This document shows, piece after piece, positions 1 through 64,000 of a DNA stretch of 64,000 bases. Below the pieces are notes generated by a model. The model had not been told where the DNA came from. It worked only from the letters and a program-made list of their open reading frames with translations, and searched no databases. Positions within the stretch are counted from its first letter, which is position 1, and each line of letters opens with the position of its first letter. The position numbers and the translations under genes were made by a program. Source of the stretch: Antedon mediterranea (taxonomy: Eukaryota > Animalia > Echinodermata); NCBI RefSeq assembly GCF_964355755.1, contig NC_092672.1, forward strand, positions 7,750,001 to 7,814,000, given 5' to 3'.

Positions 1-992
1 TCCGATAAAAAGTAAACATTTTCAGCATATACTGTACTTAAATAAATCATATGTTAGTGACAGGTGACATTAACAGATTTATTATGAGATTACTAGTAAG
101 CCTACTAGTAGGTTTAGCTCTATTCATAAAAATAATGACATTATATACTGTACATTAATTAATTAGCCTAGCTAGGCCTAACTAATTTACTGATTTTTCA
201 GTATTTTACCAAGTCAACCAACCGTTCAGGCATGCAGACAGTCCTCACTTCACACTAATCTTCATAATTTTAAGAAAAATGAAAGTTCAGCACTTTATTT
301 TAAAATTTATAAGCCCATATTATAAGATTCTGCATCATCCACTTAACAAGAACTAAAATTGAGAGCCCAGTGATAGAGCGCATCTTCCGACGTTCTCGTC
401 GCCTAAGGAAACGAGTATTCCAGCCCTGCCGCGTCTTCCTAGGCCTACGCGCACCGCACTTTCGCTCAAAATACACTATCTTCAACTCCTTATAGAATTT
501 GTTTGAAAAATAACCCCAAGCTTATATTTGGAAATCTTTGAAAATGCATATAAGACTATATTATAGCGTTTTCAGAATTTCATTTAAAAATTGCAAATTA
601 ATGTTAGCTATTTTAACAGATTAGTTAGTTTTCACTTTTTTGTTTTCGCCGTATGACTCGCTTTGTTTACGTTTACATTTGGCTTAGACGTTTATCTTAG
701 AATTCGAATCAATTAATCCATAATCAACTAAAATTGCTATTGTTGTGGTTTTTGTTTAATATAAATGTTCTTAATAAACAGAAATAAATCAAACAACAAT
801 ATAATTTAATATAAATCCGTTAAAAGGGAAATTTAGACAGCCTATAAAACACGGAAGTCAGAACTCGCGTCGCTCGAAATGCTCGGGAACTTTCTATTTA
901 TAGCCAATCGAAAAAGGCTCCGGCTAACTTAAACAATGAAAACGGCTCTCGGAACACTTAATGTCCCATTTTCGCTGTTTGACGTGGATGTG

Positions 993-1143
993 CCACTAGG
1001 ACGTAACGCAAGGTCGTAAACGCAACGCAAGTAAGTTGACCAATGACAACCGACAGTTTGCATTATCCATCACTTGAGATTGGTCAAATCACTTAGGTGG
1101 CGTTACGTCCTTGTGTTGCGTCTCTAGTGGGAACCAAGCATTA
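993..1143. mobile_element. Palindromic non-autonomous DNA transposon (MITE), same family as 47056-47200
   Basis: CCACTAGGACGTAACGCAAGG...CCTTGTGTTGCGTCTCTAGTGGGAACCAAGC is self-complementary and near-identical to the copies at ~47 kb; left terminus eroded. Confidence 0.7.
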
Positions 1144-1299
1144 GATGGAACAATCCATGACTACCGTTTGTTTTTGTCCTTTGACGCCATTTCTTGAAAG
1201 GCAGCCATCGTCATAATGACATGTTATAAAATATAATCGATTGTGAATAAGTAGACCATATTATCTGTTTCTATCATAAATGTGTCTTTTTATTCTAAG

Positions 1300-2423
1300 G
1301 TAAAGAAAACGTGGCGTTTATCGTCACAAAAGTCCCCACAGCTGACGTCAGGGTTAGAACACAGATGATAAAGGACACACAGCCTACACTTATCTCTAAC
1401 ATTGGACTGTTGCTATTGGTGGATAGCGTTACGTCTGTTGAAGAGATAGGCAAGCACAGTGTTGATGAACTTCAAGACTTCTTAGCAAGACACGTTGATG
1501 TCGATAGAAGACCTGATGCGGATGTTGAAACATTGTTTCAATATTTGAATGGAATAGGCATAGGTATAGTCGCGCTGTTGCTGGTACTGCTGTTGGGCAT
1601 AAGAGGTTATTATAATATGAACAATAATAATGTCTCCCTTCTTCAAAATCAGGCAATAGAGTTGTATGAGAAGTCGAATAGTAAGCTTAACGCATCTATG
1701 GAATATTTAACGAGGAATATGAGTGATATTGGCAAACAGCTGAATTCATGTGATCAAACAGTCAACGAGCAAAATGAAAAAATAAATATGATTCAATCAC
1801 AGGTAACAGATGTATACGGAATAGTAAATGAAAGTATACGGGAACAAAAAGAAACTAACATCCGGTTGGAAAACAATATTATAAATAACTCGAAAACAAT
1901 GGAAAACAACTTACGCACTCAAGTAGCTAGTGATTCTAAGATTCTAAATTCAACTTTAAAAATGATCTTAACAACGGTGGAATCCGGCATTGGGAAGGTA
2001 AATGACGTCGTAAAAAAGCAATTTTCTCATTATAAAGAGATGATTCTAGGACAATTAAATACTACTGAAAGAAATATAAATGCACATGTAAATAAAACAC
2101 TGAAAGATCAATATCATCAACATGAAGAGGGTATTAAAGAACTAGTTAAAACTGCGGAAAGAAACGTTCTTACACATGTAGATGACGTCATAAGAGAGCA
2201 ATATCAACAACATGAAGCGATGATTAAAGAACTAATAACAACTATGGAAAGAAACCTAATGGCACATATAGATACAGTTGTAAAACAGCAAACTCCAAAC
2301 GTGTGTTTGTCTGACGATACTATAAAGTCTGATAATACGAATCCGGATAAAATTAATACGAAGAACAGGAATACGGCTATAGCGGAAAGGAAGAAAACGA
2401 ATTGGTTCGGTTGGTACTACTAA
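1300..2423 (+). CDS. Probable terminal coding exon of an uncharacterised single-pass membrane protein with a long coiled-coil/helical-repeat tail
   Basis: 370-codon ORF in very AT-rich DNA. Pyrimidine tract + AG at 1298-1299, with an in-frame TAA just before it, so the GTG start at 1311 is probably not real. Hydrophobic stretch GIGIGIVALLLVLLLGI, then heptad-like N/Q/K/E-rich region and three 30-aa repeats. Upstream exons not identified. Confidence 0.6.
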
Positions 2424-4985
2424 AGGGGGGGGGGGGCATTTGATTTGTGTCTACCGACGACCTGAACGAAGTAAGGTCATGTTAATGTGGCGCATTCGAA
2501 GAAGTTTGGACATGCTTACTCTTTTGATTCCTCAACACAGTTTTGGATTCTAGGTACAGGTGTAGGTCCATCAATGCGTAGGTCCTAGAGTAGGTCTACG
2601 CAAGCCGAAAGATCTCTAATGAAAAATATATTTAAAAAAAAAGAAGCAGCAGGAAAGAATTACTACTATATTTCGATTCTCTCTTTCAATTTAATTAATA
2701 TTTTGATTTTGGTTATTTCTGTTTTACTTAATTATTTTGTATAACATTTGAGATTTAGCAGCTTTTGCTCTTTTGTTTATTGTCTTAAGGTTGTCTGACG
2801 TTAGTTACTCTTCTACATGATATACAACAGTCAATCAAGTATTATTATCCATATTCCAAACATTACAGTAATTTATTTTTGTGTACTTAGTATATTATTC
2901 TAAGCCCATTTTAGTTGTTATTAGAAAGAATGAAAGATATTTTTATTATATTTCAAATATCTTTCAACTTTTAATTTAATTGTAAAATTAATATTGTATA
3001 AAATAGTTTTTACTAGGTAACTTGGAAAATGTACATTTAAGTTTCTACTAATAGAAAAAGGATAAAACTTAACGAAGGCATACGGTCTAAAGATAATATT
3101 CATATTAGCGGGGGTGGTATTATAATCAGCTAACAAATAGCAGCCATATAAAAAGCGTATCGTTTATAATTAAAGTATTATTAAAGAAAAGGTATAGATA
3201 TATATTTTACAATATTTAATTTGCTTAATATTTTATATTGAAATAAAAAACAAATATTTTGACTTTTGTACAAATACAATTACCGTTGCTTTCATAAAGA
3301 CTTTAACTATAGGTGCTAAAAAACGTCTTGGATTGAGTAGGCTCCGGTGAATTTCTATAACTCATTCCTCCATGATTGAGCCTAGTATAGAAACTGCTTT
3401 CTTCGTGGTAACTAAGAGTCAACAACATGGGCGCTAAATCTAAAACTACTACTACTGTTATAATTAAGGTATACTATAATATTTTTAATGGATAGTAGGC
3501 TAGTAGTACTCATACTTACTTGTTTCAATTCTTTAACCAAGATCATCAAAACATCTTTCGGCCGTTTGTTTGTTTGTTGTTTTTTTTTATTTAAAACTCG
3601 TGGATTTTTGTGACGTCATAGCCATCTGAGCTAGCTGAGCGGTTGAAAAAAAGATAAATTGGTCGCGTACGGTACTCAGTACAATACGAGAAATTGCGAC
3701 GATTATCAAAATACAATAAAATAACGGTAAAACAAAGGGACAAGAACGTTTTTTTATTTTAAATTTCTATACATTCATTCTGCTTATCACTTTACTTTTA
3801 ATAGACTGTGTGCATACATATTTTGTACAATTAAAAATAATATAACTAATTCTTTTACAAAAATAACTCACTTCAATTCCTAATATATTTACATATTATA
3901 ATAATATAGTACATCCACCACGAAAGACAAAAGATAACGTCATAATATTATTGCATAACTAAAGTGACGTCAGAATATATCAAGGTAAGGAGGTAGGTGG
4001 AAAAGGCACAATAGCATCCATTAATCTGTTTACCAATGTAGGCCTACTACGCATAACTAAGTTTGAACGCCAATCTCGTTAATGCCACAACATGGTACGC
4101 TCGCTAATAACATGAGGCCTATGTGTTGATTTTGGGTTATCATAAATCAAGGTTTAAAAATGTATATTCAACTGTGCTTAATCCCCTTTTAATGAAACAA
4201 ATAACAAAACATCGCGTTCACTTAACTTGTAAATATACTATCAGTTACCAATATGACTTTGGTCAAATATATGCTGCTATTATATTCTTATTTGATAACG
4301 TACAGCAATTAATAACATTTTAAATAGAATGAATATTCTATCAACTTAACATTAAAATACATAATTGAAACTGTCCAAGAGTAGTACTTTATTTTAATTG
4401 CGGTACTAATGTTAAGGCAAAGCTGCTGTACATTTAAAAAGGTCAAACTAGTAAATGTTGTAATTGCACTAAATCTTGCATAACTATATGGATATAATAT
4501 TTACTTAAACTAAAACAAGTATGAAAGGATAAAACACAATAAAACAATATGTTATACTAGCTGGTGAGGTGAGGCTATTACAGAAGCATGATGATAGAAG
4601 CACCTAAAAGGGCTTCCTCATAATCTGGATGCTAACATATTATTACGTAGACAATCGGCACTAAAACCAATTGTGCTTAATACCATTCATCTTTTTACAC
4701 GATAATATCGCTAAAGTTGTTATATCACAAAACACAATTAGAAATATTTAAAATAGTGGCAATATATTTTAAAACGTTGTGGTCGTGGCGTTGCCAAGAA
4801 TTCACATTATGTGTAAGTAAATAAAAGTTAAAATAGCAAACCAAAAATATAAAAAAACACAAACAAAGGATAAATGAACAAACATATTTACAAAAACATA
4901 AAACTGAAGAAACACTTTTAGTACTTTGAGTAAGGCGTAACATGATTATATTTGTTTGCAGTCATAAGCATCAAAGACTGCAGCA

Positions 4986-7900
4986 CTAACATCGAATACT
5001 GAATGAACCAGCTCCTACGATTACCAATCCAGGATAAACTGGTCCCCGTATGCAACCTTCACTGGTGAACACTACACGTTTTGTTTTACCATCATACAGA
5101 CTCACTAGACTATTGTCACAATCTACCAACACTCCAAGAGTGTTTGATACCGTTACTGCAGACGTATCCTTGGTGGTGCTAGTCTTTGGCGATGGCAACC
5201 GTACTTTCCCCATAAAGTGGTTGATCATCACTCCACAGTCACTACCCAATGGATCTTCGTGCACGTCTGCCTCCTCACAGCTGTCATGCCCACTATCTGT
5301 ACTTACTTGGTCACCCGGATGCAACACCAGACGAGATTTCTTTTCACTTACCACACCGACTTGAGAAACATAAGCTGATTGGTTAATTACGATTTCCCAG
5401 TAATGTCTTCCAGAAGTGATCTTCTGATCGCCAATAATGTAGACGGGATTGAGTGATACAGCAGTTTTTGGGATAAGACCAACATTGTCCAGAATGCTGC
5501 TGTTGGGAAAGACAGTTGCATTCATTCCATTCCCACTTATTTCAACAGTGTCTTTCCCAGAGTTAATCTTTGTTGCATCAAATCGGAAGTTAAACACTGA
5601 AAAAATAAAATACAAAATGTATAATGTTGACTAGAAAATATATAGAGAGACTATTACGCAATGCAATAAAAGAGTTTTAGTTCAAGTACGAAATGGATAA
5701 TGTAAACAGGTTTAGGTAAAATTACAAAAAATATTTGAACTTGTATACAAGCTCATATCAATCTTCTAAATGATTATTAGTACACAATAAAACATAACCT
5801 TACAAACAAAGTAATACTAAGCCTTCTTAAACAATCCAAATACTTTAACAATAACAAACATGCTAACCTGATCCTGGAGCAGTTCGTAGCGATATTGCAT
5901 CACAAAATGTTCCACATCCTGCAGCATTCACAGCTTGAACTCTGAACTCGTATTCCTGACCATACTCTAGACTGCAGATAGTATGTTGACTTGTTGTAAT
6001 ACCCTGTATTCCAGTCCACGATGTGGAATTGTTTCGTTCGCTTTGATCCGCAGTATCAACTTTCGTCTGCTTTGTTTTTTGCCCTTTCTTGGTGGGTGAA
6101 TGTTGAATACACATACGATACTCTAAGTTATAAGAATCAACTTTCCCGCCATCTGAAGGTTCCTTCCAGCAAAGCTTTACGTCTTTATAAGCATACGATT
6201 CGTCGGGAAGCATTGTTGGAATTCCAGGAACTAAATATAAAACATAATATTATAAAAACTTTAACTTTTTATATTTGCGTTAATATCAAAATAATTAATT
6301 TTATGAACTTTCGGGAGCTTTCGTAGTTTATCTATCAATAATTTTCGTAGGTCCAGCACTGGCACAGAATATTTATTTAAAAAAACAGAACCATATGACG
6401 TAGTAGTAGAGCGCCGCCATGGCTGACGCCAGATGTTGGTGTATAATGTACCTAAACTAATTCCATATCTGCATTTTTGCAACTAACAGGCTATCTTAGT
6501 ATATTTATTCTTGTTTCTTCAGTTTATGAATGCTACATTACAGTAGGAAACAGTATAAGATAAGATATCCTAGACTACATGATTTGATCTCTCTCATGAA
6601 TATTCATATTTGTATACGGTATGATATTATAATATACTTCAATAACATTTAACAAACATGACCTTGCGCATTTCTTGTTAATCTTACTAAAATGAAGTTC
6701 TTACTTTTTAAGAAGTTCAGGTCTCCGACAGCCTCTAACGCTTTGTCTGATGTTATCGACATGTTTTTAAAATCGTCTGATACATCGATGTTCTTAAGCT
6801 TCATTGTGTCTGCCATTTTATGCATTCTGGTGATATAAATGTATGGTTATATAAATATAGTAACCAATCAAACAGAAGCAAATTAACAATCAATAGAAAT
6901 CAATGATTTCAGCATGCAACAAAATAGTAAGTTGATAAATTGATCAGCTGTTCGTTCGTAATAAAAGAACTTCCACAATGCAATCAATCAAAATGTGTCT
7001 TCGATAAAGTACTGAACTTTGGAACAAAAATTAATAATTGTATGAATACTAAATATTAACTAACCGGCTAATCACAGGTCGTGCTGCTTGCACGAAGCAC
7101 GCATGCTCAGTTTCTTTTAAAATCTCCTGCGCATACTCGATGACATTGCAATCTTGAAGCATTTTTTCATACGCTTCCAACATGTTTTGTACAACGTCAA
7201 TCCTGGTAGAAACTTCAGTTTCTGCACGTTCAAGAAGACTTTCTTGTCTCATCGCCAGTAACTCTGACACGCTATCCAATGCGGATTTTACATGCTCCTT
7301 AAACATGACCCCAGATGTCTAATAAAATATAAAGTAAAAGAAATATTGCAGTCATACAATACTGGTGCAATTCAGCTTGAAACCTTAAGAAATTGGGATC
7401 TCGGAGAGTTTCTTTAGTGATGACAATATGTTTGTATATTTCAAGTTTTGCATCATTGTCCTAATGAAAAACCATCATACTCATGGTATCATATCTTATA
7501 ATGATATTGATTATAAACAATGTAAAGTGTTAAATAATATCTCCACGTAACTTACTTCTAGTCTAAGCCTCATCGCCTTAATTCGATCAAGTTCTGCTTG
7601 AATCAAATCTCGTCTACCCTGTACTTTATTTATGTTTTTCTCTAATTTATCCTACAAGGTATAACATAATCAAATGTGTAACATATAATAACATATTTTA
7701 AGCAACGTAGATATATACAGTTTTGTCTTTTTCAAGAAGCAGAAGACATAATTAATAGTAATATTATGGTATATATAAATGGTATATATAAATAGTATAC
7801 ATATAGGCCTATCAATTGTATACCTTAAAATGTAATTTAATTCAGTTTTATTTCCATTATTTTAATTAAACCTTTTTTATACAAATTGAAAATATTTTGG

Positions 7901-9689
7901 ACAAGTTTAAGGATTCTTGCAATAGTAAATGGGAATCCTGGTTTAGCTTATCGTTTGGGATGCAAAGGGATTACCGCACCAAAAATCAAAGGAACATAAC
8001 CAAACTTCTAAGAAGTTAATTCATCTTACTTCAAACTCAAATTGAATTATCAAATATTGTTATTATTATTCCATTTCTCTTGTAACTGTAGATGGGATTT
8101 AATGGATTTGATTCTGGTCTTTGTCTTATAATGAAATCGGTGATATTATAGGCTATGATGATATAATAACTATCGTACTTGTCTAATAATAATATTATAT
8201 ATCACTCCAAAATTAGTGTCCGGTATCACGAACCTTCATAACATTGTATTTTCGCTCCATGCCGGATACTTTATGGTTTGCGTGAACACCGGAAAATTTA
8301 CACATGTGACAAATTGGTTTTTGACATCCTTCGCAGTACATAGTTACTCGTTCGTCTGGATGCTCTGGACATGTTATTGTCTGAGAATCGGAAAAGAAAG
8401 TCTCATATTAAACACATTGAAGTTTTCAAAATCCATAATATAATATACTAATACTTATAAAATAAGTTTCAGCAAGATGATATGTGTAGCAAGATTTTAA
8501 ATGGTCAGATTTAGGTTTAATGCTGCTAATCTGATGATGAATTTGTCCCTAATGAAATGATGAAACTTTCGAATGTTGGATTGGTGTGGGGTGTTGTTTT
8601 TGTGTCTGGTATGGTGTAGTCCGGTATATAAATGTTTTAAAGATAAATTCAGAGAGGATGGTGGCATGACGTGGCATTGTCTTAGTTTGTCAGTACTAAT
8701 ATGTGGTCAACTAACCTTAGGTCTGTAATTCCTTGTTGGACCAACATGCATGTGCTGAGCTCGTGGAGTGCCCCATGGATGAACGTTCTTGTAGCACACG
8801 TTACAGTAGCTTGCACGACAGTCCAGGCAACTTTTTGTGGCATCTTCAGGCGGACGAGTTCTGCAGGAACCACATGGTATACTGGCAGCTTTCTTGGCTG
8901 CCAATTTGTACCTGATAAAACGATGGAAACAAAAAACGTTATTACCATATATTGTCTGTAATATTTGTATTGCTTACAGATGAAGACAGCATCTTTTGGA
9001 TGACTCGTGTAAAAGAAAACATTGTTGCAATGGGGTTTTTTGGGTAAGTTTCAACTTCAGCTTTAGGAATGTTTGTTTTATTACTTTCAATTATATATAC
9101 ATTTTGATTGTATTACTAACCTCTCAACAATAGCCTCAAGTGTAAAATTTCGGAAGAGTCCATTTATACCTTTGTCTCCTAAATCAACATCGGACTTGCA
9201 GGATGGACACGGGAAGTTCTTTACCCTCGGAGTTGAACTCCTACTAGATGCTGAAAGAGGCGGTCTGGGGGATCTTCCACCAAATGACTCACGCCTGCGC
9301 AAGCCTTTGGTGACAGCCCCTCCTACCTCGCTCTCACTGGTGGCAATCGAACTCTGACGTCTGAACGAACCCGAACGTCTACGTAGGCTTCCAGTTCTGG
9401 AGATAGACTTTCTTTGCATCGACGGTGACGTCTGTCCGTTTGAAGATCTAGGGCTAACATTACTTGAAATTGATGTCTTAGGAGGAGAGTTAGGCGATAA
9501 TGGTGGTGAACCTCCAGAAACAGAGTAAACACTTTCTACCGAACCAGCATTGGACAATCTACCAAGACTGGAAAGGCATTCTCTTGCGCATTTGTGGCAG
9601 ATATTGTGATGGCATGGTAGAACAATTGGCGTTGTAAAATAGTCATCACATATGGGGCAAATAAGCTCCTTCTCAAGATTCTCCATCAT
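4986..9689 (-). CDS. TRIM36: E3 ubiquitin ligase TRIM36-like (class C-I TRIM: RING, B-box1, B-box2, coiled coil, COS, FN3, SPRY), about 785 aa
   Basis: Exons (minus): 9689-9121, 8911-8716, 8380-8234, 7651-7556, 7318-7065, 6826-6705, 6230-5868, 5596-4986; all GT/AG and phase-consistent. Motifs [85 protein letters not shown] and SGRHYWEI match the TRIM36/TRIM46 subfamily. In-frame TAG TAA directly precede the ATG. Confidence 0.92.
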
Positions 9690-12600
9690 TTACTATAATC
9701 TGAAAGACAAAGGCAAGTCGACCTATATTAGTTTGAAAACGAAAGGTCAAAACATTCTGAAGCATAACATTTCCATATGTCAAAGACAATATAGTGACAT
9801 TTCATTATCAGTGTGTGGCTATAATTATCATTCTGTGTACTGGATAATATTATTACCGTCATCGTGAAATTCATGATACAAGCAGTGTTAGCCTAAACTG
9901 TTAAAATTTTCACCTTAGGATGTTAAAGTCTTAAATGTGAAAATATGACTTTTATAATTTTGATTTTGAATAGAATATTCAATAGAAAATCATAAAGGTT
10001 TAGTGATATTCTGAATGTCATCATTGGTATTCTATAATATAATAGCACTAAAATTATTATAATTATGTAAATTATAGTTAATTCTACTGAATTATTCATA
10101 AAGCTATAATTATGTTAATTTATTCAATCGATTATCAATAAAAAGAAAATGCGTACATTCCATCTTCATTATCATTGCTAAAATGTAAATTAATAAGTAT
10201 TCATTCGTTCATTCATAAATCTACTGAATACAGATACGTTCCGAACAAATGGAACCTGTTTGAATGGAGAAAATCCATACATTATTTAAATACATTTATT
10301 TCTCAGTAGAGTACATCAACCTGAACATACGTCCATCAGCAAGTGAATTCATGCAAATTGAATGTTGCTTTCGACTTGAGAAGTATTGAAATACTTTCAA
10401 TCATACAACATATAGTTAAACCGGCGATTAACATTTGCTGTCATACATAAACATCAATGAGACTATGTTGACTAACAATTAAATCGTTGCATTTGGTGAA
10501 CTCACATTTCTTGTGCAGTATTCTGCCGAATCTCAGTACTGACAGTTGACCTATATATTTGTCCTGTAGGCCTATATATTTGTCCTGTAGGCCTAAGAGC
10601 TAGGCCTAACAGTAATGTGATAGTGATGGAAAAAAATACTGTCCCTGTCTACTGTCATCGCTAGCTGTTAGCGAATTTAAATTTACTATTGATTATTCTG
10701 TACGATCAAGTATAAAATAACAAAACAGGTTTGAACAGAAATACACGACTTGTTTGCTTGCATTTTGAAAATGAAATGTGCTGTATGAGTCTTTGTTCAC
10801 AACATGATTAATTTACACTGATTAATTAAGTACAGCTATTCATGATACAATGTTAGTATTATATCAATATTTTCAGATACAAATCTCATTTAAAAGGACT
10901 ACTATGAGTTGGCCTACACATCATTAAAAACATTATAGGCCTATCACTCTCCACGCTTTGAACACAAGAGCCGTTAATATTTTGTTTGCGTATGGTTGTT
11001 TTTAACTCAACTCATGTTTGGCACGGGAACATTTAAAGCTTAATAATGTCAACAGTGATATATGAAGCTTAAGCGACTGCAATTGGCAGGTCCGACCTAT
11101 CGTAAAACAAATATACGTAATGACAGTATCACTTTACAACAACGCGTTTCTGATGACGCGTTTAGGTTACTAACTAACGCGTACAATTTAAAGGCGTTTC
11201 TTCAAACGCACATACTGTAATATTATTGACACTGCGAACGAACCATGATGTTGCAACATAGGCCTAGCTATGTAGAGTTTATTAGAATCTACCTTCAGTT
11301 TTCTTCTAATATATTCGATTCTCACTATATTTTTAATATCTGTTAAACATTATGGTATGAAGAGTAACATTTAAGATGTCGTCAGCAGAAATATATCTTT
11401 CGGTTTCTTTAGATTTAAAAAAAATTACATTTAGATGTAAATTAACTCCAAATAGGAAATCTAGTTTGACGTTATATAGTCCATCCGTTTACGTTAATCT
11501 AAGCATTGATGATTTAAACTGAGCTGAGAAGTTTACTAGGCACCGCTAGTACGAATCGCTGCATTTAAAGGTTCACACACAATTTGCTGATTTTAAATCG
11601 AAAATTTACTGAACACTATAGAGAAAATCTATCCATTTAAAACTATATATACTTTGAAATTGATTACCATGCATCTCATATGTTAAAAACCTTCTAGCTT
11701 GCATTAGTAGTAATTACAATTCTCAGAATTATTCCTGCTCTCGTGAATAATTGTAAGGTTACTTTAAAACGAGATTACGTAATAGACTCAAGATAATTAC
11801 AATTTCTATATAAAGGATCCCAATGGAAATAAGATAATAAGCTTTTCGGGCTATCCTGAAAAATCTTTTATAAATGTATTTATTTCTCAGTAATTTATTT
11901 TATCACTTATGTATTACGTATGTATTTTTTATGATGATTTTCCTAATAAATGCAAATCAAATCATCTATGCCTAATTGCTCAAGCAAAACTGACATTGTA
12001 TTTAAAATATATAAGGGCATACATAAAGAGAATCGTAATTAAAATCGATGTGTAATAAGATATGTTGAATGCATTTTAATAACAAAACTGCTCTTGCTGT
12101 GTTGCGTCATTCGAGGCGTTGTCGTTTTCAAATGTCAATTTGAACAATATGGATATAATAGACGTACTATACTAATTAAATACAGTAATATCTCAATAAC
12201 AGTGCTATTGTTTCATGTATCATGGTTATAATATTTACTATTATATAGATACAGAAACTTACGGCTATAATTAAGCATCAATAATGTTAAATTATGTTTT
12301 AATTCTGTGATATTAATCTCTATACACCGTTATTTTGTTTACTATAACACGTTAAAAGCAAAACATTTTCGAGTTACATTACATAATACAATTTAAAGGG
12401 TCCAACTACACGCCACACGCCACATAACTACGCTATACATAAAACGCGCCATCCTTAGACGCATAATACTGTACACGTTAATAGGAAATCGAGTACTCTT
12501 TCAGCATAAAATAATCAACCTCATTCCAATATTTATCAGATGATAAACGTGAACTTGATTAAAACTGAAGCTAACTACTCTATCTACATACCTTCTAGAG

Positions 12601-15600
12601 TACTACATTTCTGAAGCGCCTAACGCGTGTGGTAGTGTATAATAGCGTTGCGTGTGGTGACGTGTGTTTTCAACCGATATTATGCCTGTCAAGAATATAC
12701 TAAAAGTATGCTAAAACTGTTTTAATATAATGTTTTAAAACATAGTAACAATGATTCTAATATTTGGCTTGCTGTCTTATCGCAGAAATTATATTTTAAT
12801 ATCTTAATATACAATATAATATATTAATATATATACTTTATGGATGATCCAATACGATTTTCTAAAGTATTACGTGCAAAGGCATGCTGGAAACAGTATG
12901 GTCAATAATGAATCGATTATGTTGTCGACACTGTGACGAGAATTGACTTAATAAACGATTCAAGTTGTAAACAATATCCTCTTAAACGACGAACTAACCA
13001 AGCAATATGCATCAAAATGGCGATTCACACTTATCCGTTAACTTGCTGTCAATTTCACACATGATCGCAGATTTTCATCTCCTACTTTCTATTTGTCTTG
13101 TTAAGTCAAGTGTGGCAATCGGAATTATTATATTATTGTCAAAATAATTTGACTTGGTGTTACGGTCTACCTTCCTGCTGCCACGAACGTACATAGAAAT
13201 CGAACTAACAATAATACCGTCAAAACGTTTAAACGCACACTAAAATAAATAGGTGTAATGATGATAATATTACTAATATGCTTGGGTCTATTACTTCAGT
13301 ACTTCCTCAATACATCTACTTCATAAACAAAATAACCATTTACTGAGACTATTACTGTAATACGCGCTCAAGGTGGCCGTTAGGATAATAATCATTGAAT
13401 ATATTATAATATATATACGGAATGATTATACACAAACCCACGTAATTCCACTCGTCACTGCTTATACAATATCACAGTGGTAGAAATTTCTACCTCACAT
13501 GCTTATAATATACTTAGGATACAATATTGTGTTTAATAGAGCTGAAATAATGAATGCAACTTTCAGTTCCAGATTTAACTGGGATCTCATGGAGATACAA
13601 TTTACTTGCCCTTAAAAGGGCTTACATATAATTTTGTTTCGTTTTAAATTTTCAGAGATTTCCAATACCAGCTGAGCATAATAATGATAAAATGGGCAAC
13701 ATGACGAATAAAATGCCTTTCAATTACCACAGTCTCCTTTTTATATGTCTTTTTTTTCTTTCACAAATGCATACGTATTGCAATACATTTACGTGACTTG
13801 GGTGTCCAGAATTATAAAACGATTATTATATACAAGTTCGAATGGCCTTCCAATATTGTTGTTGACATCAGCACTCGATCGTCTTTTTCAGGGGTATCAG
13901 TCAAATTCAAGAATACATACCCTTGTAAAATGTAATGAAGCTGATAAGATCAGTGAATTGATGCGTATCATTGGATTATTGCTTTAACTAAAATAGAAAT
14001 ACAGACAATATAATATACATCAATGAACGTAAATAATGGAAACAAGGCTTCTAAAGGCAGGGAACCGAGATGATTGCTGTGGACATTTTAAATCTTTTAG
14101 ACGCGCGCCGCACATATTTCACTCATGCAATGGTGGTATGAAGGGCAAGATGTCGCCGTTTCTTAATTTTCACGTTCTGAAAATTAACCGCACTACATTA
14201 GCTGGTGTTTTTATTTACCACATAAGCTATTGGTTTCTACATAGGCTGGAGGTTTACTACATTAACGGTGGCGGTTTTACTACACAGTTGTTTCGATATT
14301 AGCTGGAGTTTTCTACATTGTCAGTTGTAACACGCACCATAGGCCTACTATTTGTAGTTTATAACTTAAAAACGTCTTTTTGACGAAATTTGAATGATAA
14401 ATATAATATCCTACGACCTACACTGTTACTTTACCATTTAATTTATTTTGAGTGGTTAAATAATCTCCCATTTTTACAAAATGTATCAGGCCTTCACCAG
14501 CTTAATATTATACGTTCACATGATTTGCCCAACCGTTTGTGAACCTTGCGTATTTCCACCAATACAATGTCGATTGTTTCTCTACAATATTGCATAATGT
14601 GAAACTGAAAAGTATAAAGCATAGGCCTAGTCAAAAACACTAATCATAACATTTTCAATATATTACTGAATTATTATCCAAGGCTATGATCCTAATATTA
14701 GCTACAAAATACCATGGTAACCAGTCGATGATTTAATTTGATTAAATTTAATTAAGAAAAAATGAATCTACTAGCAACAAACTATCAGTATTCTAATGTC
14801 GATAAGAAAACAAGGAAATCCGGCAGTTCGCAACGATTAGTTCATTTTATATGTTACGTCATATAGTCTTGACAAAAACACAAGTAAAACGAAATTGCAT
14901 TTCAACTTTCTTTTACAATCTCGAACACGCCATTTGATATATCTGAGCTGGGTGTGTAAATTTAGACAAAATAAGAATTTGATATTAAATTAGACTAATG
15001 GTGTTTCCTGACAAATCGAAAATAGGCCTAGAATAATGTTTTTCAACAAAGTAGGGACACTTTCATAAGTGAAATGACACATTTCTCAATAAGAAAATCG
15101 TGAGAACAATACAATTTTTAACTTGGTTTTCTCCAAAGTAGGGACACATTACGCGTGTGAAAGATAATGTCAAAGAAAATCGTCATTTAGGCCTATTTTG
15201 TTATTTTTGTTTATTGTTCCAAAATATAAGGAACACACTATACGTGAATACATATCTGAACTTGGTTAGGTGAATGTTGAGGAAAACATTGTCAACTATG
15301 TTATTTGGACACATTACGCGTGAAAAGATGACACATGACAAAATAAATCCAGCAAAAACAAATTATATTGTAGCCTGGGTATTATTAAACTATATATTCG
15401 TTTCTGTTCTGATTAAAAATTAATATAAATACTCCTACAATATATTAATATTCATTTATCTGTCTGCATCAATCCTCAAAAGACGATTTGAGTTGCCCGA
15501 AACATGCTAAATTATTACGTTGACAGATTACACCTATAAACTAGTTTTTAGTCTATATTAATACATAAAATATATTTTACCTTCGTTTATGAACCCTCCT

Positions 15601-17959
15601 GTGTCACTAAATTGAATGCAGACTAAATTTGCAAGACACAGTTCCACATGAACATTCTCAGACAGAAAAACAATTGTGTCTATTCGTACTGGATTACTAG
15701 TAACTAATAGCGCAACAATTACACGTTCGGCATCTGGCTTCGAGAGAAAGTTGAAGCGTTTAACCCATGGGAAAATCCAACAATGACAAAAAAGGAAACT
15801 ATACCACTATGACACTCATATGTTGGGACCAATACTGTTAGATAGCTTCTTTCAAGTAGGACAGCACTAATGTATATGGTAAATTATGAACACAGTATGT
15901 TCGATTTAATCAGGAAGGAAGGAGAAATATATCGTTTGTATCTAAATGCTTAATTACTCTTGATGACGCATGCCAAGTACTATTTCTGTTCGAAAAGACC
16001 TGGGACTATATATACGGCAGTCGTGGATATTATCAAAATTAGTTAAACACTCCTGACACTGCGCGCAAAAACTTTAGAGATCTCAGTGGCAGGGACAGAC
16101 ATGATTTATGCACAGTGTGCCTATAGACATGCATATGCATTCGCCATTTCAGTGTAATAAATATGTAGGCCTACGGTAATTATCCAAATGAAATGGTTAT
16201 TGTTGCTAAGCAATAAAATACGTTTACTGTTACGCACCAGTTTATCCGTTGACTATCACACAACAATAACATCATAATTTTGCATAGTTATTCTTTCATA
16301 ATTTATTTCTATAATACTGTCATATATTAATAACTAATAAAAGTACAATGCACCGCTAGAGAATGCACCATCGTATTAATATTTTGAAATTTGTTTCATA
16401 TAAATTTGTTATTATACCTGTACTTATTAATTATCTGTTGGCCCAGTACTCAACGAGTGTTTAGTTCAAATATTAATGCATTGAAGATGAGGCTTGGGCC
16501 AACCAACAGGCAGAGTCATGTGTTTATTCTGCGGGAGATCATTGAACCCTTAGCACTTTATATCGTATGCTGGGGAATATTATTATTAGACCAGCCGTCC
16601 GTATGCTTATTAAACCGCAATTGTAGTTCAATATTATAATAATACAAAAAATAGCATTGAAATAGTCAATATTACAGTAATATAAAAAAGATTTTAAATT
16701 ATGACAATATGAATTACGTACAGTAGATACTGTGTAGTGTACAGAGCACCCTAGATTTGCCCTGTACAGTAGTAGTTATTGTCTTTGTAAGTAATGGTCT
16801 TTTTTATGTTAATCCTGAAGTCGGTGGTATGTTTTCGATGATGTTTGTCTATACGTTTGATAACGTCCAAAATATTTTCTTTTAACTAATTACAATCTAG
16901 AACCTAGTAGTATAGTATCATACGATTTTGAAATACAAAAATACTCTCACGAATAAAACGGCACTTTTAAATATGATATTGTTTTATACATTAAAAAAAT
17001 AATGGATAATAGATGTATCTATGAAAATAACATGACACATTCGGTTATTTTGAGTGAAATTGCGTAAGAATGTACCACGAGTACAAATCCGCGCAAATTT
17101 CGCTAAGGAACATTCGGACGGATTGCTCATTATTATAATATTAATAACAAAACTAATATCAAATATAGATCATTATGACGCCATCGGCTGATAAAAGGTG
17201 TGTTATGTTGTTGAGTATTATCAGAGTTAAGTAATAAGCTGAGTAAATCATGCAACCACCACACCATTGTATAATGTTCAATATAGCGGTTACCTACAAA
17301 CACAAGACAAGATAATGGAAACTTTATCGAGATGAATTAGTAATTTAGCAAACACTTAAAAGACAACACCGCCACATTCAACTGGTGATATCAATCACAT
17401 TCAACCTGAAGTCGTTTATGATTTGATTCTTTTACTTTAAATTTATGATTTACGATCAACAATCACTTGTGGCCTATTACATTAGGTTACCTACATTATC
17501 TGGATTAGGTATGCCATCAAATTAATTAATATTTTACCAAAAGTAGGGCACAACAATATTATAGCACGGAGGCAAGATGTCATTTGTAAAATATCGAGCT
17601 AGCTCCATATTGAAATCTGTATAGTCAAAAGTGTTTCATCTGTTCACAAACTAATGGCTTATTACATAATTGAAAAATATGGATAATGTGGGTGGGTTTC
17701 AAATTTTGATTCATTTCCACTATAAAATTAGCCTTGGTATTTCAGCGGGGATGAGGTGGTCAAGTTGTTTTTTTTTTAACTTGGGAGCGCTAACATATTA
17801 TATATAGTCTGTCAAACATATAGCAACATTTCATTTTAGCTGTCCTTAGCGGGGCCTCCATCTCCACCTAGTGCAGTATGCACGTGTGATGAAGCCTCAC
17901 CCAGGTAACCAATGATTCTTCTCGACTATGTCTAATCGTAAACAATCGATTATAAATTA

Positions 17960-18103
17960 CAGTTGAACTTCTCCACTGGGACACCTCAATTCAGGGGACA
18001 TTTTCCCTTTGAACTTATGTCTTAACAGCGAATCCCTATTCAAATGTATCTAGTAAGAGGACACTTGATGATTCAGAAGGTGTCCCTTATAAGGATTCTA
18101 CCG
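17960..18103. mobile_element. Tc1/mariner(pogo)-type MITE remnant
   Basis: TA|CAGTTGAAC...GGGACACC ... GGTGTCCC...GATTCTACCG|TA: imperfect terminal inverted repeats starting CAG, flanked by TA. Confidence 0.55.
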
Positions 18104-21100
18104 TAGGCCTATTGATTTTGTGGTTCTTTTTTTTTTCAATTAAAAGAACAACTATCAGGAATATTAATTAATTCAAAATTTAAACATGAAGGAATTCCTC
18201 TATGATTGAAATCACTCACTGAACTATACAAATGACGTCATACTACTTACTTAATGTATATATATTATCTACTTACGTTTTTCATGATGGCACTACAAAT
18301 AGTATCAACAACGTCTTACAATAATGTGTATTGCATGTTCTATTGATTTTCTTTCGAGTCAAACTACATTAGCGTAGAACATGAATTAAACATTATCAAC
18401 GAAGATTAACAGTATTAGTAGCCGTTGACATTTAGATGCAACTGAGACCTTACTTGTCAAATAAAATACGTAGGTCTAATATATGCGAATACATTCATGA
18501 GGCTTTTATCGTATTGTATTATTAAAAAATGCCTACGTTGTTTTGTTATGAGTATTCTTTATACATTGGGGGGGGGGGGGAATCCTTGGGACTTAGAAAG
18601 TGACCCTTTAATTAGGGGTGAGGGTGTGTCTTGAACAGTGATTGGCTGCAATGTTAAATATTTTCACTCGTTTGTTTCACGGAAAAGTGTCTCCTTGATA
18701 AGGGTGGGCCGTGGATAGGGTGTACCAATAGAAAAGTTAATTGTTAATTGTAATTAAAGAGATCGTTATTTAATAGTATGCAGTATTACATATAGTGACT
18801 TTCCCACGACCACATATGGCATCCTGTTTGATTCTCACTATGCATTCTACTTATGATTGTTTCTCATAATTAATGTTCGTGATGAAATTGACAAGTAGGC
18901 TAGACCATATTTATACTAAGCTCTATATAAGATTTCCGAAAATCGCCGAAACATAGAATGATATAGAAAGTAGTTAATCGCTGATACCGACTATATTTAC
19001 GTTAATTGTATTAAGTATCCCCACTATACATAAGGTTTGGAGGGAATGAATATAAATTATAAGTTAATGTACTGAAGCGACAAAATTAACCATCACGGGA
19101 TTTGAACCTGGAAATGGAATTCTACACTTGTGCACGTCAATCAGCTGAACTCAGCGATCGGAAGAGTTTCGTGTTAGATTTTAGAGAAAAAAACAACATT
19201 AATTGATTTGGCAAATTTAGTTTACCTTGTCTTAAAAACCGTAGGCATTACGATATAGCAGTTAGACGACCTATCTTGGTTCTTTACGACTACTAGACTA
19301 CTACCTAGGAGTATCACTATGGATTTGCTACCGTACACACAATCCTATTAATTTATCAGTGTCGTAAATTAAACCATCATAGAAAATTAGACAATAGTAA
19401 AATTATAACCTACTGTTTGGCGAATGGATAAGCGGGTAGTATTCACTAGCTGTATAACTGCTGTAAAAACGAGCCGATACTTTCTCATTCAAGCTACACG
19501 ATAGCCCTGATTCACCGCAGTTCCCACCGTAAACCGTGTCTCAGCTGACTGGGTCTGTTTCAACTAACACAGACATTTCCACTAATAGTATACAAATAAC
19601 ACCGCTTGCTCAAGCAGAATAGCATTGTTTGTCAATAGGAACAAACGTACAAAAATGCGTGATTCATCCACTCACGTTCAACATAATTAAGTTCATTTCA
19701 TAGTGCTAGGCCCATGTGTCTGTACAAACGACGAGTCTTAATAATTCACAACCGTTCAAACTCGATTCTTAATTCACATTCCTGACGTGAGTAAAATCAT
19801 TCAGAAAACATAACGCTATACGTACGACCTTTACGTCATCAATCGTCTGCAAATTATCTGAAGGTAATAACACAAAAAGGCAGTCCTAACCGCAACAAAA
19901 CGCAGGTATTATATCAATGAAACCGCATAATACGTGGATATAGTACGGTACTGCCACAACAAAACAATTTTACTATTTTTATGTCAAATTGTATTTTATG
20001 CGTTGTAAATCATTTCAACAATAATTTATCATATGTGTTAAATAAACAGACGCACTGATATACTAACCGAACATTTTAAGTAAATATTGGCACTTTTCCA
20101 CAATGTGTTGATGCCAAGCAGATAGGCCTACTAATAATTATGTAAGCAAACCACGCATGAAATATTATGTTATATAAATATAGCCTGTAAATATAAGCAC
20201 ATATAATTATGTAGTATAAATAGGCCAACTAACTCTATATTGTTTTATTATCAAATTATAAGGTTGATTATCAACAATTAATTTTTTTAATTAAATGATT
20301 GGCTGTGCCATATTGAACAAACATGTCGCATGGATATCCTGCACTCTGCTATTACTATGCAAATATACATATAATATTTATTTACAATAAGGTTGGAGTC
20401 CTCGTGAGGTAAATCTATCGCTCATACTTACGCATACATTAAATTATCTATTAATATGTATCCGGCTTTTTGTGATGCTTAGTTGATCATAATACAAACT
20501 AGATTGATATTTACTTTAACAACGCCACCCTCTTGAGATCACAGCACGTCACACAGACAGACGAGCCTGATCCCTGGTGGTCTCATAACTATCTAGATTT
20601 TGCAGTGACGGGTCAAGGCTTTTGATAGGGGCACGGCCTACAATTTGTAAGACCAAGTGCTGAACTTAAGCTAACGTTCACGTTGTATTTTTCTAATGGG
20701 GGACGGTCTGCGTTCTCAACAAATATCATGGTTGAATTAAATATGGAAAAGCCTGAAGCCACCAGAGGTTAATTTTTAATTAAGATGACATATTGTTGCA
20801 CGCGTAGGCCTATATCTCGAGTACGGTGCACATTTTTATTAACACAAATTACTGTAGTAATTAAAATATGTCACAGCAGCATTATTGGATTAGGCATTCG
20901 GTGGTAAGCTATAAAGAAGAAGATAAATACGTAATGACACAGTTTACACGTTATACAGTTACCGTGTAAACGTAGCCAGTGCATTATTATACCGTCCCGT
21001 AATCTCAATACAACGAGTATAAAGTAAAAACATAAAGTTAAATGCCGTCGTATTTTATATACAATAGGCCTAAAGATGAACTATTGCATAACATTCGCCG

Positions 21101-24096
21101 ATCCAGTACCAGCAATGATCAATCAGTATCCAGCTTTGCTACGCATTTATACCGATGTACATGACGTCATCCATAACTCAATCATGCATAACCAAAAGTT
21201 ATAACTAGTGCCATCACAACACTATGAATTAGAAACTGATTATTCTTTGTTTCTACATACATACCAAGCATGACTAATCGACTCCTCCCTACTACTGAAG
21301 TATTCAAACAGAGTGTGTCTTGTTTGACATTTTGATAATTAAGGTAATTGATTCGATGATTCCTTCCTCGACACGAAGATTAATTGAATTATTATCTCCG
21401 ATTGAACAGAGTACAACAGCCATTGTTTGCTCAAAAAGGGTTTCACTTACACATGTGTACTACTACTACTCTGTTTCTCCATATAGTTACTTTAATGTTT
21501 GATTCAGATAGATATGTACAATATGCAATATAGACGACCGAATACGATATACAGGGTATCAACATAATTATAAAAATATCAACCGATTCTGTAACTGTCA
21601 CTAGACTTTATATGGAAGACTGTTGCCAGTTACCTATCTAACTGTAATATTTTTTTAATACACGATATCTGTGGCATGAGTTCATATCGACAGACAATGA
21701 ATAACGTTATATTCAAGATACTAAATGCACCGGGAACCAGAATAGCAGGTGTATCGTATTGTTATACCGCATGCAAGAAGAAGGAAGTCAATATGATGAT
21801 CCCACCCCTCCCCCCAGGGGGTAGGTGTTCCACATAGAGTCTAGTGACAGCTACAGAATCGGATGAAAATACAATATTGAGATTTATGTAAGTCGAGTTA
21901 TTATCAGGCGGAGGTTGGGAAGAGGAGTTCGGTTAAATAGATATCAACAATATAATAAACCATGAAAAACTCACTGAAGCCAACAAAAAATAAGGTCGTA
22001 ATGGTTTTTCTAAAGGAAGTTCTTATAATAATGCTACCATGACAACATCATAAATATAGAACATAATCAAATGCGGATGTGTGTATAATAATATTAAGCG
22101 AATTAATGGTAAACCTTGCCATAGGATGTGTACCTTTCTAAACGACCTTCTATTGTTAATCTATATTTTACAACTTGGGGGTGTTGTATAGGTAATAGGG
22201 TGCACATTAGAGTAAAGTCAAGCCAGCTATCTGCGCGAGTATTCGTAATGATTTTGATTACTCATGGTTACGGATGAAAGTAATGAATTTGACAACGAAG
22301 ACAATTATGCTATAAAATGTTAATGACTATCATGAATAGGTTACATAATACTAAAATAATTATAAATAGAAAACACAACGCGTTTAAGATCATTCAGGCA
22401 ACATTTTACAAAACAGTATTACTATCATATCCTTGAGTCATGTCTTATTTAACCGAATTTTTCAAACTCTACTCACAACTTCGCTAACCCCACACCTATC
22501 TCCACCCCTACCCCCTTACAAAAACGGACCTTCATTGCAAATGTGAATTAGTGCATGGAATTATACAGATTATAATGTGCAATAACTGAGACCATCATTA
22601 CTTCAGCCCTGCACCCAGCCAAATGGTACTACCCCTTATCAAAACAAATATGTCTGCCAAATTATTTGAATTTTAAGAGAATAGAAATCCGTAACATATG
22701 TCACATTACTAAACGAAAATAACCCTGCATTCAACATATTAAACTTTTAGATCGGAAACAGTAATGCAGAATTGCAAATTAAGTATTTCCTACCTTACGT
22801 TATGACCTTACGATGACTGTACCTTCAGCAATCACACATAGGCCTAGGCCTAATCCAACATGAATGTGCCATTTTAATGGGTCTCAGAAGGCTATTTCCT
22901 GCTGTTAGTTTCTTTTATTCCAATCCAAAATATTCAACTGTTTAAGAAGATCGATCGCTCAAACACAAGACAATTGCCAACAATCGTTAAACTCGTGACG
23001 TCACCGAATTGTCAATAGGTGTAAAGACAATTAGTATAATAGTATTGTTGTATTTAAGACTATATGGGAAGGTTCTTCTCCCCTTGGTCTCATTTAAATG
23101 TAAAGGTATTGTCAATGAAGTGAATAAACGGCGATGCGATCCGGTCTTGTTGTTGAATCTATTGTCACACGTTTTTCAGTTTACGTTTGATTTGTCTCTT
23201 TGTACTAATACCAATAATGTACTAAAACTAATACACAATCTATTCATTACACCTTTCTTAAAATTGTGTGAACCTAAAGGCTTTGTAGGTAATAGCTTGA
23301 TAAATGATACTTTGACACACGTTTTTATAGAACACTGTGTTTTCCCACGCATGGCTTGCCATGATATACCGTATTATACAAATTACACAGTTGCAAATTT
23401 TTATTTTTTTAATAGTTATAAAGAATAATAGTTGGTTTACAAAATACGTTGTAGAAATAAACATTTATTTACTTCTGCAGAGGATGTACTAAATAAAATA
23501 AATAATACATCATATTATAAAATAATTGTCTCCACATTTTTTCAAAATTAATAGGCCTATAAAAGATAATATTTGGTCACTATCATTACATGAAAATTAG
23601 ATACAAAAGATATTAAGATAATTAATATTTAATAATAATTATAATGTGCAAACTTTAATATTATATTGTATTGAAGAAAGCGAATCATATACTGTATAAA
23701 CAATAAATATATACACGTCTTCTACAGTACTTTTCATTCCTCCTAAACTACGGTTGTGCATGTATGAGGGCGCACATTGCTTCGGTGAAATTGATTTATA
23801 GACAAAATGTATACCGTTGATGGGGCATGTAAAACAAATATTTATCCGCTTATTAAACAAATCCACCCTATACGGTACTCTAGTTTACTGATTTTCTTTA
23901 AATATATTTTCAAATTCTTCCAATAAGATAAAAATATAGAGTGATGGTTGTCTGATCGCAGACAAATTTGTGACTGCATATAGCAGCAATTTGCTTAGGC
24001 TTGTATCATGTAGTTTTACTTTATGCCAATGGTTTTCATTATTCATGAGTGTTTACAATTCAACCATTCATTTCATTTAATAACATTAGTATCATG

Positions 24097-25341
24097 TCAC
24101 GGCAACTTTGGCAACCCTTCTGATTCTTTCTTATGTCTTATTCTCTGATACTTAAGTTCTCGAACAAGATTTGTGTTCAAATTAAGTGGTGGTAATTTAC
24201 AAATATCAGACGATCGCCTTTGAGTTTCTCTCTTTTTTTTATCCTTTATTTTAGTTTCTGGTTTGCTCCTTTCAACAATGCTAGCACCAGAGTTTTTTAA
24301 ATGTAACTTTGTAAATGTTTCGAAACATTTCAATGTCTTTAGGGAATCCCGTGGCTCAATAATTCCTAACATAGTTGAACTTCGTCTTTTGTCGATGTCA
24401 TATTTGGTTTTTTCTTTTAAGTCCGTAAGTCTTTCTTCTGTTTCTTTCTCTCTTCGTTCTCTTTCATTAGTTTGAACCGGACAATACGACCCATTTTGTG
24501 TTTTTCCTTCGGGATTAGCTGATTGTTTTAAACGCGGGAAAACATTAGCTTTTGAATGTCGTTTGCCCTTGATTGTACTATTGCGCATGCGTAACCTTGA
24601 TTTTTTAATTTTCTGACTTTTAATGCTCTCAGTCATAATAACCTCATCGGAATCTTTGTATTTGTTTCTTTTACTTTTATTTGCTTCAATTTCTTTCGAT
24701 CGATCTGATTGATATAAAGTAGGAGTTAAGTTCTGGGACGATATTGCCTGCTGATTTGTATTTTCATGATTGTCAGTCGTGGAATCTGTAACATCATCAT
24801 CTTTACTAGATATGGGTGGCAGAAGGTTAAACTTTCCTGTTCGAAATTCTCCTGACGCCATATTGCAACGTAATTCTATATTCTTAAGTTCATCTATGAC
24901 ACGCTTTACTAAAATTTGTGAATTAGGTGCTTCCAAACGATCTTTTAAACATTGAAGTTCGTGCTCTTTTTGTCGAAGTCGATTATATTCCATCAGAAAA
25001 ACTGGTTCATTTGATCCGTCTCTTAAATGACGCTCAAATTCTGTCTCACTCCCATTCAATCGCCGTTTGGTTTTAGCAATATCCACCAAATTAAATTTTA
25101 AATCATTTTTAAACTTTAATAGCGCCCTCATTTGATGGAGTTCATTGCAGTCTATTTGTTTGTTCGTGTTTTGTAGACGGAAGTTTTCCAATTTATTAGT
25201 AAAATTGGCACGATCTCTATTTTTGTTGCTAACGTGGTGTAGGTGATCCAGTCGTTCTGTGTGGTTTAAATACGCACGATGCTTACGGTTTATACTGGGT
25301 ACTAGATCATCTTGTAATGTACTGGAAGACTGTGACGTCAT
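24097..25341 (-). CDS. Uncharacterised basic, largely disordered/coiled-coil protein, 414 aa, single coding exon
   Basis: Uninterrupted 1245-nt ORF with ATG. A splice acceptor (TTTTTTCATAG) lies ~40 nt upstream, with a candidate upstream donor near 27716. K/R/S-rich with LLPPI, KLPPL and LPKLP motifs; no recognisable domain. Confidence 0.75.
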   Translation of the reverse strand: MTSQSSSTLQDDLVPSINRKHRAYLNHTERLDHLHHVSNKNRDRANFTNKLENFRLQNTNKQIDCNELHQMRALLKFKNDLKFNLVDIAKTKRRLNGSETEFERHLRDGSNEPVFLMEYNRLRQKEHELQCLKDRLEAPNSQILVKRVIDELKNIELRCNMASGEFRTGKFNLLPPISSKDDDVTDSTTDNHENTNQQAISSQNLTPTLYQSDRSKEIEANKSKRNKYKDSDEVIMTESIKSQKIKKSRLRMRNSTIKGKRHSKANVFPRLKQSANPEGKTQNGSYCPVQTNERERREKETEERLTDLKEKTKYDIDKRRSSTMLGIIEPRDSLKTLKCFETFTKLHLKNSGASIVERSKPETKIKDKKKRETQRRSSDICKLPPLNLNTNLVRELKYQRIRHKKESEGLPKLP

Positions 25342-25821
25342 TCTACAAGTGTAATTTTTCCTGAAAACAGGGCCTGCGGTATCTATGAAAAAATGGATAG
25401 TAAATAATTAAAATTAAAGCCAATACGTGATTATTACAATTCACATGTTTTTTATTTTGATAATATAATACCTGCTGTATAATATAACTTACCTACATGC
25501 TTTAAGATATTAGCTTGATTTCAATTATGATAATAAATGTTGTCAAGCTTTTAAAACGAATTTCTCTCATTAACTAAGTGATTTCAATTTTCTGGCAAAA
25601 TTACTGGCCGACATACACGTCACACAGTCAATTAAGTAGGCCTAAAATGGTCCGAGTCTTTCCTGGTCTAGTATCATCACTAAATTAGGTCTACTAATTA
25701 CTGTTAAATTATTATAACTGTTAAAGGTGTTTTAAATGTGGTTTATTACGACGAATAAACACCAGTGAAGTAAAGTTTGTTGTTATTTGTTTAATAACTT
25801 AAATGTTTTAGACTGTTATTG

Positions 25822-25890
25822 TACAGAATACAGAATACAGAATACAGAATACAGAAATGTATTGGTCCAAAAGGAAATTCGTTTCGTTAA
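25822..25890 (-). repeat. (TACAGAA)5 microsatellite, probably the 3' tail of a non-LTR retrotransposon
   Basis: Five TACAGAA units at 25822-25856. On the minus strand they follow GAATTTCCTTTTGGACCAATACAT, resembling the stem-loop + polyA-signal + tandem-repeat tail of Rex/CR1-clade LINEs. Confidence 0.5.
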
Positions 25891-26055
25891 CAAGCTGTCA
25901 AACAATTAATTAAAAATATATAAAAAGTCATGAATACAAAAATACAAGATCTTATAAAAATACGAATAAACATCAAAAAGACAAAAATATAAAAAATATA
26001 TCGTAACATATAAAATATATAAAAAATTATATATATATATATATATATTAGCAGT

Positions 26056-26226
26056 CTAATGGTTAAGACATCTGCATATCAAGCAGGCGGTCCGAGTTCG
26101 AGTCTCGGTTGGGGCGACTTTTTCTCATTCTCACAGATTTCCTCATCATTATCGTTTCAAATTAATTAATACAATTTCAGTATATCACCGGGCGGTTTCG
26201 AATTAATTTTCATTGCCTAATGTGTT
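26056..26226 (+). mobile_element. 5'-truncated tRNA-derived SINE with ~16-bp target-site duplication
   Basis: tRNA-like head CTAATGGTTAAGAC-ATCTGCATATCAAGCAG-GCGGTCCGAGTTCGAGTCTCGG (D arm, anticodon arm, T arm/B box) lacking the 5' acceptor strand; flanked by TATATATATTAGCAGT at 26040-26055 and 26227-26242. Confidence 0.7.
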
Positions 26227-29200
26227 TATATATATTAGCAGTATTATATACGGATATACAGATTACATACAAATTACATATTCAATATAAAATATAACAA
26301 TATTGTAGCATAACAACCAAAACGTCCAGGCGGTCTCAGCATATTTCTTTTTAGAGAGGTACGGTATGTAGGTCTACTGGGCCTACCACAAACTTTAATT
26401 ACTGGTGTTTATTTCTAAAATAACAATCTAAACTTGGAAATATTTTGTAGGTTCTTACAAAATGTATAATATACAGATATCAGGTAGATATCAAAAGATA
26501 GGCTACAGCATTATATATTAAAATATTCAGTAAACAGTAAAATCTTCTATAATACAATCGTTTAAAGTATGCAAATGCACCATTACAATATAAATACCTT
26601 GATTTACTAAACAGTGACAGACTTTAACAATAGGATTACAGAGATATAACAAGTATTAACAAAAAGTGCTGTTAAAAGCTGAAGTGCTTCACTGATCATG
26701 GTTGCTATTATGAATGCCATAAGCCTGAAGTCCCTTCACGATCTGTATATTTTTGTCCTTCTGAGCCATTAATTCATTAACAAATCAGGCCTAGCATCGG
26801 TGTCTTTTTCAGGCATATCGGTTGATATAGAATTATATTTTGTTTTTATATTAGGTATACAGTATTTCAACAATAGATGAATTATCTTCTCCGTGTTTAA
26901 GTCACATTTTTTTAATGTACAACCTTTTTAAGTCAGTATAGGCCTATGAAAACGACATTTAGAATTCTGCTTAACAGCTCAGTGGAATCGGAACATTCTT
27001 TAAATTAAATGTTTATAATCATAAGTTTTATTGCCTTACTTCTATTGATCAAGTAAACCCTTCCTACCTTGCCAACGAGTTAGTATCATATTTATCCCCT
27101 TCTTCTTAGCTTAGTAAATCGCCTGGTCACGATGATTACACGCGGTGTACTACTCTGAGGAGTCTAACGCAACAATGCGTTCATTAGATAATGGAATTAA
27201 GTAACATATTGTCTGGATCAACAGTTTATGTCCAGAAGGTGCCCCCAAGTAAACAGGTTACTTTTATGGTTCAAGTTCAAAGAGGCGTTGACAAACATAT
27301 ATTGAATCAACCATGACGATTCACTCACGTTGTTCGAAATAAAGATTGATCAAGTACAATTGTTCTTAAAGTGTTAAATGATTGAAAGACGTTTTCAAAC
27401 TAGAGGATTGATTGAAATAAACCGACAAAAATACTGACAGTCAATCTTTAGTTGTACAGTATAAGAAAGACAGACAACGTCATTATTAAAGCAGCTTGCT
27501 TATAGAGAAGCAGACGGTACATAAACGATATTAAATCTAGCTATAAGTTTAAACCATGTCGGTAAAAACTATATAACCACTTTAAAAAGTGTTCCTAATC
27601 TTTAGCTATCGTAATTTGATGTACAGACTGTGTGAAGAGGTACGGCAATACCGCTTGTATTTTTAGACTTAAACGATGTTACAAACATATAACATAAACA
27701 ATTCATAAAATTCTCACCTGTTTGATCCTACATGTTAATATATCCCTTTATTAGTAAAAGAATATCCACTGCATTATAATATTTTTCTATGAAAGTAATA
27801 TTTTAAAAACTACAGTATTTAAGAGACTAACGAAATATTAACCTGACGGACCGTTGTTCTTTTCATCATGGCGGTTTTTGTTGGCTTCGTGAACCTCTGG
27901 AATGTAGAAACAGCGCGTGTGGGACCATGCTCTTATTCGTCGCATCAATCATTTTAACTCATAAAAAACAGGTATAGGCATAGGGGGAAACCTTTTACGG
28001 GAGCTCAGATAGACCACCAACAAAATTTGATATATTTATTACGAAAGCCTGAAAGTCATTTTTAAAAGTTGTAGAACGCCTATGTTTCAGTATAGTAACA
28101 TTAAATAGTAATTAGGACAATTCGAAAGGTTCGAGCATGCAGAGATGTATTGTCCCCCAAAAACATAAAAAATGAAGATTAATTTAATCAGACTTTAAAA
28201 GGTTAATTTAGAAAGAAAACAAGATTAAACAAGAATATTTCTTACAAAAAACGCTGCTCGCTTATTGTTATTGCTAAGGTCAAGTCTGGGGGTCACTTCA
28301 TCACGCCTAGATACTTCAAGTATCCTATTACAAACAAAAACTTCAATGGACTGTTTTGATAATAATTCAATGATTATCTGACAGCGAATTATATCATGGG
28401 ACTCATAAATACCAGAATGCTTTGGGATTTGTCGTTAGACTCTTTTCTCAACCGTTTTTGGATTCAACAGGTGGTACCAATATAAATTATAGTGGAGTTT
28501 CCATTTTAACAAAAATGTCAAAGTGTAGTACTATAAAGCTGCTTGATTTCATCTAATGAATGAGTCATCTCGTGTGACGTAGCGGGCTAGAGCAGCAGCG
28601 TGACAAATAACTTCATGGTAAAATTCAAACCAAATCCCAATTGGCTGCCAGTGAATTAAACTTTATTTGATTTTTCAAGTAAATAAATTTGTAGTTTTCG
28701 ATCCAATTTTTTTTGTAAAAGTGGATAACCATTGTGTGAATAAAAATCACATATTAAACAAAACGTTGTTTTTTTTAAGAATTATTTTTTCTTCAGAATT
28801 AAGAATTATTATTAAGTAAAATATTAAATTGTTTTCTCGGTTCTGTACAACGTGGAAATTCAACGTGTTTTTTCTTAAATCTAGATTCTTCTCAAGAAAT
28901 TACGGTAACCAGTACTTTAAAATGTTTTGACAAAAACATCTTACGTAAAATTTAAAACTGGACTTGACGTAGGCATATCATTTTTATATAAATAATAATA
29001 ATCCTTAAAAACGACAACAAATAAAAAAAATACATTAAAAAAGTTTAAAGCCTAAAATAAACTACATGTAGGCCCTAGAAAATAAATAAAATTGGACAAC
29101 AAACTTGTCCTTTCAAAACATATTGTAAGTCTACTAACTCACCAATTTCCTCAATCATGTTTACACGTCTGGTTACTTCTACTGGTGTAGAATCTGGATG

Positions 29201-30933
29201 CAGTGCAGCTTAAACGTTCCTAATTGTTTAAACACGATATTAATTAGCAGTACCATGTCATCTTTAGCTAATTGTTGCCATGTTTGTCTTGACATATTTA
29301 CGGTGGGTCGATTTTTAAAGACTAAAGTAGTTTTTGAAAGAAGGGTTGTTCGTTTAGGCAATCAGAGTGGCAAGGCCACAAAAAGACAACACACTGTGAC
29401 GTATGTACGTCAACAGGGACCGGACAAAGAAGGGGACAACTGATGAGTAACACAAAGCATTACAAAAACAATTATTGTTACAAAAACATCAACGAGGGAT
29501 TAATTCGATTTTGTGTTCCTCAGTAATTCTAATCAATGGAATCCCTTGACAATACACATATCCAAGAATAAATGTAGATCCCAATTTTATATAAAAAAAA
29601 AACATTTACTACAGCATAACAATTACTTTATTTGTGTTTATTTTTAATTACTAAATTGACTAAGTGTATAACAGTGTGTAATTGATATTAGCCATCAGAA
29701 AACAATGAACGTGATCTTATTCAATTATAAATTCAATGTCTTAGACATTATATAATTTTTTAATGACATTACATTTCATCAAAGATGCGTTCAGATGTGA
29801 TAACTGAACATAACGCATACCGGTTTTCATCGTCGTATCAATGTTGACGCAAGCTTTCAGACGCGCATAAGTATACGTTCAGAGGTACACCGGCCTACTG
29901 GGTCTCTCTTTCAGATTATTAATGCGTACGAATGTCATACTTGTTTTCACTAAGTTTAAAACTTGTCAAAGCTAACATTTTAATCACAGATGCAATATTA
30001 GTAAAAATGTATTATTTTGATACTTGTGTTTACTTGATATTAGACAAGTCTATTTATTGTCTCTTTTATGTTAGTCCACCCGTCAACGTTTCAATTTCTG
30101 TCTACATTGTGAGTATTCTATTATAGGCCTACGTATGAAACGCCATTTGTGCAAAAATATTTATCTTTACAAATTACGGGCTAGAACCTTGTCTAACTTA
30201 ATATTATGTACATATTATGGACGCACCTTCGCCGCTGACACAAACTTAAAGTGCAAATAAATTATTATCATTAATACATTTCCGCATTTTATTTTTACAA
30301 TACCTCTCTATGACGCGAAACCTACAGGATTTTTACAGATACTATTGGTTGGAAGTTATCACTTTGCTATCTTTACATATAATTCAAATACATTAACGCG
30401 ATTCAGTGAAACAATACATGGTATTGCAGACAATGCAAATATTGTTCTATTTTACATGTTACTTCATTTGTAAAATGTATATATATATACTGTACCAACA
30501 TTTGAGAATTAACAGACAAAATATACAAAACACTATACTATTACAATTGATCTAAAACAATACATCGGTATTGTATTGGACATGAATTAGGCCTATGATT
30601 TAGAAAATGGAGATTAATATTTAGATAAAGTGGTGAACCTATTATGTGGGCGTACATGTATTGGAAACCGATTTAAAATAGTTTAAATAATACTATTAAA
30701 TATAAGAATTGAAAAAAACTAAACAAATACATACGAAAATAGATACATAAGAAATAGGCAGTCTGTCAACTGGGAGATAACTGGAGATTTTAAACAAGCT
30801 GATGTGACGTCATTTATATTTTGAAACTATTGAAAATAAAAATAGGAATGGCTTATTTATATTCACAAACAATCATGATTATAACTTAGAGGATTAATGC
30901 TGTAATGGTTCAGGGATTGCAATTTCAAACTTC

Positions 30934-32993
30934 TTAGATGGGCATATCGCAATTGCTTGAGGATGAATGTAATGTTGAACTATTTGTCTCCCCTGATACT
31001 GTAGGCCTACCACGAGTATCGACATCACTAGTGGAGATTGCTATTGTAGAAACAGTCTTTCTAGACTGATCTCTACTACTATTATACTTGTTACAAAATA
31101 GTTTAACAGCGTATTTACGGAATGTAGAACTAGTAAACGAATAAATGAATGGATTTAGACAAGAGTTAATAAATGGTATCATATTCCCTAAGCTCTTAAG
31201 TAGATCTGTTAAGCTCTTTTTGTCAAACAATAATACAATTTTGTACGTGGCAAACCACACGTAGCAGCTGACGTACGCGATAAACACGATAAAGAGTGTG
31301 CGCGTAGTACGTATGTGAGCGTTAGAATCTCGCGAGGTTGAATGCTTGGCAATACCATTTCTTCTGTTCCATACAACTAGAATTATCTTTATGTAGAGGA
31401 CAAACGTTACTGTAACCGGTATATAGAACAGCAGACCGTTAACGTAAGTAAGTTTGACGTAACGGAACCATTCACCAAAAGGTGCAGGAAATTTACAAGC
31501 GAATTGTTCGTCAGAGTAGTCAGAATCGGAGCTGGGGTCGTACTTGACCTAAAACAGAACAGATAAAAACATTGGAATAATTACAACGTTAATGTTGAAT
31601 ATTGTTGATGTTGGTGTTACGATCCTGTATTGCTGTTTCTGGTTAAATTTGACTGGTGTGAGATTTATTTATGTGAGAAAATGACATACCTTGCCATGGA
31701 ACGATTCAAATATTGAGCAGACGATAGCCGAAATCCACATCATCAAAATGATTCGTTTGGTTCGCTTAAGCGTACAGATTGACTTAAATTTGATTGGTCG
31801 ACAAACTGCAAAATACCGATCAATTGCTACGGCAACCATGGTAAAAACTGTGACGTTAAATGCGGTGTATCGACAGCAACGATGAAGAATACATTGTATA
31901 TTGTGCCTCCACAGTATCGGCCAGGTCGACGGGTAAAACTCTGTCACATGGAATATCGCCACTCCAACAGCAAACAAATCACCTGTTAAAAACATTAGTA
32001 TTGATTAATAGGAGTTAGTCGCCGGTACATGGAATACAGCTACCCCGCAGCTATTTAAACATTATTAATATTAATATTAAAATTGTCTACGGGTAAACAC
32101 TGGTGACTTTGAATGAGCCTCAAACAGCCCAATAAATAATTATACAGATTATATTAGTAGATAAACCGTGAATATACGGGAAAATCCCGCGACACTAAAA
32201 GCAAACTAACAACCTGTAAAAATATTAATATTTATAATGATAAATATTAGTTCCATTAGCGTATCCTGGTTGATAATGTAGGAGATTAGGAGGAGAGATT
32301 GTATAAAAACCTATTATATTATATATTATTATTCTTTTTTCTAATTTTGCCCACAATTTTATTTTTTTATTTTATTTTATTTCAACCACATCCAACAGCG
32401 CCATTTACAGGATGCCTTAAAACTCTTTAGATATAAATATAGAATTAAAAACACATAAAAATACAAAACATGAAACATACAAAATGGCAAACTTAAATCG
32501 ATTTAAGAACTTTAGACTTAAATTTAGACAAAGTGTCAACAAAAATATCGATAGTCTTATCTTTAATAGAAATGGAATTAAAAAGGTTTTTTTAACAAAA
32601 ACTCTCTTTTTTATCAGTTGAAATGTAAATGTATACATATCAAAATGTAATAACACCTGAAAAATTACTGACCAACTGCCTGACGCAAAGCTACTCCAGT
32701 AGTTATAAAAACATCAAACTTCATAAGTTTGTTGAGCGAAACAAATATTCATTTGTTTCGTCTCCCATTCTAAGTAATAAAAGAACATACATAGGCCTAC
32801 CTATTGCTAAGTTGATGATATAAAGTGCTGCGTTGGACTGCCTGTGACTTTTCTTTGAATAAATAATAAGAACAATACTGTTTCCAATAGTCGCTATTAC
32901 GATTACCGATAACAAATAGGCAACTTCATATGCATAATAGACGTCACCGGAATCGTCTGACGCGTTTGTAACGCTATCGTTGACGCTCTCCAT
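30934..32993 (-). CDS. Class A (rhodopsin-like) GPCR, peptide-receptor-like orphan, about 366 aa
   Basis: Exons (minus) 32993-32801, 31982-31690, 31548-30934, phase-consistent. TM1 GN, TM2 NLAIGDL, TM3 Cys + AIDRYFAVCRP, TM4 W, ECL2 Cys, TM5 FYIP..LY, TM7 NSCLNPFIY, helix 8 TFRK; N-terminal N-glycosylation sequons. Confidence 0.9.
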
Positions 32994-34083
32994 GTCCGAT
33001 GATTAACCAATACCACTACAGTACAAAGAATAGAGATTCTATAAAATATCTTTAGAACAAACTAAATACATACAGTATATGCCTAATATTTTATATACAA
33101 AATATAGAGACAGTAAAAGTTATAACAAAGAATGGAAAACTTTATCAATAAAATATTTTAAATTAAGATTGTATATGATAGTAGATAATAATATCTTATA
33201 ATACAGTACTTTTATTTAAAAAATCGCAAAAAAAAAAATAGAATAATTTAAATATAGAACAATTATATACGGTATATTATTTCAAAAAAGCCTTATATAC
33301 GTTTTAGAACTAATTTCTACTCGTAGAAATTACAAATAAAACTAATTTTAACATTTTAACTTATGCAGGACTAACAAATATAATGAGCCTACGAATTTAA
33401 TAACAATCAGAATAACAACAGAACAACTCTATATAAATAACAGGCATGGAATGAACACTGCTTAAAAACTCACCTGAGCTAGAACTTGACTATGTGCCAA
33501 TAGGCTACACACAAGAAGAAATGCTTATTAAATGTGGAAATTGGTTTATAAGAATATCGGGGTTTTCACTGACCTTCAGTACACCAATTATTTATGTATA
33601 TAATAGTTCAATTCGTAATTAATATATTCAGTTCCGTATTGAGCTCATTAAAGTAAAACTTAGATTCTATTTATAATGCATGTAATTATGGTTAATGACA
33701 AACCCGCTAACAAGGAATAAATTGTTTATTTTACCTTGATGGTACCGTACAAAAGGCCCTATTAAAATATATAAAAAAACTGATCTGTGGCGGATTCAGG
33801 ATTTTTTAATAAAGTGAGGGAGCATTTACTAAACTCTTCTGTGAGCATTATATTTAATAAACATTGACAAATGAAGTAATAAAACTTATCCCATTTTTGG
33901 GCCATGGATTCGCCGCCTTTAGCAATGTTATAACTTAAGGGATTTTATTGGGTTTTAAACACGAATTATACTGCAGAATCCATTATTAGCTTTACACCAC
34001 TTTCGGGTCCAAAGAAAGTTCCCCATTCACAGGATTGTCCCTAAATGTGTACATGTTCTTATAGTTAAAATACCAGATTCTTA

Positions 34084-34295
34084 GTGCTGTATCTCCACAT
34101 AACGGCAATAATTGCCCAGTAACATAGGAATATTCGGTAATACAGGACCTACTTGTATCACATGTGATGCCTCTGTCATGGAAGATTAGGTTATGGTCTA
34201 TTGATGATACTCTAGCGATACAGTGAATACATTTTATCCTGTATTACCGTACCGAATAGTCATATGATACAAAGATAATATCTAGATACAGTACC
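34084..34295. mobile_element. MITE with GTGCTGTATCT...AGATACAGTAC termini (second copy at 63469-63638)
   Basis: Terminal and subterminal inverted repeats (GGTAATACAGGA/TCCTGTATTACC); collinear with the 63.5-kb copy. Confidence 0.65.
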
Positions 34296-36625
34296 AAGGA
34301 CCGGGTGGTGTTAAAATGTAATATTGAAACGTGTTCGTGTCATTCAACATTCAGTACATCCGACTTACAGGTTCAGTAGGCATCCGAAATAAACCCTGAC
34401 TGATCTTACTCTGCAGGCTCATTCTAAAAACACTTGATTTAATGTAAAAAATAATCCAAACATAATCCAAACGAATGCCCAACTTAGTTATTAATCTATA
34501 ACACGTTTCTTGTTTTTAATAAAACGCACGTATACCGCTGAATTATTTCAGATAAAATTATACGAAAGTAAATAAAAAGACAGAACAGGTTTTTGAGATT
34601 TCGACGTTTCGGTCGACTATTTGATTATTTTCAAGATTTTGGGAATTCGACATTTCGATCTATTTGATCGTTTTCTAGAATCTTGAAAATGATCAAATGA
34701 ATGAAACTTTGAATTCTCAAACTGTATTTTGTTTACAATTTTTAACTAACTTGCATCAAACAAAGACATTGGCTTACCTGTAAAAGTTTTTACAGTCCTA
34801 ATTCTGACTTGCATCTGATATCAGCAAATGAAACTGGATATTTGGAGTGTTATTATCGACATCATTGTACGTAAATACGGTTAGGTATACGTGACGGGCA
34901 GTCTTAACTGCTTGGCCGAATGACGACAGCAGATAGCAATATTAATTAACAACAACAACAACTATAATCTAAATCATAATAAAGACCATGTAATGCCATA
35001 TGATTTTCAGGATGGCATATTTTATTGTCTTGGTTTGTACAGAATATTAATTAATAACACAAATTACAAAATGTAAAATATACGATTAATATAGGCCCTA
35101 ATATCAATCAGATGCAAATATTAATCATTTTTAAACTTTAATTTATGATTTTATATTGCAATAAAATTGATTCGTATTCGTCATTAATTACCCTAGTATA
35201 GTTAATATTGAAGACATATGTACGCAACTAATGCGTATTTTAAAGAAGACTACAAAAGTTAATTGTGTAATTGTGTTAAGGAACGAAACAAAATGTTGTT
35301 TTACCATATCAGTAATATGCCTGCCGAGTAATAGGTCCCTAGCTGAAGTTTAGTTTTTTTTAGAATAATATAGGAATATTGTATTATTTTATATTTCAGT
35401 TGTTTCTGTTTTGAAAAAAAGTTAAAAGTTACTTAAATACACTATTATAATGTTTTGTTCATGCTGACTTTTGCCGTGTGCAGTGATGTGCAGTGCAATT
35501 AGTTTGTGTCTAAAATCGAATATGGCCAGGCTACGGTTTTATCAGGAATCTTCATAATTTATATAATTATAGGAGTGTGTATTATTGTAGTGACCGGCTC
35601 ATCTATGTCACAGCCAATCAGCCCGAATCGCGTTTTTTTTTTAAAGTAGACGCAGACCAAAACGTAACGGCGCATGTGCAGATAAGAAGACGTTTGTTTT
35701 GTGACTTTTAGATTTGAATGGGTCGTAGTCGACTGTTAGTCGTAATATGAACATATGTATTAATGGAAATTTACGTTGACGTACGTGTCAGTGAACGATT
35801 ATGATGTAATTACTTGTAATATCTAGTTATCGCGCTAGTCCGGTGGAAGTACACGGGCTTAGAACCCGTTCGGACTTAAACATGTGTAGTTTAGGCCTAG
35901 CCTAGATTTTCTGAACAAAGGCTGGCGTCCTATTGATAAGACGCAGAAAATAACCTGTATTATCAAAAGCTTTATTTAAAATAACCAATAAAAATAAATA
36001 ATTTAAAGTTTGCAAATATAATTCTTAGAAAATCATCGCGAGATCATCAAGATTTTGGTAAACTGTTGCAGTGTTGTGATGTCATACGTCCACTCGTACT
36101 CATGTCAGAGAGCGAACGCCAAAATGCCACTGAACAAGTGCTCACATTTTCCAGTCGACGCGCCAGTCGCCTACCACATGCGCATATCATAAAAATGACG
36201 TATATGGCATCAGTGCAAATACAAAAGTCGGCCACGCGCTAGCGGTAAGAAATAGTGTAGTATGTTTAATTTAAGATTGATACAACCCTAATCCTTCCTG
36301 TTGCATGCATGTTGGTCAATTTTGCAATACCTTTTCAGAGTTGTTTCAGATATTATGAGTGAAAATAAATTATTTACACAGCTATACACCAGTATATTCT
36401 TATCCGATTTTATACAAATTAATTATCATTCCATTCTAAAACATCTACAATCTAAATCTAAGCTAATATGATAATAAACATCGTTATTAAATCTATGGCG
36501 CTATTTAAAATTAAGTTACAAAGATTTAAAAAAAAAGATATTAATTCTCAGTAACACTGTTTGCCATAGCTATAATAACAATACCTTATTATACATTTCT
36601 GTATTTAACTAAAAACTTCTCGTTA

Positions 36626-39600
36626 TTATGCACTAAATAAACCCATGGATACCACGGTAGCCAGAAGTAGAAGCACCGTCCACGTGGTCAGGTCGACTTT
36701 CAGATACGAAGAAGAATTGGCTGAAAAAAACAAGATGAGGTTTAAACTACAATGAGTAGGCTACTTTAATACAATACATATTATTAGTACTTTCAGAACT
36801 TGCTTTTATAGAGCTAGTGTGTAATTTAGAAATTATCTCATTTAAAAATCCATCGCAATTATTATTACTGTCTAATCAAGAACACGTACACGAGCCTATT
36901 TGCAGTAAATTAGATATATATTTTTTTATTAGTTTACGAGATATTGGCTAACAAGACCAAGTTAAAAAGCATTCAAGGTCGCATCAATTAGATGATTATA
37001 TTAATTATGAACATTACGTAGAAAAGGTTTTGCAGTAAGTTGTTGTTAGAGGGATTTGGGGGGTAAAAACCAGTGCTTATCTAGATTGTGTCGTAAATCA
37101 TACAGATGCAACTATGCAAATCAAACAATGTCTACATGGTTTTTTTTTCTATCTGAAGATCGAACTCCAAGAAGTTGGCAATCAGCATCAGTATCCCAAT
37201 TATGAACCACTTTTTATTACTTTAAAAATGTCAGGCCGTACTTCAAAACTACAAGACGGATTTTTACTAAATTTAAACCACTGATAGATATGTCATAGAT
37301 ATGTGGTCACGGACAACTCCATTAATTTGGCAATCCACACCAGAATCCCAATTCTGTACACCACTTGTTATTACTTTCAAAATGTCAGGCCGTAGGCCTA
37401 CTTCAAAACTACAAGACGGATCTTTACTAAATTTAAACCACTGATAGATATGTGGTCACGGAAGGTTCCATTTAATTTTAATTCTGGACCACTTTTTATT
37501 ATTTTACTCATTTTAGCTAGGCAATACGTCTAAACAACAAGAACATTGTTATCACATGTCTAGATCCTTTTTCTCTATGCACTCCTGGCAGAGTTTACAA
37601 CTCTCTGATTGCTCTTATGCAGTTATGATATGTGTATGTTTCTCAATGTTGCTCAAAACAAGTTTTAAATATTTTATTACTTTCATGTTAGGACTTAGAA
37701 CCTCAAATCTTGCATTTTAAAGAGTTTACGCAATACAATAAGTTACTGTACTTTTTTTTATATTGTAGTTCAATATTTACATACACTACATTTATTATGT
37801 AAAAATAAATACAGATATTCATTCTTTGGAAAACACTAACTATTTTTAGGCCTATTGTCAATCTAACACATATTTACTATTTTGATTATTGAAAAATAAC
37901 TTACGAACAACATTTCCAACATGGTAAAGTGATATTGTTCCACTCGCACGACCTGTTACCATTAGCATTGGTGTCCCATTTGGGCTATCTTTAGCGTGAA
38001 CAAACCTAACATTAATAACAAAAATGATAGTTAATAGTTTGATACAAGCTTAGCTTAACAGCATGTCTGAAATATTTAATATTCTTGACTATCTTTAAAG
38101 CTACTTACGTCAGATCACTTGGACGGAGGTCGCCAAGATCCATATTCTTGTACAGCTCTGAGAACGTCTTGTCTAAACGACCACCGCGGAAGACAGATTC
38201 AAAGACAGGTCGAGTGCTGCCTGCAGGCAGACTGTACACCATTATTGTAGAAACTCGGTCAATGGCGAGAATAATAATTCTCTTTCCATTTACCTCACCC
38301 ATTACAACTGTCTCACATTCGGAACCCTAGAATAATAAGATAGTATCTCTTTTGTACTATTGGTTATAATAGGCCATATACGCCTAACTTAAACGTTTAT
38401 AACAAGTGCTATATGTGATAACATGTGCATGGATTTTCTTATGATATTGAACTTATAATGGCATAATGTGGAGATACAGTACATAGAATCACGAATGACT
38501 TGATCTATCTCACAAAATAGGCCTATACTGTAATACGGAAGTGAAAAGCTAACGTCAAGAAAGTTTCAGCTGCGAGTACCTTGTTATCAGACCTGACGTC
38601 TTTCAGATCCATCGGCCTATGTTGTGTTGGGTTTTTAGTCGTGCTGTCTGAGTTAAATATAGAATTGTAGAATTGCTTGTGTTTCCTGGCTACCTCGTCA
38701 CCACTATCGTACTGTAACTTCATATCTCGAGCACGCCATATAGAGAAACCTCTGCCACCATAGAAGAATACTCTTTCTATTTTTCCGGACTGATCTAATC
38801 CATCTACCTTACTGATTTCAAGTTGACCTTTAAAAAAATATTCAAAAAACCTGTTACAATATTATACACACATATATTAACAATTAACTTACCAGTAGGC
38901 CTATTTATTTAATTTATTTACGTATTACTTCTTACCTAATTGCCTATTGTTAGATAAAGATTTAAGCAATTCTTGTGGTAGTTTTTGCGAAAACATCTGA
39001 TCTGTAATAGAAGAAAATAATATATGTACAAATAATTGGGAATAAATATGTTATACAAATAATTAATGTTTATTCGTGTAAAAGGTCAAATACTTTCAGG
39101 AGGGGAAAGATGATCTGCACTCTGACGTAAGAGTGTGTTAGTGTTACATCTATTTAACATTGTGTGTCCCACAATCCTCCAATAAAATGACAGACAATAA
39201 TCTGTTCAGGTGTTATATATACGTATGTAACTTACATTGAGCCAATGTACTGGCCCTCTCTGACTCTTGGAACGTAACTCCAGCTTGATCTAGTTCAATA
39301 TCAGCGCCCTCATTGGCAGTGATGATGTAGCCTTCACCGTTGTTTTCGAAATAAGCCAATCCGTCTGGTTGATATAAACTGTAGATTGGATAGTTTTTCA
39401 GTCTAGTTCCTGAAAGAGTGTTTGTTTCATATTTAATTTATGTTCTTCTCCTCACCATTTTTAACGATTTTTCAATTCTATCTTTTATATTATCTTTATA
39501 ACTCATTTAGCATTCAAAAAACGTGTCAATATATTTTTATTTTGAATTCTTTATATTGAGTTGTACTTCCATACTTGAAAAAATACCTTTAAAAAAGCTT

Positions 39601-42600
39601 ACGCAGTTTTCCATGTTATTGTTCTCTACTCACCAATTTAAAATAGCAAATGTATTTTTATAATATAAAAATATATAATATATTATTCAATTCTTTTAAA
39701 TTTTCAAGATAATGAACAATCTCTAAAAACAGATTGATAATAAATCAAGTTGGGCTGCTTTAAAAAAAAATCATTTATTTTAATAATATGCATTACCTCC
39801 ATCTGCACTACTAGCATCCAGGCCTAGCTTAGCCCAAGATTTGAAACCGAGAGCAAATATATTTTCAAGTTTTCTAGTGGCCATGTCAATTACCATTATA
39901 CCGTTATTTTCCTGAAAAATGGGTTGTTAAAGATCAAATCAAATAAATTCAATTTATAATGTTTCAATGTTGTCTTAACTTTGCAACCAAAAAACAAAAC
40001 AAAAACCTATTCATGTCTAACTATTCTTAATTTCGTTTCATTTATTAGTTTTACAAAAATATTGATTTATAGTAAAAAGTAAGAGAATATTTTTATTTAA
40101 ATTACTGTAAAAAGCAAACAGAGACGATTAAAAACAATAAATAGTAATAATTGTATGTTTAGAAAAATAATTAAAATAATGATTCACAGATTTGTTAATG
40201 TTTCAACCATTTGTAATGTATTTATTTTTTATCTGCTGTATTGTAAAACAAATAATTTCTGATTTATTTGAATTAAAAGGAAATTTTTCTTTTTCTTGAT
40301 CCAATAGATCGAAATTACTAAAAATTGTACGGTACATCAAATGACGCTTTACAAACATTCAGTAGACTTTTGATCCAATTTAAGTTACTTCAAGATATTT
40401 GAATTAGACCAATAAAGATTAATTGAATACAACAAATATCATTCCAACAATAATAATATAATATGTTTATGCTTTTGAAGGAAACATTTTTAATTATTTA
40501 CTATGGAGAAATGTCCGAGAGTTTTGCACTCTTTGGGTGAAAAGAGTAAAACAATGATTTTAAATGAATACCTGTAAAGTGACGTAAAGTTTAGTTTCAT
40601 CATTACTGAAAGCAATTGATTCCGGTTCAAGGTTCATTGAGAATGTCGAAGGAGCATATGGTTTACGAATCCCATACATGATATATTGAAATTCTCTACA
40701 AAAACAAATGGGAATATTACTTTTAAAATAGAGAACTCGACTATAAACCAACCAAAAATAATGTTGAGCAAATTAGCGGAACGGTAATCAACCGATAATA
40801 TAACATCCGTAAAAAGGCTGTCCCACTCTTTACATCGTAGGCCTATCTACTAATGAATATCATGTCTCTCTTACACAAACAAATGGATTTACACATAATT
40901 CAGAAAAGATAAAACATAAAAATAACATAACGATATCTTAGAATGCTTAAACAATCTTTCAGCACTGGAAGCAAATAATCTTGGATTTCTTTTGCCAAGG
41001 ACATGTGCTGCATGCGGGGTTGCATGTCGACAAATCAAAGCATGTTTAAATTTTCCCATTTGTAATGCCACTGAAATCTTTTTTAAAACATTCTAAGTAA
41101 GATATTTATCAACCAGCACACATAAACTGTCATTCGAACATAATAATAATAATGTAATACTTTATTTACTTTGCATTCAGGTGCATGAAATCTAGAGAAG
41201 AAGCTATAGGACGTGTGCGTCCTTCAAAGTTGTTGATAAACGTGATGGTAGGCTCGGGATCGTGGAAGACATTAGTGGCGCTAATACTGGCCTTTCCTTC
41301 ATTAGAGACTACTATTGTACGACAGTCAGACGAGAACAGAATCATATCAGGGGATGCACCAACTAAAAGTTAAAAAAAATAGTATCATAGGTCTAACTTT
41401 CTTATTTTGCATATTTTATAATACTTTAAAAATGTCAGTATTTGTTCTATAATAGTTATTACATCCTGACTACAGATGCCTGTGTATATTTTTTCATTAA
41501 AAAAAATGAGGCATAACATAAACAAAACAGTCCTAAAGAATTTTGATAAATAACTTTAATTTAGATTCTGAAATAGGAACTGGCAGGTTAAAATAGAAAC
41601 TCGCAGGTTGAAATATGCAAGATTCTTAAACTTGTAATCAAAATAAGTACTATTGACCCTTTTAGAGACATCACGTACGTCGGGGTGTAAAGCAACTACG
41701 AGAAAATTATGTTATTGTTTAAATCGTAATACATTAAAATCATTTTCTACATGACCTTAGTCACGTGCATCCGGTGACTCATTTAAGTAGCCAAAACGGT
41801 TATTTTTGGAAATTGTTGGATCTTCTCCAAAATTGAATTCACCAAAGTGAAACATTGATAATTCATAATTATAATTTACATTTATTGAGTTTATTTTTAG
41901 ACTCAGCCTTGATATAATGCTATAACAAATGTAACATCGTTAGAGTTAATAGTAATAAAAACTATAACACCATATAGCCTAACTCATAATTATTTGTTTA
42001 TTTTTTTAACGTGTTTTCTTTTCATGTGTTTTTTGACCGTGTAGACTATACAGACAATAGAACACGTACTTTATTTTTTTGGCAGCCATTGCCCTTAAAC
42101 TTACACACGTTTAATATTGTTTAACATGTGAGTGTAACTAATTTCTATACCTCTGAAATGCATCGAAATCATTTAAACTTACACGCATGTGATATTCGTG
42201 TGACATGCGAGGGCTATTAAACTACCACTTACCAGTTACCGTATGCATTTTGTCTAGTGTTTTAGTATTACGGTTATAGAGCTTGAATATCTTGAGTTGT
42301 CCATTTAAAGCTGGAAATTCACTATGTTCTTGTACAAAAGCTAAATAGCCGCCACAGATTGCCAGATCTTCAACATTGTGAGACAAACGATGTTTGTGAA
42401 TGATCACCGGCTTCTTTGGTTTTGATATGTCAACGACATGTAGGAATCGCGAACCTTGAAAAGAATTAGTTAAAGTTAAATTTTCACTACTGGCAAACTT
42501 ACTTCTTTCTCCATTTGCCGACTAAAGCTGATTGTTGGTTCATATCTTATATTGTTTTGAATTTTGACCCCCTACCCTTTCTTGACTACATTACTGTCAT

Positions 42601-43349
42601 CTCACTTGTGCACAGTCCTATTCTTATCCACATCACAGGAAATTCATTTTTTCAGATCCAATTACAATCTTATCGCAATATTTTTAAGTGATTTGATATT
42701 CCTTTGGAAAAATTAGCGCATGGATACTTTTTTCTAAAAGAATTCCCCTTTTTGGCAAGTGTTTAAACATTGTAAACAAACAATCAAAAGATCTCTAATT
42801 AAACGGTAAGTGATTGCTACGAAGTGACACTAATGTAATTACGGACACTAAATGGATATTGTCACGAAGTAACAATAATGCTTGGCCTTAAAACATTAGG
42901 TAAATAATTAACAAGATTACAATTGAATTTCACATTTTAACAGCTGAATTTTCTACCTTACAAGTAGGCAAATAAGAAATAGGTCTAAATAAAAATATAT
43001 TGGGTTTCATATTTGTGTTTTGTGAAGCTTTCCTAATATTGGAAAAAAAGTTGAATTGAATTAATTTGAAGTTTTTAGCAAACATCAAACATCACTTTTT
43101 GGCGTCACTAACCAATGTTAAAAGTTTAGAAACGAACGAACGAATGTCCATTTTCTTACCTGCAGTATAGATAATCTTGTTGCGGGCATCATATGCCGTT
43201 TCTTCCACTGCGTTCCGATTAAAGTCATACACGCCCTTATTAGTGTTGTAGTCATATGGCATATAAAGTGAAGATACTTTAGTTAAACCAATAACGGCAT
43301 CACTCACGTGTAGACAAACACAACTAAAAATAAGTGCTTGCAAAATCAT
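36626..43349 (-). CDS. msp130: Mesenchyme-specific cell-surface glycoprotein (msp130-related; bacterial alkaline-phosphatase-associated beta-propeller family), secreted and GPI-anchored, about 581 aa
   Basis: Eleven phase-consistent exons (minus): 43349-43160, 42454-42233, 41362-41170, 40695-40572, 39911-39797, 39409-39236, 39001-38936, 38827-38580, 38326-38109, 38005-37905, 36720-36626. Signal peptide MILQALIFSCVCLHVSDA; family motifs VGASPDM..FSSDCRTIVVSNEG, DPE, LEPESIAF, YVTLQENNG, LDASSADGG, YQPDG, ITANEG, YGGRGFSIW, YDSGDE, DVRSDNKGSECE, SGTISLY; C-terminal NSSS + hydrophobic tail. Which paralog is unresolved. Confidence 0.88.
37193..37615. repeat. Imperfect ~150-170 bp tandem duplication inside a probable non-autonomous element in the last msp130 intron
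   Basis: ...AAAATGTCAGGCCGTA(GGCCTA)CTTCAAAACTACAAGACGGAT.TTTACTAAATTTAAACCACTGATAGATATG...GGTCACGGA occurs twice (~37225-37312 and ~37379-37462), followed by a partial third unit. Confidence 0.7.
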
Positions 43350-43442
43350 GTTTCTTAACAGTGGTAAAAGAAACTAAAATGTTTCCAATTGATGATATAC
43401 TATAAAACCTGTCGGTGCACTTTCTACGCTACAAATCCAATG

Positions 43443-43561
43443 TATATAATTCGATTATTGTCGAAAATATAGGGACTTCCTCTATAGTGATTAGTCAGAA
43501 TTTGATGGCGAAATTATATCAATTTAGTGAATCACTAAATCATCTCACTGGCTAAGGAAGT
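43443..43561 (-). promoter_or_regulatory. Candidate msp130 proximal promoter with a paired-class homeodomain P3 palindrome and two Ets sites
   Basis: TAATTCGATTA (TAAT-N3-ATTA) at 43447-43457, ACTTCCT at 43475-43481, AGGAAGT at 43555-43561 and TATATA at 43443-43448, all ~95-210 nt upstream of the ATG. Confidence 0.5.
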
Positions 43562-43614
43562 CACATGACTTATTCTGAACTCCGTGTGCAGACCTACGTG
43601 GTTTCACGTAACAC

Positions 43615-43930
43615 ATTTATTTATTATTTATTTATTAAAACATATTTAGGCAGGAAGAACATAATTCAGAAAAGAAAAGATCTCAAAATGTCCGTTTCTC
43701 AATATGGTCCTGCAATGAAACAACCATATAAAAAGAAAAATAGAAAAAATATAACAATCAGTAAATATAGAACGTTAATAACAAAACGTGGAAAATTCAA
43801 TTATTTTTTAAGAAATGCTTTTTATAATTATTAATTTTAAAACTATTTACAGACAAACTTTCTAGAATTTTTACAGGGATCTTATTCCAAGCTTTTGCTC
43901 CAGCAATCTTTAGTATATGTGTAGTGAATG
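43615..43930 (-). mobile_element. 3' fragment of a CR1/L2-clade LINE
   Basis: Minus strand reads FTTHILKIAGAKAWNKIPVKILESLSVNSFKINNYKKHFLKNN*, matching the 'GxKxWNxLP..S..SFK..K..L' ORF2 C-terminus, followed by a UTR and an (AATA)n tail. Confidence 0.6.
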
Positions 43931-46900
43931 ATATAGGGCTCGTTCAGGCTAAGTCATTTACCCGCGTAATCTTTAGTATATGTGTAGTGAATGATGTAGG
44001 GCTCGTTCAGGCTAAGTCATTTACCCGCGTGTGTAATGAATGATATAGGGCTCGTTCAGGCTAAGTCATTTACCCGCGTGTGTAATGAATGATATAGGGC
44101 TCGTTCAGGCTAAGTCATTTACCCGCGTAATCTTTAGTATATGTGTAGTGAATGATGTAGGGCTCGTTCAGGCTAAGTCATTTACCCGCGTGTGTAATGA
44201 ATGATATAGGGCTCGTTCAGGCTAAGTCATTTACCCGCGTAATCTTTAGTATATGTGTAGTGAATGATGTAGGGCTCGTTCAGGCTAAGTCATTTACCCG
44301 CGTGTGTAATGAATGATATAGGGCTCGTTCAGGCTAAGTCATTTACCCGCGTGTGTAATGAATGATATAGGGCTCGTTCAGGCTAAGTCATTTACCCGCG
44401 TGTGTAGTGAATGATATAGGGCTCGTTCAGGCTAAGTCATTTACCCGCGTGTGTAGTGAATGATATAGGGCTCGTTCAGGCTAAGTCATTTACCCGCGTG
44501 TGTAATGAATGATATAGGGCTCGTTCAGGCTAAGTCATTTACCCGCGTGTGTAGTGAATGATATAGGGCTCGTTCAGGCTAAGTCATTTACCCGCGTGTG
44601 TAGTGAATGATATAGGGCTCGTTCAGGCTAAGTCATTTACCCACGTATGTAGTGAATGATATAGGGCTCGTTCAGGCTAAGTCATTTACCCGCGTGTGTA
44701 GTGAATGATATAGGGCTCGTTCAGGCTAAGTCATTTACCCGCGTGTGTAGTGAATGATATAGGGCTCGTTCAGGCTAAGTCATTTACCCGCGTGTGTAGT
44801 GAATGATATAGGGCTCGTTCAGGCTAAGTCATTTACCCGCGTGTGTAGTGAATGATATAGGGCTCGTTCAGGCTAAGTCATTTACCCGCGTGTGTAGTGC
44901 ATGATATAGGGCTCGTTCAGGCTAAGTCATTTACCCGCGTGTGTAGTGAATGATATAGGGCTCGTTCAGGCTAAGTCATTTACCCGCGTGTGTAGTGAAT
45001 GATATAGGGCTCGTTCAGGCTAAGTCATTTACCCGCGTGCGTAGTGAATGATATAGGGCTCGTTCAGGCTAAGTCATTTACCCGCGTGTGTAGTGAATGA
45101 TATAGGGCTCGTTAAGGCTAAGTCATTTACCCGCGTGTGTAGTGAATGATATAGGGCTCGTTCAGGCTAAGTCATTTACCCGCGTGTGTAATGAATGATA
45201 TAGGGCTCGTTCAGGCTAAGTCATTTACCCGCGTGTGTAATGAATGATATAGGGCTCGTTCAGGCTAAGTCATTTACCCGCGTGTGTAATGAATGATATA
45301 GGGCTCGTTCAGGCTAAGTCATTTACCCGCGTGCGTAATGAATGATATAGGGCTCGTTCAGGCTAAGTCATTTACCCGCGTGTGTAATGAATGATATAGG
45401 GCTCGTTCAGGCTAAGTCATTTACCCGCGTGTGTAATGAATGATATAGGGCTCGTTCAGGCTAAGTCATTTACCCGCGTGTGTAGTGAATGATATAGGGC
45501 TCGTTCAGGCTAAGTCATTTACCCGCGTGTGTAATGAATGATATAGGGCTCGTTCAGGCTAAGTCATTTACCCGCGTGTGTAGTGAATGATATAGGGCTC
45601 GTTCAGGCTAAGTCATTTACCCGCGTGTGTAGTGAATGATATAGGGCTCGTTCAGGCTAAGTCATTTACCCGCGTGTGTAGTGAATGATATAGGGCTCGT
45701 TCAGGCTAAGTCATTTACCCGCGTGTGTAGTGAATGATATAGGGCTCGTTCAGGCTAAGTCATTTACCCGCGTGTGTAGTGAATGATATAGGGCTCGTTC
45801 AGGCTAAGTCATTTACCCGCGTGTGTAATGAATGATATAGGGCTCGTTCAGGCTAAGTCATTTACCCGCGTGTGTAGTGAATGATATAGGGCTCGTTCAG
45901 GCTAAGTCATTTACCCGCGTGTGTAGTGCATGATATAGGGCTCGTTCAGGCTAAGTCATTTACCCGCGTGTGTAGTGAATGATATAGGGCTCGTTCAGGC
46001 TAAGTCATTTACCCGCGTGTGTAGTGAATGATATAGGGCTCGTTCAGGCTAAGTCATTTACCCGCGTGTGTAGTGAATGATATAGGGCTCGTTCAGGCTA
46101 AGTCATTTACCCGCGTGTGTAGTGAATGATATAGGGCTCGTTCAGGCTAAGTCATTTACCCGCGTGTGTAATGAATGATATAGAGCTCGTTCAGGCTAAG
46201 TCATTTACCCACGTGTGTAGTGAATGATATAGGGCTCGTTCAGGCTAAGTCATTTACCCGCGTGTGTAGTGAATGATATAGGGCTCGTTCAGGCTAAGTC
46301 ATTTACCCGCGTGTGTAATGAATGATATAGGGCTCGTTCAGGCTAAGTCATTTACCCGCGTGTGTAGTGAATGATATAGGGCTCGTTCAGGCTAAGTCAT
46401 TTACCCGCGTGTGTAGTGAATGATATAGGGCTCGTTCAGGCTAAGTCATGTACCCGCGTGTGTAATGAATGATATAGGGCTCGTTCAGGCTAAGTCATTT
46501 ACCCGCGTGTGTAGTGAATGATATAGGGCTCGTTCAGGCTAAGTCATTTACCCGCGTGTGTAATGAATGATATAGGGCTCGTTCAGGCTAAGTCATTTAC
46601 CCGCGTGTGTAGTGAATGATATAGGGCTCGTTCAGGCTAAGTCATTTACCCGCGTGTGTAGTGAATGATATAGGGCTCGTTCAGGCTAAGTCATTTACCC
46701 GCGTGTGTAGTGAATGATATAGGGCTCGTTCAGGCTAAGTCATTTACCCGCGTGTGTAGTGAATGATATAGGGCTCGTTCAGGCTAAGTCATTTACCCGC
46801 GTGTGTAGTGAATGATATAGGGCTCGTTCAGGCTAAGTCATTTACCCGCGTGTGTAGTGAATGATATAGGGCTCGTTCAGGCTAAGTCATTTACCCGCGT

Positions 46901-46954
46901 GTGTAGTGAATGATATAGGGCTCGTTCAGGCTAAGTCATTTACCCGCGTGTGTA
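43905..46954. repeat. Highly homogeneous 49-bp minisatellite, about 61 units
   Basis: Unit GTGTA(G/A)TGAATGATATAGGGCTCGTTCAGGCTAAGTCATTTACCCGCGT, head-to-tail with no spacers; four 63-bp variants (extra AATCTTTAGTATAT) at the left edge. Confidence 0.98.
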
Positions 46955-46995
46955 TTTAATAATGCATGTGCACTGTATAATACGTGCGCTTGAGA

Positions 46996-47278
46996 TTGGT
47001 TCCCATTCTCGGACAAAACGCAAGGACGTAAGTGCGCCGCAAGTAATTTGACCAATAAAGCTTGGTTTTCACTAGAACGCAACGCAAGGACGTAAACGCA
47101 ACGCAAGCGTGTTGACCGACGACAAGCGACAGTTCGAATAATCTATCGCTTACGTTACGTCTACGTCCATGCGTTGCGTCCTAGTGAGAACCAAGCTTTA
47201 GAGATGGATTAAAAACTGTCGCTTCGATTGGTCAACTCACTTGATTGCGATCTAAACGTCGTTACGTGAACCAAGCTT
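46996..47278. mobile_element. Nested MITEs: intact copy 47056-47200 inserted in an older copy of the same family
   Basis: Inner ends TAAAGCTTGGTTTTCACTAG...CTAGTGAGAACCAAGCTTTA. Outer halves TTGGTTCCCA..AACGCAAGGACGTAA..TTGACCAA and TTGGTCAACTCACTT..GAACCAAGCTT reconstitute a second element. Confidence 0.7.
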
Positions 47279-47668
47279 CAGAAAAGGCTTTATGGTTTAT
47301 GGTACATTTCTATGACACGCTACACTTGAATACGTTTCAGATTTAATTCAGATCATATTGATACACTATAGTAGGATACGTATTAATTGTGTGACTTATA
47401 TTGGATTTCCCGTAAACATAATGGTACGTTCTGTCCAGGGTCGTATTAATACGTGGCTTTTGAGGGATACAAGTTCTATATACATGTTAAAAGGTCAATA
47501 TGTTAAGTGGCATCTGTATTGTGTTATATTGGCAATGATTTTATGGTAATTAGCGTGATTGGGTATACTAATTCATCCATGACTATTATTATATTTAGGA
47601 CAAGCGTTGTTTAATAGGCCAGGAGAGAGTTTCGTAAACTGAAACATATTGTAAAAGGACTAACAATC

Positions 47669-50600
47669 ATGGAAGGCAGTGAAGCAACATGTGATTTTGC
47701 TGAAAAACTGGAGAAGGTGTTCAGTGGCACCTTCACAAGTCTCGGTATTATTACAGGGCTTGAGGTGGGTCTGTTTGATATATTATCAAACTTCAAAGAA
47801 CCAAAATCATACATAGAAATTGCTGAAAAGGGCGGACTAAAACCAAGGTAGGATGCTGTCTGTGCACATCATAGCCATTTCTGATATTTATTATACGATA
47901 TAATCTAAGCCCGTTTATAGTTATTTATCCAGGTGAGTTGACGTAACCTACTATATAGCGATGAGTGTGCTTGTCCATGAAACCAACTTACGGGGGTTAA
48001 CCTGAACGAGCCCTATTCATTACACATTGTTTCATATTATCTGAAAACAATTGTTAAGGCCCATTTACTCTAGGACGATAACGATAGCCGATACATTGGT
48101 TATTTTATAGATGAAAAGTGAATGCTTATCTAGCCTATTTATCGTCGAATGTTATCGTCCAAGTGTAAATGGACCTTTCATATAATAACATACACCAACT
48201 ACAGCATAACAGTTGTTTTATAATAACCACGCTTAGCTATACAATGTTGTATACATTATTTTGGTGGCGCCATAATGCACTTTACCTGCCCTTCATGTAT
48301 AAATACAAATCAAAATCATGTCGTATGCTTTTAATGTTTATGTTTTAAGGTACGTAAAGGAGTTACTTGGTTGTATGACATCAGCCGGAATCGTTAAAAT
48401 TGATCCAGAAAATGAAAAGTATTATCTTCCTGAGAATCATCGAAAATTCTTTGACAAGAGTAAATCGGAGTCATATATTGTGCAATACATGGAGCTTCTA
48501 CCTACACTTTGTACATTAAGAGAAAAGGTTGCCAAATGCTATCCAATTGATGGGCCAAAAGGTACCAGTAATTTTAATGCTGCGGTGCCAATTTTTTTAA
48601 ACAACGTAAATACGCATGCGTAAACTTCAGAGGTTTTCCACTACATGGTGGCGTTGATGATAAGGTGGTGTCTCTTCTAGTCATGTTGAGACAGGATTGC
48701 GTTTTTAAAACGACATGATGACGAAGTGGAGATTTTATAAAGACCACACGAGAAAATGACGATGATGACGTTTTTTTTTTATTACGACGACGGTGAAAAA
48801 ATACAGGACAGTGCTCATGAATAATTTATGCGTGAGCTTTCACAAAGTGGGCGAAGCTTAGCGTGAAATTCTGTCGTTTTACCTTTCATTTAACCTTAAA
48901 TATACAGTTCAAATTAAACTTTAAAGTGGATGCTGTACAACTGCCAAGAGATTCAGAAGCGTCCTCGTGAGAGAGAGAGAGAGATACTGATGTTCTAGCT
49001 ACGCCATGCACCCAAATCAATACACCAATAGGTAGTAAATAGCCTAATTACTGTCATTAGTATCTAGGTAGGCTAGCCCTAATATAGGCTATTAGTGTCT
49101 GGAATTAGTAGGCATGATTTGTCTCTCTCCCCCTTCGCGCAAGAAGGGTGCGTAACTAAACGGCTACGTCGACTGTTTATGATTTTACGCTCTAGCGAAC
49201 ACATAATCTTCGTCGTCCTCACCTTATGCGTCCTGTTTCGTAAAGTCCCTATTTATCAAGACGACGTTGAAAACATGATTGTGAGGATAGTTATCCATTT
49301 GACGGTGAAAATGACGACGGTGTTGACGTAGTGAGGATTTTTATCAAGACGACGATGGAAAAGTGATGACGACGGTGAAAAAAAATTACGACGACTCGAT
49401 GTAGACGTAGTGTATTTATGATGACGATTAAGATGACAAAATGACGACGATGACGTATGTGGAAAATTACAGAGACAAACAGTAAGCCTTACCATGCTGC
49501 ACCTTATAATATATATGAATACAATACCTTATATATTGTTTTTATCTTTTGGGAGCTTTTCACCTTTACTCCATTAGTCGCATTTATAATAACCCATGTC
49601 ACCCTCTAAGGGTGATGTATTATTATTATTAAGATTATATATATATTATAACCATAAAATAAGTCGTATACTATTATACTTACATTACAAAGCATCATTC
49701 TGGCTAAGCTCACCTCCTTAGACTTTACTTCCAGCACCTGTATGGTGATTACCTTTCCTATCACCAGCAATCTATGAAAACAAGCAAAAAGAAAACATTT
49801 GACATTTTATATTATAAAAGTCAAATTTTAATATTGTATCCATCGCTAATTGATGCATGACGATACAAACACGACAAACGGAAATTATTATTACATTATT
49901 AAATGGATGGATGTTGTGTACGTCTGATTTATTTTAGGTGTAAGTCCAGAGCAGTACAAATGCTTTGCTAGTCACATGTCAAAGGTGTCGGCAGTGTATG
50001 TCAACCGTCAACTACTATCGTATATCAATCAAGTGGATGGACTAACACACATGCTTGGTAAATAATGGGGTTCTGTCAATTACACAGTTGCTGAATTAAA
50101 TTGCTAAAACATTTTGAACTATTGATAAACTATTGATTACATTTACCCTTGTCCATTATACTACGAATGTTTTACACCCGGCATTCGCAAGTTATTACAT
50201 GTAAATAGGTAAATATAAGTACTCCGTCTTATTTATTCTAGAAAGTGGGGTTGAATGTCTTGATTTGGCGTGTGGGACCGGACATACTACAGTTATTATG
50301 GCAGAAAGGTTTCTTCATTCAAAGTTTATTGGCGGAGATTTCATGGCAGAACAGCTCAGTGTTGGTAGAGATATTGCAAACAGCCGCAATCTTACAAATA
50401 TAACTCTTCAACAATTTAACGTTGAAAACCTACCACAAGAGTGGACAGAAAGATTCGACTTTGTACTATGTCATTATGCTATCCACGACTTGTCTAATCC
50501 TAAGAAAGGACTGAAGGAATTCAGGAGAGTTTTGAAGACCAGTGGTATTGGTTTGATAGCTGACGTTAATATGCACAGCAAACATTCTGGAAATGTGAAT

Positions 50601-50795
50601 AACCATGTAGCTAGCATGGAGTATGGATTCAGTGAGGTACATTGTATGCCCGCATCTCTTTCATTCGATGATGGGTGGGGCCTAGGAGCCGGTTGGGGTG
50701 TCGAATATGCTACACAGTTCATTGAATCATGTGGGTTTGAAGTTAAAATGATTGAAAGTGGTAAAACCGTGCTTTACATTGTAAAAACGAAATGA
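47669..50795 (+). CDS. SAM-dependent methyltransferase, Rv2258c-like (N-terminal winged helix + class I MTase), about 354 aa
   Basis: Exons 47669-47847, 48350-48561, 49938-50057, 50242-50795, phase-consistent. GLEVGLFD, EIAEKGGLKPRYVKELLGCM, motif I CLDLACGTG, FDFVLCHYAIHDL, HCMPASL..GLGAGWG. Confidence 0.88.
48058..48175. mobile_element. Harbinger/PIF-like MITE in methyltransferase intron 1
   Basis: TAA|GGCCCATTTACTCTAGGACGATAAC ... GTTATCGTCCAAGTGTAAATGGACC|TTT, ~25-bp imperfect TIRs. Confidence 0.6.
48634..49466. mobile_element. Possible non-autonomous DNA element with GAC/GAT-rich subterminal repeats in methyltransferase intron 2
   Basis: Ends TTTTCCAC...GTGGAAAA; repeated GACGACGGTGAAAAAA and AAAATGACGA(C/T)G motifs near both ends; GC/CpG content above flanks. 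Confidence 0.35.
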
Positions 50796-51388
50796 TTGCC
50801 AAATAAGCAGTTAATATTTACACAAAATAATTATTTTTTCTTGGGTCTCTATTATTAAAAATAAAATTGTCATAGATTGATACAATTACATTATAACCGA
50901 GTGCTTTATATTACATGTTTTTCTGGTTATAGACCGATATGTAAGATCATCATGTTTGTTATTAATAAAAGCGTGCACAAATATTAAGATTTCGGGAAAA
51001 AAATATTTGCAAGATAATGTTTAAAAAAAACCCTTAAGATACAATATTTACTAAAACATACAATATTCTCATTTATACACATCATAAACTAGAACATGTA
51101 CATAAGGCGTACACATTATATAATCAAGGAAGAGTTAAATTTAACTCTTCCCTGATATAATATCCCGGTGAGTTTGTGAACATTTGTTTAATCATTATAA
51201 ACATTTAAATTTAAATCGACGTTAATAACGTCAGTCATAAGCAGCAAGTTTGTTTTCCTTTTCCTCCTTGTTTTCTTAATTATTTTTTCTTTATTTTATT
51301 ACTATAATTATATCAACACCGGCATGGCCTACTATAATAAATAGCCTATACATTAACAAAAAACATGATGTACTCATAGCGTCTTGCT

Positions 51389-53417
51389 TTAATACGTGTT
51401 TAATGCATCCACTTCTGCTATCATGCCATTTTCTCTTAGCATTTTAACGAATGTTTCCTTGGTCTTTGGAGTTAGTTTATTATTAAGTTCTAAGGACAAT
51501 ATGAGACGCCACTTATCTGTTTCTTTTATGTGAGAAAGCCCACACAATTTCAGAATTGTTTCTAAGTTTGTTTCTTCTACTTTAAATCCGAATTCGATTA
51601 CGTTTCGTCGATATTTTGAGATTTTGTGAACTTCGTCCATAGAGGCAGGATACTGATATGTCGGTATTTTCTTCTTGATAATTTCCTCAATTGGCCCTAC
51701 CCCACATAAAAACGCAGCTTCGGCGATAACATCTATGTTTGATGGACTAAGTTTACCACTACCTCGGAGTAAGTTAAACAAGTTAAATACGTCATCTTCT
51801 TTTTGAATTTCAGTTATACCGATTCTGTTAAAGTCGCATAGCAATACTTTCAGCATGTGGATTTTTCCAAACTCTTGCCAACGTTTTGATACGTTAACAA
51901 GTAGCTGTAAATATTCGGATTCAGGCAAGTCTGTAAAAAAAATACACATTTTAAAAAATATAATTATTTTACTAATAAAATATTAATTATCAACATCAAA
52001 ATTCAAGTCACTAAAATAAATTAAACAACGTGATGGTACAAAGTTGATCTCAATGTTATATACTAATTAAAATAGGCCTACTGTACATCTTTATTATTTA
52101 CACATTTTATAATAAAGATAAATATTATTCCAATTAATGATTTTTTTTATTGAACGTAAACAACTTTATCAGTTACTGAATCCTTGGCAAAATAGTAACA
52201 TTATGTTAATAAATATTAAAAAAATAGTATTCAATAAATATATATAGGCCTAAGGTAAATCTTACTATAAATTGGTCTGGCGTTGGTAGAGTGCTCTGTT
52301 TCTTTTTGGCATTCTGGGGTAAAACCTGTTTGTGTAAAAATATAACAGCTTTAAATACTATACTCAACTGTACCAGTAATCTTTGCGCCAAGTATGCCTA
52401 TTATGTATATAAACAATATGTATAGTTTAATTTTTTTTATCAGTAAGTACTGTCTATTGTATACCTTCATTTAGAATGGAAACAGCCGCTTTGAGATCTA
52501 TTCGTCCCAATTCTTTAATAAAGTCCGCCATCTTCGTAGGCGTGATCACCTGTTTATGCTCCAGATCCCTAATCATAGCCCAACTATCTGTATAGTTCTT
52601 CAATGGTGTGTTGCAGCTTGCATCAATCTTTGATACATCATTTGACGCAAGGCAGTGTCCAAATTTAAGTAATTTCTGCCTATATGCTGTGAACTTAGTA
52701 AATGGGGTTTGCTTGTCAACGAGGGGGAATGATGGTATCTTTCCTTTAAGCTCAGTTTCTAGAGAAAATTCGTCAGTCAACTTGATAGCATCATGCAAGA
52801 GAGTAAGATCTTGGTAACTAAATGCACCAGATGATTCTAGTGCATTTAACAGTTCTATCGTTTTAGTGATACCCGATAGTTTAGACTCTTTTACGTGATC
52901 TTTAAACAAAACCTTTAACATAACAAGTAGTCCACGAGCATCAAAATATTCGGAGACAGTTATTTTCAGAAACCTAAAATCTTTCTCAGGTATTCCTACA
53001 AATAATCAAAATAAAATGCATTAATATAAATGTCTTATTAGTAAGAATATGTTGATGAGTAGAGACATTTACTGCTCTATTTTGAACGAGGCGCGAGTCA
53101 AGTTTAAAATATTGCAGTCAATTTAAACGACGAATTAAGCGAATATAAAATTAAAATAGCATATAAGCTGTCAAAGGTTATCAAATTTTCCCAAATATTG
53201 CTTTCAAACTATTTCTATTTTCATTCTATTTTTCATTTTATGGTGTAGCACTATTTATAAAGTTTTTTATTGATCTTTAATCAAATAATCAAAAGACAAG
53301 ATGGTTAAACAAACATACTGTAATCAGCACAGTATTTAAACTTTTAATAATTAGTAAGACCGTACTTCATTTAGCCTAATTAAACACCTAAAATAGCCTA
53401 CCATTGTTTGAAGCCAT
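51389..53417 (-). CDS. Death-effector-domain-only protein with two tandem-DED exons (four DEDs), about 362 aa
   Basis: Exons (minus) 53417-53402 (MASNN), 52995-52465, 51930-51389, phase-1 introns. Each large exon has the DED1 pattern F/Y..L...VS..F/W.....MLKVL..D......I.....L.N.L...G..S..D/N...L/I and a second DED opening F/I-T/S-x-YR..L..FG, as in caspase-8/cFLIP prodomains. No catalytic domain. Confidence 0.8.
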
Positions 53418-54099
53418 GATAATGCAACTTTTCTGCTAATGTGTCTATTTCTGAATGAGAAAAAAATGAAATTAATATTTGCATATACTACAAATAGCCT
53501 ACACACTATAATAACGAGAATAGGCCTAATAGACAGATTATCAGAACTCGGTAATTATTAGGGGAGAAATTATTATATAGCCGTTTCTACCTTGTCCTAC
53601 TGGATAAGGTTCTATTCTCTTAAAATAATTATCTAAAACGTTATTTTACAGCCATCGTGCATCTGGAGAGTTTGGTGAGCCGAGCTCAGGATCTCTTCCT
53701 GGGTGTCGGACAAAATGGCGATTCATAAGACTCCAATACCGAAAACTTATGTGACGTTGCTGAAAAATGATATCTGCCATATATTTTCTAGATGATCCCT
53801 GAAAACAATAGGGTTTTATAAGCCTAGCTATGGCACCACTTTGTAACCCAACGAACTACTTTACAATGTTAAATGACAAACTAAAACTAAATAAAATAAG
53901 CTTCTATCAATTGTCAAAGCATAACATTTAAAAGAATTCGTAAAAAATAAGAAAAACTAATGAAAAAAATAACAAAAATTTGCTTACGATCTACTTTGCG
54001 TGCTGTTTCCTGGTCAATCTCTCCTATATTGGATAATTGTTGTTGTTGGGGACGCTATAATGTTAATTTAAAGAGATTGCTTAGTCATTGAAATGAATC

Positions 54100-54129
54100 G
54101 GGGTAATCTCAATTTTAGGGGAAATTCCC
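54100..54129. promoter_or_regulatory. NF-kappaB site(s) upstream of the 4xDED gene
   Basis: GGGGAAATTCCC at 54118-54129 (consensus GGGRNNYYCC) and weaker GGGGTAATCTC at 54100-54110, ~130 nt beyond a minus-strand donor (GTAAGC, ~53983-53987). Confidence 0.55.
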
Positions 54130-54201
54130 AGGAGTTCTAAAGTTGTATTTACTAGGTCTACTCCAGTGGTACATCACCAAACCAATAAACAGTACATATT
54201 T

Positions 54202-54430
54202 TTGTTATTCCACCCAGCCGCCTTAAGACCTATGGTGATCGAGCCTTTGCAGTTGCAGCTCCTAAACTGTGGAACAATCTTCCTGACCCTATCTAATAAA
54301 AATGCATCCTCTATCACAGTTTTCAAAACACTCTTAAAAACCTATCTTTTTTCTTTGTAATTTCTTTCTGTTTTTTCTCTCAGTGCTTTGGGACAATATT
54401 TTGATTGTAAAAGCGCTTTATAAATCAAAC
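54202..54430 (+). mobile_element. 3' fragment of an L2-clade LINE
   Basis: Encodes VIPPSRLKTYGDRAFAVAAPKLWNNLPDPI / KNASSITVFKTLLKTYLF across a frameshift, then an L2-type tail CAGTGCTTTGGGAC...AAAAGCGCTTTATAAAT. Confidence 0.8.
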
Positions 54431-55102
54431 AACATTATTTACAATTTTAGCGTTGATCACGTGTCTACGGTGGGTTAATAGGCATTGTGTGTGTGGGTTA
54501 GTAGGTCTACTGCGTAATCATGGAATCCCGTGGTAATAACGATTAGGCCTATCAAAATACAATTGACATCATATTTACGTTTTTATCTTATCTTTCTGTT
54601 TGCCAGTATCACTGAAATTCCTGCAGTCTATAAACAATATTATTGTTGGAAAATAAAATGCAATGGAAGGTTTAATATACATTTTATTCGTTGACAAGAC
54701 AAAATCTTTTAGAAATTTGAACGATCAAAACATTATTTCTGGCACACAAAATGTAATAATAAAGAAACTTTTTTTAATGTTTTTTTTTCTTTTAATGAAA
54801 TATTCTGTGTTACATAGTAGTAGATCTACTTATATATACTATAATACTTGAAAGATTATATAAATTGTCAGTTAAAATAACCCTGCTGATACCCAAAAGT
54901 GATTAGGCCTATATTATGTTTTTGGTGCCATTGGTAAACAATATGAATAATACGGGCGCAGAATTAATTCTGTCTAGGCCTACACAGAATTGTTTTTGTC
55001 CTAATAGAATCAACTATGTGTCACATAATTGTATTAAGGCGACAAAATGAGTAATGTACCGAACGGCCCCCGTAGAATAAGCCTCTGTTTTTGTAATTAA
55101 CT

Positions 55103-55128
55103 TTCCGGGGAAAACCCTGCTTCCGGAA
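55103..55128. promoter_or_regulatory. Overlapping NF-kappaB and STAT/Ets-like sites upstream of the TIR-DED gene
   Basis: GGGGAAAACCC 55107-55117, TTCCGGGGAA (TTC-N4-GAA) 55103-55112, TTCCGGAA 55121-55128. Confidence 0.45.
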
Positions 55129-55894
55129 TTATATTATCTGCGATAGAACCACCGAGAGCTTTACATCGCATGTTCAGTGGATGGAGTAGCTTGGAGAGGA
55201 TATCACGGAATGGAATTTTTGTGACGGTTTCGATAAATTTGTTTCGAATAATAAGGAAATTTCTATTCTATATATAACTAGGCTATATATAGTATAATCT
55301 CACGTTTTTTTATCTTTAAAATACCATGGTCCAATCAATCCAGAGTAAACGTTACATGTGACTCTGGAGCATCGTCCGCGGAGCACACACCTTGTTTTTT
55401 GGTAAGCATTCATCTTAATAATTGGTTGTTTATTCAATATTTGAGTAATGTAAAACAGGATATCGCAGTTTTTTAGATCATAAATTAGCAATCTAATATT
55501 ATGTGAAGTTAAATTGATTGTTTTTACATTATATGATAACTTTTAGCGATGCCGGGTGTAGGGAGTGTTAGTTCACTCACTGTCATTGTTATCATGCTTT
55601 GTTACTGTTTACAAAACCTCAAATTCGTGGCTGTAGCCGTAGCTGATTTTTCGGTCACCACACACTTTGAGATGAAGCCTAGAAATTTAGGCCTTCCTGT
55701 TTACCTGGATATCGGATTTTGGTATAATACATTGATTAATAATATTGTACCTAATTAAATATTCTATATCTTCATTTTCTGAATTGTTCAATTTAATGTA
55801 CGGTAATTTATATTCAAATAATGTCGGAATACAAACAAATTTTATATTTTCAATTATAGATTTGAAATAATTATAAATTTTCAATCAATCAATC

Positions 55895-58800
55895 ATGTCG
55901 GTAAGTTAATAATATGCCGTAATTAATTATTTTTTATTTCTTATAATCTAGACTCATACATACTTTTAAAACAATGTATAGGCCTATAAAACTACTTAGA
56001 TAGGTCATGGAGCACTAAGCTAATTCCGCCAGGTGGAAGGCTCACTAATCTGTTTTTCACAGGCGGATCGGATGCAGACAGTAGTAAGTTAGAAACAAAA
56101 TAAAACAACCCTGAACTTGAACCTATAGACACACACATATCGCCCAGTTAGTTGTATTATAATAATCATAATAAGTATAACCTTTATTGAAAGAATAAAT
56201 AGAATCGTTTTAATAGTGTTTAAGCTTTAGGTAAACCTATAAATAATCAATTGAAATCATTTTTTTCAACACTTAAGATCACAGCATAATCATCTTATCA
56301 AAAAGTATTATGAAAATAGCAACACACGATAGTCTAATAAACAGTGATGTTCATCATCAATTCAATTCATTTAAATTATTGATGATCGATTAATAATTTC
56401 CTTTCAGGAAAGAAAATATGTTATGCTTAGTTATCAATGGGATCACCAAGTGTAAGTTCCATTTTTACGATAATACCTATCTATACCAAGCCTTCTAATC
56501 TAAGGGATTGTTAGGCCTACTATTTTATTTAATTTTAATATGTAAACGTAATTATTTTTGCCAGGTTAGTTGCAATATTGATTCATATTTTATGTTTTTT
56601 ACTTTTCTGAGTAAATTGCTTTTTACAATGAAAATAACACACTAGTTTAACACCCAACGACAATTATTTTATTACTTTAATCAAAACAGTAATTTGAAAT
56701 TGAATTGTCATCGATTTAGGCTTGTTTCCAACTCTAGTCCCTATCAAAACCTTATGATTGGTTTTGTTACACGTTAGTACTCATAAGTGGTGATATTAGT
56801 TCAAGTTCAATAATCAATTTGAGTAGTAGTATATGTTATTTTACAACAAATGATTGGTTTTGAAATTAAATTTGACGATTTTGATGTTTTTAAAATAATT
56901 ACCATAATATATTCAAAACATTCCGAATGATTGTCTCTTCATTAGAATCGTTAAAAATATAAGGTATCGTTTATGGCAAGAAGGGTACAGGGTGTGGATA
57001 GATATTGATGCGAAGGATGGAATGAAAAACTATATTTACAGTGACATGCCTAATGCTGTAAAAGACGCCAGAGTCGTGATAGGCTGTTTATCTAAAGCAT
57101 ACGAGAAAAGTGACAATTGTAAACGTGGTAAGCTATAGAATTTAAAATACACCTAGAAAAAAAAAACAAATAGTCCAGATATCATACGTTGACAACTAAA
57201 AGTGACCCGTCAACTAGTCTACTAGAAATGGAGCTGAAGAGTCATTCCAATCTTTTTTACCATATTATTACTATGATATAATTTATTCAACTTTAAAAAA
57301 AAACTATTAGGCCTAAATCTATCATTTTTATTTTATTTAGAGGGAAATTGCATCGGTGATTAAAAGAAAGAGTGTATTCCACTAATAGTGGAGAAGGGTT
57401 ATACACGAAACGATTGGGTTCAGGGAATATTTGCAGGACAATTGTACATTAATTTTTCAAATATAGAATGTTTTGAAGCCAAGTTTCAGGAATTGCTTGT
57501 AAGACTACAAAACTTATACCCAGATTTAGTAAGTTGACATCATTAGTGTTGTATATTGTATAGGCCCTATAGTTCAGGAGTTAAAATGTAAAGATAAAAT
57601 TTAAAATAAACTTAAGTCTTTTAATAATCTAACATAATTCATTATAGGCCTGAATAAGCGGATAAACCATTTTTCATTTGACAGAATCCACAGAAAAATA
57701 ACCCAATACCAGCTAAACTAACGCCCCCTGAATCGCTTTCATCTCTCGGAAATCCAGGTCAGTATTAATCATTATGAACGATCAGGTGGAACAATAGACT
57801 ACTACTAAAGCTTTGTATTTGCTTTAGATAGCAGCAGTACTACTGTGGGGCGATGAACTTTGTTTTCAACACCAGTAATTCTGTATTCTATTTACAAGAA
57901 GTCTCTATATTGTTGCCCTGGAAATCACAAATAATGACAAGGCCCAAGGAAGAGTGCATCTGGTTGAATCTCCCGTATGTGTACAATATACATACAAGAG
58001 TCTTAAAAGGGTAACATTTAATAAAATCGCGCGTAGAAGTAGTAAACGGAAAATAGGAAATTCGTGGTTATGGGAGGTGTCCGTATTATGAGAATATCTG
58101 CACAAACATTGAGATTCCACTGTCTTACCAAGGAGGTATAAAAAATACCTCCCTGGTCTTGCTGTCTATATACAACGTACCGTTGTGTACTACGATATAT
58201 CATCCAAATATCCTCTCTAAAATCATTGTGCACTATTTTGTTTTTTTTAAGAAACATTACAGTATTAAATATATATTTTAGATCCGCCAAGTACATCTTC
58301 AGATACCCCACCATCCCCACCGCCACAAGAAGCGGATAGGACAGACTATGCACGTCCGTTATCAGGTATATGCTTTAGCTAAAATTAATATTTCATTTTA
58401 ATAAATCTCAATAAATGCTTCTCCGAATTGGTTCGTATGACACAACACAATAAACTAATTGGAAGTAAGCAATTGTCCGAACTGTCGCCCGTCATTGGGC
58501 GGCAGCTTTAACTTGTAAATACAGTTATCAGATACTTCTAGTATCTATAGTATTTACTTATTTTATTATGTTATTGTTATTAACATTATCTAAAACTAGT
58601 AACCAGGCACTTTGTCTAATTATAGCAATATAATTATGTAACTTTGTTGTAGGCACAGACTTATCAGTCCCGGACTTTAATAATTTGTTAACGAGGGTAT
58701 CTAATTGGTGTGACAAGCAGGGCCGAGGAAAATATTTAAACAAGATGAAAATGGTGATTAGCGAGTTCAAAAGCAAGATTACACTTGTCGACATCCAGTC

Positions 58801-59209
58801 TATGACGAGAACCCATGGTCTGATTAGCTTACTTGTCACCTCCGGAATTATCAAACAAACAAACATACAAGTGCTCATCGAAGTTATGAAACTTTGTGGG
58901 ATGGGTGGTGTTGAAAGCGTGATTAAGCCAGAATGGAACTTACCAAAATTCGAAGAGGTTCCAATCACAACATTTTCGGATCACCGTAGAAAACTATTAC
59001 AATTCGGTAACACAGTCAGCGATGACAACATGAGAACCATTGGACAATTGTATGGCATTGAGGGAGAAACTGATCCGTATTCTTTAATCCTACAATTAGA
59101 AATGGAAGGATATATTACAGAAAGAGGCACGATGAATGAATTCATTGATAAACTGAAAGATTATAAGATGGTTAATGAAATTAATGCACTGACGAGTTTA
59201 AATGACTAA
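55895..59209 (+). pseudogene. TIR (TIR_2/SARM-like) - Pro-rich linker - tandem DED gene, about 384 codons, with one in-frame TAA (null allele, recent pseudogene or sequence error)
   Basis: Exons 55895-55900, 56063-56083, 56408-56451, 56946-57127, 57341-57528, 57685-57757, 58282-58365, 58653-59209, phase-consistent. TIR motifs YVMLSYQWDHQ, GYRVWIDID, AVKDARVVIGCLSKAYEKSDNCKRE, KKECIPLIVEKGY..DWV.GI..GQLYINFS. TAA at 57361-57363. Last exon is homologous to the tandem-DED exons at 51-53 kb. The first two micro-exons are less certain. Confidence 0.78.
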
Positions 59210-61126
59210 ATGACCATCTTATAGATTCGAATCGAATCATTCCGCGGTAGTTACACATAGATAGATTATTTTGAGTATCGATTTATACTTTATGAAGCGT
59301 AAATCTCAGAAATGAGGTCATGTACTATATTAACCAATATTTACTTTTGATTATACAGAAACGAAAATGTATGATTAAGTATAGGCCTAATAGACCCATA
59401 ATACTCTACAGTGTCACTCAAGACCGAATGTCCAAATGTTAGTATCCGAGAACAAAAATGAATTGAATTTTTTCGACATTTTTATAAAATACTTTACTTT
59501 TATTTATGGCCAAAGTTTCATTTTATACGGTATCACCAATTGTCAATTTAGTTAAACCATGTAAAATATATAATTTGGCAATTTTAGAGGGGAAAAGCGG
59601 CTATATTTATCTTAATAAGATTAATGTATTATGTTCAAATTTGTTTATACTGATATACATATCCATAATGTTATCAAAGTGTAGTTTCTCAATTGATTTT
59701 TTAATGTTTTAACCAAAGACTTGATAATTGTTAATAAAAGTATTCTAAAGGTATTTTGTAATGTGTGTCTTTTGTTGAATTGGTACAACCTGCGTGTCAA
59801 TATAATCAGACTGGCATTGTTACTGAGCTCTTACGATAATTTAATATGTTACCGGTATGTTTTTGGATGAAAATTGAATAGGTTTTATATTTCAGATATC
59901 CAAAATATATGTATCACGGTCATTGCTGTGTTGTTGCACTTGTGCTGGGCTACTTATAATTTATCTTTGTTTATATCATCTCATCAATAATTTTATTATG
60001 GTTTCATCCTTTTGTTTTTATTGTAAATAAATCAGTTGTGTGGTAATCTTTACCGGTTTGTATTGTTTCTTTGAGTTAACTGTAGGCCTAACTTTATTAT
60101 GCGTGAAAGCCTTGAGTGTACATGAGTGTGTTCTTCATCATTACTGTGGCCAATGATTGTGAGATTTTTGTATTTTTCCCTTCATCTATTTTCAATTTTA
60201 AGCTGATTTTACCAGGACATTTATAACTCATACATTCTTCCAGATAAACGTTTCCACTTGAATAGTCAATCAAGTTTATATAATGACGATAAGGATCGAT
60301 AGTTTAATATTTTTGCTTTGGTCTGTTGCTTCGTCATACGTACAACAATAGCATCAGGAAAAATTCTGCTCTAAATATAACTCGCGTTTCAACGATTTCT
60401 TTCAAATGCTTTGTTCAATTGGAAACGACTTCAAACAGTATATCAGCTGAGCGCATAGGATAATTACTTCTAGGTGTTTGGTAAGCATTCACTTCAATAT
60501 TCTTTTTTAAAATAAACATATATTTGTTATTCAAACAGAAAATAAAGGTTGTTTAGATCATGAAGAAAGCTAATATTGTAAAATTAAACCAATTATTTTA
60601 CCTTTTTACGTGCGGTTTAGAAAAAACGGTTATCACTAATCAGTTAGGGTTCACCTTGTATGGCCTACATGGCTTAACGTAATGCTTTATTACCTGATCA
60701 CGTTGCGTAAGCTAAATTGTCACAAACAAGGCTTATATCTAATCACATACACTGTCTATATTTTTTATTATATATTGTCTTTACTATATATTTCACACTT
60801 CAACGTTCCATATCATTTTATTCTAAATTAAAATTGATTTTAATTTAATTGTGTATCATAACCCGTAGGTGAAAATAAGGGCGTGGTTTATAACGACATT
60901 ATAATTATATGCTAAGAATTTATTTATTATGCTAAAATGATTTTCTCATCATTTGTAAATGTTTGGATTCAATCTGACATTATTTTAACTCATTTTTAAA
61001 TGAAAATTAGAAACATTTATTCCACAAAGATGTCAATCTATTTATATTGTACTAGTGCTTGTGGTATGTTTGTTCCTGTTGGACTTCCTTCATTCTATGA
61101 ATTAATGAGGAAATGTGTTATATATA

Positions 61127-61525
61127 GTACCGCGGCCTTACCACGTTGAAACACCGGTTCTCGTCAGATCACCGAAGTTAAGCAACGTTGGGCCTGATGG
61201 GAGACCATCTGGGAATACCGGGTGCTGTATATGGAGCTGGGGTCCCATTAAGCATTTGAAATCAGCACGTCTGGCTCTTATGGCAGCCCTGCATCTAGTA
61301 TATGCCTCAGACGTATTGGCTTATGCCTCTCCTCTAATTAAGGTGGGCACTGGACAAGAGAAGCCCTTGGTCAATTTTGGGACCAGCCAAAGGTGCTTTA
61401 CATGATTGTAAGACTAATTGACATGAGTCGGCCGTATTAATCTAGACCTTTTTATTCGTATTTAATATTTTGTTTATTTTTCTTATGTCTGTCTTATCTG
61501 AAATAAAAGTATCACATTACATTAC
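61127..61525 (+). mobile_element. 5S rRNA-derived SINE (SINE3-like) or 5S pseudogene with attached body
   Basis: 61127-61229 resembles metazoan 5S (ACCACGTTGAAACACCGGTTCTCGTCAGATCACCGAAGTTAAGCAACGTTGGGCC...GATGGGAGACC..CTGGGAATACCGGGTGCTGTA) but lacks the ~12-nt GGTTAGTACTTG segment and the oligo-T terminator. It is followed by a GC-richer body and AATAAA + CATTA repeats. Confidence 0.7.
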
Positions 61526-61778
61526 TGTAGGCCTACATTACAATTTTTAAAAAGATTAATATTTTATTCTTAGTTGGTAAAATGGTATGGTAAAAATACA
61601 TTTTGATATTTTCGTTAATGGTATATTATATAAAATTTCGTTCTTTCTAAGTAGGCCCTATATAGGTTCGTTATTAACCTATTTCATATATTTATTTTCT
61701 GACACTATTTCTACAATATTCCCGATTCATCCAATTGTATGTATAAATTTCTCAACAGGTATTGTTTCCTATTTACAG

Positions 61779-63404
61779 ATATGACAGACGACGAAAAGTC
61801 AGGTAGGCTACTTTATTATCAGATTTTTTTAAAATTCTAAATTAATAATAAATAGAATCAGTGATTTTACGAAATGTTGTTTTGAAGATTTACAAATAAA
61901 TACGTAGACGAGCTTTACCTTTAAAGCACCACTTTCACCCCCATAGACAAGTGCAATAAAAAGTATCATTAATACAAAAAAAAATTTAAAATAACCAAAA
62001 AAACAAGAGAATTGTATTTTATTTATGATTAAGATATAAAAGTCTTGGACTTTTTTAAATAAATAATAAAAAGTTAATTGAAAATTAAAATTAGTACTTA
62101 ATTTCATACGTGTTGAATCTGAGCAACTATTTTGTATACGCAGCTGCACCTGCAGAAGTAGTAGCATGTTATTCAATAATGTATTCCTAAAATCCATACT
62201 TGTTCAAAACAAAGAACAACTTTCAATAAGCTAGAACAAGAAAAAAGGTTGTGGATGCTAATTCATACTTAAACGGTTCTCTAAAATTTACCACACCATG
62301 TGTAAAGTGTGTAATATGTACATACAGTACTAATATATTTTAAATCCACAATTACAGATATTACATCATACAAGCCAGGTTTCTCAAAGCCAGGTAGGAT
62401 AATATTATCAAATACTTCTTAAATTATCAAATACTTCTTCATTCGAAGAAATAGATAATGAACCATTTGTAAACTATGACTATGCATTATTACTATGCAA
62501 ATACTAATAACTGTAATTATTACATTTACAGATATTATTACATTCAACAAGCCAGGTTCCTTAACTTTAGGTAGGCTATTATCATCAAATTCTTCTTAAA
62601 CTCTAATAAGAAAAACAATTATTTGAATTGCTCATTCGAAGAAATGCATATTTAACCATTTTGTTAAAGTCAAAGTAAAACTTTATTCATCACTCACTGT
62701 GCGAAACGATGTAGTTTATGATCCTATACATTATATTAAAATACAATAAAATTATAAACTATTTATAGACTATGCATTATGTACAATACTAGTATTTATT
62801 TTATTTTATTTTATGTCTTTAGGCAATGTGGCCAAGGATTACCAATAGTGAATTAATCACTGTCCTATCAGATAGGTGGTAATCCCCCTGATACAGGGGC
62901 TATTTTGTGAACCAGTTCACCGGGGTAACCCCTCCTCTTTTTCGAATAATGAACTAGGTTCTTTAAAGTGCACACAGGTTATAACTGCAGTGTAGAAGAC
63001 TTGTTCCACCACCAGAACTAGGAGCGAGTCGGCCTCGAACCCTTGCCGATGTTGTTGGCTCTTTAGGTACGGTAAACGGCGCCCCTGTCTTAACCGCTCG
63101 GCCATTTGACATTGATCTGTAATTATTAATCTACAGATATGACAGACGACAAGCCAGCTTTGTTAAAGTCAGGTAGGCTATTTTATCAATAGCTTTTAGA
63201 ATTATGAATTCCTCCCGTACTCAAAATGGACCTCGGGTACTAATCTTTCTCCATACTTCTGCATTATAATTCTTTTATAGTGGTTTGAGTGTCTAAAAGT
63301 ATATTAAAACAAATTAGAGTAATAAAACGTTTAATTTTCAGATCCATCATCTATGAGCCAACCCTCAACAGCCTCAACGGATGCAACAGACGTTGCAATG
63401 GCAG
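61779..63404 (+). CDS. 5' part of a gene made of short symmetric (phase 1-1) exons encoding a low-complexity N-terminus; continues beyond the window
   Basis: CAG|exon|GTAGG units at 61779-61802, 62358-62393, 62532-62570, 63137-63172, 63342-63404 (24, 36, 39, 36, 63 nt). Joined frame is open: MTDDEKSDITSYKPGFSKPDIITFNKPGSLTLDMTDDKPALLKSDPSSMSQPSTASTDATDVAMA. Confidence 0.65.
62793..63105 (-). mobile_element. tRNA-derived SINE with a Deu/Nin-like central domain
   Basis: Minus strand: A box TGGCCGAGCGGTTAAG, B box GGGTTCGAGGCC, core GCACTTTAAAGAACC..ATTATTCGAAAAAGAGGAGGGGTTACCCCGGTG and an (AAAAT)n tail. Confidence 0.75.
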
Positions 63405-63468
63405 GTAGGTCGCTTATTTAGTTTTCATTATTTTAATAAAGAACATGCACTGTTTACCGATTCCATGC

Positions 63469-63638
63469 AGTGCTGTATCTCCACATACTAATATTTCCGA
63501 GGTATTATAGGAATATTTGGTAACACAGCATCACATGTAAGATTAGGTTAAGGGTTAGGTTACTACTACATACAACATGTGAAACACATGATGTTGTATT
63601 ACCAAATATTTCTATTCTTTGGAAATAGATACAGTACC
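63469..63638. mobile_element. MITE, same family as 34084-34295
   Basis: AGTGCTGTATCTCCACATA...ATAGGAATATTTGGTAA...TTAGGTTAAGGGTTAGG...TATTACCAAATATT...AGATACAGTACC. Confidence 0.65.
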
Positions 63639-64000
63639 GAAAATCGGCTGGTTAAATGAAATCAATTTAAGCTATTATATGTGGATGATAATTCAGTACA
63701 TTACTGTTTACTTTTCACATTTTTTTTTGTAATCGCGAATCAGTGTTATATCGTCATTACTCGACAAATGTGAGATTTATGATACATACGCATGAATTAT
63801 TCATTGCTATAAATTATTATTCATGTTGAAGACAGAACTTTACTAACCAAACTCTTCCACTTTGTACTGTAGGCCTACAAGAAGTAATGAGAAATAAGAA
63901 TGTCTGAAATTTACGATCAAAACTATCGTGCCTAACTGCTATTAATTCAAAATATTGATGATGTATATTATATAATAACATTCCAATTATTATTTTGATA

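Follow-up and report, generated by a model that had tools for sequence, protein, structure and literature searches.

Death-fold filaments govern all-or-none immune and cell-death decisions, and in mammals, to our knowledge, tandem DEDs are limited to a few proteins around caspase-8. c-FLIP-S stops the elongation of caspase-8 filaments (PMC7864959), and this block serves here as the model for a DED-only damper. In amphioxus, sea urchin, sea anemone and lophotrochozoans, several reports describe domain-shuffled immune genes, including DED-NACHT, TIR-NACHT and DED-RLR combinations and expansions of DED and TRADD-N (PMC2575513; PMC2858798; PMC8998645; PMC8195603). In plants, PMC8069298 describes divergent, paired head-to-head NLR genes, with a TIR on one partner and a shortened member next to a more complete one. 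As for TIR enzymes, a preprint reports that animal TIRs with the catalytic glutamate, including one from an echinoderm, make cADPR, and that several human TIRs with the glutamate were inactive, so the residue is not sufficient (bioRxiv 10.64898/2026.04.20.719644). In the literature searched, we found no paper on a TIR-DED or DED-TIR protein, and such architectures may appear in supplementary material to the amphioxus and TIR papers; nothing found joined crinoid, NLR and DED, and the Glyptometra genome paper (PMC13079724) contained none of the five immune terms looked for.

Here we describe a locus in a window of 64,000 nucleotides, the whole stretch analyzed, from the crinoid Antedon mediterranea (Table 1). 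An initial annotation had placed two divergent genes about 2.5 kb apart, and this layout holds: the start codons of genes A and B lie at 53417 (−) and 55895 (+), with 2,478 bp between them. The product of gene A, encoded on the minus strand, has 382 aa and four DEDs and is identical to the A. mediterranea RefSeq protein P0004. The description of this gene as four DEDs and nothing else was right about the domains, but it had overlooked a 60-nt linker exon. Run X7, in which gene A is spliced, contains a junction between 51930 and 52266 whose ends are CT..AC, and X7 record 26 covers exon 2; X7 is RNA by guess only, as it is not recorded as such, and its contigs give neither levels nor co-expression. 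Phase-1 introns precede all three tandem-DED module exons of genes A and B. The frame of gene A is intact, and the protein is likely to be an adaptor or brake in death-domain signaling.

Table 1. Features of the locus, numbered from the first letter of the window.
Feature	Position	Strand	Observation
Gene A, coding exon 1	53402..53417	-	ATG at 53417, phase-1 donor; the four exons together translate exactly to P0004
Gene A, exon 2, tandem-DED module 1, phase 1-1	52465..52995	-	71% identity to NLR P0005 (its second module)
Gene A, linker exon, 60 nt	52266..52325	-	Joint in run X7; exact match to P0004
Gene A, exon 4, tandem-DED module 2 and stop	51389..51930	-	67% identity to module of intact TIR-DED-DED P0007
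Palindromic kappaB-like site between genes A and B	54119..54129	.	Weak
Gene B, coding exon 1 (ATG)	55895..55900	+	N-terminus aligns with P0007
Gene B, exon 2, TIR start	56408..56451	+	Gene model
Gene B, exon 3, TIR core	56946..57127	+	Pfam TIR_2, E 4e-08; 49/60 residues identical to P0007
Gene B, exon 4, TIR second half	57341..57528	+	In-frame TAA at 57361-57363
Gene B, exon 5, proline-rich linker	57685..57757	+	Aligns with P0007
Gene B, exon 6, proline-rich linker, phase 1-1	58282..58365	+	Gene model
Gene B, exon 7, tandem-DED module	58653..59209	+	65% identity to C-terminal module of ROCO P0002
Gene C, third family member	61781..63404	+	Micro-exons 61781-61802, 62358-62393, 62532-62570, 63342-63404

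The three exons annotated as homologous tandem DEDs, six DEDs in all, proved to be related, with pairwise identities of 26–31% (E 5e-13 to 1e-23), and a six-frame scan of the window with the family HMM found exactly three modules, all in genes A and B. Structures were predicted with AF2 for two of the three modules, and gene A module 2 was assigned by homology. The model of gene A module 1 (pLDDT 90, pTM 0.84) gave a Foldseek TM of 0.79 to the tandem DEDs of caspase-8/cFLIP, with seven matches at E ≤ 0.001. For the gene B module (pLDDT 92.6, pTM 0.88), Foldseek returned no match at E ≤ 0.001, and all 24 rows listed were DED entries of caspase-8, cFLIP or vFLIP (TM 0.51–0.71). As the annotation had expected, both modeled exons resemble these proteins, and the models predict two death-fold helical bundles held as one rigid unit. 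In contrast to this likeness of fold, identity to caspase-8, cFLIP and viral FLIPs in the structural alignments was 10–19%. Unlike cFLIP-S and viral FLIPs, which have exactly two DEDs and descend from or are orthologous to a caspase-8 paralog, gene A is a stand-alone gene with four DEDs; in the tree, its modules pair with those of NLR and TIR genes and not with those of the caspases P0023 and P0132. The Pfam DED model scored 37.5 bits on the whole of gene A against a curated cut-off of 35.9, and 33.5 and 14.2 bits on its single exons, with no match to the gene B exon. The RxDL motif, a hallmark of DEDs, was visible in one of the six, and a PDB sequence search with the module gave nothing significant (best, MC159, E 0.22). 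Because Pfam barely detects the module, the family is hidden among proteins labeled “uncharacterized protein.”

A proteome-wide search identified 199 clusters carrying the tandem-DED module. Among the 150 listed, the module was accompanied by NACHT in 23, Roc/COR in 20, TIR in 6, caspase in 2, NHL/B-box in 3 and LRRs only in 3, and by a RIG-I helicase, Rel, kinase, USP, ubiquitin, fibrinogen-C, ENTH, ankyrin, ZU5 or STAND-TPR in one each. A further 13 were two-module DED-only proteins resembling gene A, and 34, fragments among them, had one module and no more than 100 residues besides. Species were named for 15 of the 150 (8 Antedon and 7 Anneissia), and the fusions seen in one copy (Rel, RIG-I, ENTH, kinase) may in part be artefacts of the gene models. 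In a tree of 47 modules, gene A module 1 grouped with NLR P0005 (100/100), gene A module 2 with TIR-DED-DED P0007 (100/100), and the gene B module with ROCO P0002 and P0001 (100/98). A clade uniting gene A module 2 with the gene B module, a group named after the tree had been seen, was rejected (p-AU 2e-58), and no blastn match was found between the two regions; a recent inverted duplication from gene A to gene B was accordingly discarded. When linked domains were mapped on the tree, the NLR-linked modules required 15 state changes versus 25.6 in shuffles and the ROCO-linked modules 14 versus 22.5, and none of 300 shuffles was as low in either case; the ten TIR-linked modules required 8 versus a shuffle mean of 9.6. 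The clustering of NLR- and ROCO-linked modules beyond chance suggests that shuffling was episodic rather than free. The family is probably exon-shuffled and centered on crinoids. It resembles the domain-shuffled immune genes of other invertebrates in its lineage-specific expansion and in placing death-fold connectors on both sensors and effectors. It differs in that the mobile unit here is a rigid, one-exon tandem DED, found on NLR, ROCO, TIR, caspase, RIG-I helicase and Rel proteins.

The TIR-DED-DED architecture had been described as unusual, and it is indeed rare, with intact examples in Antedon (P0007) and Anneissia (P0034 and P0053). A metagenome scan gave three loci with TIR-only matches of 32–36% and no DED module. 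The nearest feature-space matches of P0007 were MyD88 clusters (0.84), a value to be read as a lead only. Like MyD88, these proteins join a TIR to a death-fold module; however, MyD88 has an N-terminal death domain followed by a C-terminal TIR, whereas here the TIR comes first, a proline-rich linker follows, and a tandem DED rather than a single death domain stands last. The TIR carries a putative catalytic glutamate, whose codon in gene B (Glu78) spans the intron after exon 3. In a profile comparison, the family glutamate aligned with the catalytic glutamate of the plant TIRs 7xoz and 5teb, in weak matches (E about 0.003), and it was present in gene B and in seven of eight relatives, P0126 being the exception. 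By sequence, therefore, these TIRs have the helix alpha-C glutamate expected of candidate NAD+-cleaving enzymes.

Gene B itself has the TIR_2 exon and the tandem-DED exon of a TIR-DED-DED gene, as annotated, but its reading frame is interrupted by the TAA in exon 4. This stop replaces codon 85 of 377, inside the TIR and 322 nt before the last junction, in a column occupied by Tyr, Phe or His in seven intact relatives. It is the sole lesion in a gene of seven exons with canonical splice sites, and beyond it 34 of 54 residues are identical to P0007. The stop is unlikely to be bypassed through a different acceptor. Three in-frame AGs further on would reopen the frame, but at the cost of 10 or more TIR residues; two of them were scored, and both are weak, with a pyrimidine fraction of 0.4 versus 0.5–0.8 at 12 used acceptors. 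We consider gene B likely to be a null allele or a young pseudogene. From its sequence, it may be intact in other haplotypes, because the stop is the only lesion and the frame after it is conserved with P0007. A stronger form of this reading holds that the species has a functional gene B, with the TAA as a rare allele or an assembly error, and that this gene, one among several TIR-DED-DED paralogs, does its work without gene A. The clean splice sites, the lack of a second lesion and the conservation beyond the stop agree with this, as does X7 record 28, a contig identical to part of the last exon. Many single-position differences between the X3 contigs and the window also show allelic variation; the stop was not among the 40 listed of 599 contig/window differences, so the reads neither confirm nor remove it. 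Against this reading, the only public product of gene B that we found is P0016, a 154-aa tail corresponding to the last 154 codons, and no full-length protein was found among proteins of 195–2000 aa. We regard a functional gene B as quite possible, if short of probable; this reading differs from the explanation that we prefer only in the status of gene B.

The annotation had gone further and proposed a co-regulated activator/regulator pair after the manner of plant head-to-head genes. In such a pair, TIR clustering would let intact gene B alleles nucleate DED filaments, and these would be capped or tuned by gene A, driven from a bidirectional promoter that the two genes share. The divergent starts, the exonic sequence of both genes in X7 and the presence of both the 4xDED and TIR-DED architectures in Anneissia are consistent with such a pair, as is one palindromic kappaB-like site between the genes. 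However, 41 of 500 shuffles reached as many strict kappaB sites, which is not significant; a relaxed pattern, picked after the sites were seen, was matched by 6 of 500. The locus is also not an isolated pair. A third family gene, gene C, begins at 61781 (+), and its four micro-exons encode the first 53 residues of P0042, whose tandem-DED exon lies beyond the window; in the tree, the P0042 module and the gene B group are sisters (100/97). The gene A modules are closer to those of other genes than to gene B. In Anneissia, the four TIR+tandem-DED loci that were identified sit on scaffolds of 1,310,045, 565,607, 282,268 and 46,263 bp, and none of these is the 460,441-bp scaffold that holds two 4xDED genes; unannotated genes would be missed in this count, and the scaffold was seen for 5 of the 13 two-module DED-only proteins. 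Complex prediction for gene A with the gene B module, run without alignments, scored 0.02 against a mark of 0.34, which speaks neither for nor against the pair. Finally, the likeness to plant NLR pairs lies in the divergent adjacency, in the TIR of one partner and in a shorter member next to a longer one, but genes A and B have no nucleotide-binding domain, LRRs or sensor domain, neither P0004 nor P0007 has a NACHT or NB-ARC, and gene B is broken in this haplotype. A tblastn search of the window with all fetched family proteins, including 23 NLRs, matched only DED, TIR and linker exons. With a premature stop in the TIR neighbor and at least three genes sharing one widely fused exon, a dedicated two-gene switch is unlikely, and we give it little credence; the head-to-head pair is probably not special in itself. 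Less credible still is the opposite extreme, in which gene A has no regulatory role and the DED-only genes are neutral debris from duplication of NLR, ROCO and TIR genes. Rapid turnover, an already broken gene B and the many listed proteins with little beyond one module fit this picture. It is countered by the intact gene A frame, spliced in X7, and by the same two-module order in Anneissia P0006 and P0012 at 41–44% identity, which indicates that the architecture has long been retained.

The explanation that we prefer, with fair though not firm confidence, is that three or more genes stand in an array here, built from a tandem-DED module that occupies one exon and was likely shuffled time and again onto different immune domains; gene A would be an enzyme-less adaptor or damper of DED filaments, and gene B a likely null allele or young pseudogene. 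The array would have arisen by exon shuffling and local duplication in a birth-and-death process, with the divergent orientation as a by-product. The modules would polymerize as caspase-8 tandem DEDs do, and gene A would co-assemble with the DED filaments of proteins bearing like modules. If like binds like, as we infer from sequence, NLR P0005 (through module 1) and TIR-DED-DED P0007 (through module 2) would be likelier partners than gene B. The output would probably be a DED-caspase of the family, P0023 or P0132. Intact TIR-DED-DED proteins, which keep the catalytic glutamate, would be activated by DED-driven clustering, or would serve as reversed MyD88-like adaptors.

A wider and doubtful proposal is that crinoid immunity was rewired around one tandem-DED connector shared by NLRs, ROCO GTPases, RIG-I-like helicases, TIR enzymes, a kinase, Rel and caspases. 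Since one tandem DED sits on both sensors and effectors, these proteins could meet directly in mixed DED filaments. The 4xDED-only proteins, gene A among them, would then be chimeric bridges between NLR-type and TIR-type filaments, and TIR-DED-DED would act downstream of animal NLRs, as an NAD+-cleaving effector switched on by filaments. The novelty lies in the wider tandem-DED family and in the TIR-DED-DED architecture, neither of which was found in the literature searched. With one tandem DED on many sensors and effectors, the family is a natural library for the specificity of DED filaments, and it allows one to ask whether a TIR enzyme can be switched on by DED polymerization.

Gene A, the minus-strand four-DED gene, and gene B, the plus-strand TIR-DED-DED gene, are divergent with start codons 2,478 bp apart, in agreement with the initial annotation, which had placed them about 2.5 kb apart. 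The translation of gene A is exactly P0004 (XP_071945477.1, 382 aa), an "uncharacterized" protein of Antedon mediterranea (feather star) at NCBI. Its third exon (60 nt) was first detected as a CT..AC joint in X7, a sequencing run taken to be RNA only as a guess. Gene B is made up of seven exons, and its splice sites are canonical. The three large exons of the two genes, each preceded by a phase-1 intron, are mutually homologous (26–31% identity, E 5e-13 to 1e-23), as the annotation had also proposed, and a family HMM found no module in the window beyond these three.

Positions of the genes and neighboring features in the window
Feature	Position	Strand	Remark
Gene A start codon	53417	−
Gene A exons	53402–53417, 52465–52995, 52266–52325, 51389–51930	−	Module 1 on second exon, module 2 on fourth
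Gene B start codon	55895	+
Gene B TIR exon	56946–57127	+
Gene B internal stop	57361–57363	+	TAA, codon 85
Gene B module	58653–59209	+
Methyltransferase gene	48303–50795	+	Rv2258c-like winged HTH and Methyltransf_31; tail-to-tail with gene A
Gene C micro-exons (four)	61781 to 63404	+	Encode residues 1–53 of P0042
Extra micro-exon copy	63137–63172	+	Splice sites intact; absent from P0042
5S rRNA match	61128–61230	+	Rfam RF00001, 54 bits, 103 nt vs 120-position model
Donor-site context, upstream of gene B	~55390–55410	+
Donor-site context, upstream of gene C	~60470–60490	+
Palindromic kappaB-like site	54119–54129		Between genes A and B
Palindrome	51123–51156		34 bp
Dispersed repeat	54200–54440
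TRIM-like gene	4986–9689	−	Presumably RING/B-box/FN3/SPRY, from ORFs alone
GPCR gene	30934–33002	−	Presumably rhodopsin-type, from ORFs alone
Secreted-protein gene	38523–43373	−	Presumably akin to alkaline phosphatase/choice-of-anchor proteins, from ORFs alone

The assignment of these exons to the DED fold is backed by predicted structures for two of the three, while Pfam detects the DEDs poorly. The Pfam DED model gave 33.5 bits, 14.2 bits and no match on the three single exons, all below the cut-off of 35.9. The AlphaFold2 models, which cover A module 1 (pLDDT 90.0) and the B module (pLDDT 92.6), are all-helical and resemble the DEDs of caspase-8 and cFLIP. In Foldseek, the A module 1 model had seven matches to caspase-8/cFLIP tandem DEDs at E ≤ 0.001 (TM up to 0.79); the B module model had none at that threshold, and 24 of the 24 matches listed were caspase-8, cFLIP or vFLIP DEDs (TM 0.51–0.71). 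MC159 was the sole match in a PDB sequence search (E 0.22–0.4). In the ESM Atlas, the cluster nearest to A module 1 (score 0.92) has 87 members, 51% of them with a DED, and Echinodermata is its commonest phylum.

A profile built from the three exons recovered 199 clusters at 50% identity. Partner domains among the 150 clusters listed, at E ≤ 1e-4 for most and with some below the curated Pfam cut-offs, were NACHT (23), Roc/COR (20), TIR (6), NHL or B-box (3), LRR only (3) and caspase (2), with one each of RIG-I helicase, Rel, kinase, USP, ubiquitin, fibrinogen-C, ENTH, ankyrin, ZU5 and STAND-TPR. No other domain was found in 83 of the 150, 13 of which are two-module proteins like gene A. Among the 150, species names are known for 15, of which 8 belong to Antedon and 7 to Anneissia, and the rare fusions are predicted gene models; they include tandem DEDs joined to a RIG-I-like helicase (P0068), a Rel homology domain (P0090), a protein kinase (P0047) and a USP deubiquitinase (P0061). 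The caspase P0023 (638 aa) carries four DEDs in two tandem modules, of which the second shares 74% identity with an NLR module, and is the counterpart in architecture to the DED-only gene A. In P0022 and P0157 of Anneissia (DED-DED-TIR-DED-DED), a single chain unites parts found in separate genes at the Antedon locus.

The modules of genes A and B have different closest relatives. In an IQ-TREE analysis of 47 chosen modules (27 from the clade to which A module 2 and the B module belong, and 20 others; bootstrap not fully settled), A module 1 was sister to the second module of the NLR P0005 (71% identity, support 100/100) and A module 2 to the module of P0007, an intact TIR-DED-DED protein (67% identity, 100/100). 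The B module grouped with the ROCO protein P0002 and the two-module protein P0001 (100/98), and next with gene C, the downstream family gene (100/97). A clade uniting A module 2 with the B module was rejected (p-AU 2e-58, for a group chosen after the tree was seen). Because the TIRs of gene B and P0007 are ~70% identical while their modules fall in different subclades, the sequences point to module exchange. In a quick tree of 196 modules (76 labelled), from which isoforms, cluster duplicates and pieces of <130 aa had been removed, NLR-linked modules required 15 changes against 25.6 expected by shuffling and ROCO-linked modules 14 against 22.5, fewer than in any of the 300 shuffles, so both are clustered yet lack a single origin. 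For the 10 TIR-linked modules the count was 8 changes; shuffling gave a mean of 9.6, and 21 of 300 shuffles were as low.

Gene B had been read as a TIR-DED-DED gene, but it is broken in the sequence at hand: a TAA lies within the TIR, 322 nt ahead of the last junction, in a column occupied by Tyr, Phe or His in seven intact relatives. The stop may be fixed, polymorphic or an assembly error, and its position is not among the 40 listed of 599 differences from the run contigs. Each of three in-frame acceptors downstream would bypass it at a cost of at least 10 TIR residues, and the two that were scored are both weak. The sole public protein found for gene B, P0016, comprises its final 154 codons and shares one 38.96-Mb contig with P0004. 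No second lesion was found in gene B, its identity to the paralog P0007 is kept (49 of 60 residues in exon 3 and 34 of 54 past the stop), and an X7 contig is identical to part of exon 7, all of which speaks against gene B being long dead. At position 56985 in the TIR exon, each DNA run has 5–7 contigs, which suggests several close TIR paralogs in the Antedon genome.

The locus is an array rather than an isolated pair. Gene C encodes P0042, a linker plus tandem-DED protein whose module exon lies beyond the window end, and the contig of gene A also bears P0001 and P0013 (two-module proteins), P0007 and P0137 (DED-DED-TIR). Genes B and C may have homologous non-coding first exons, since the donor-site contexts ahead of the two genes resemble each other. 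The extra copy, of a micro-exon that recurs in gene C, is possibly an alternative exon of that gene. The 5S rRNA match, between gene B and the first coding exon of gene C, is probably a degenerate copy. The window also has the palindrome and a dispersed repeat of very high contig depth in all four runs. The methyltransferase gene beside gene A is a useful synteny anchor.

The initial annotation had viewed genes A and B as a co-regulated, head-to-head activator/regulator pair resembling those of plant NLRs. The divergent starts agree with such a pair, and the intervening region has a single kappaB-like site, although 41 of 500 shuffles had as many. Anneissia japonica has both architectures; its two 4xDED genes share one 460,441-bp scaffold, and none of the four TIR-plus-module loci found is on it (their scaffolds have 1,310,045, 565,607, 282,268 and 46,263 bp). 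This argues against conserved linkage, within an incomplete search (word-seeded, 195–720 aa, scaffold known for 5 of 13 two-module proteins). In plants such pairs are formed by full or truncated NLRs that require each other (PMC8069298), whereas neither gene A nor gene B is an NLR of either kind. The pair claim falls, and we regard a dedicated partnership of the two genes as improbable; a family array with gene A as an adaptor is the reading that we favor, with moderate confidence.

Death-fold domain shuffling in marine invertebrates is already known. Amphioxus, sea urchin and Nematostella have fusions of the DED-NACHT and TIR kinds (PMC2575513, PMC2858798), a brachiopod has DED-RLRs (PMC8998645), and DED/TRADD-N expansions have been described (PMC8195603); the part of PMC7075850 consulted does not mention DED. 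The literature searched, mostly open-access texts without supplements, yielded no paper on crinoid NLRs and DEDs, none on DED-only proteins and cFLIP in echinoderms, and no mention of TIR-DED or DED-TIR architectures. No description of a shuffled tandem-DED family appeared in the titles or abstract openings searched.

FADD nucleates the caspase-8 tandem-DED filament and c-FLIP-S blocks it (PMC7864959). By analogy, crinoid proteins that bear the module, both sensors (NLR, ROCO, RIG-I-like) and effectors (caspase, TIR, kinase, Rel), would join in DED filaments, which gene A, having no enzyme domain, would extend, bridge or dampen. Its likeliest partners, given module resemblance, would be the NLR and the intact TIR gene, not gene B. 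Intact TIR-DED-DED proteins keep a Glu that aligns with the catalytic one in plant TIRs, and many animal TIRs with this Glu make cADPR while some do not (bioRxiv 10.64898/2026.04.20.719644); DED-driven clustering could thus switch on NAD+ cleavage by the TIR, and a pure adaptor role is equally possible. The shuffled tandem-DED family and the TIR-DED-DED architecture merit follow-up.
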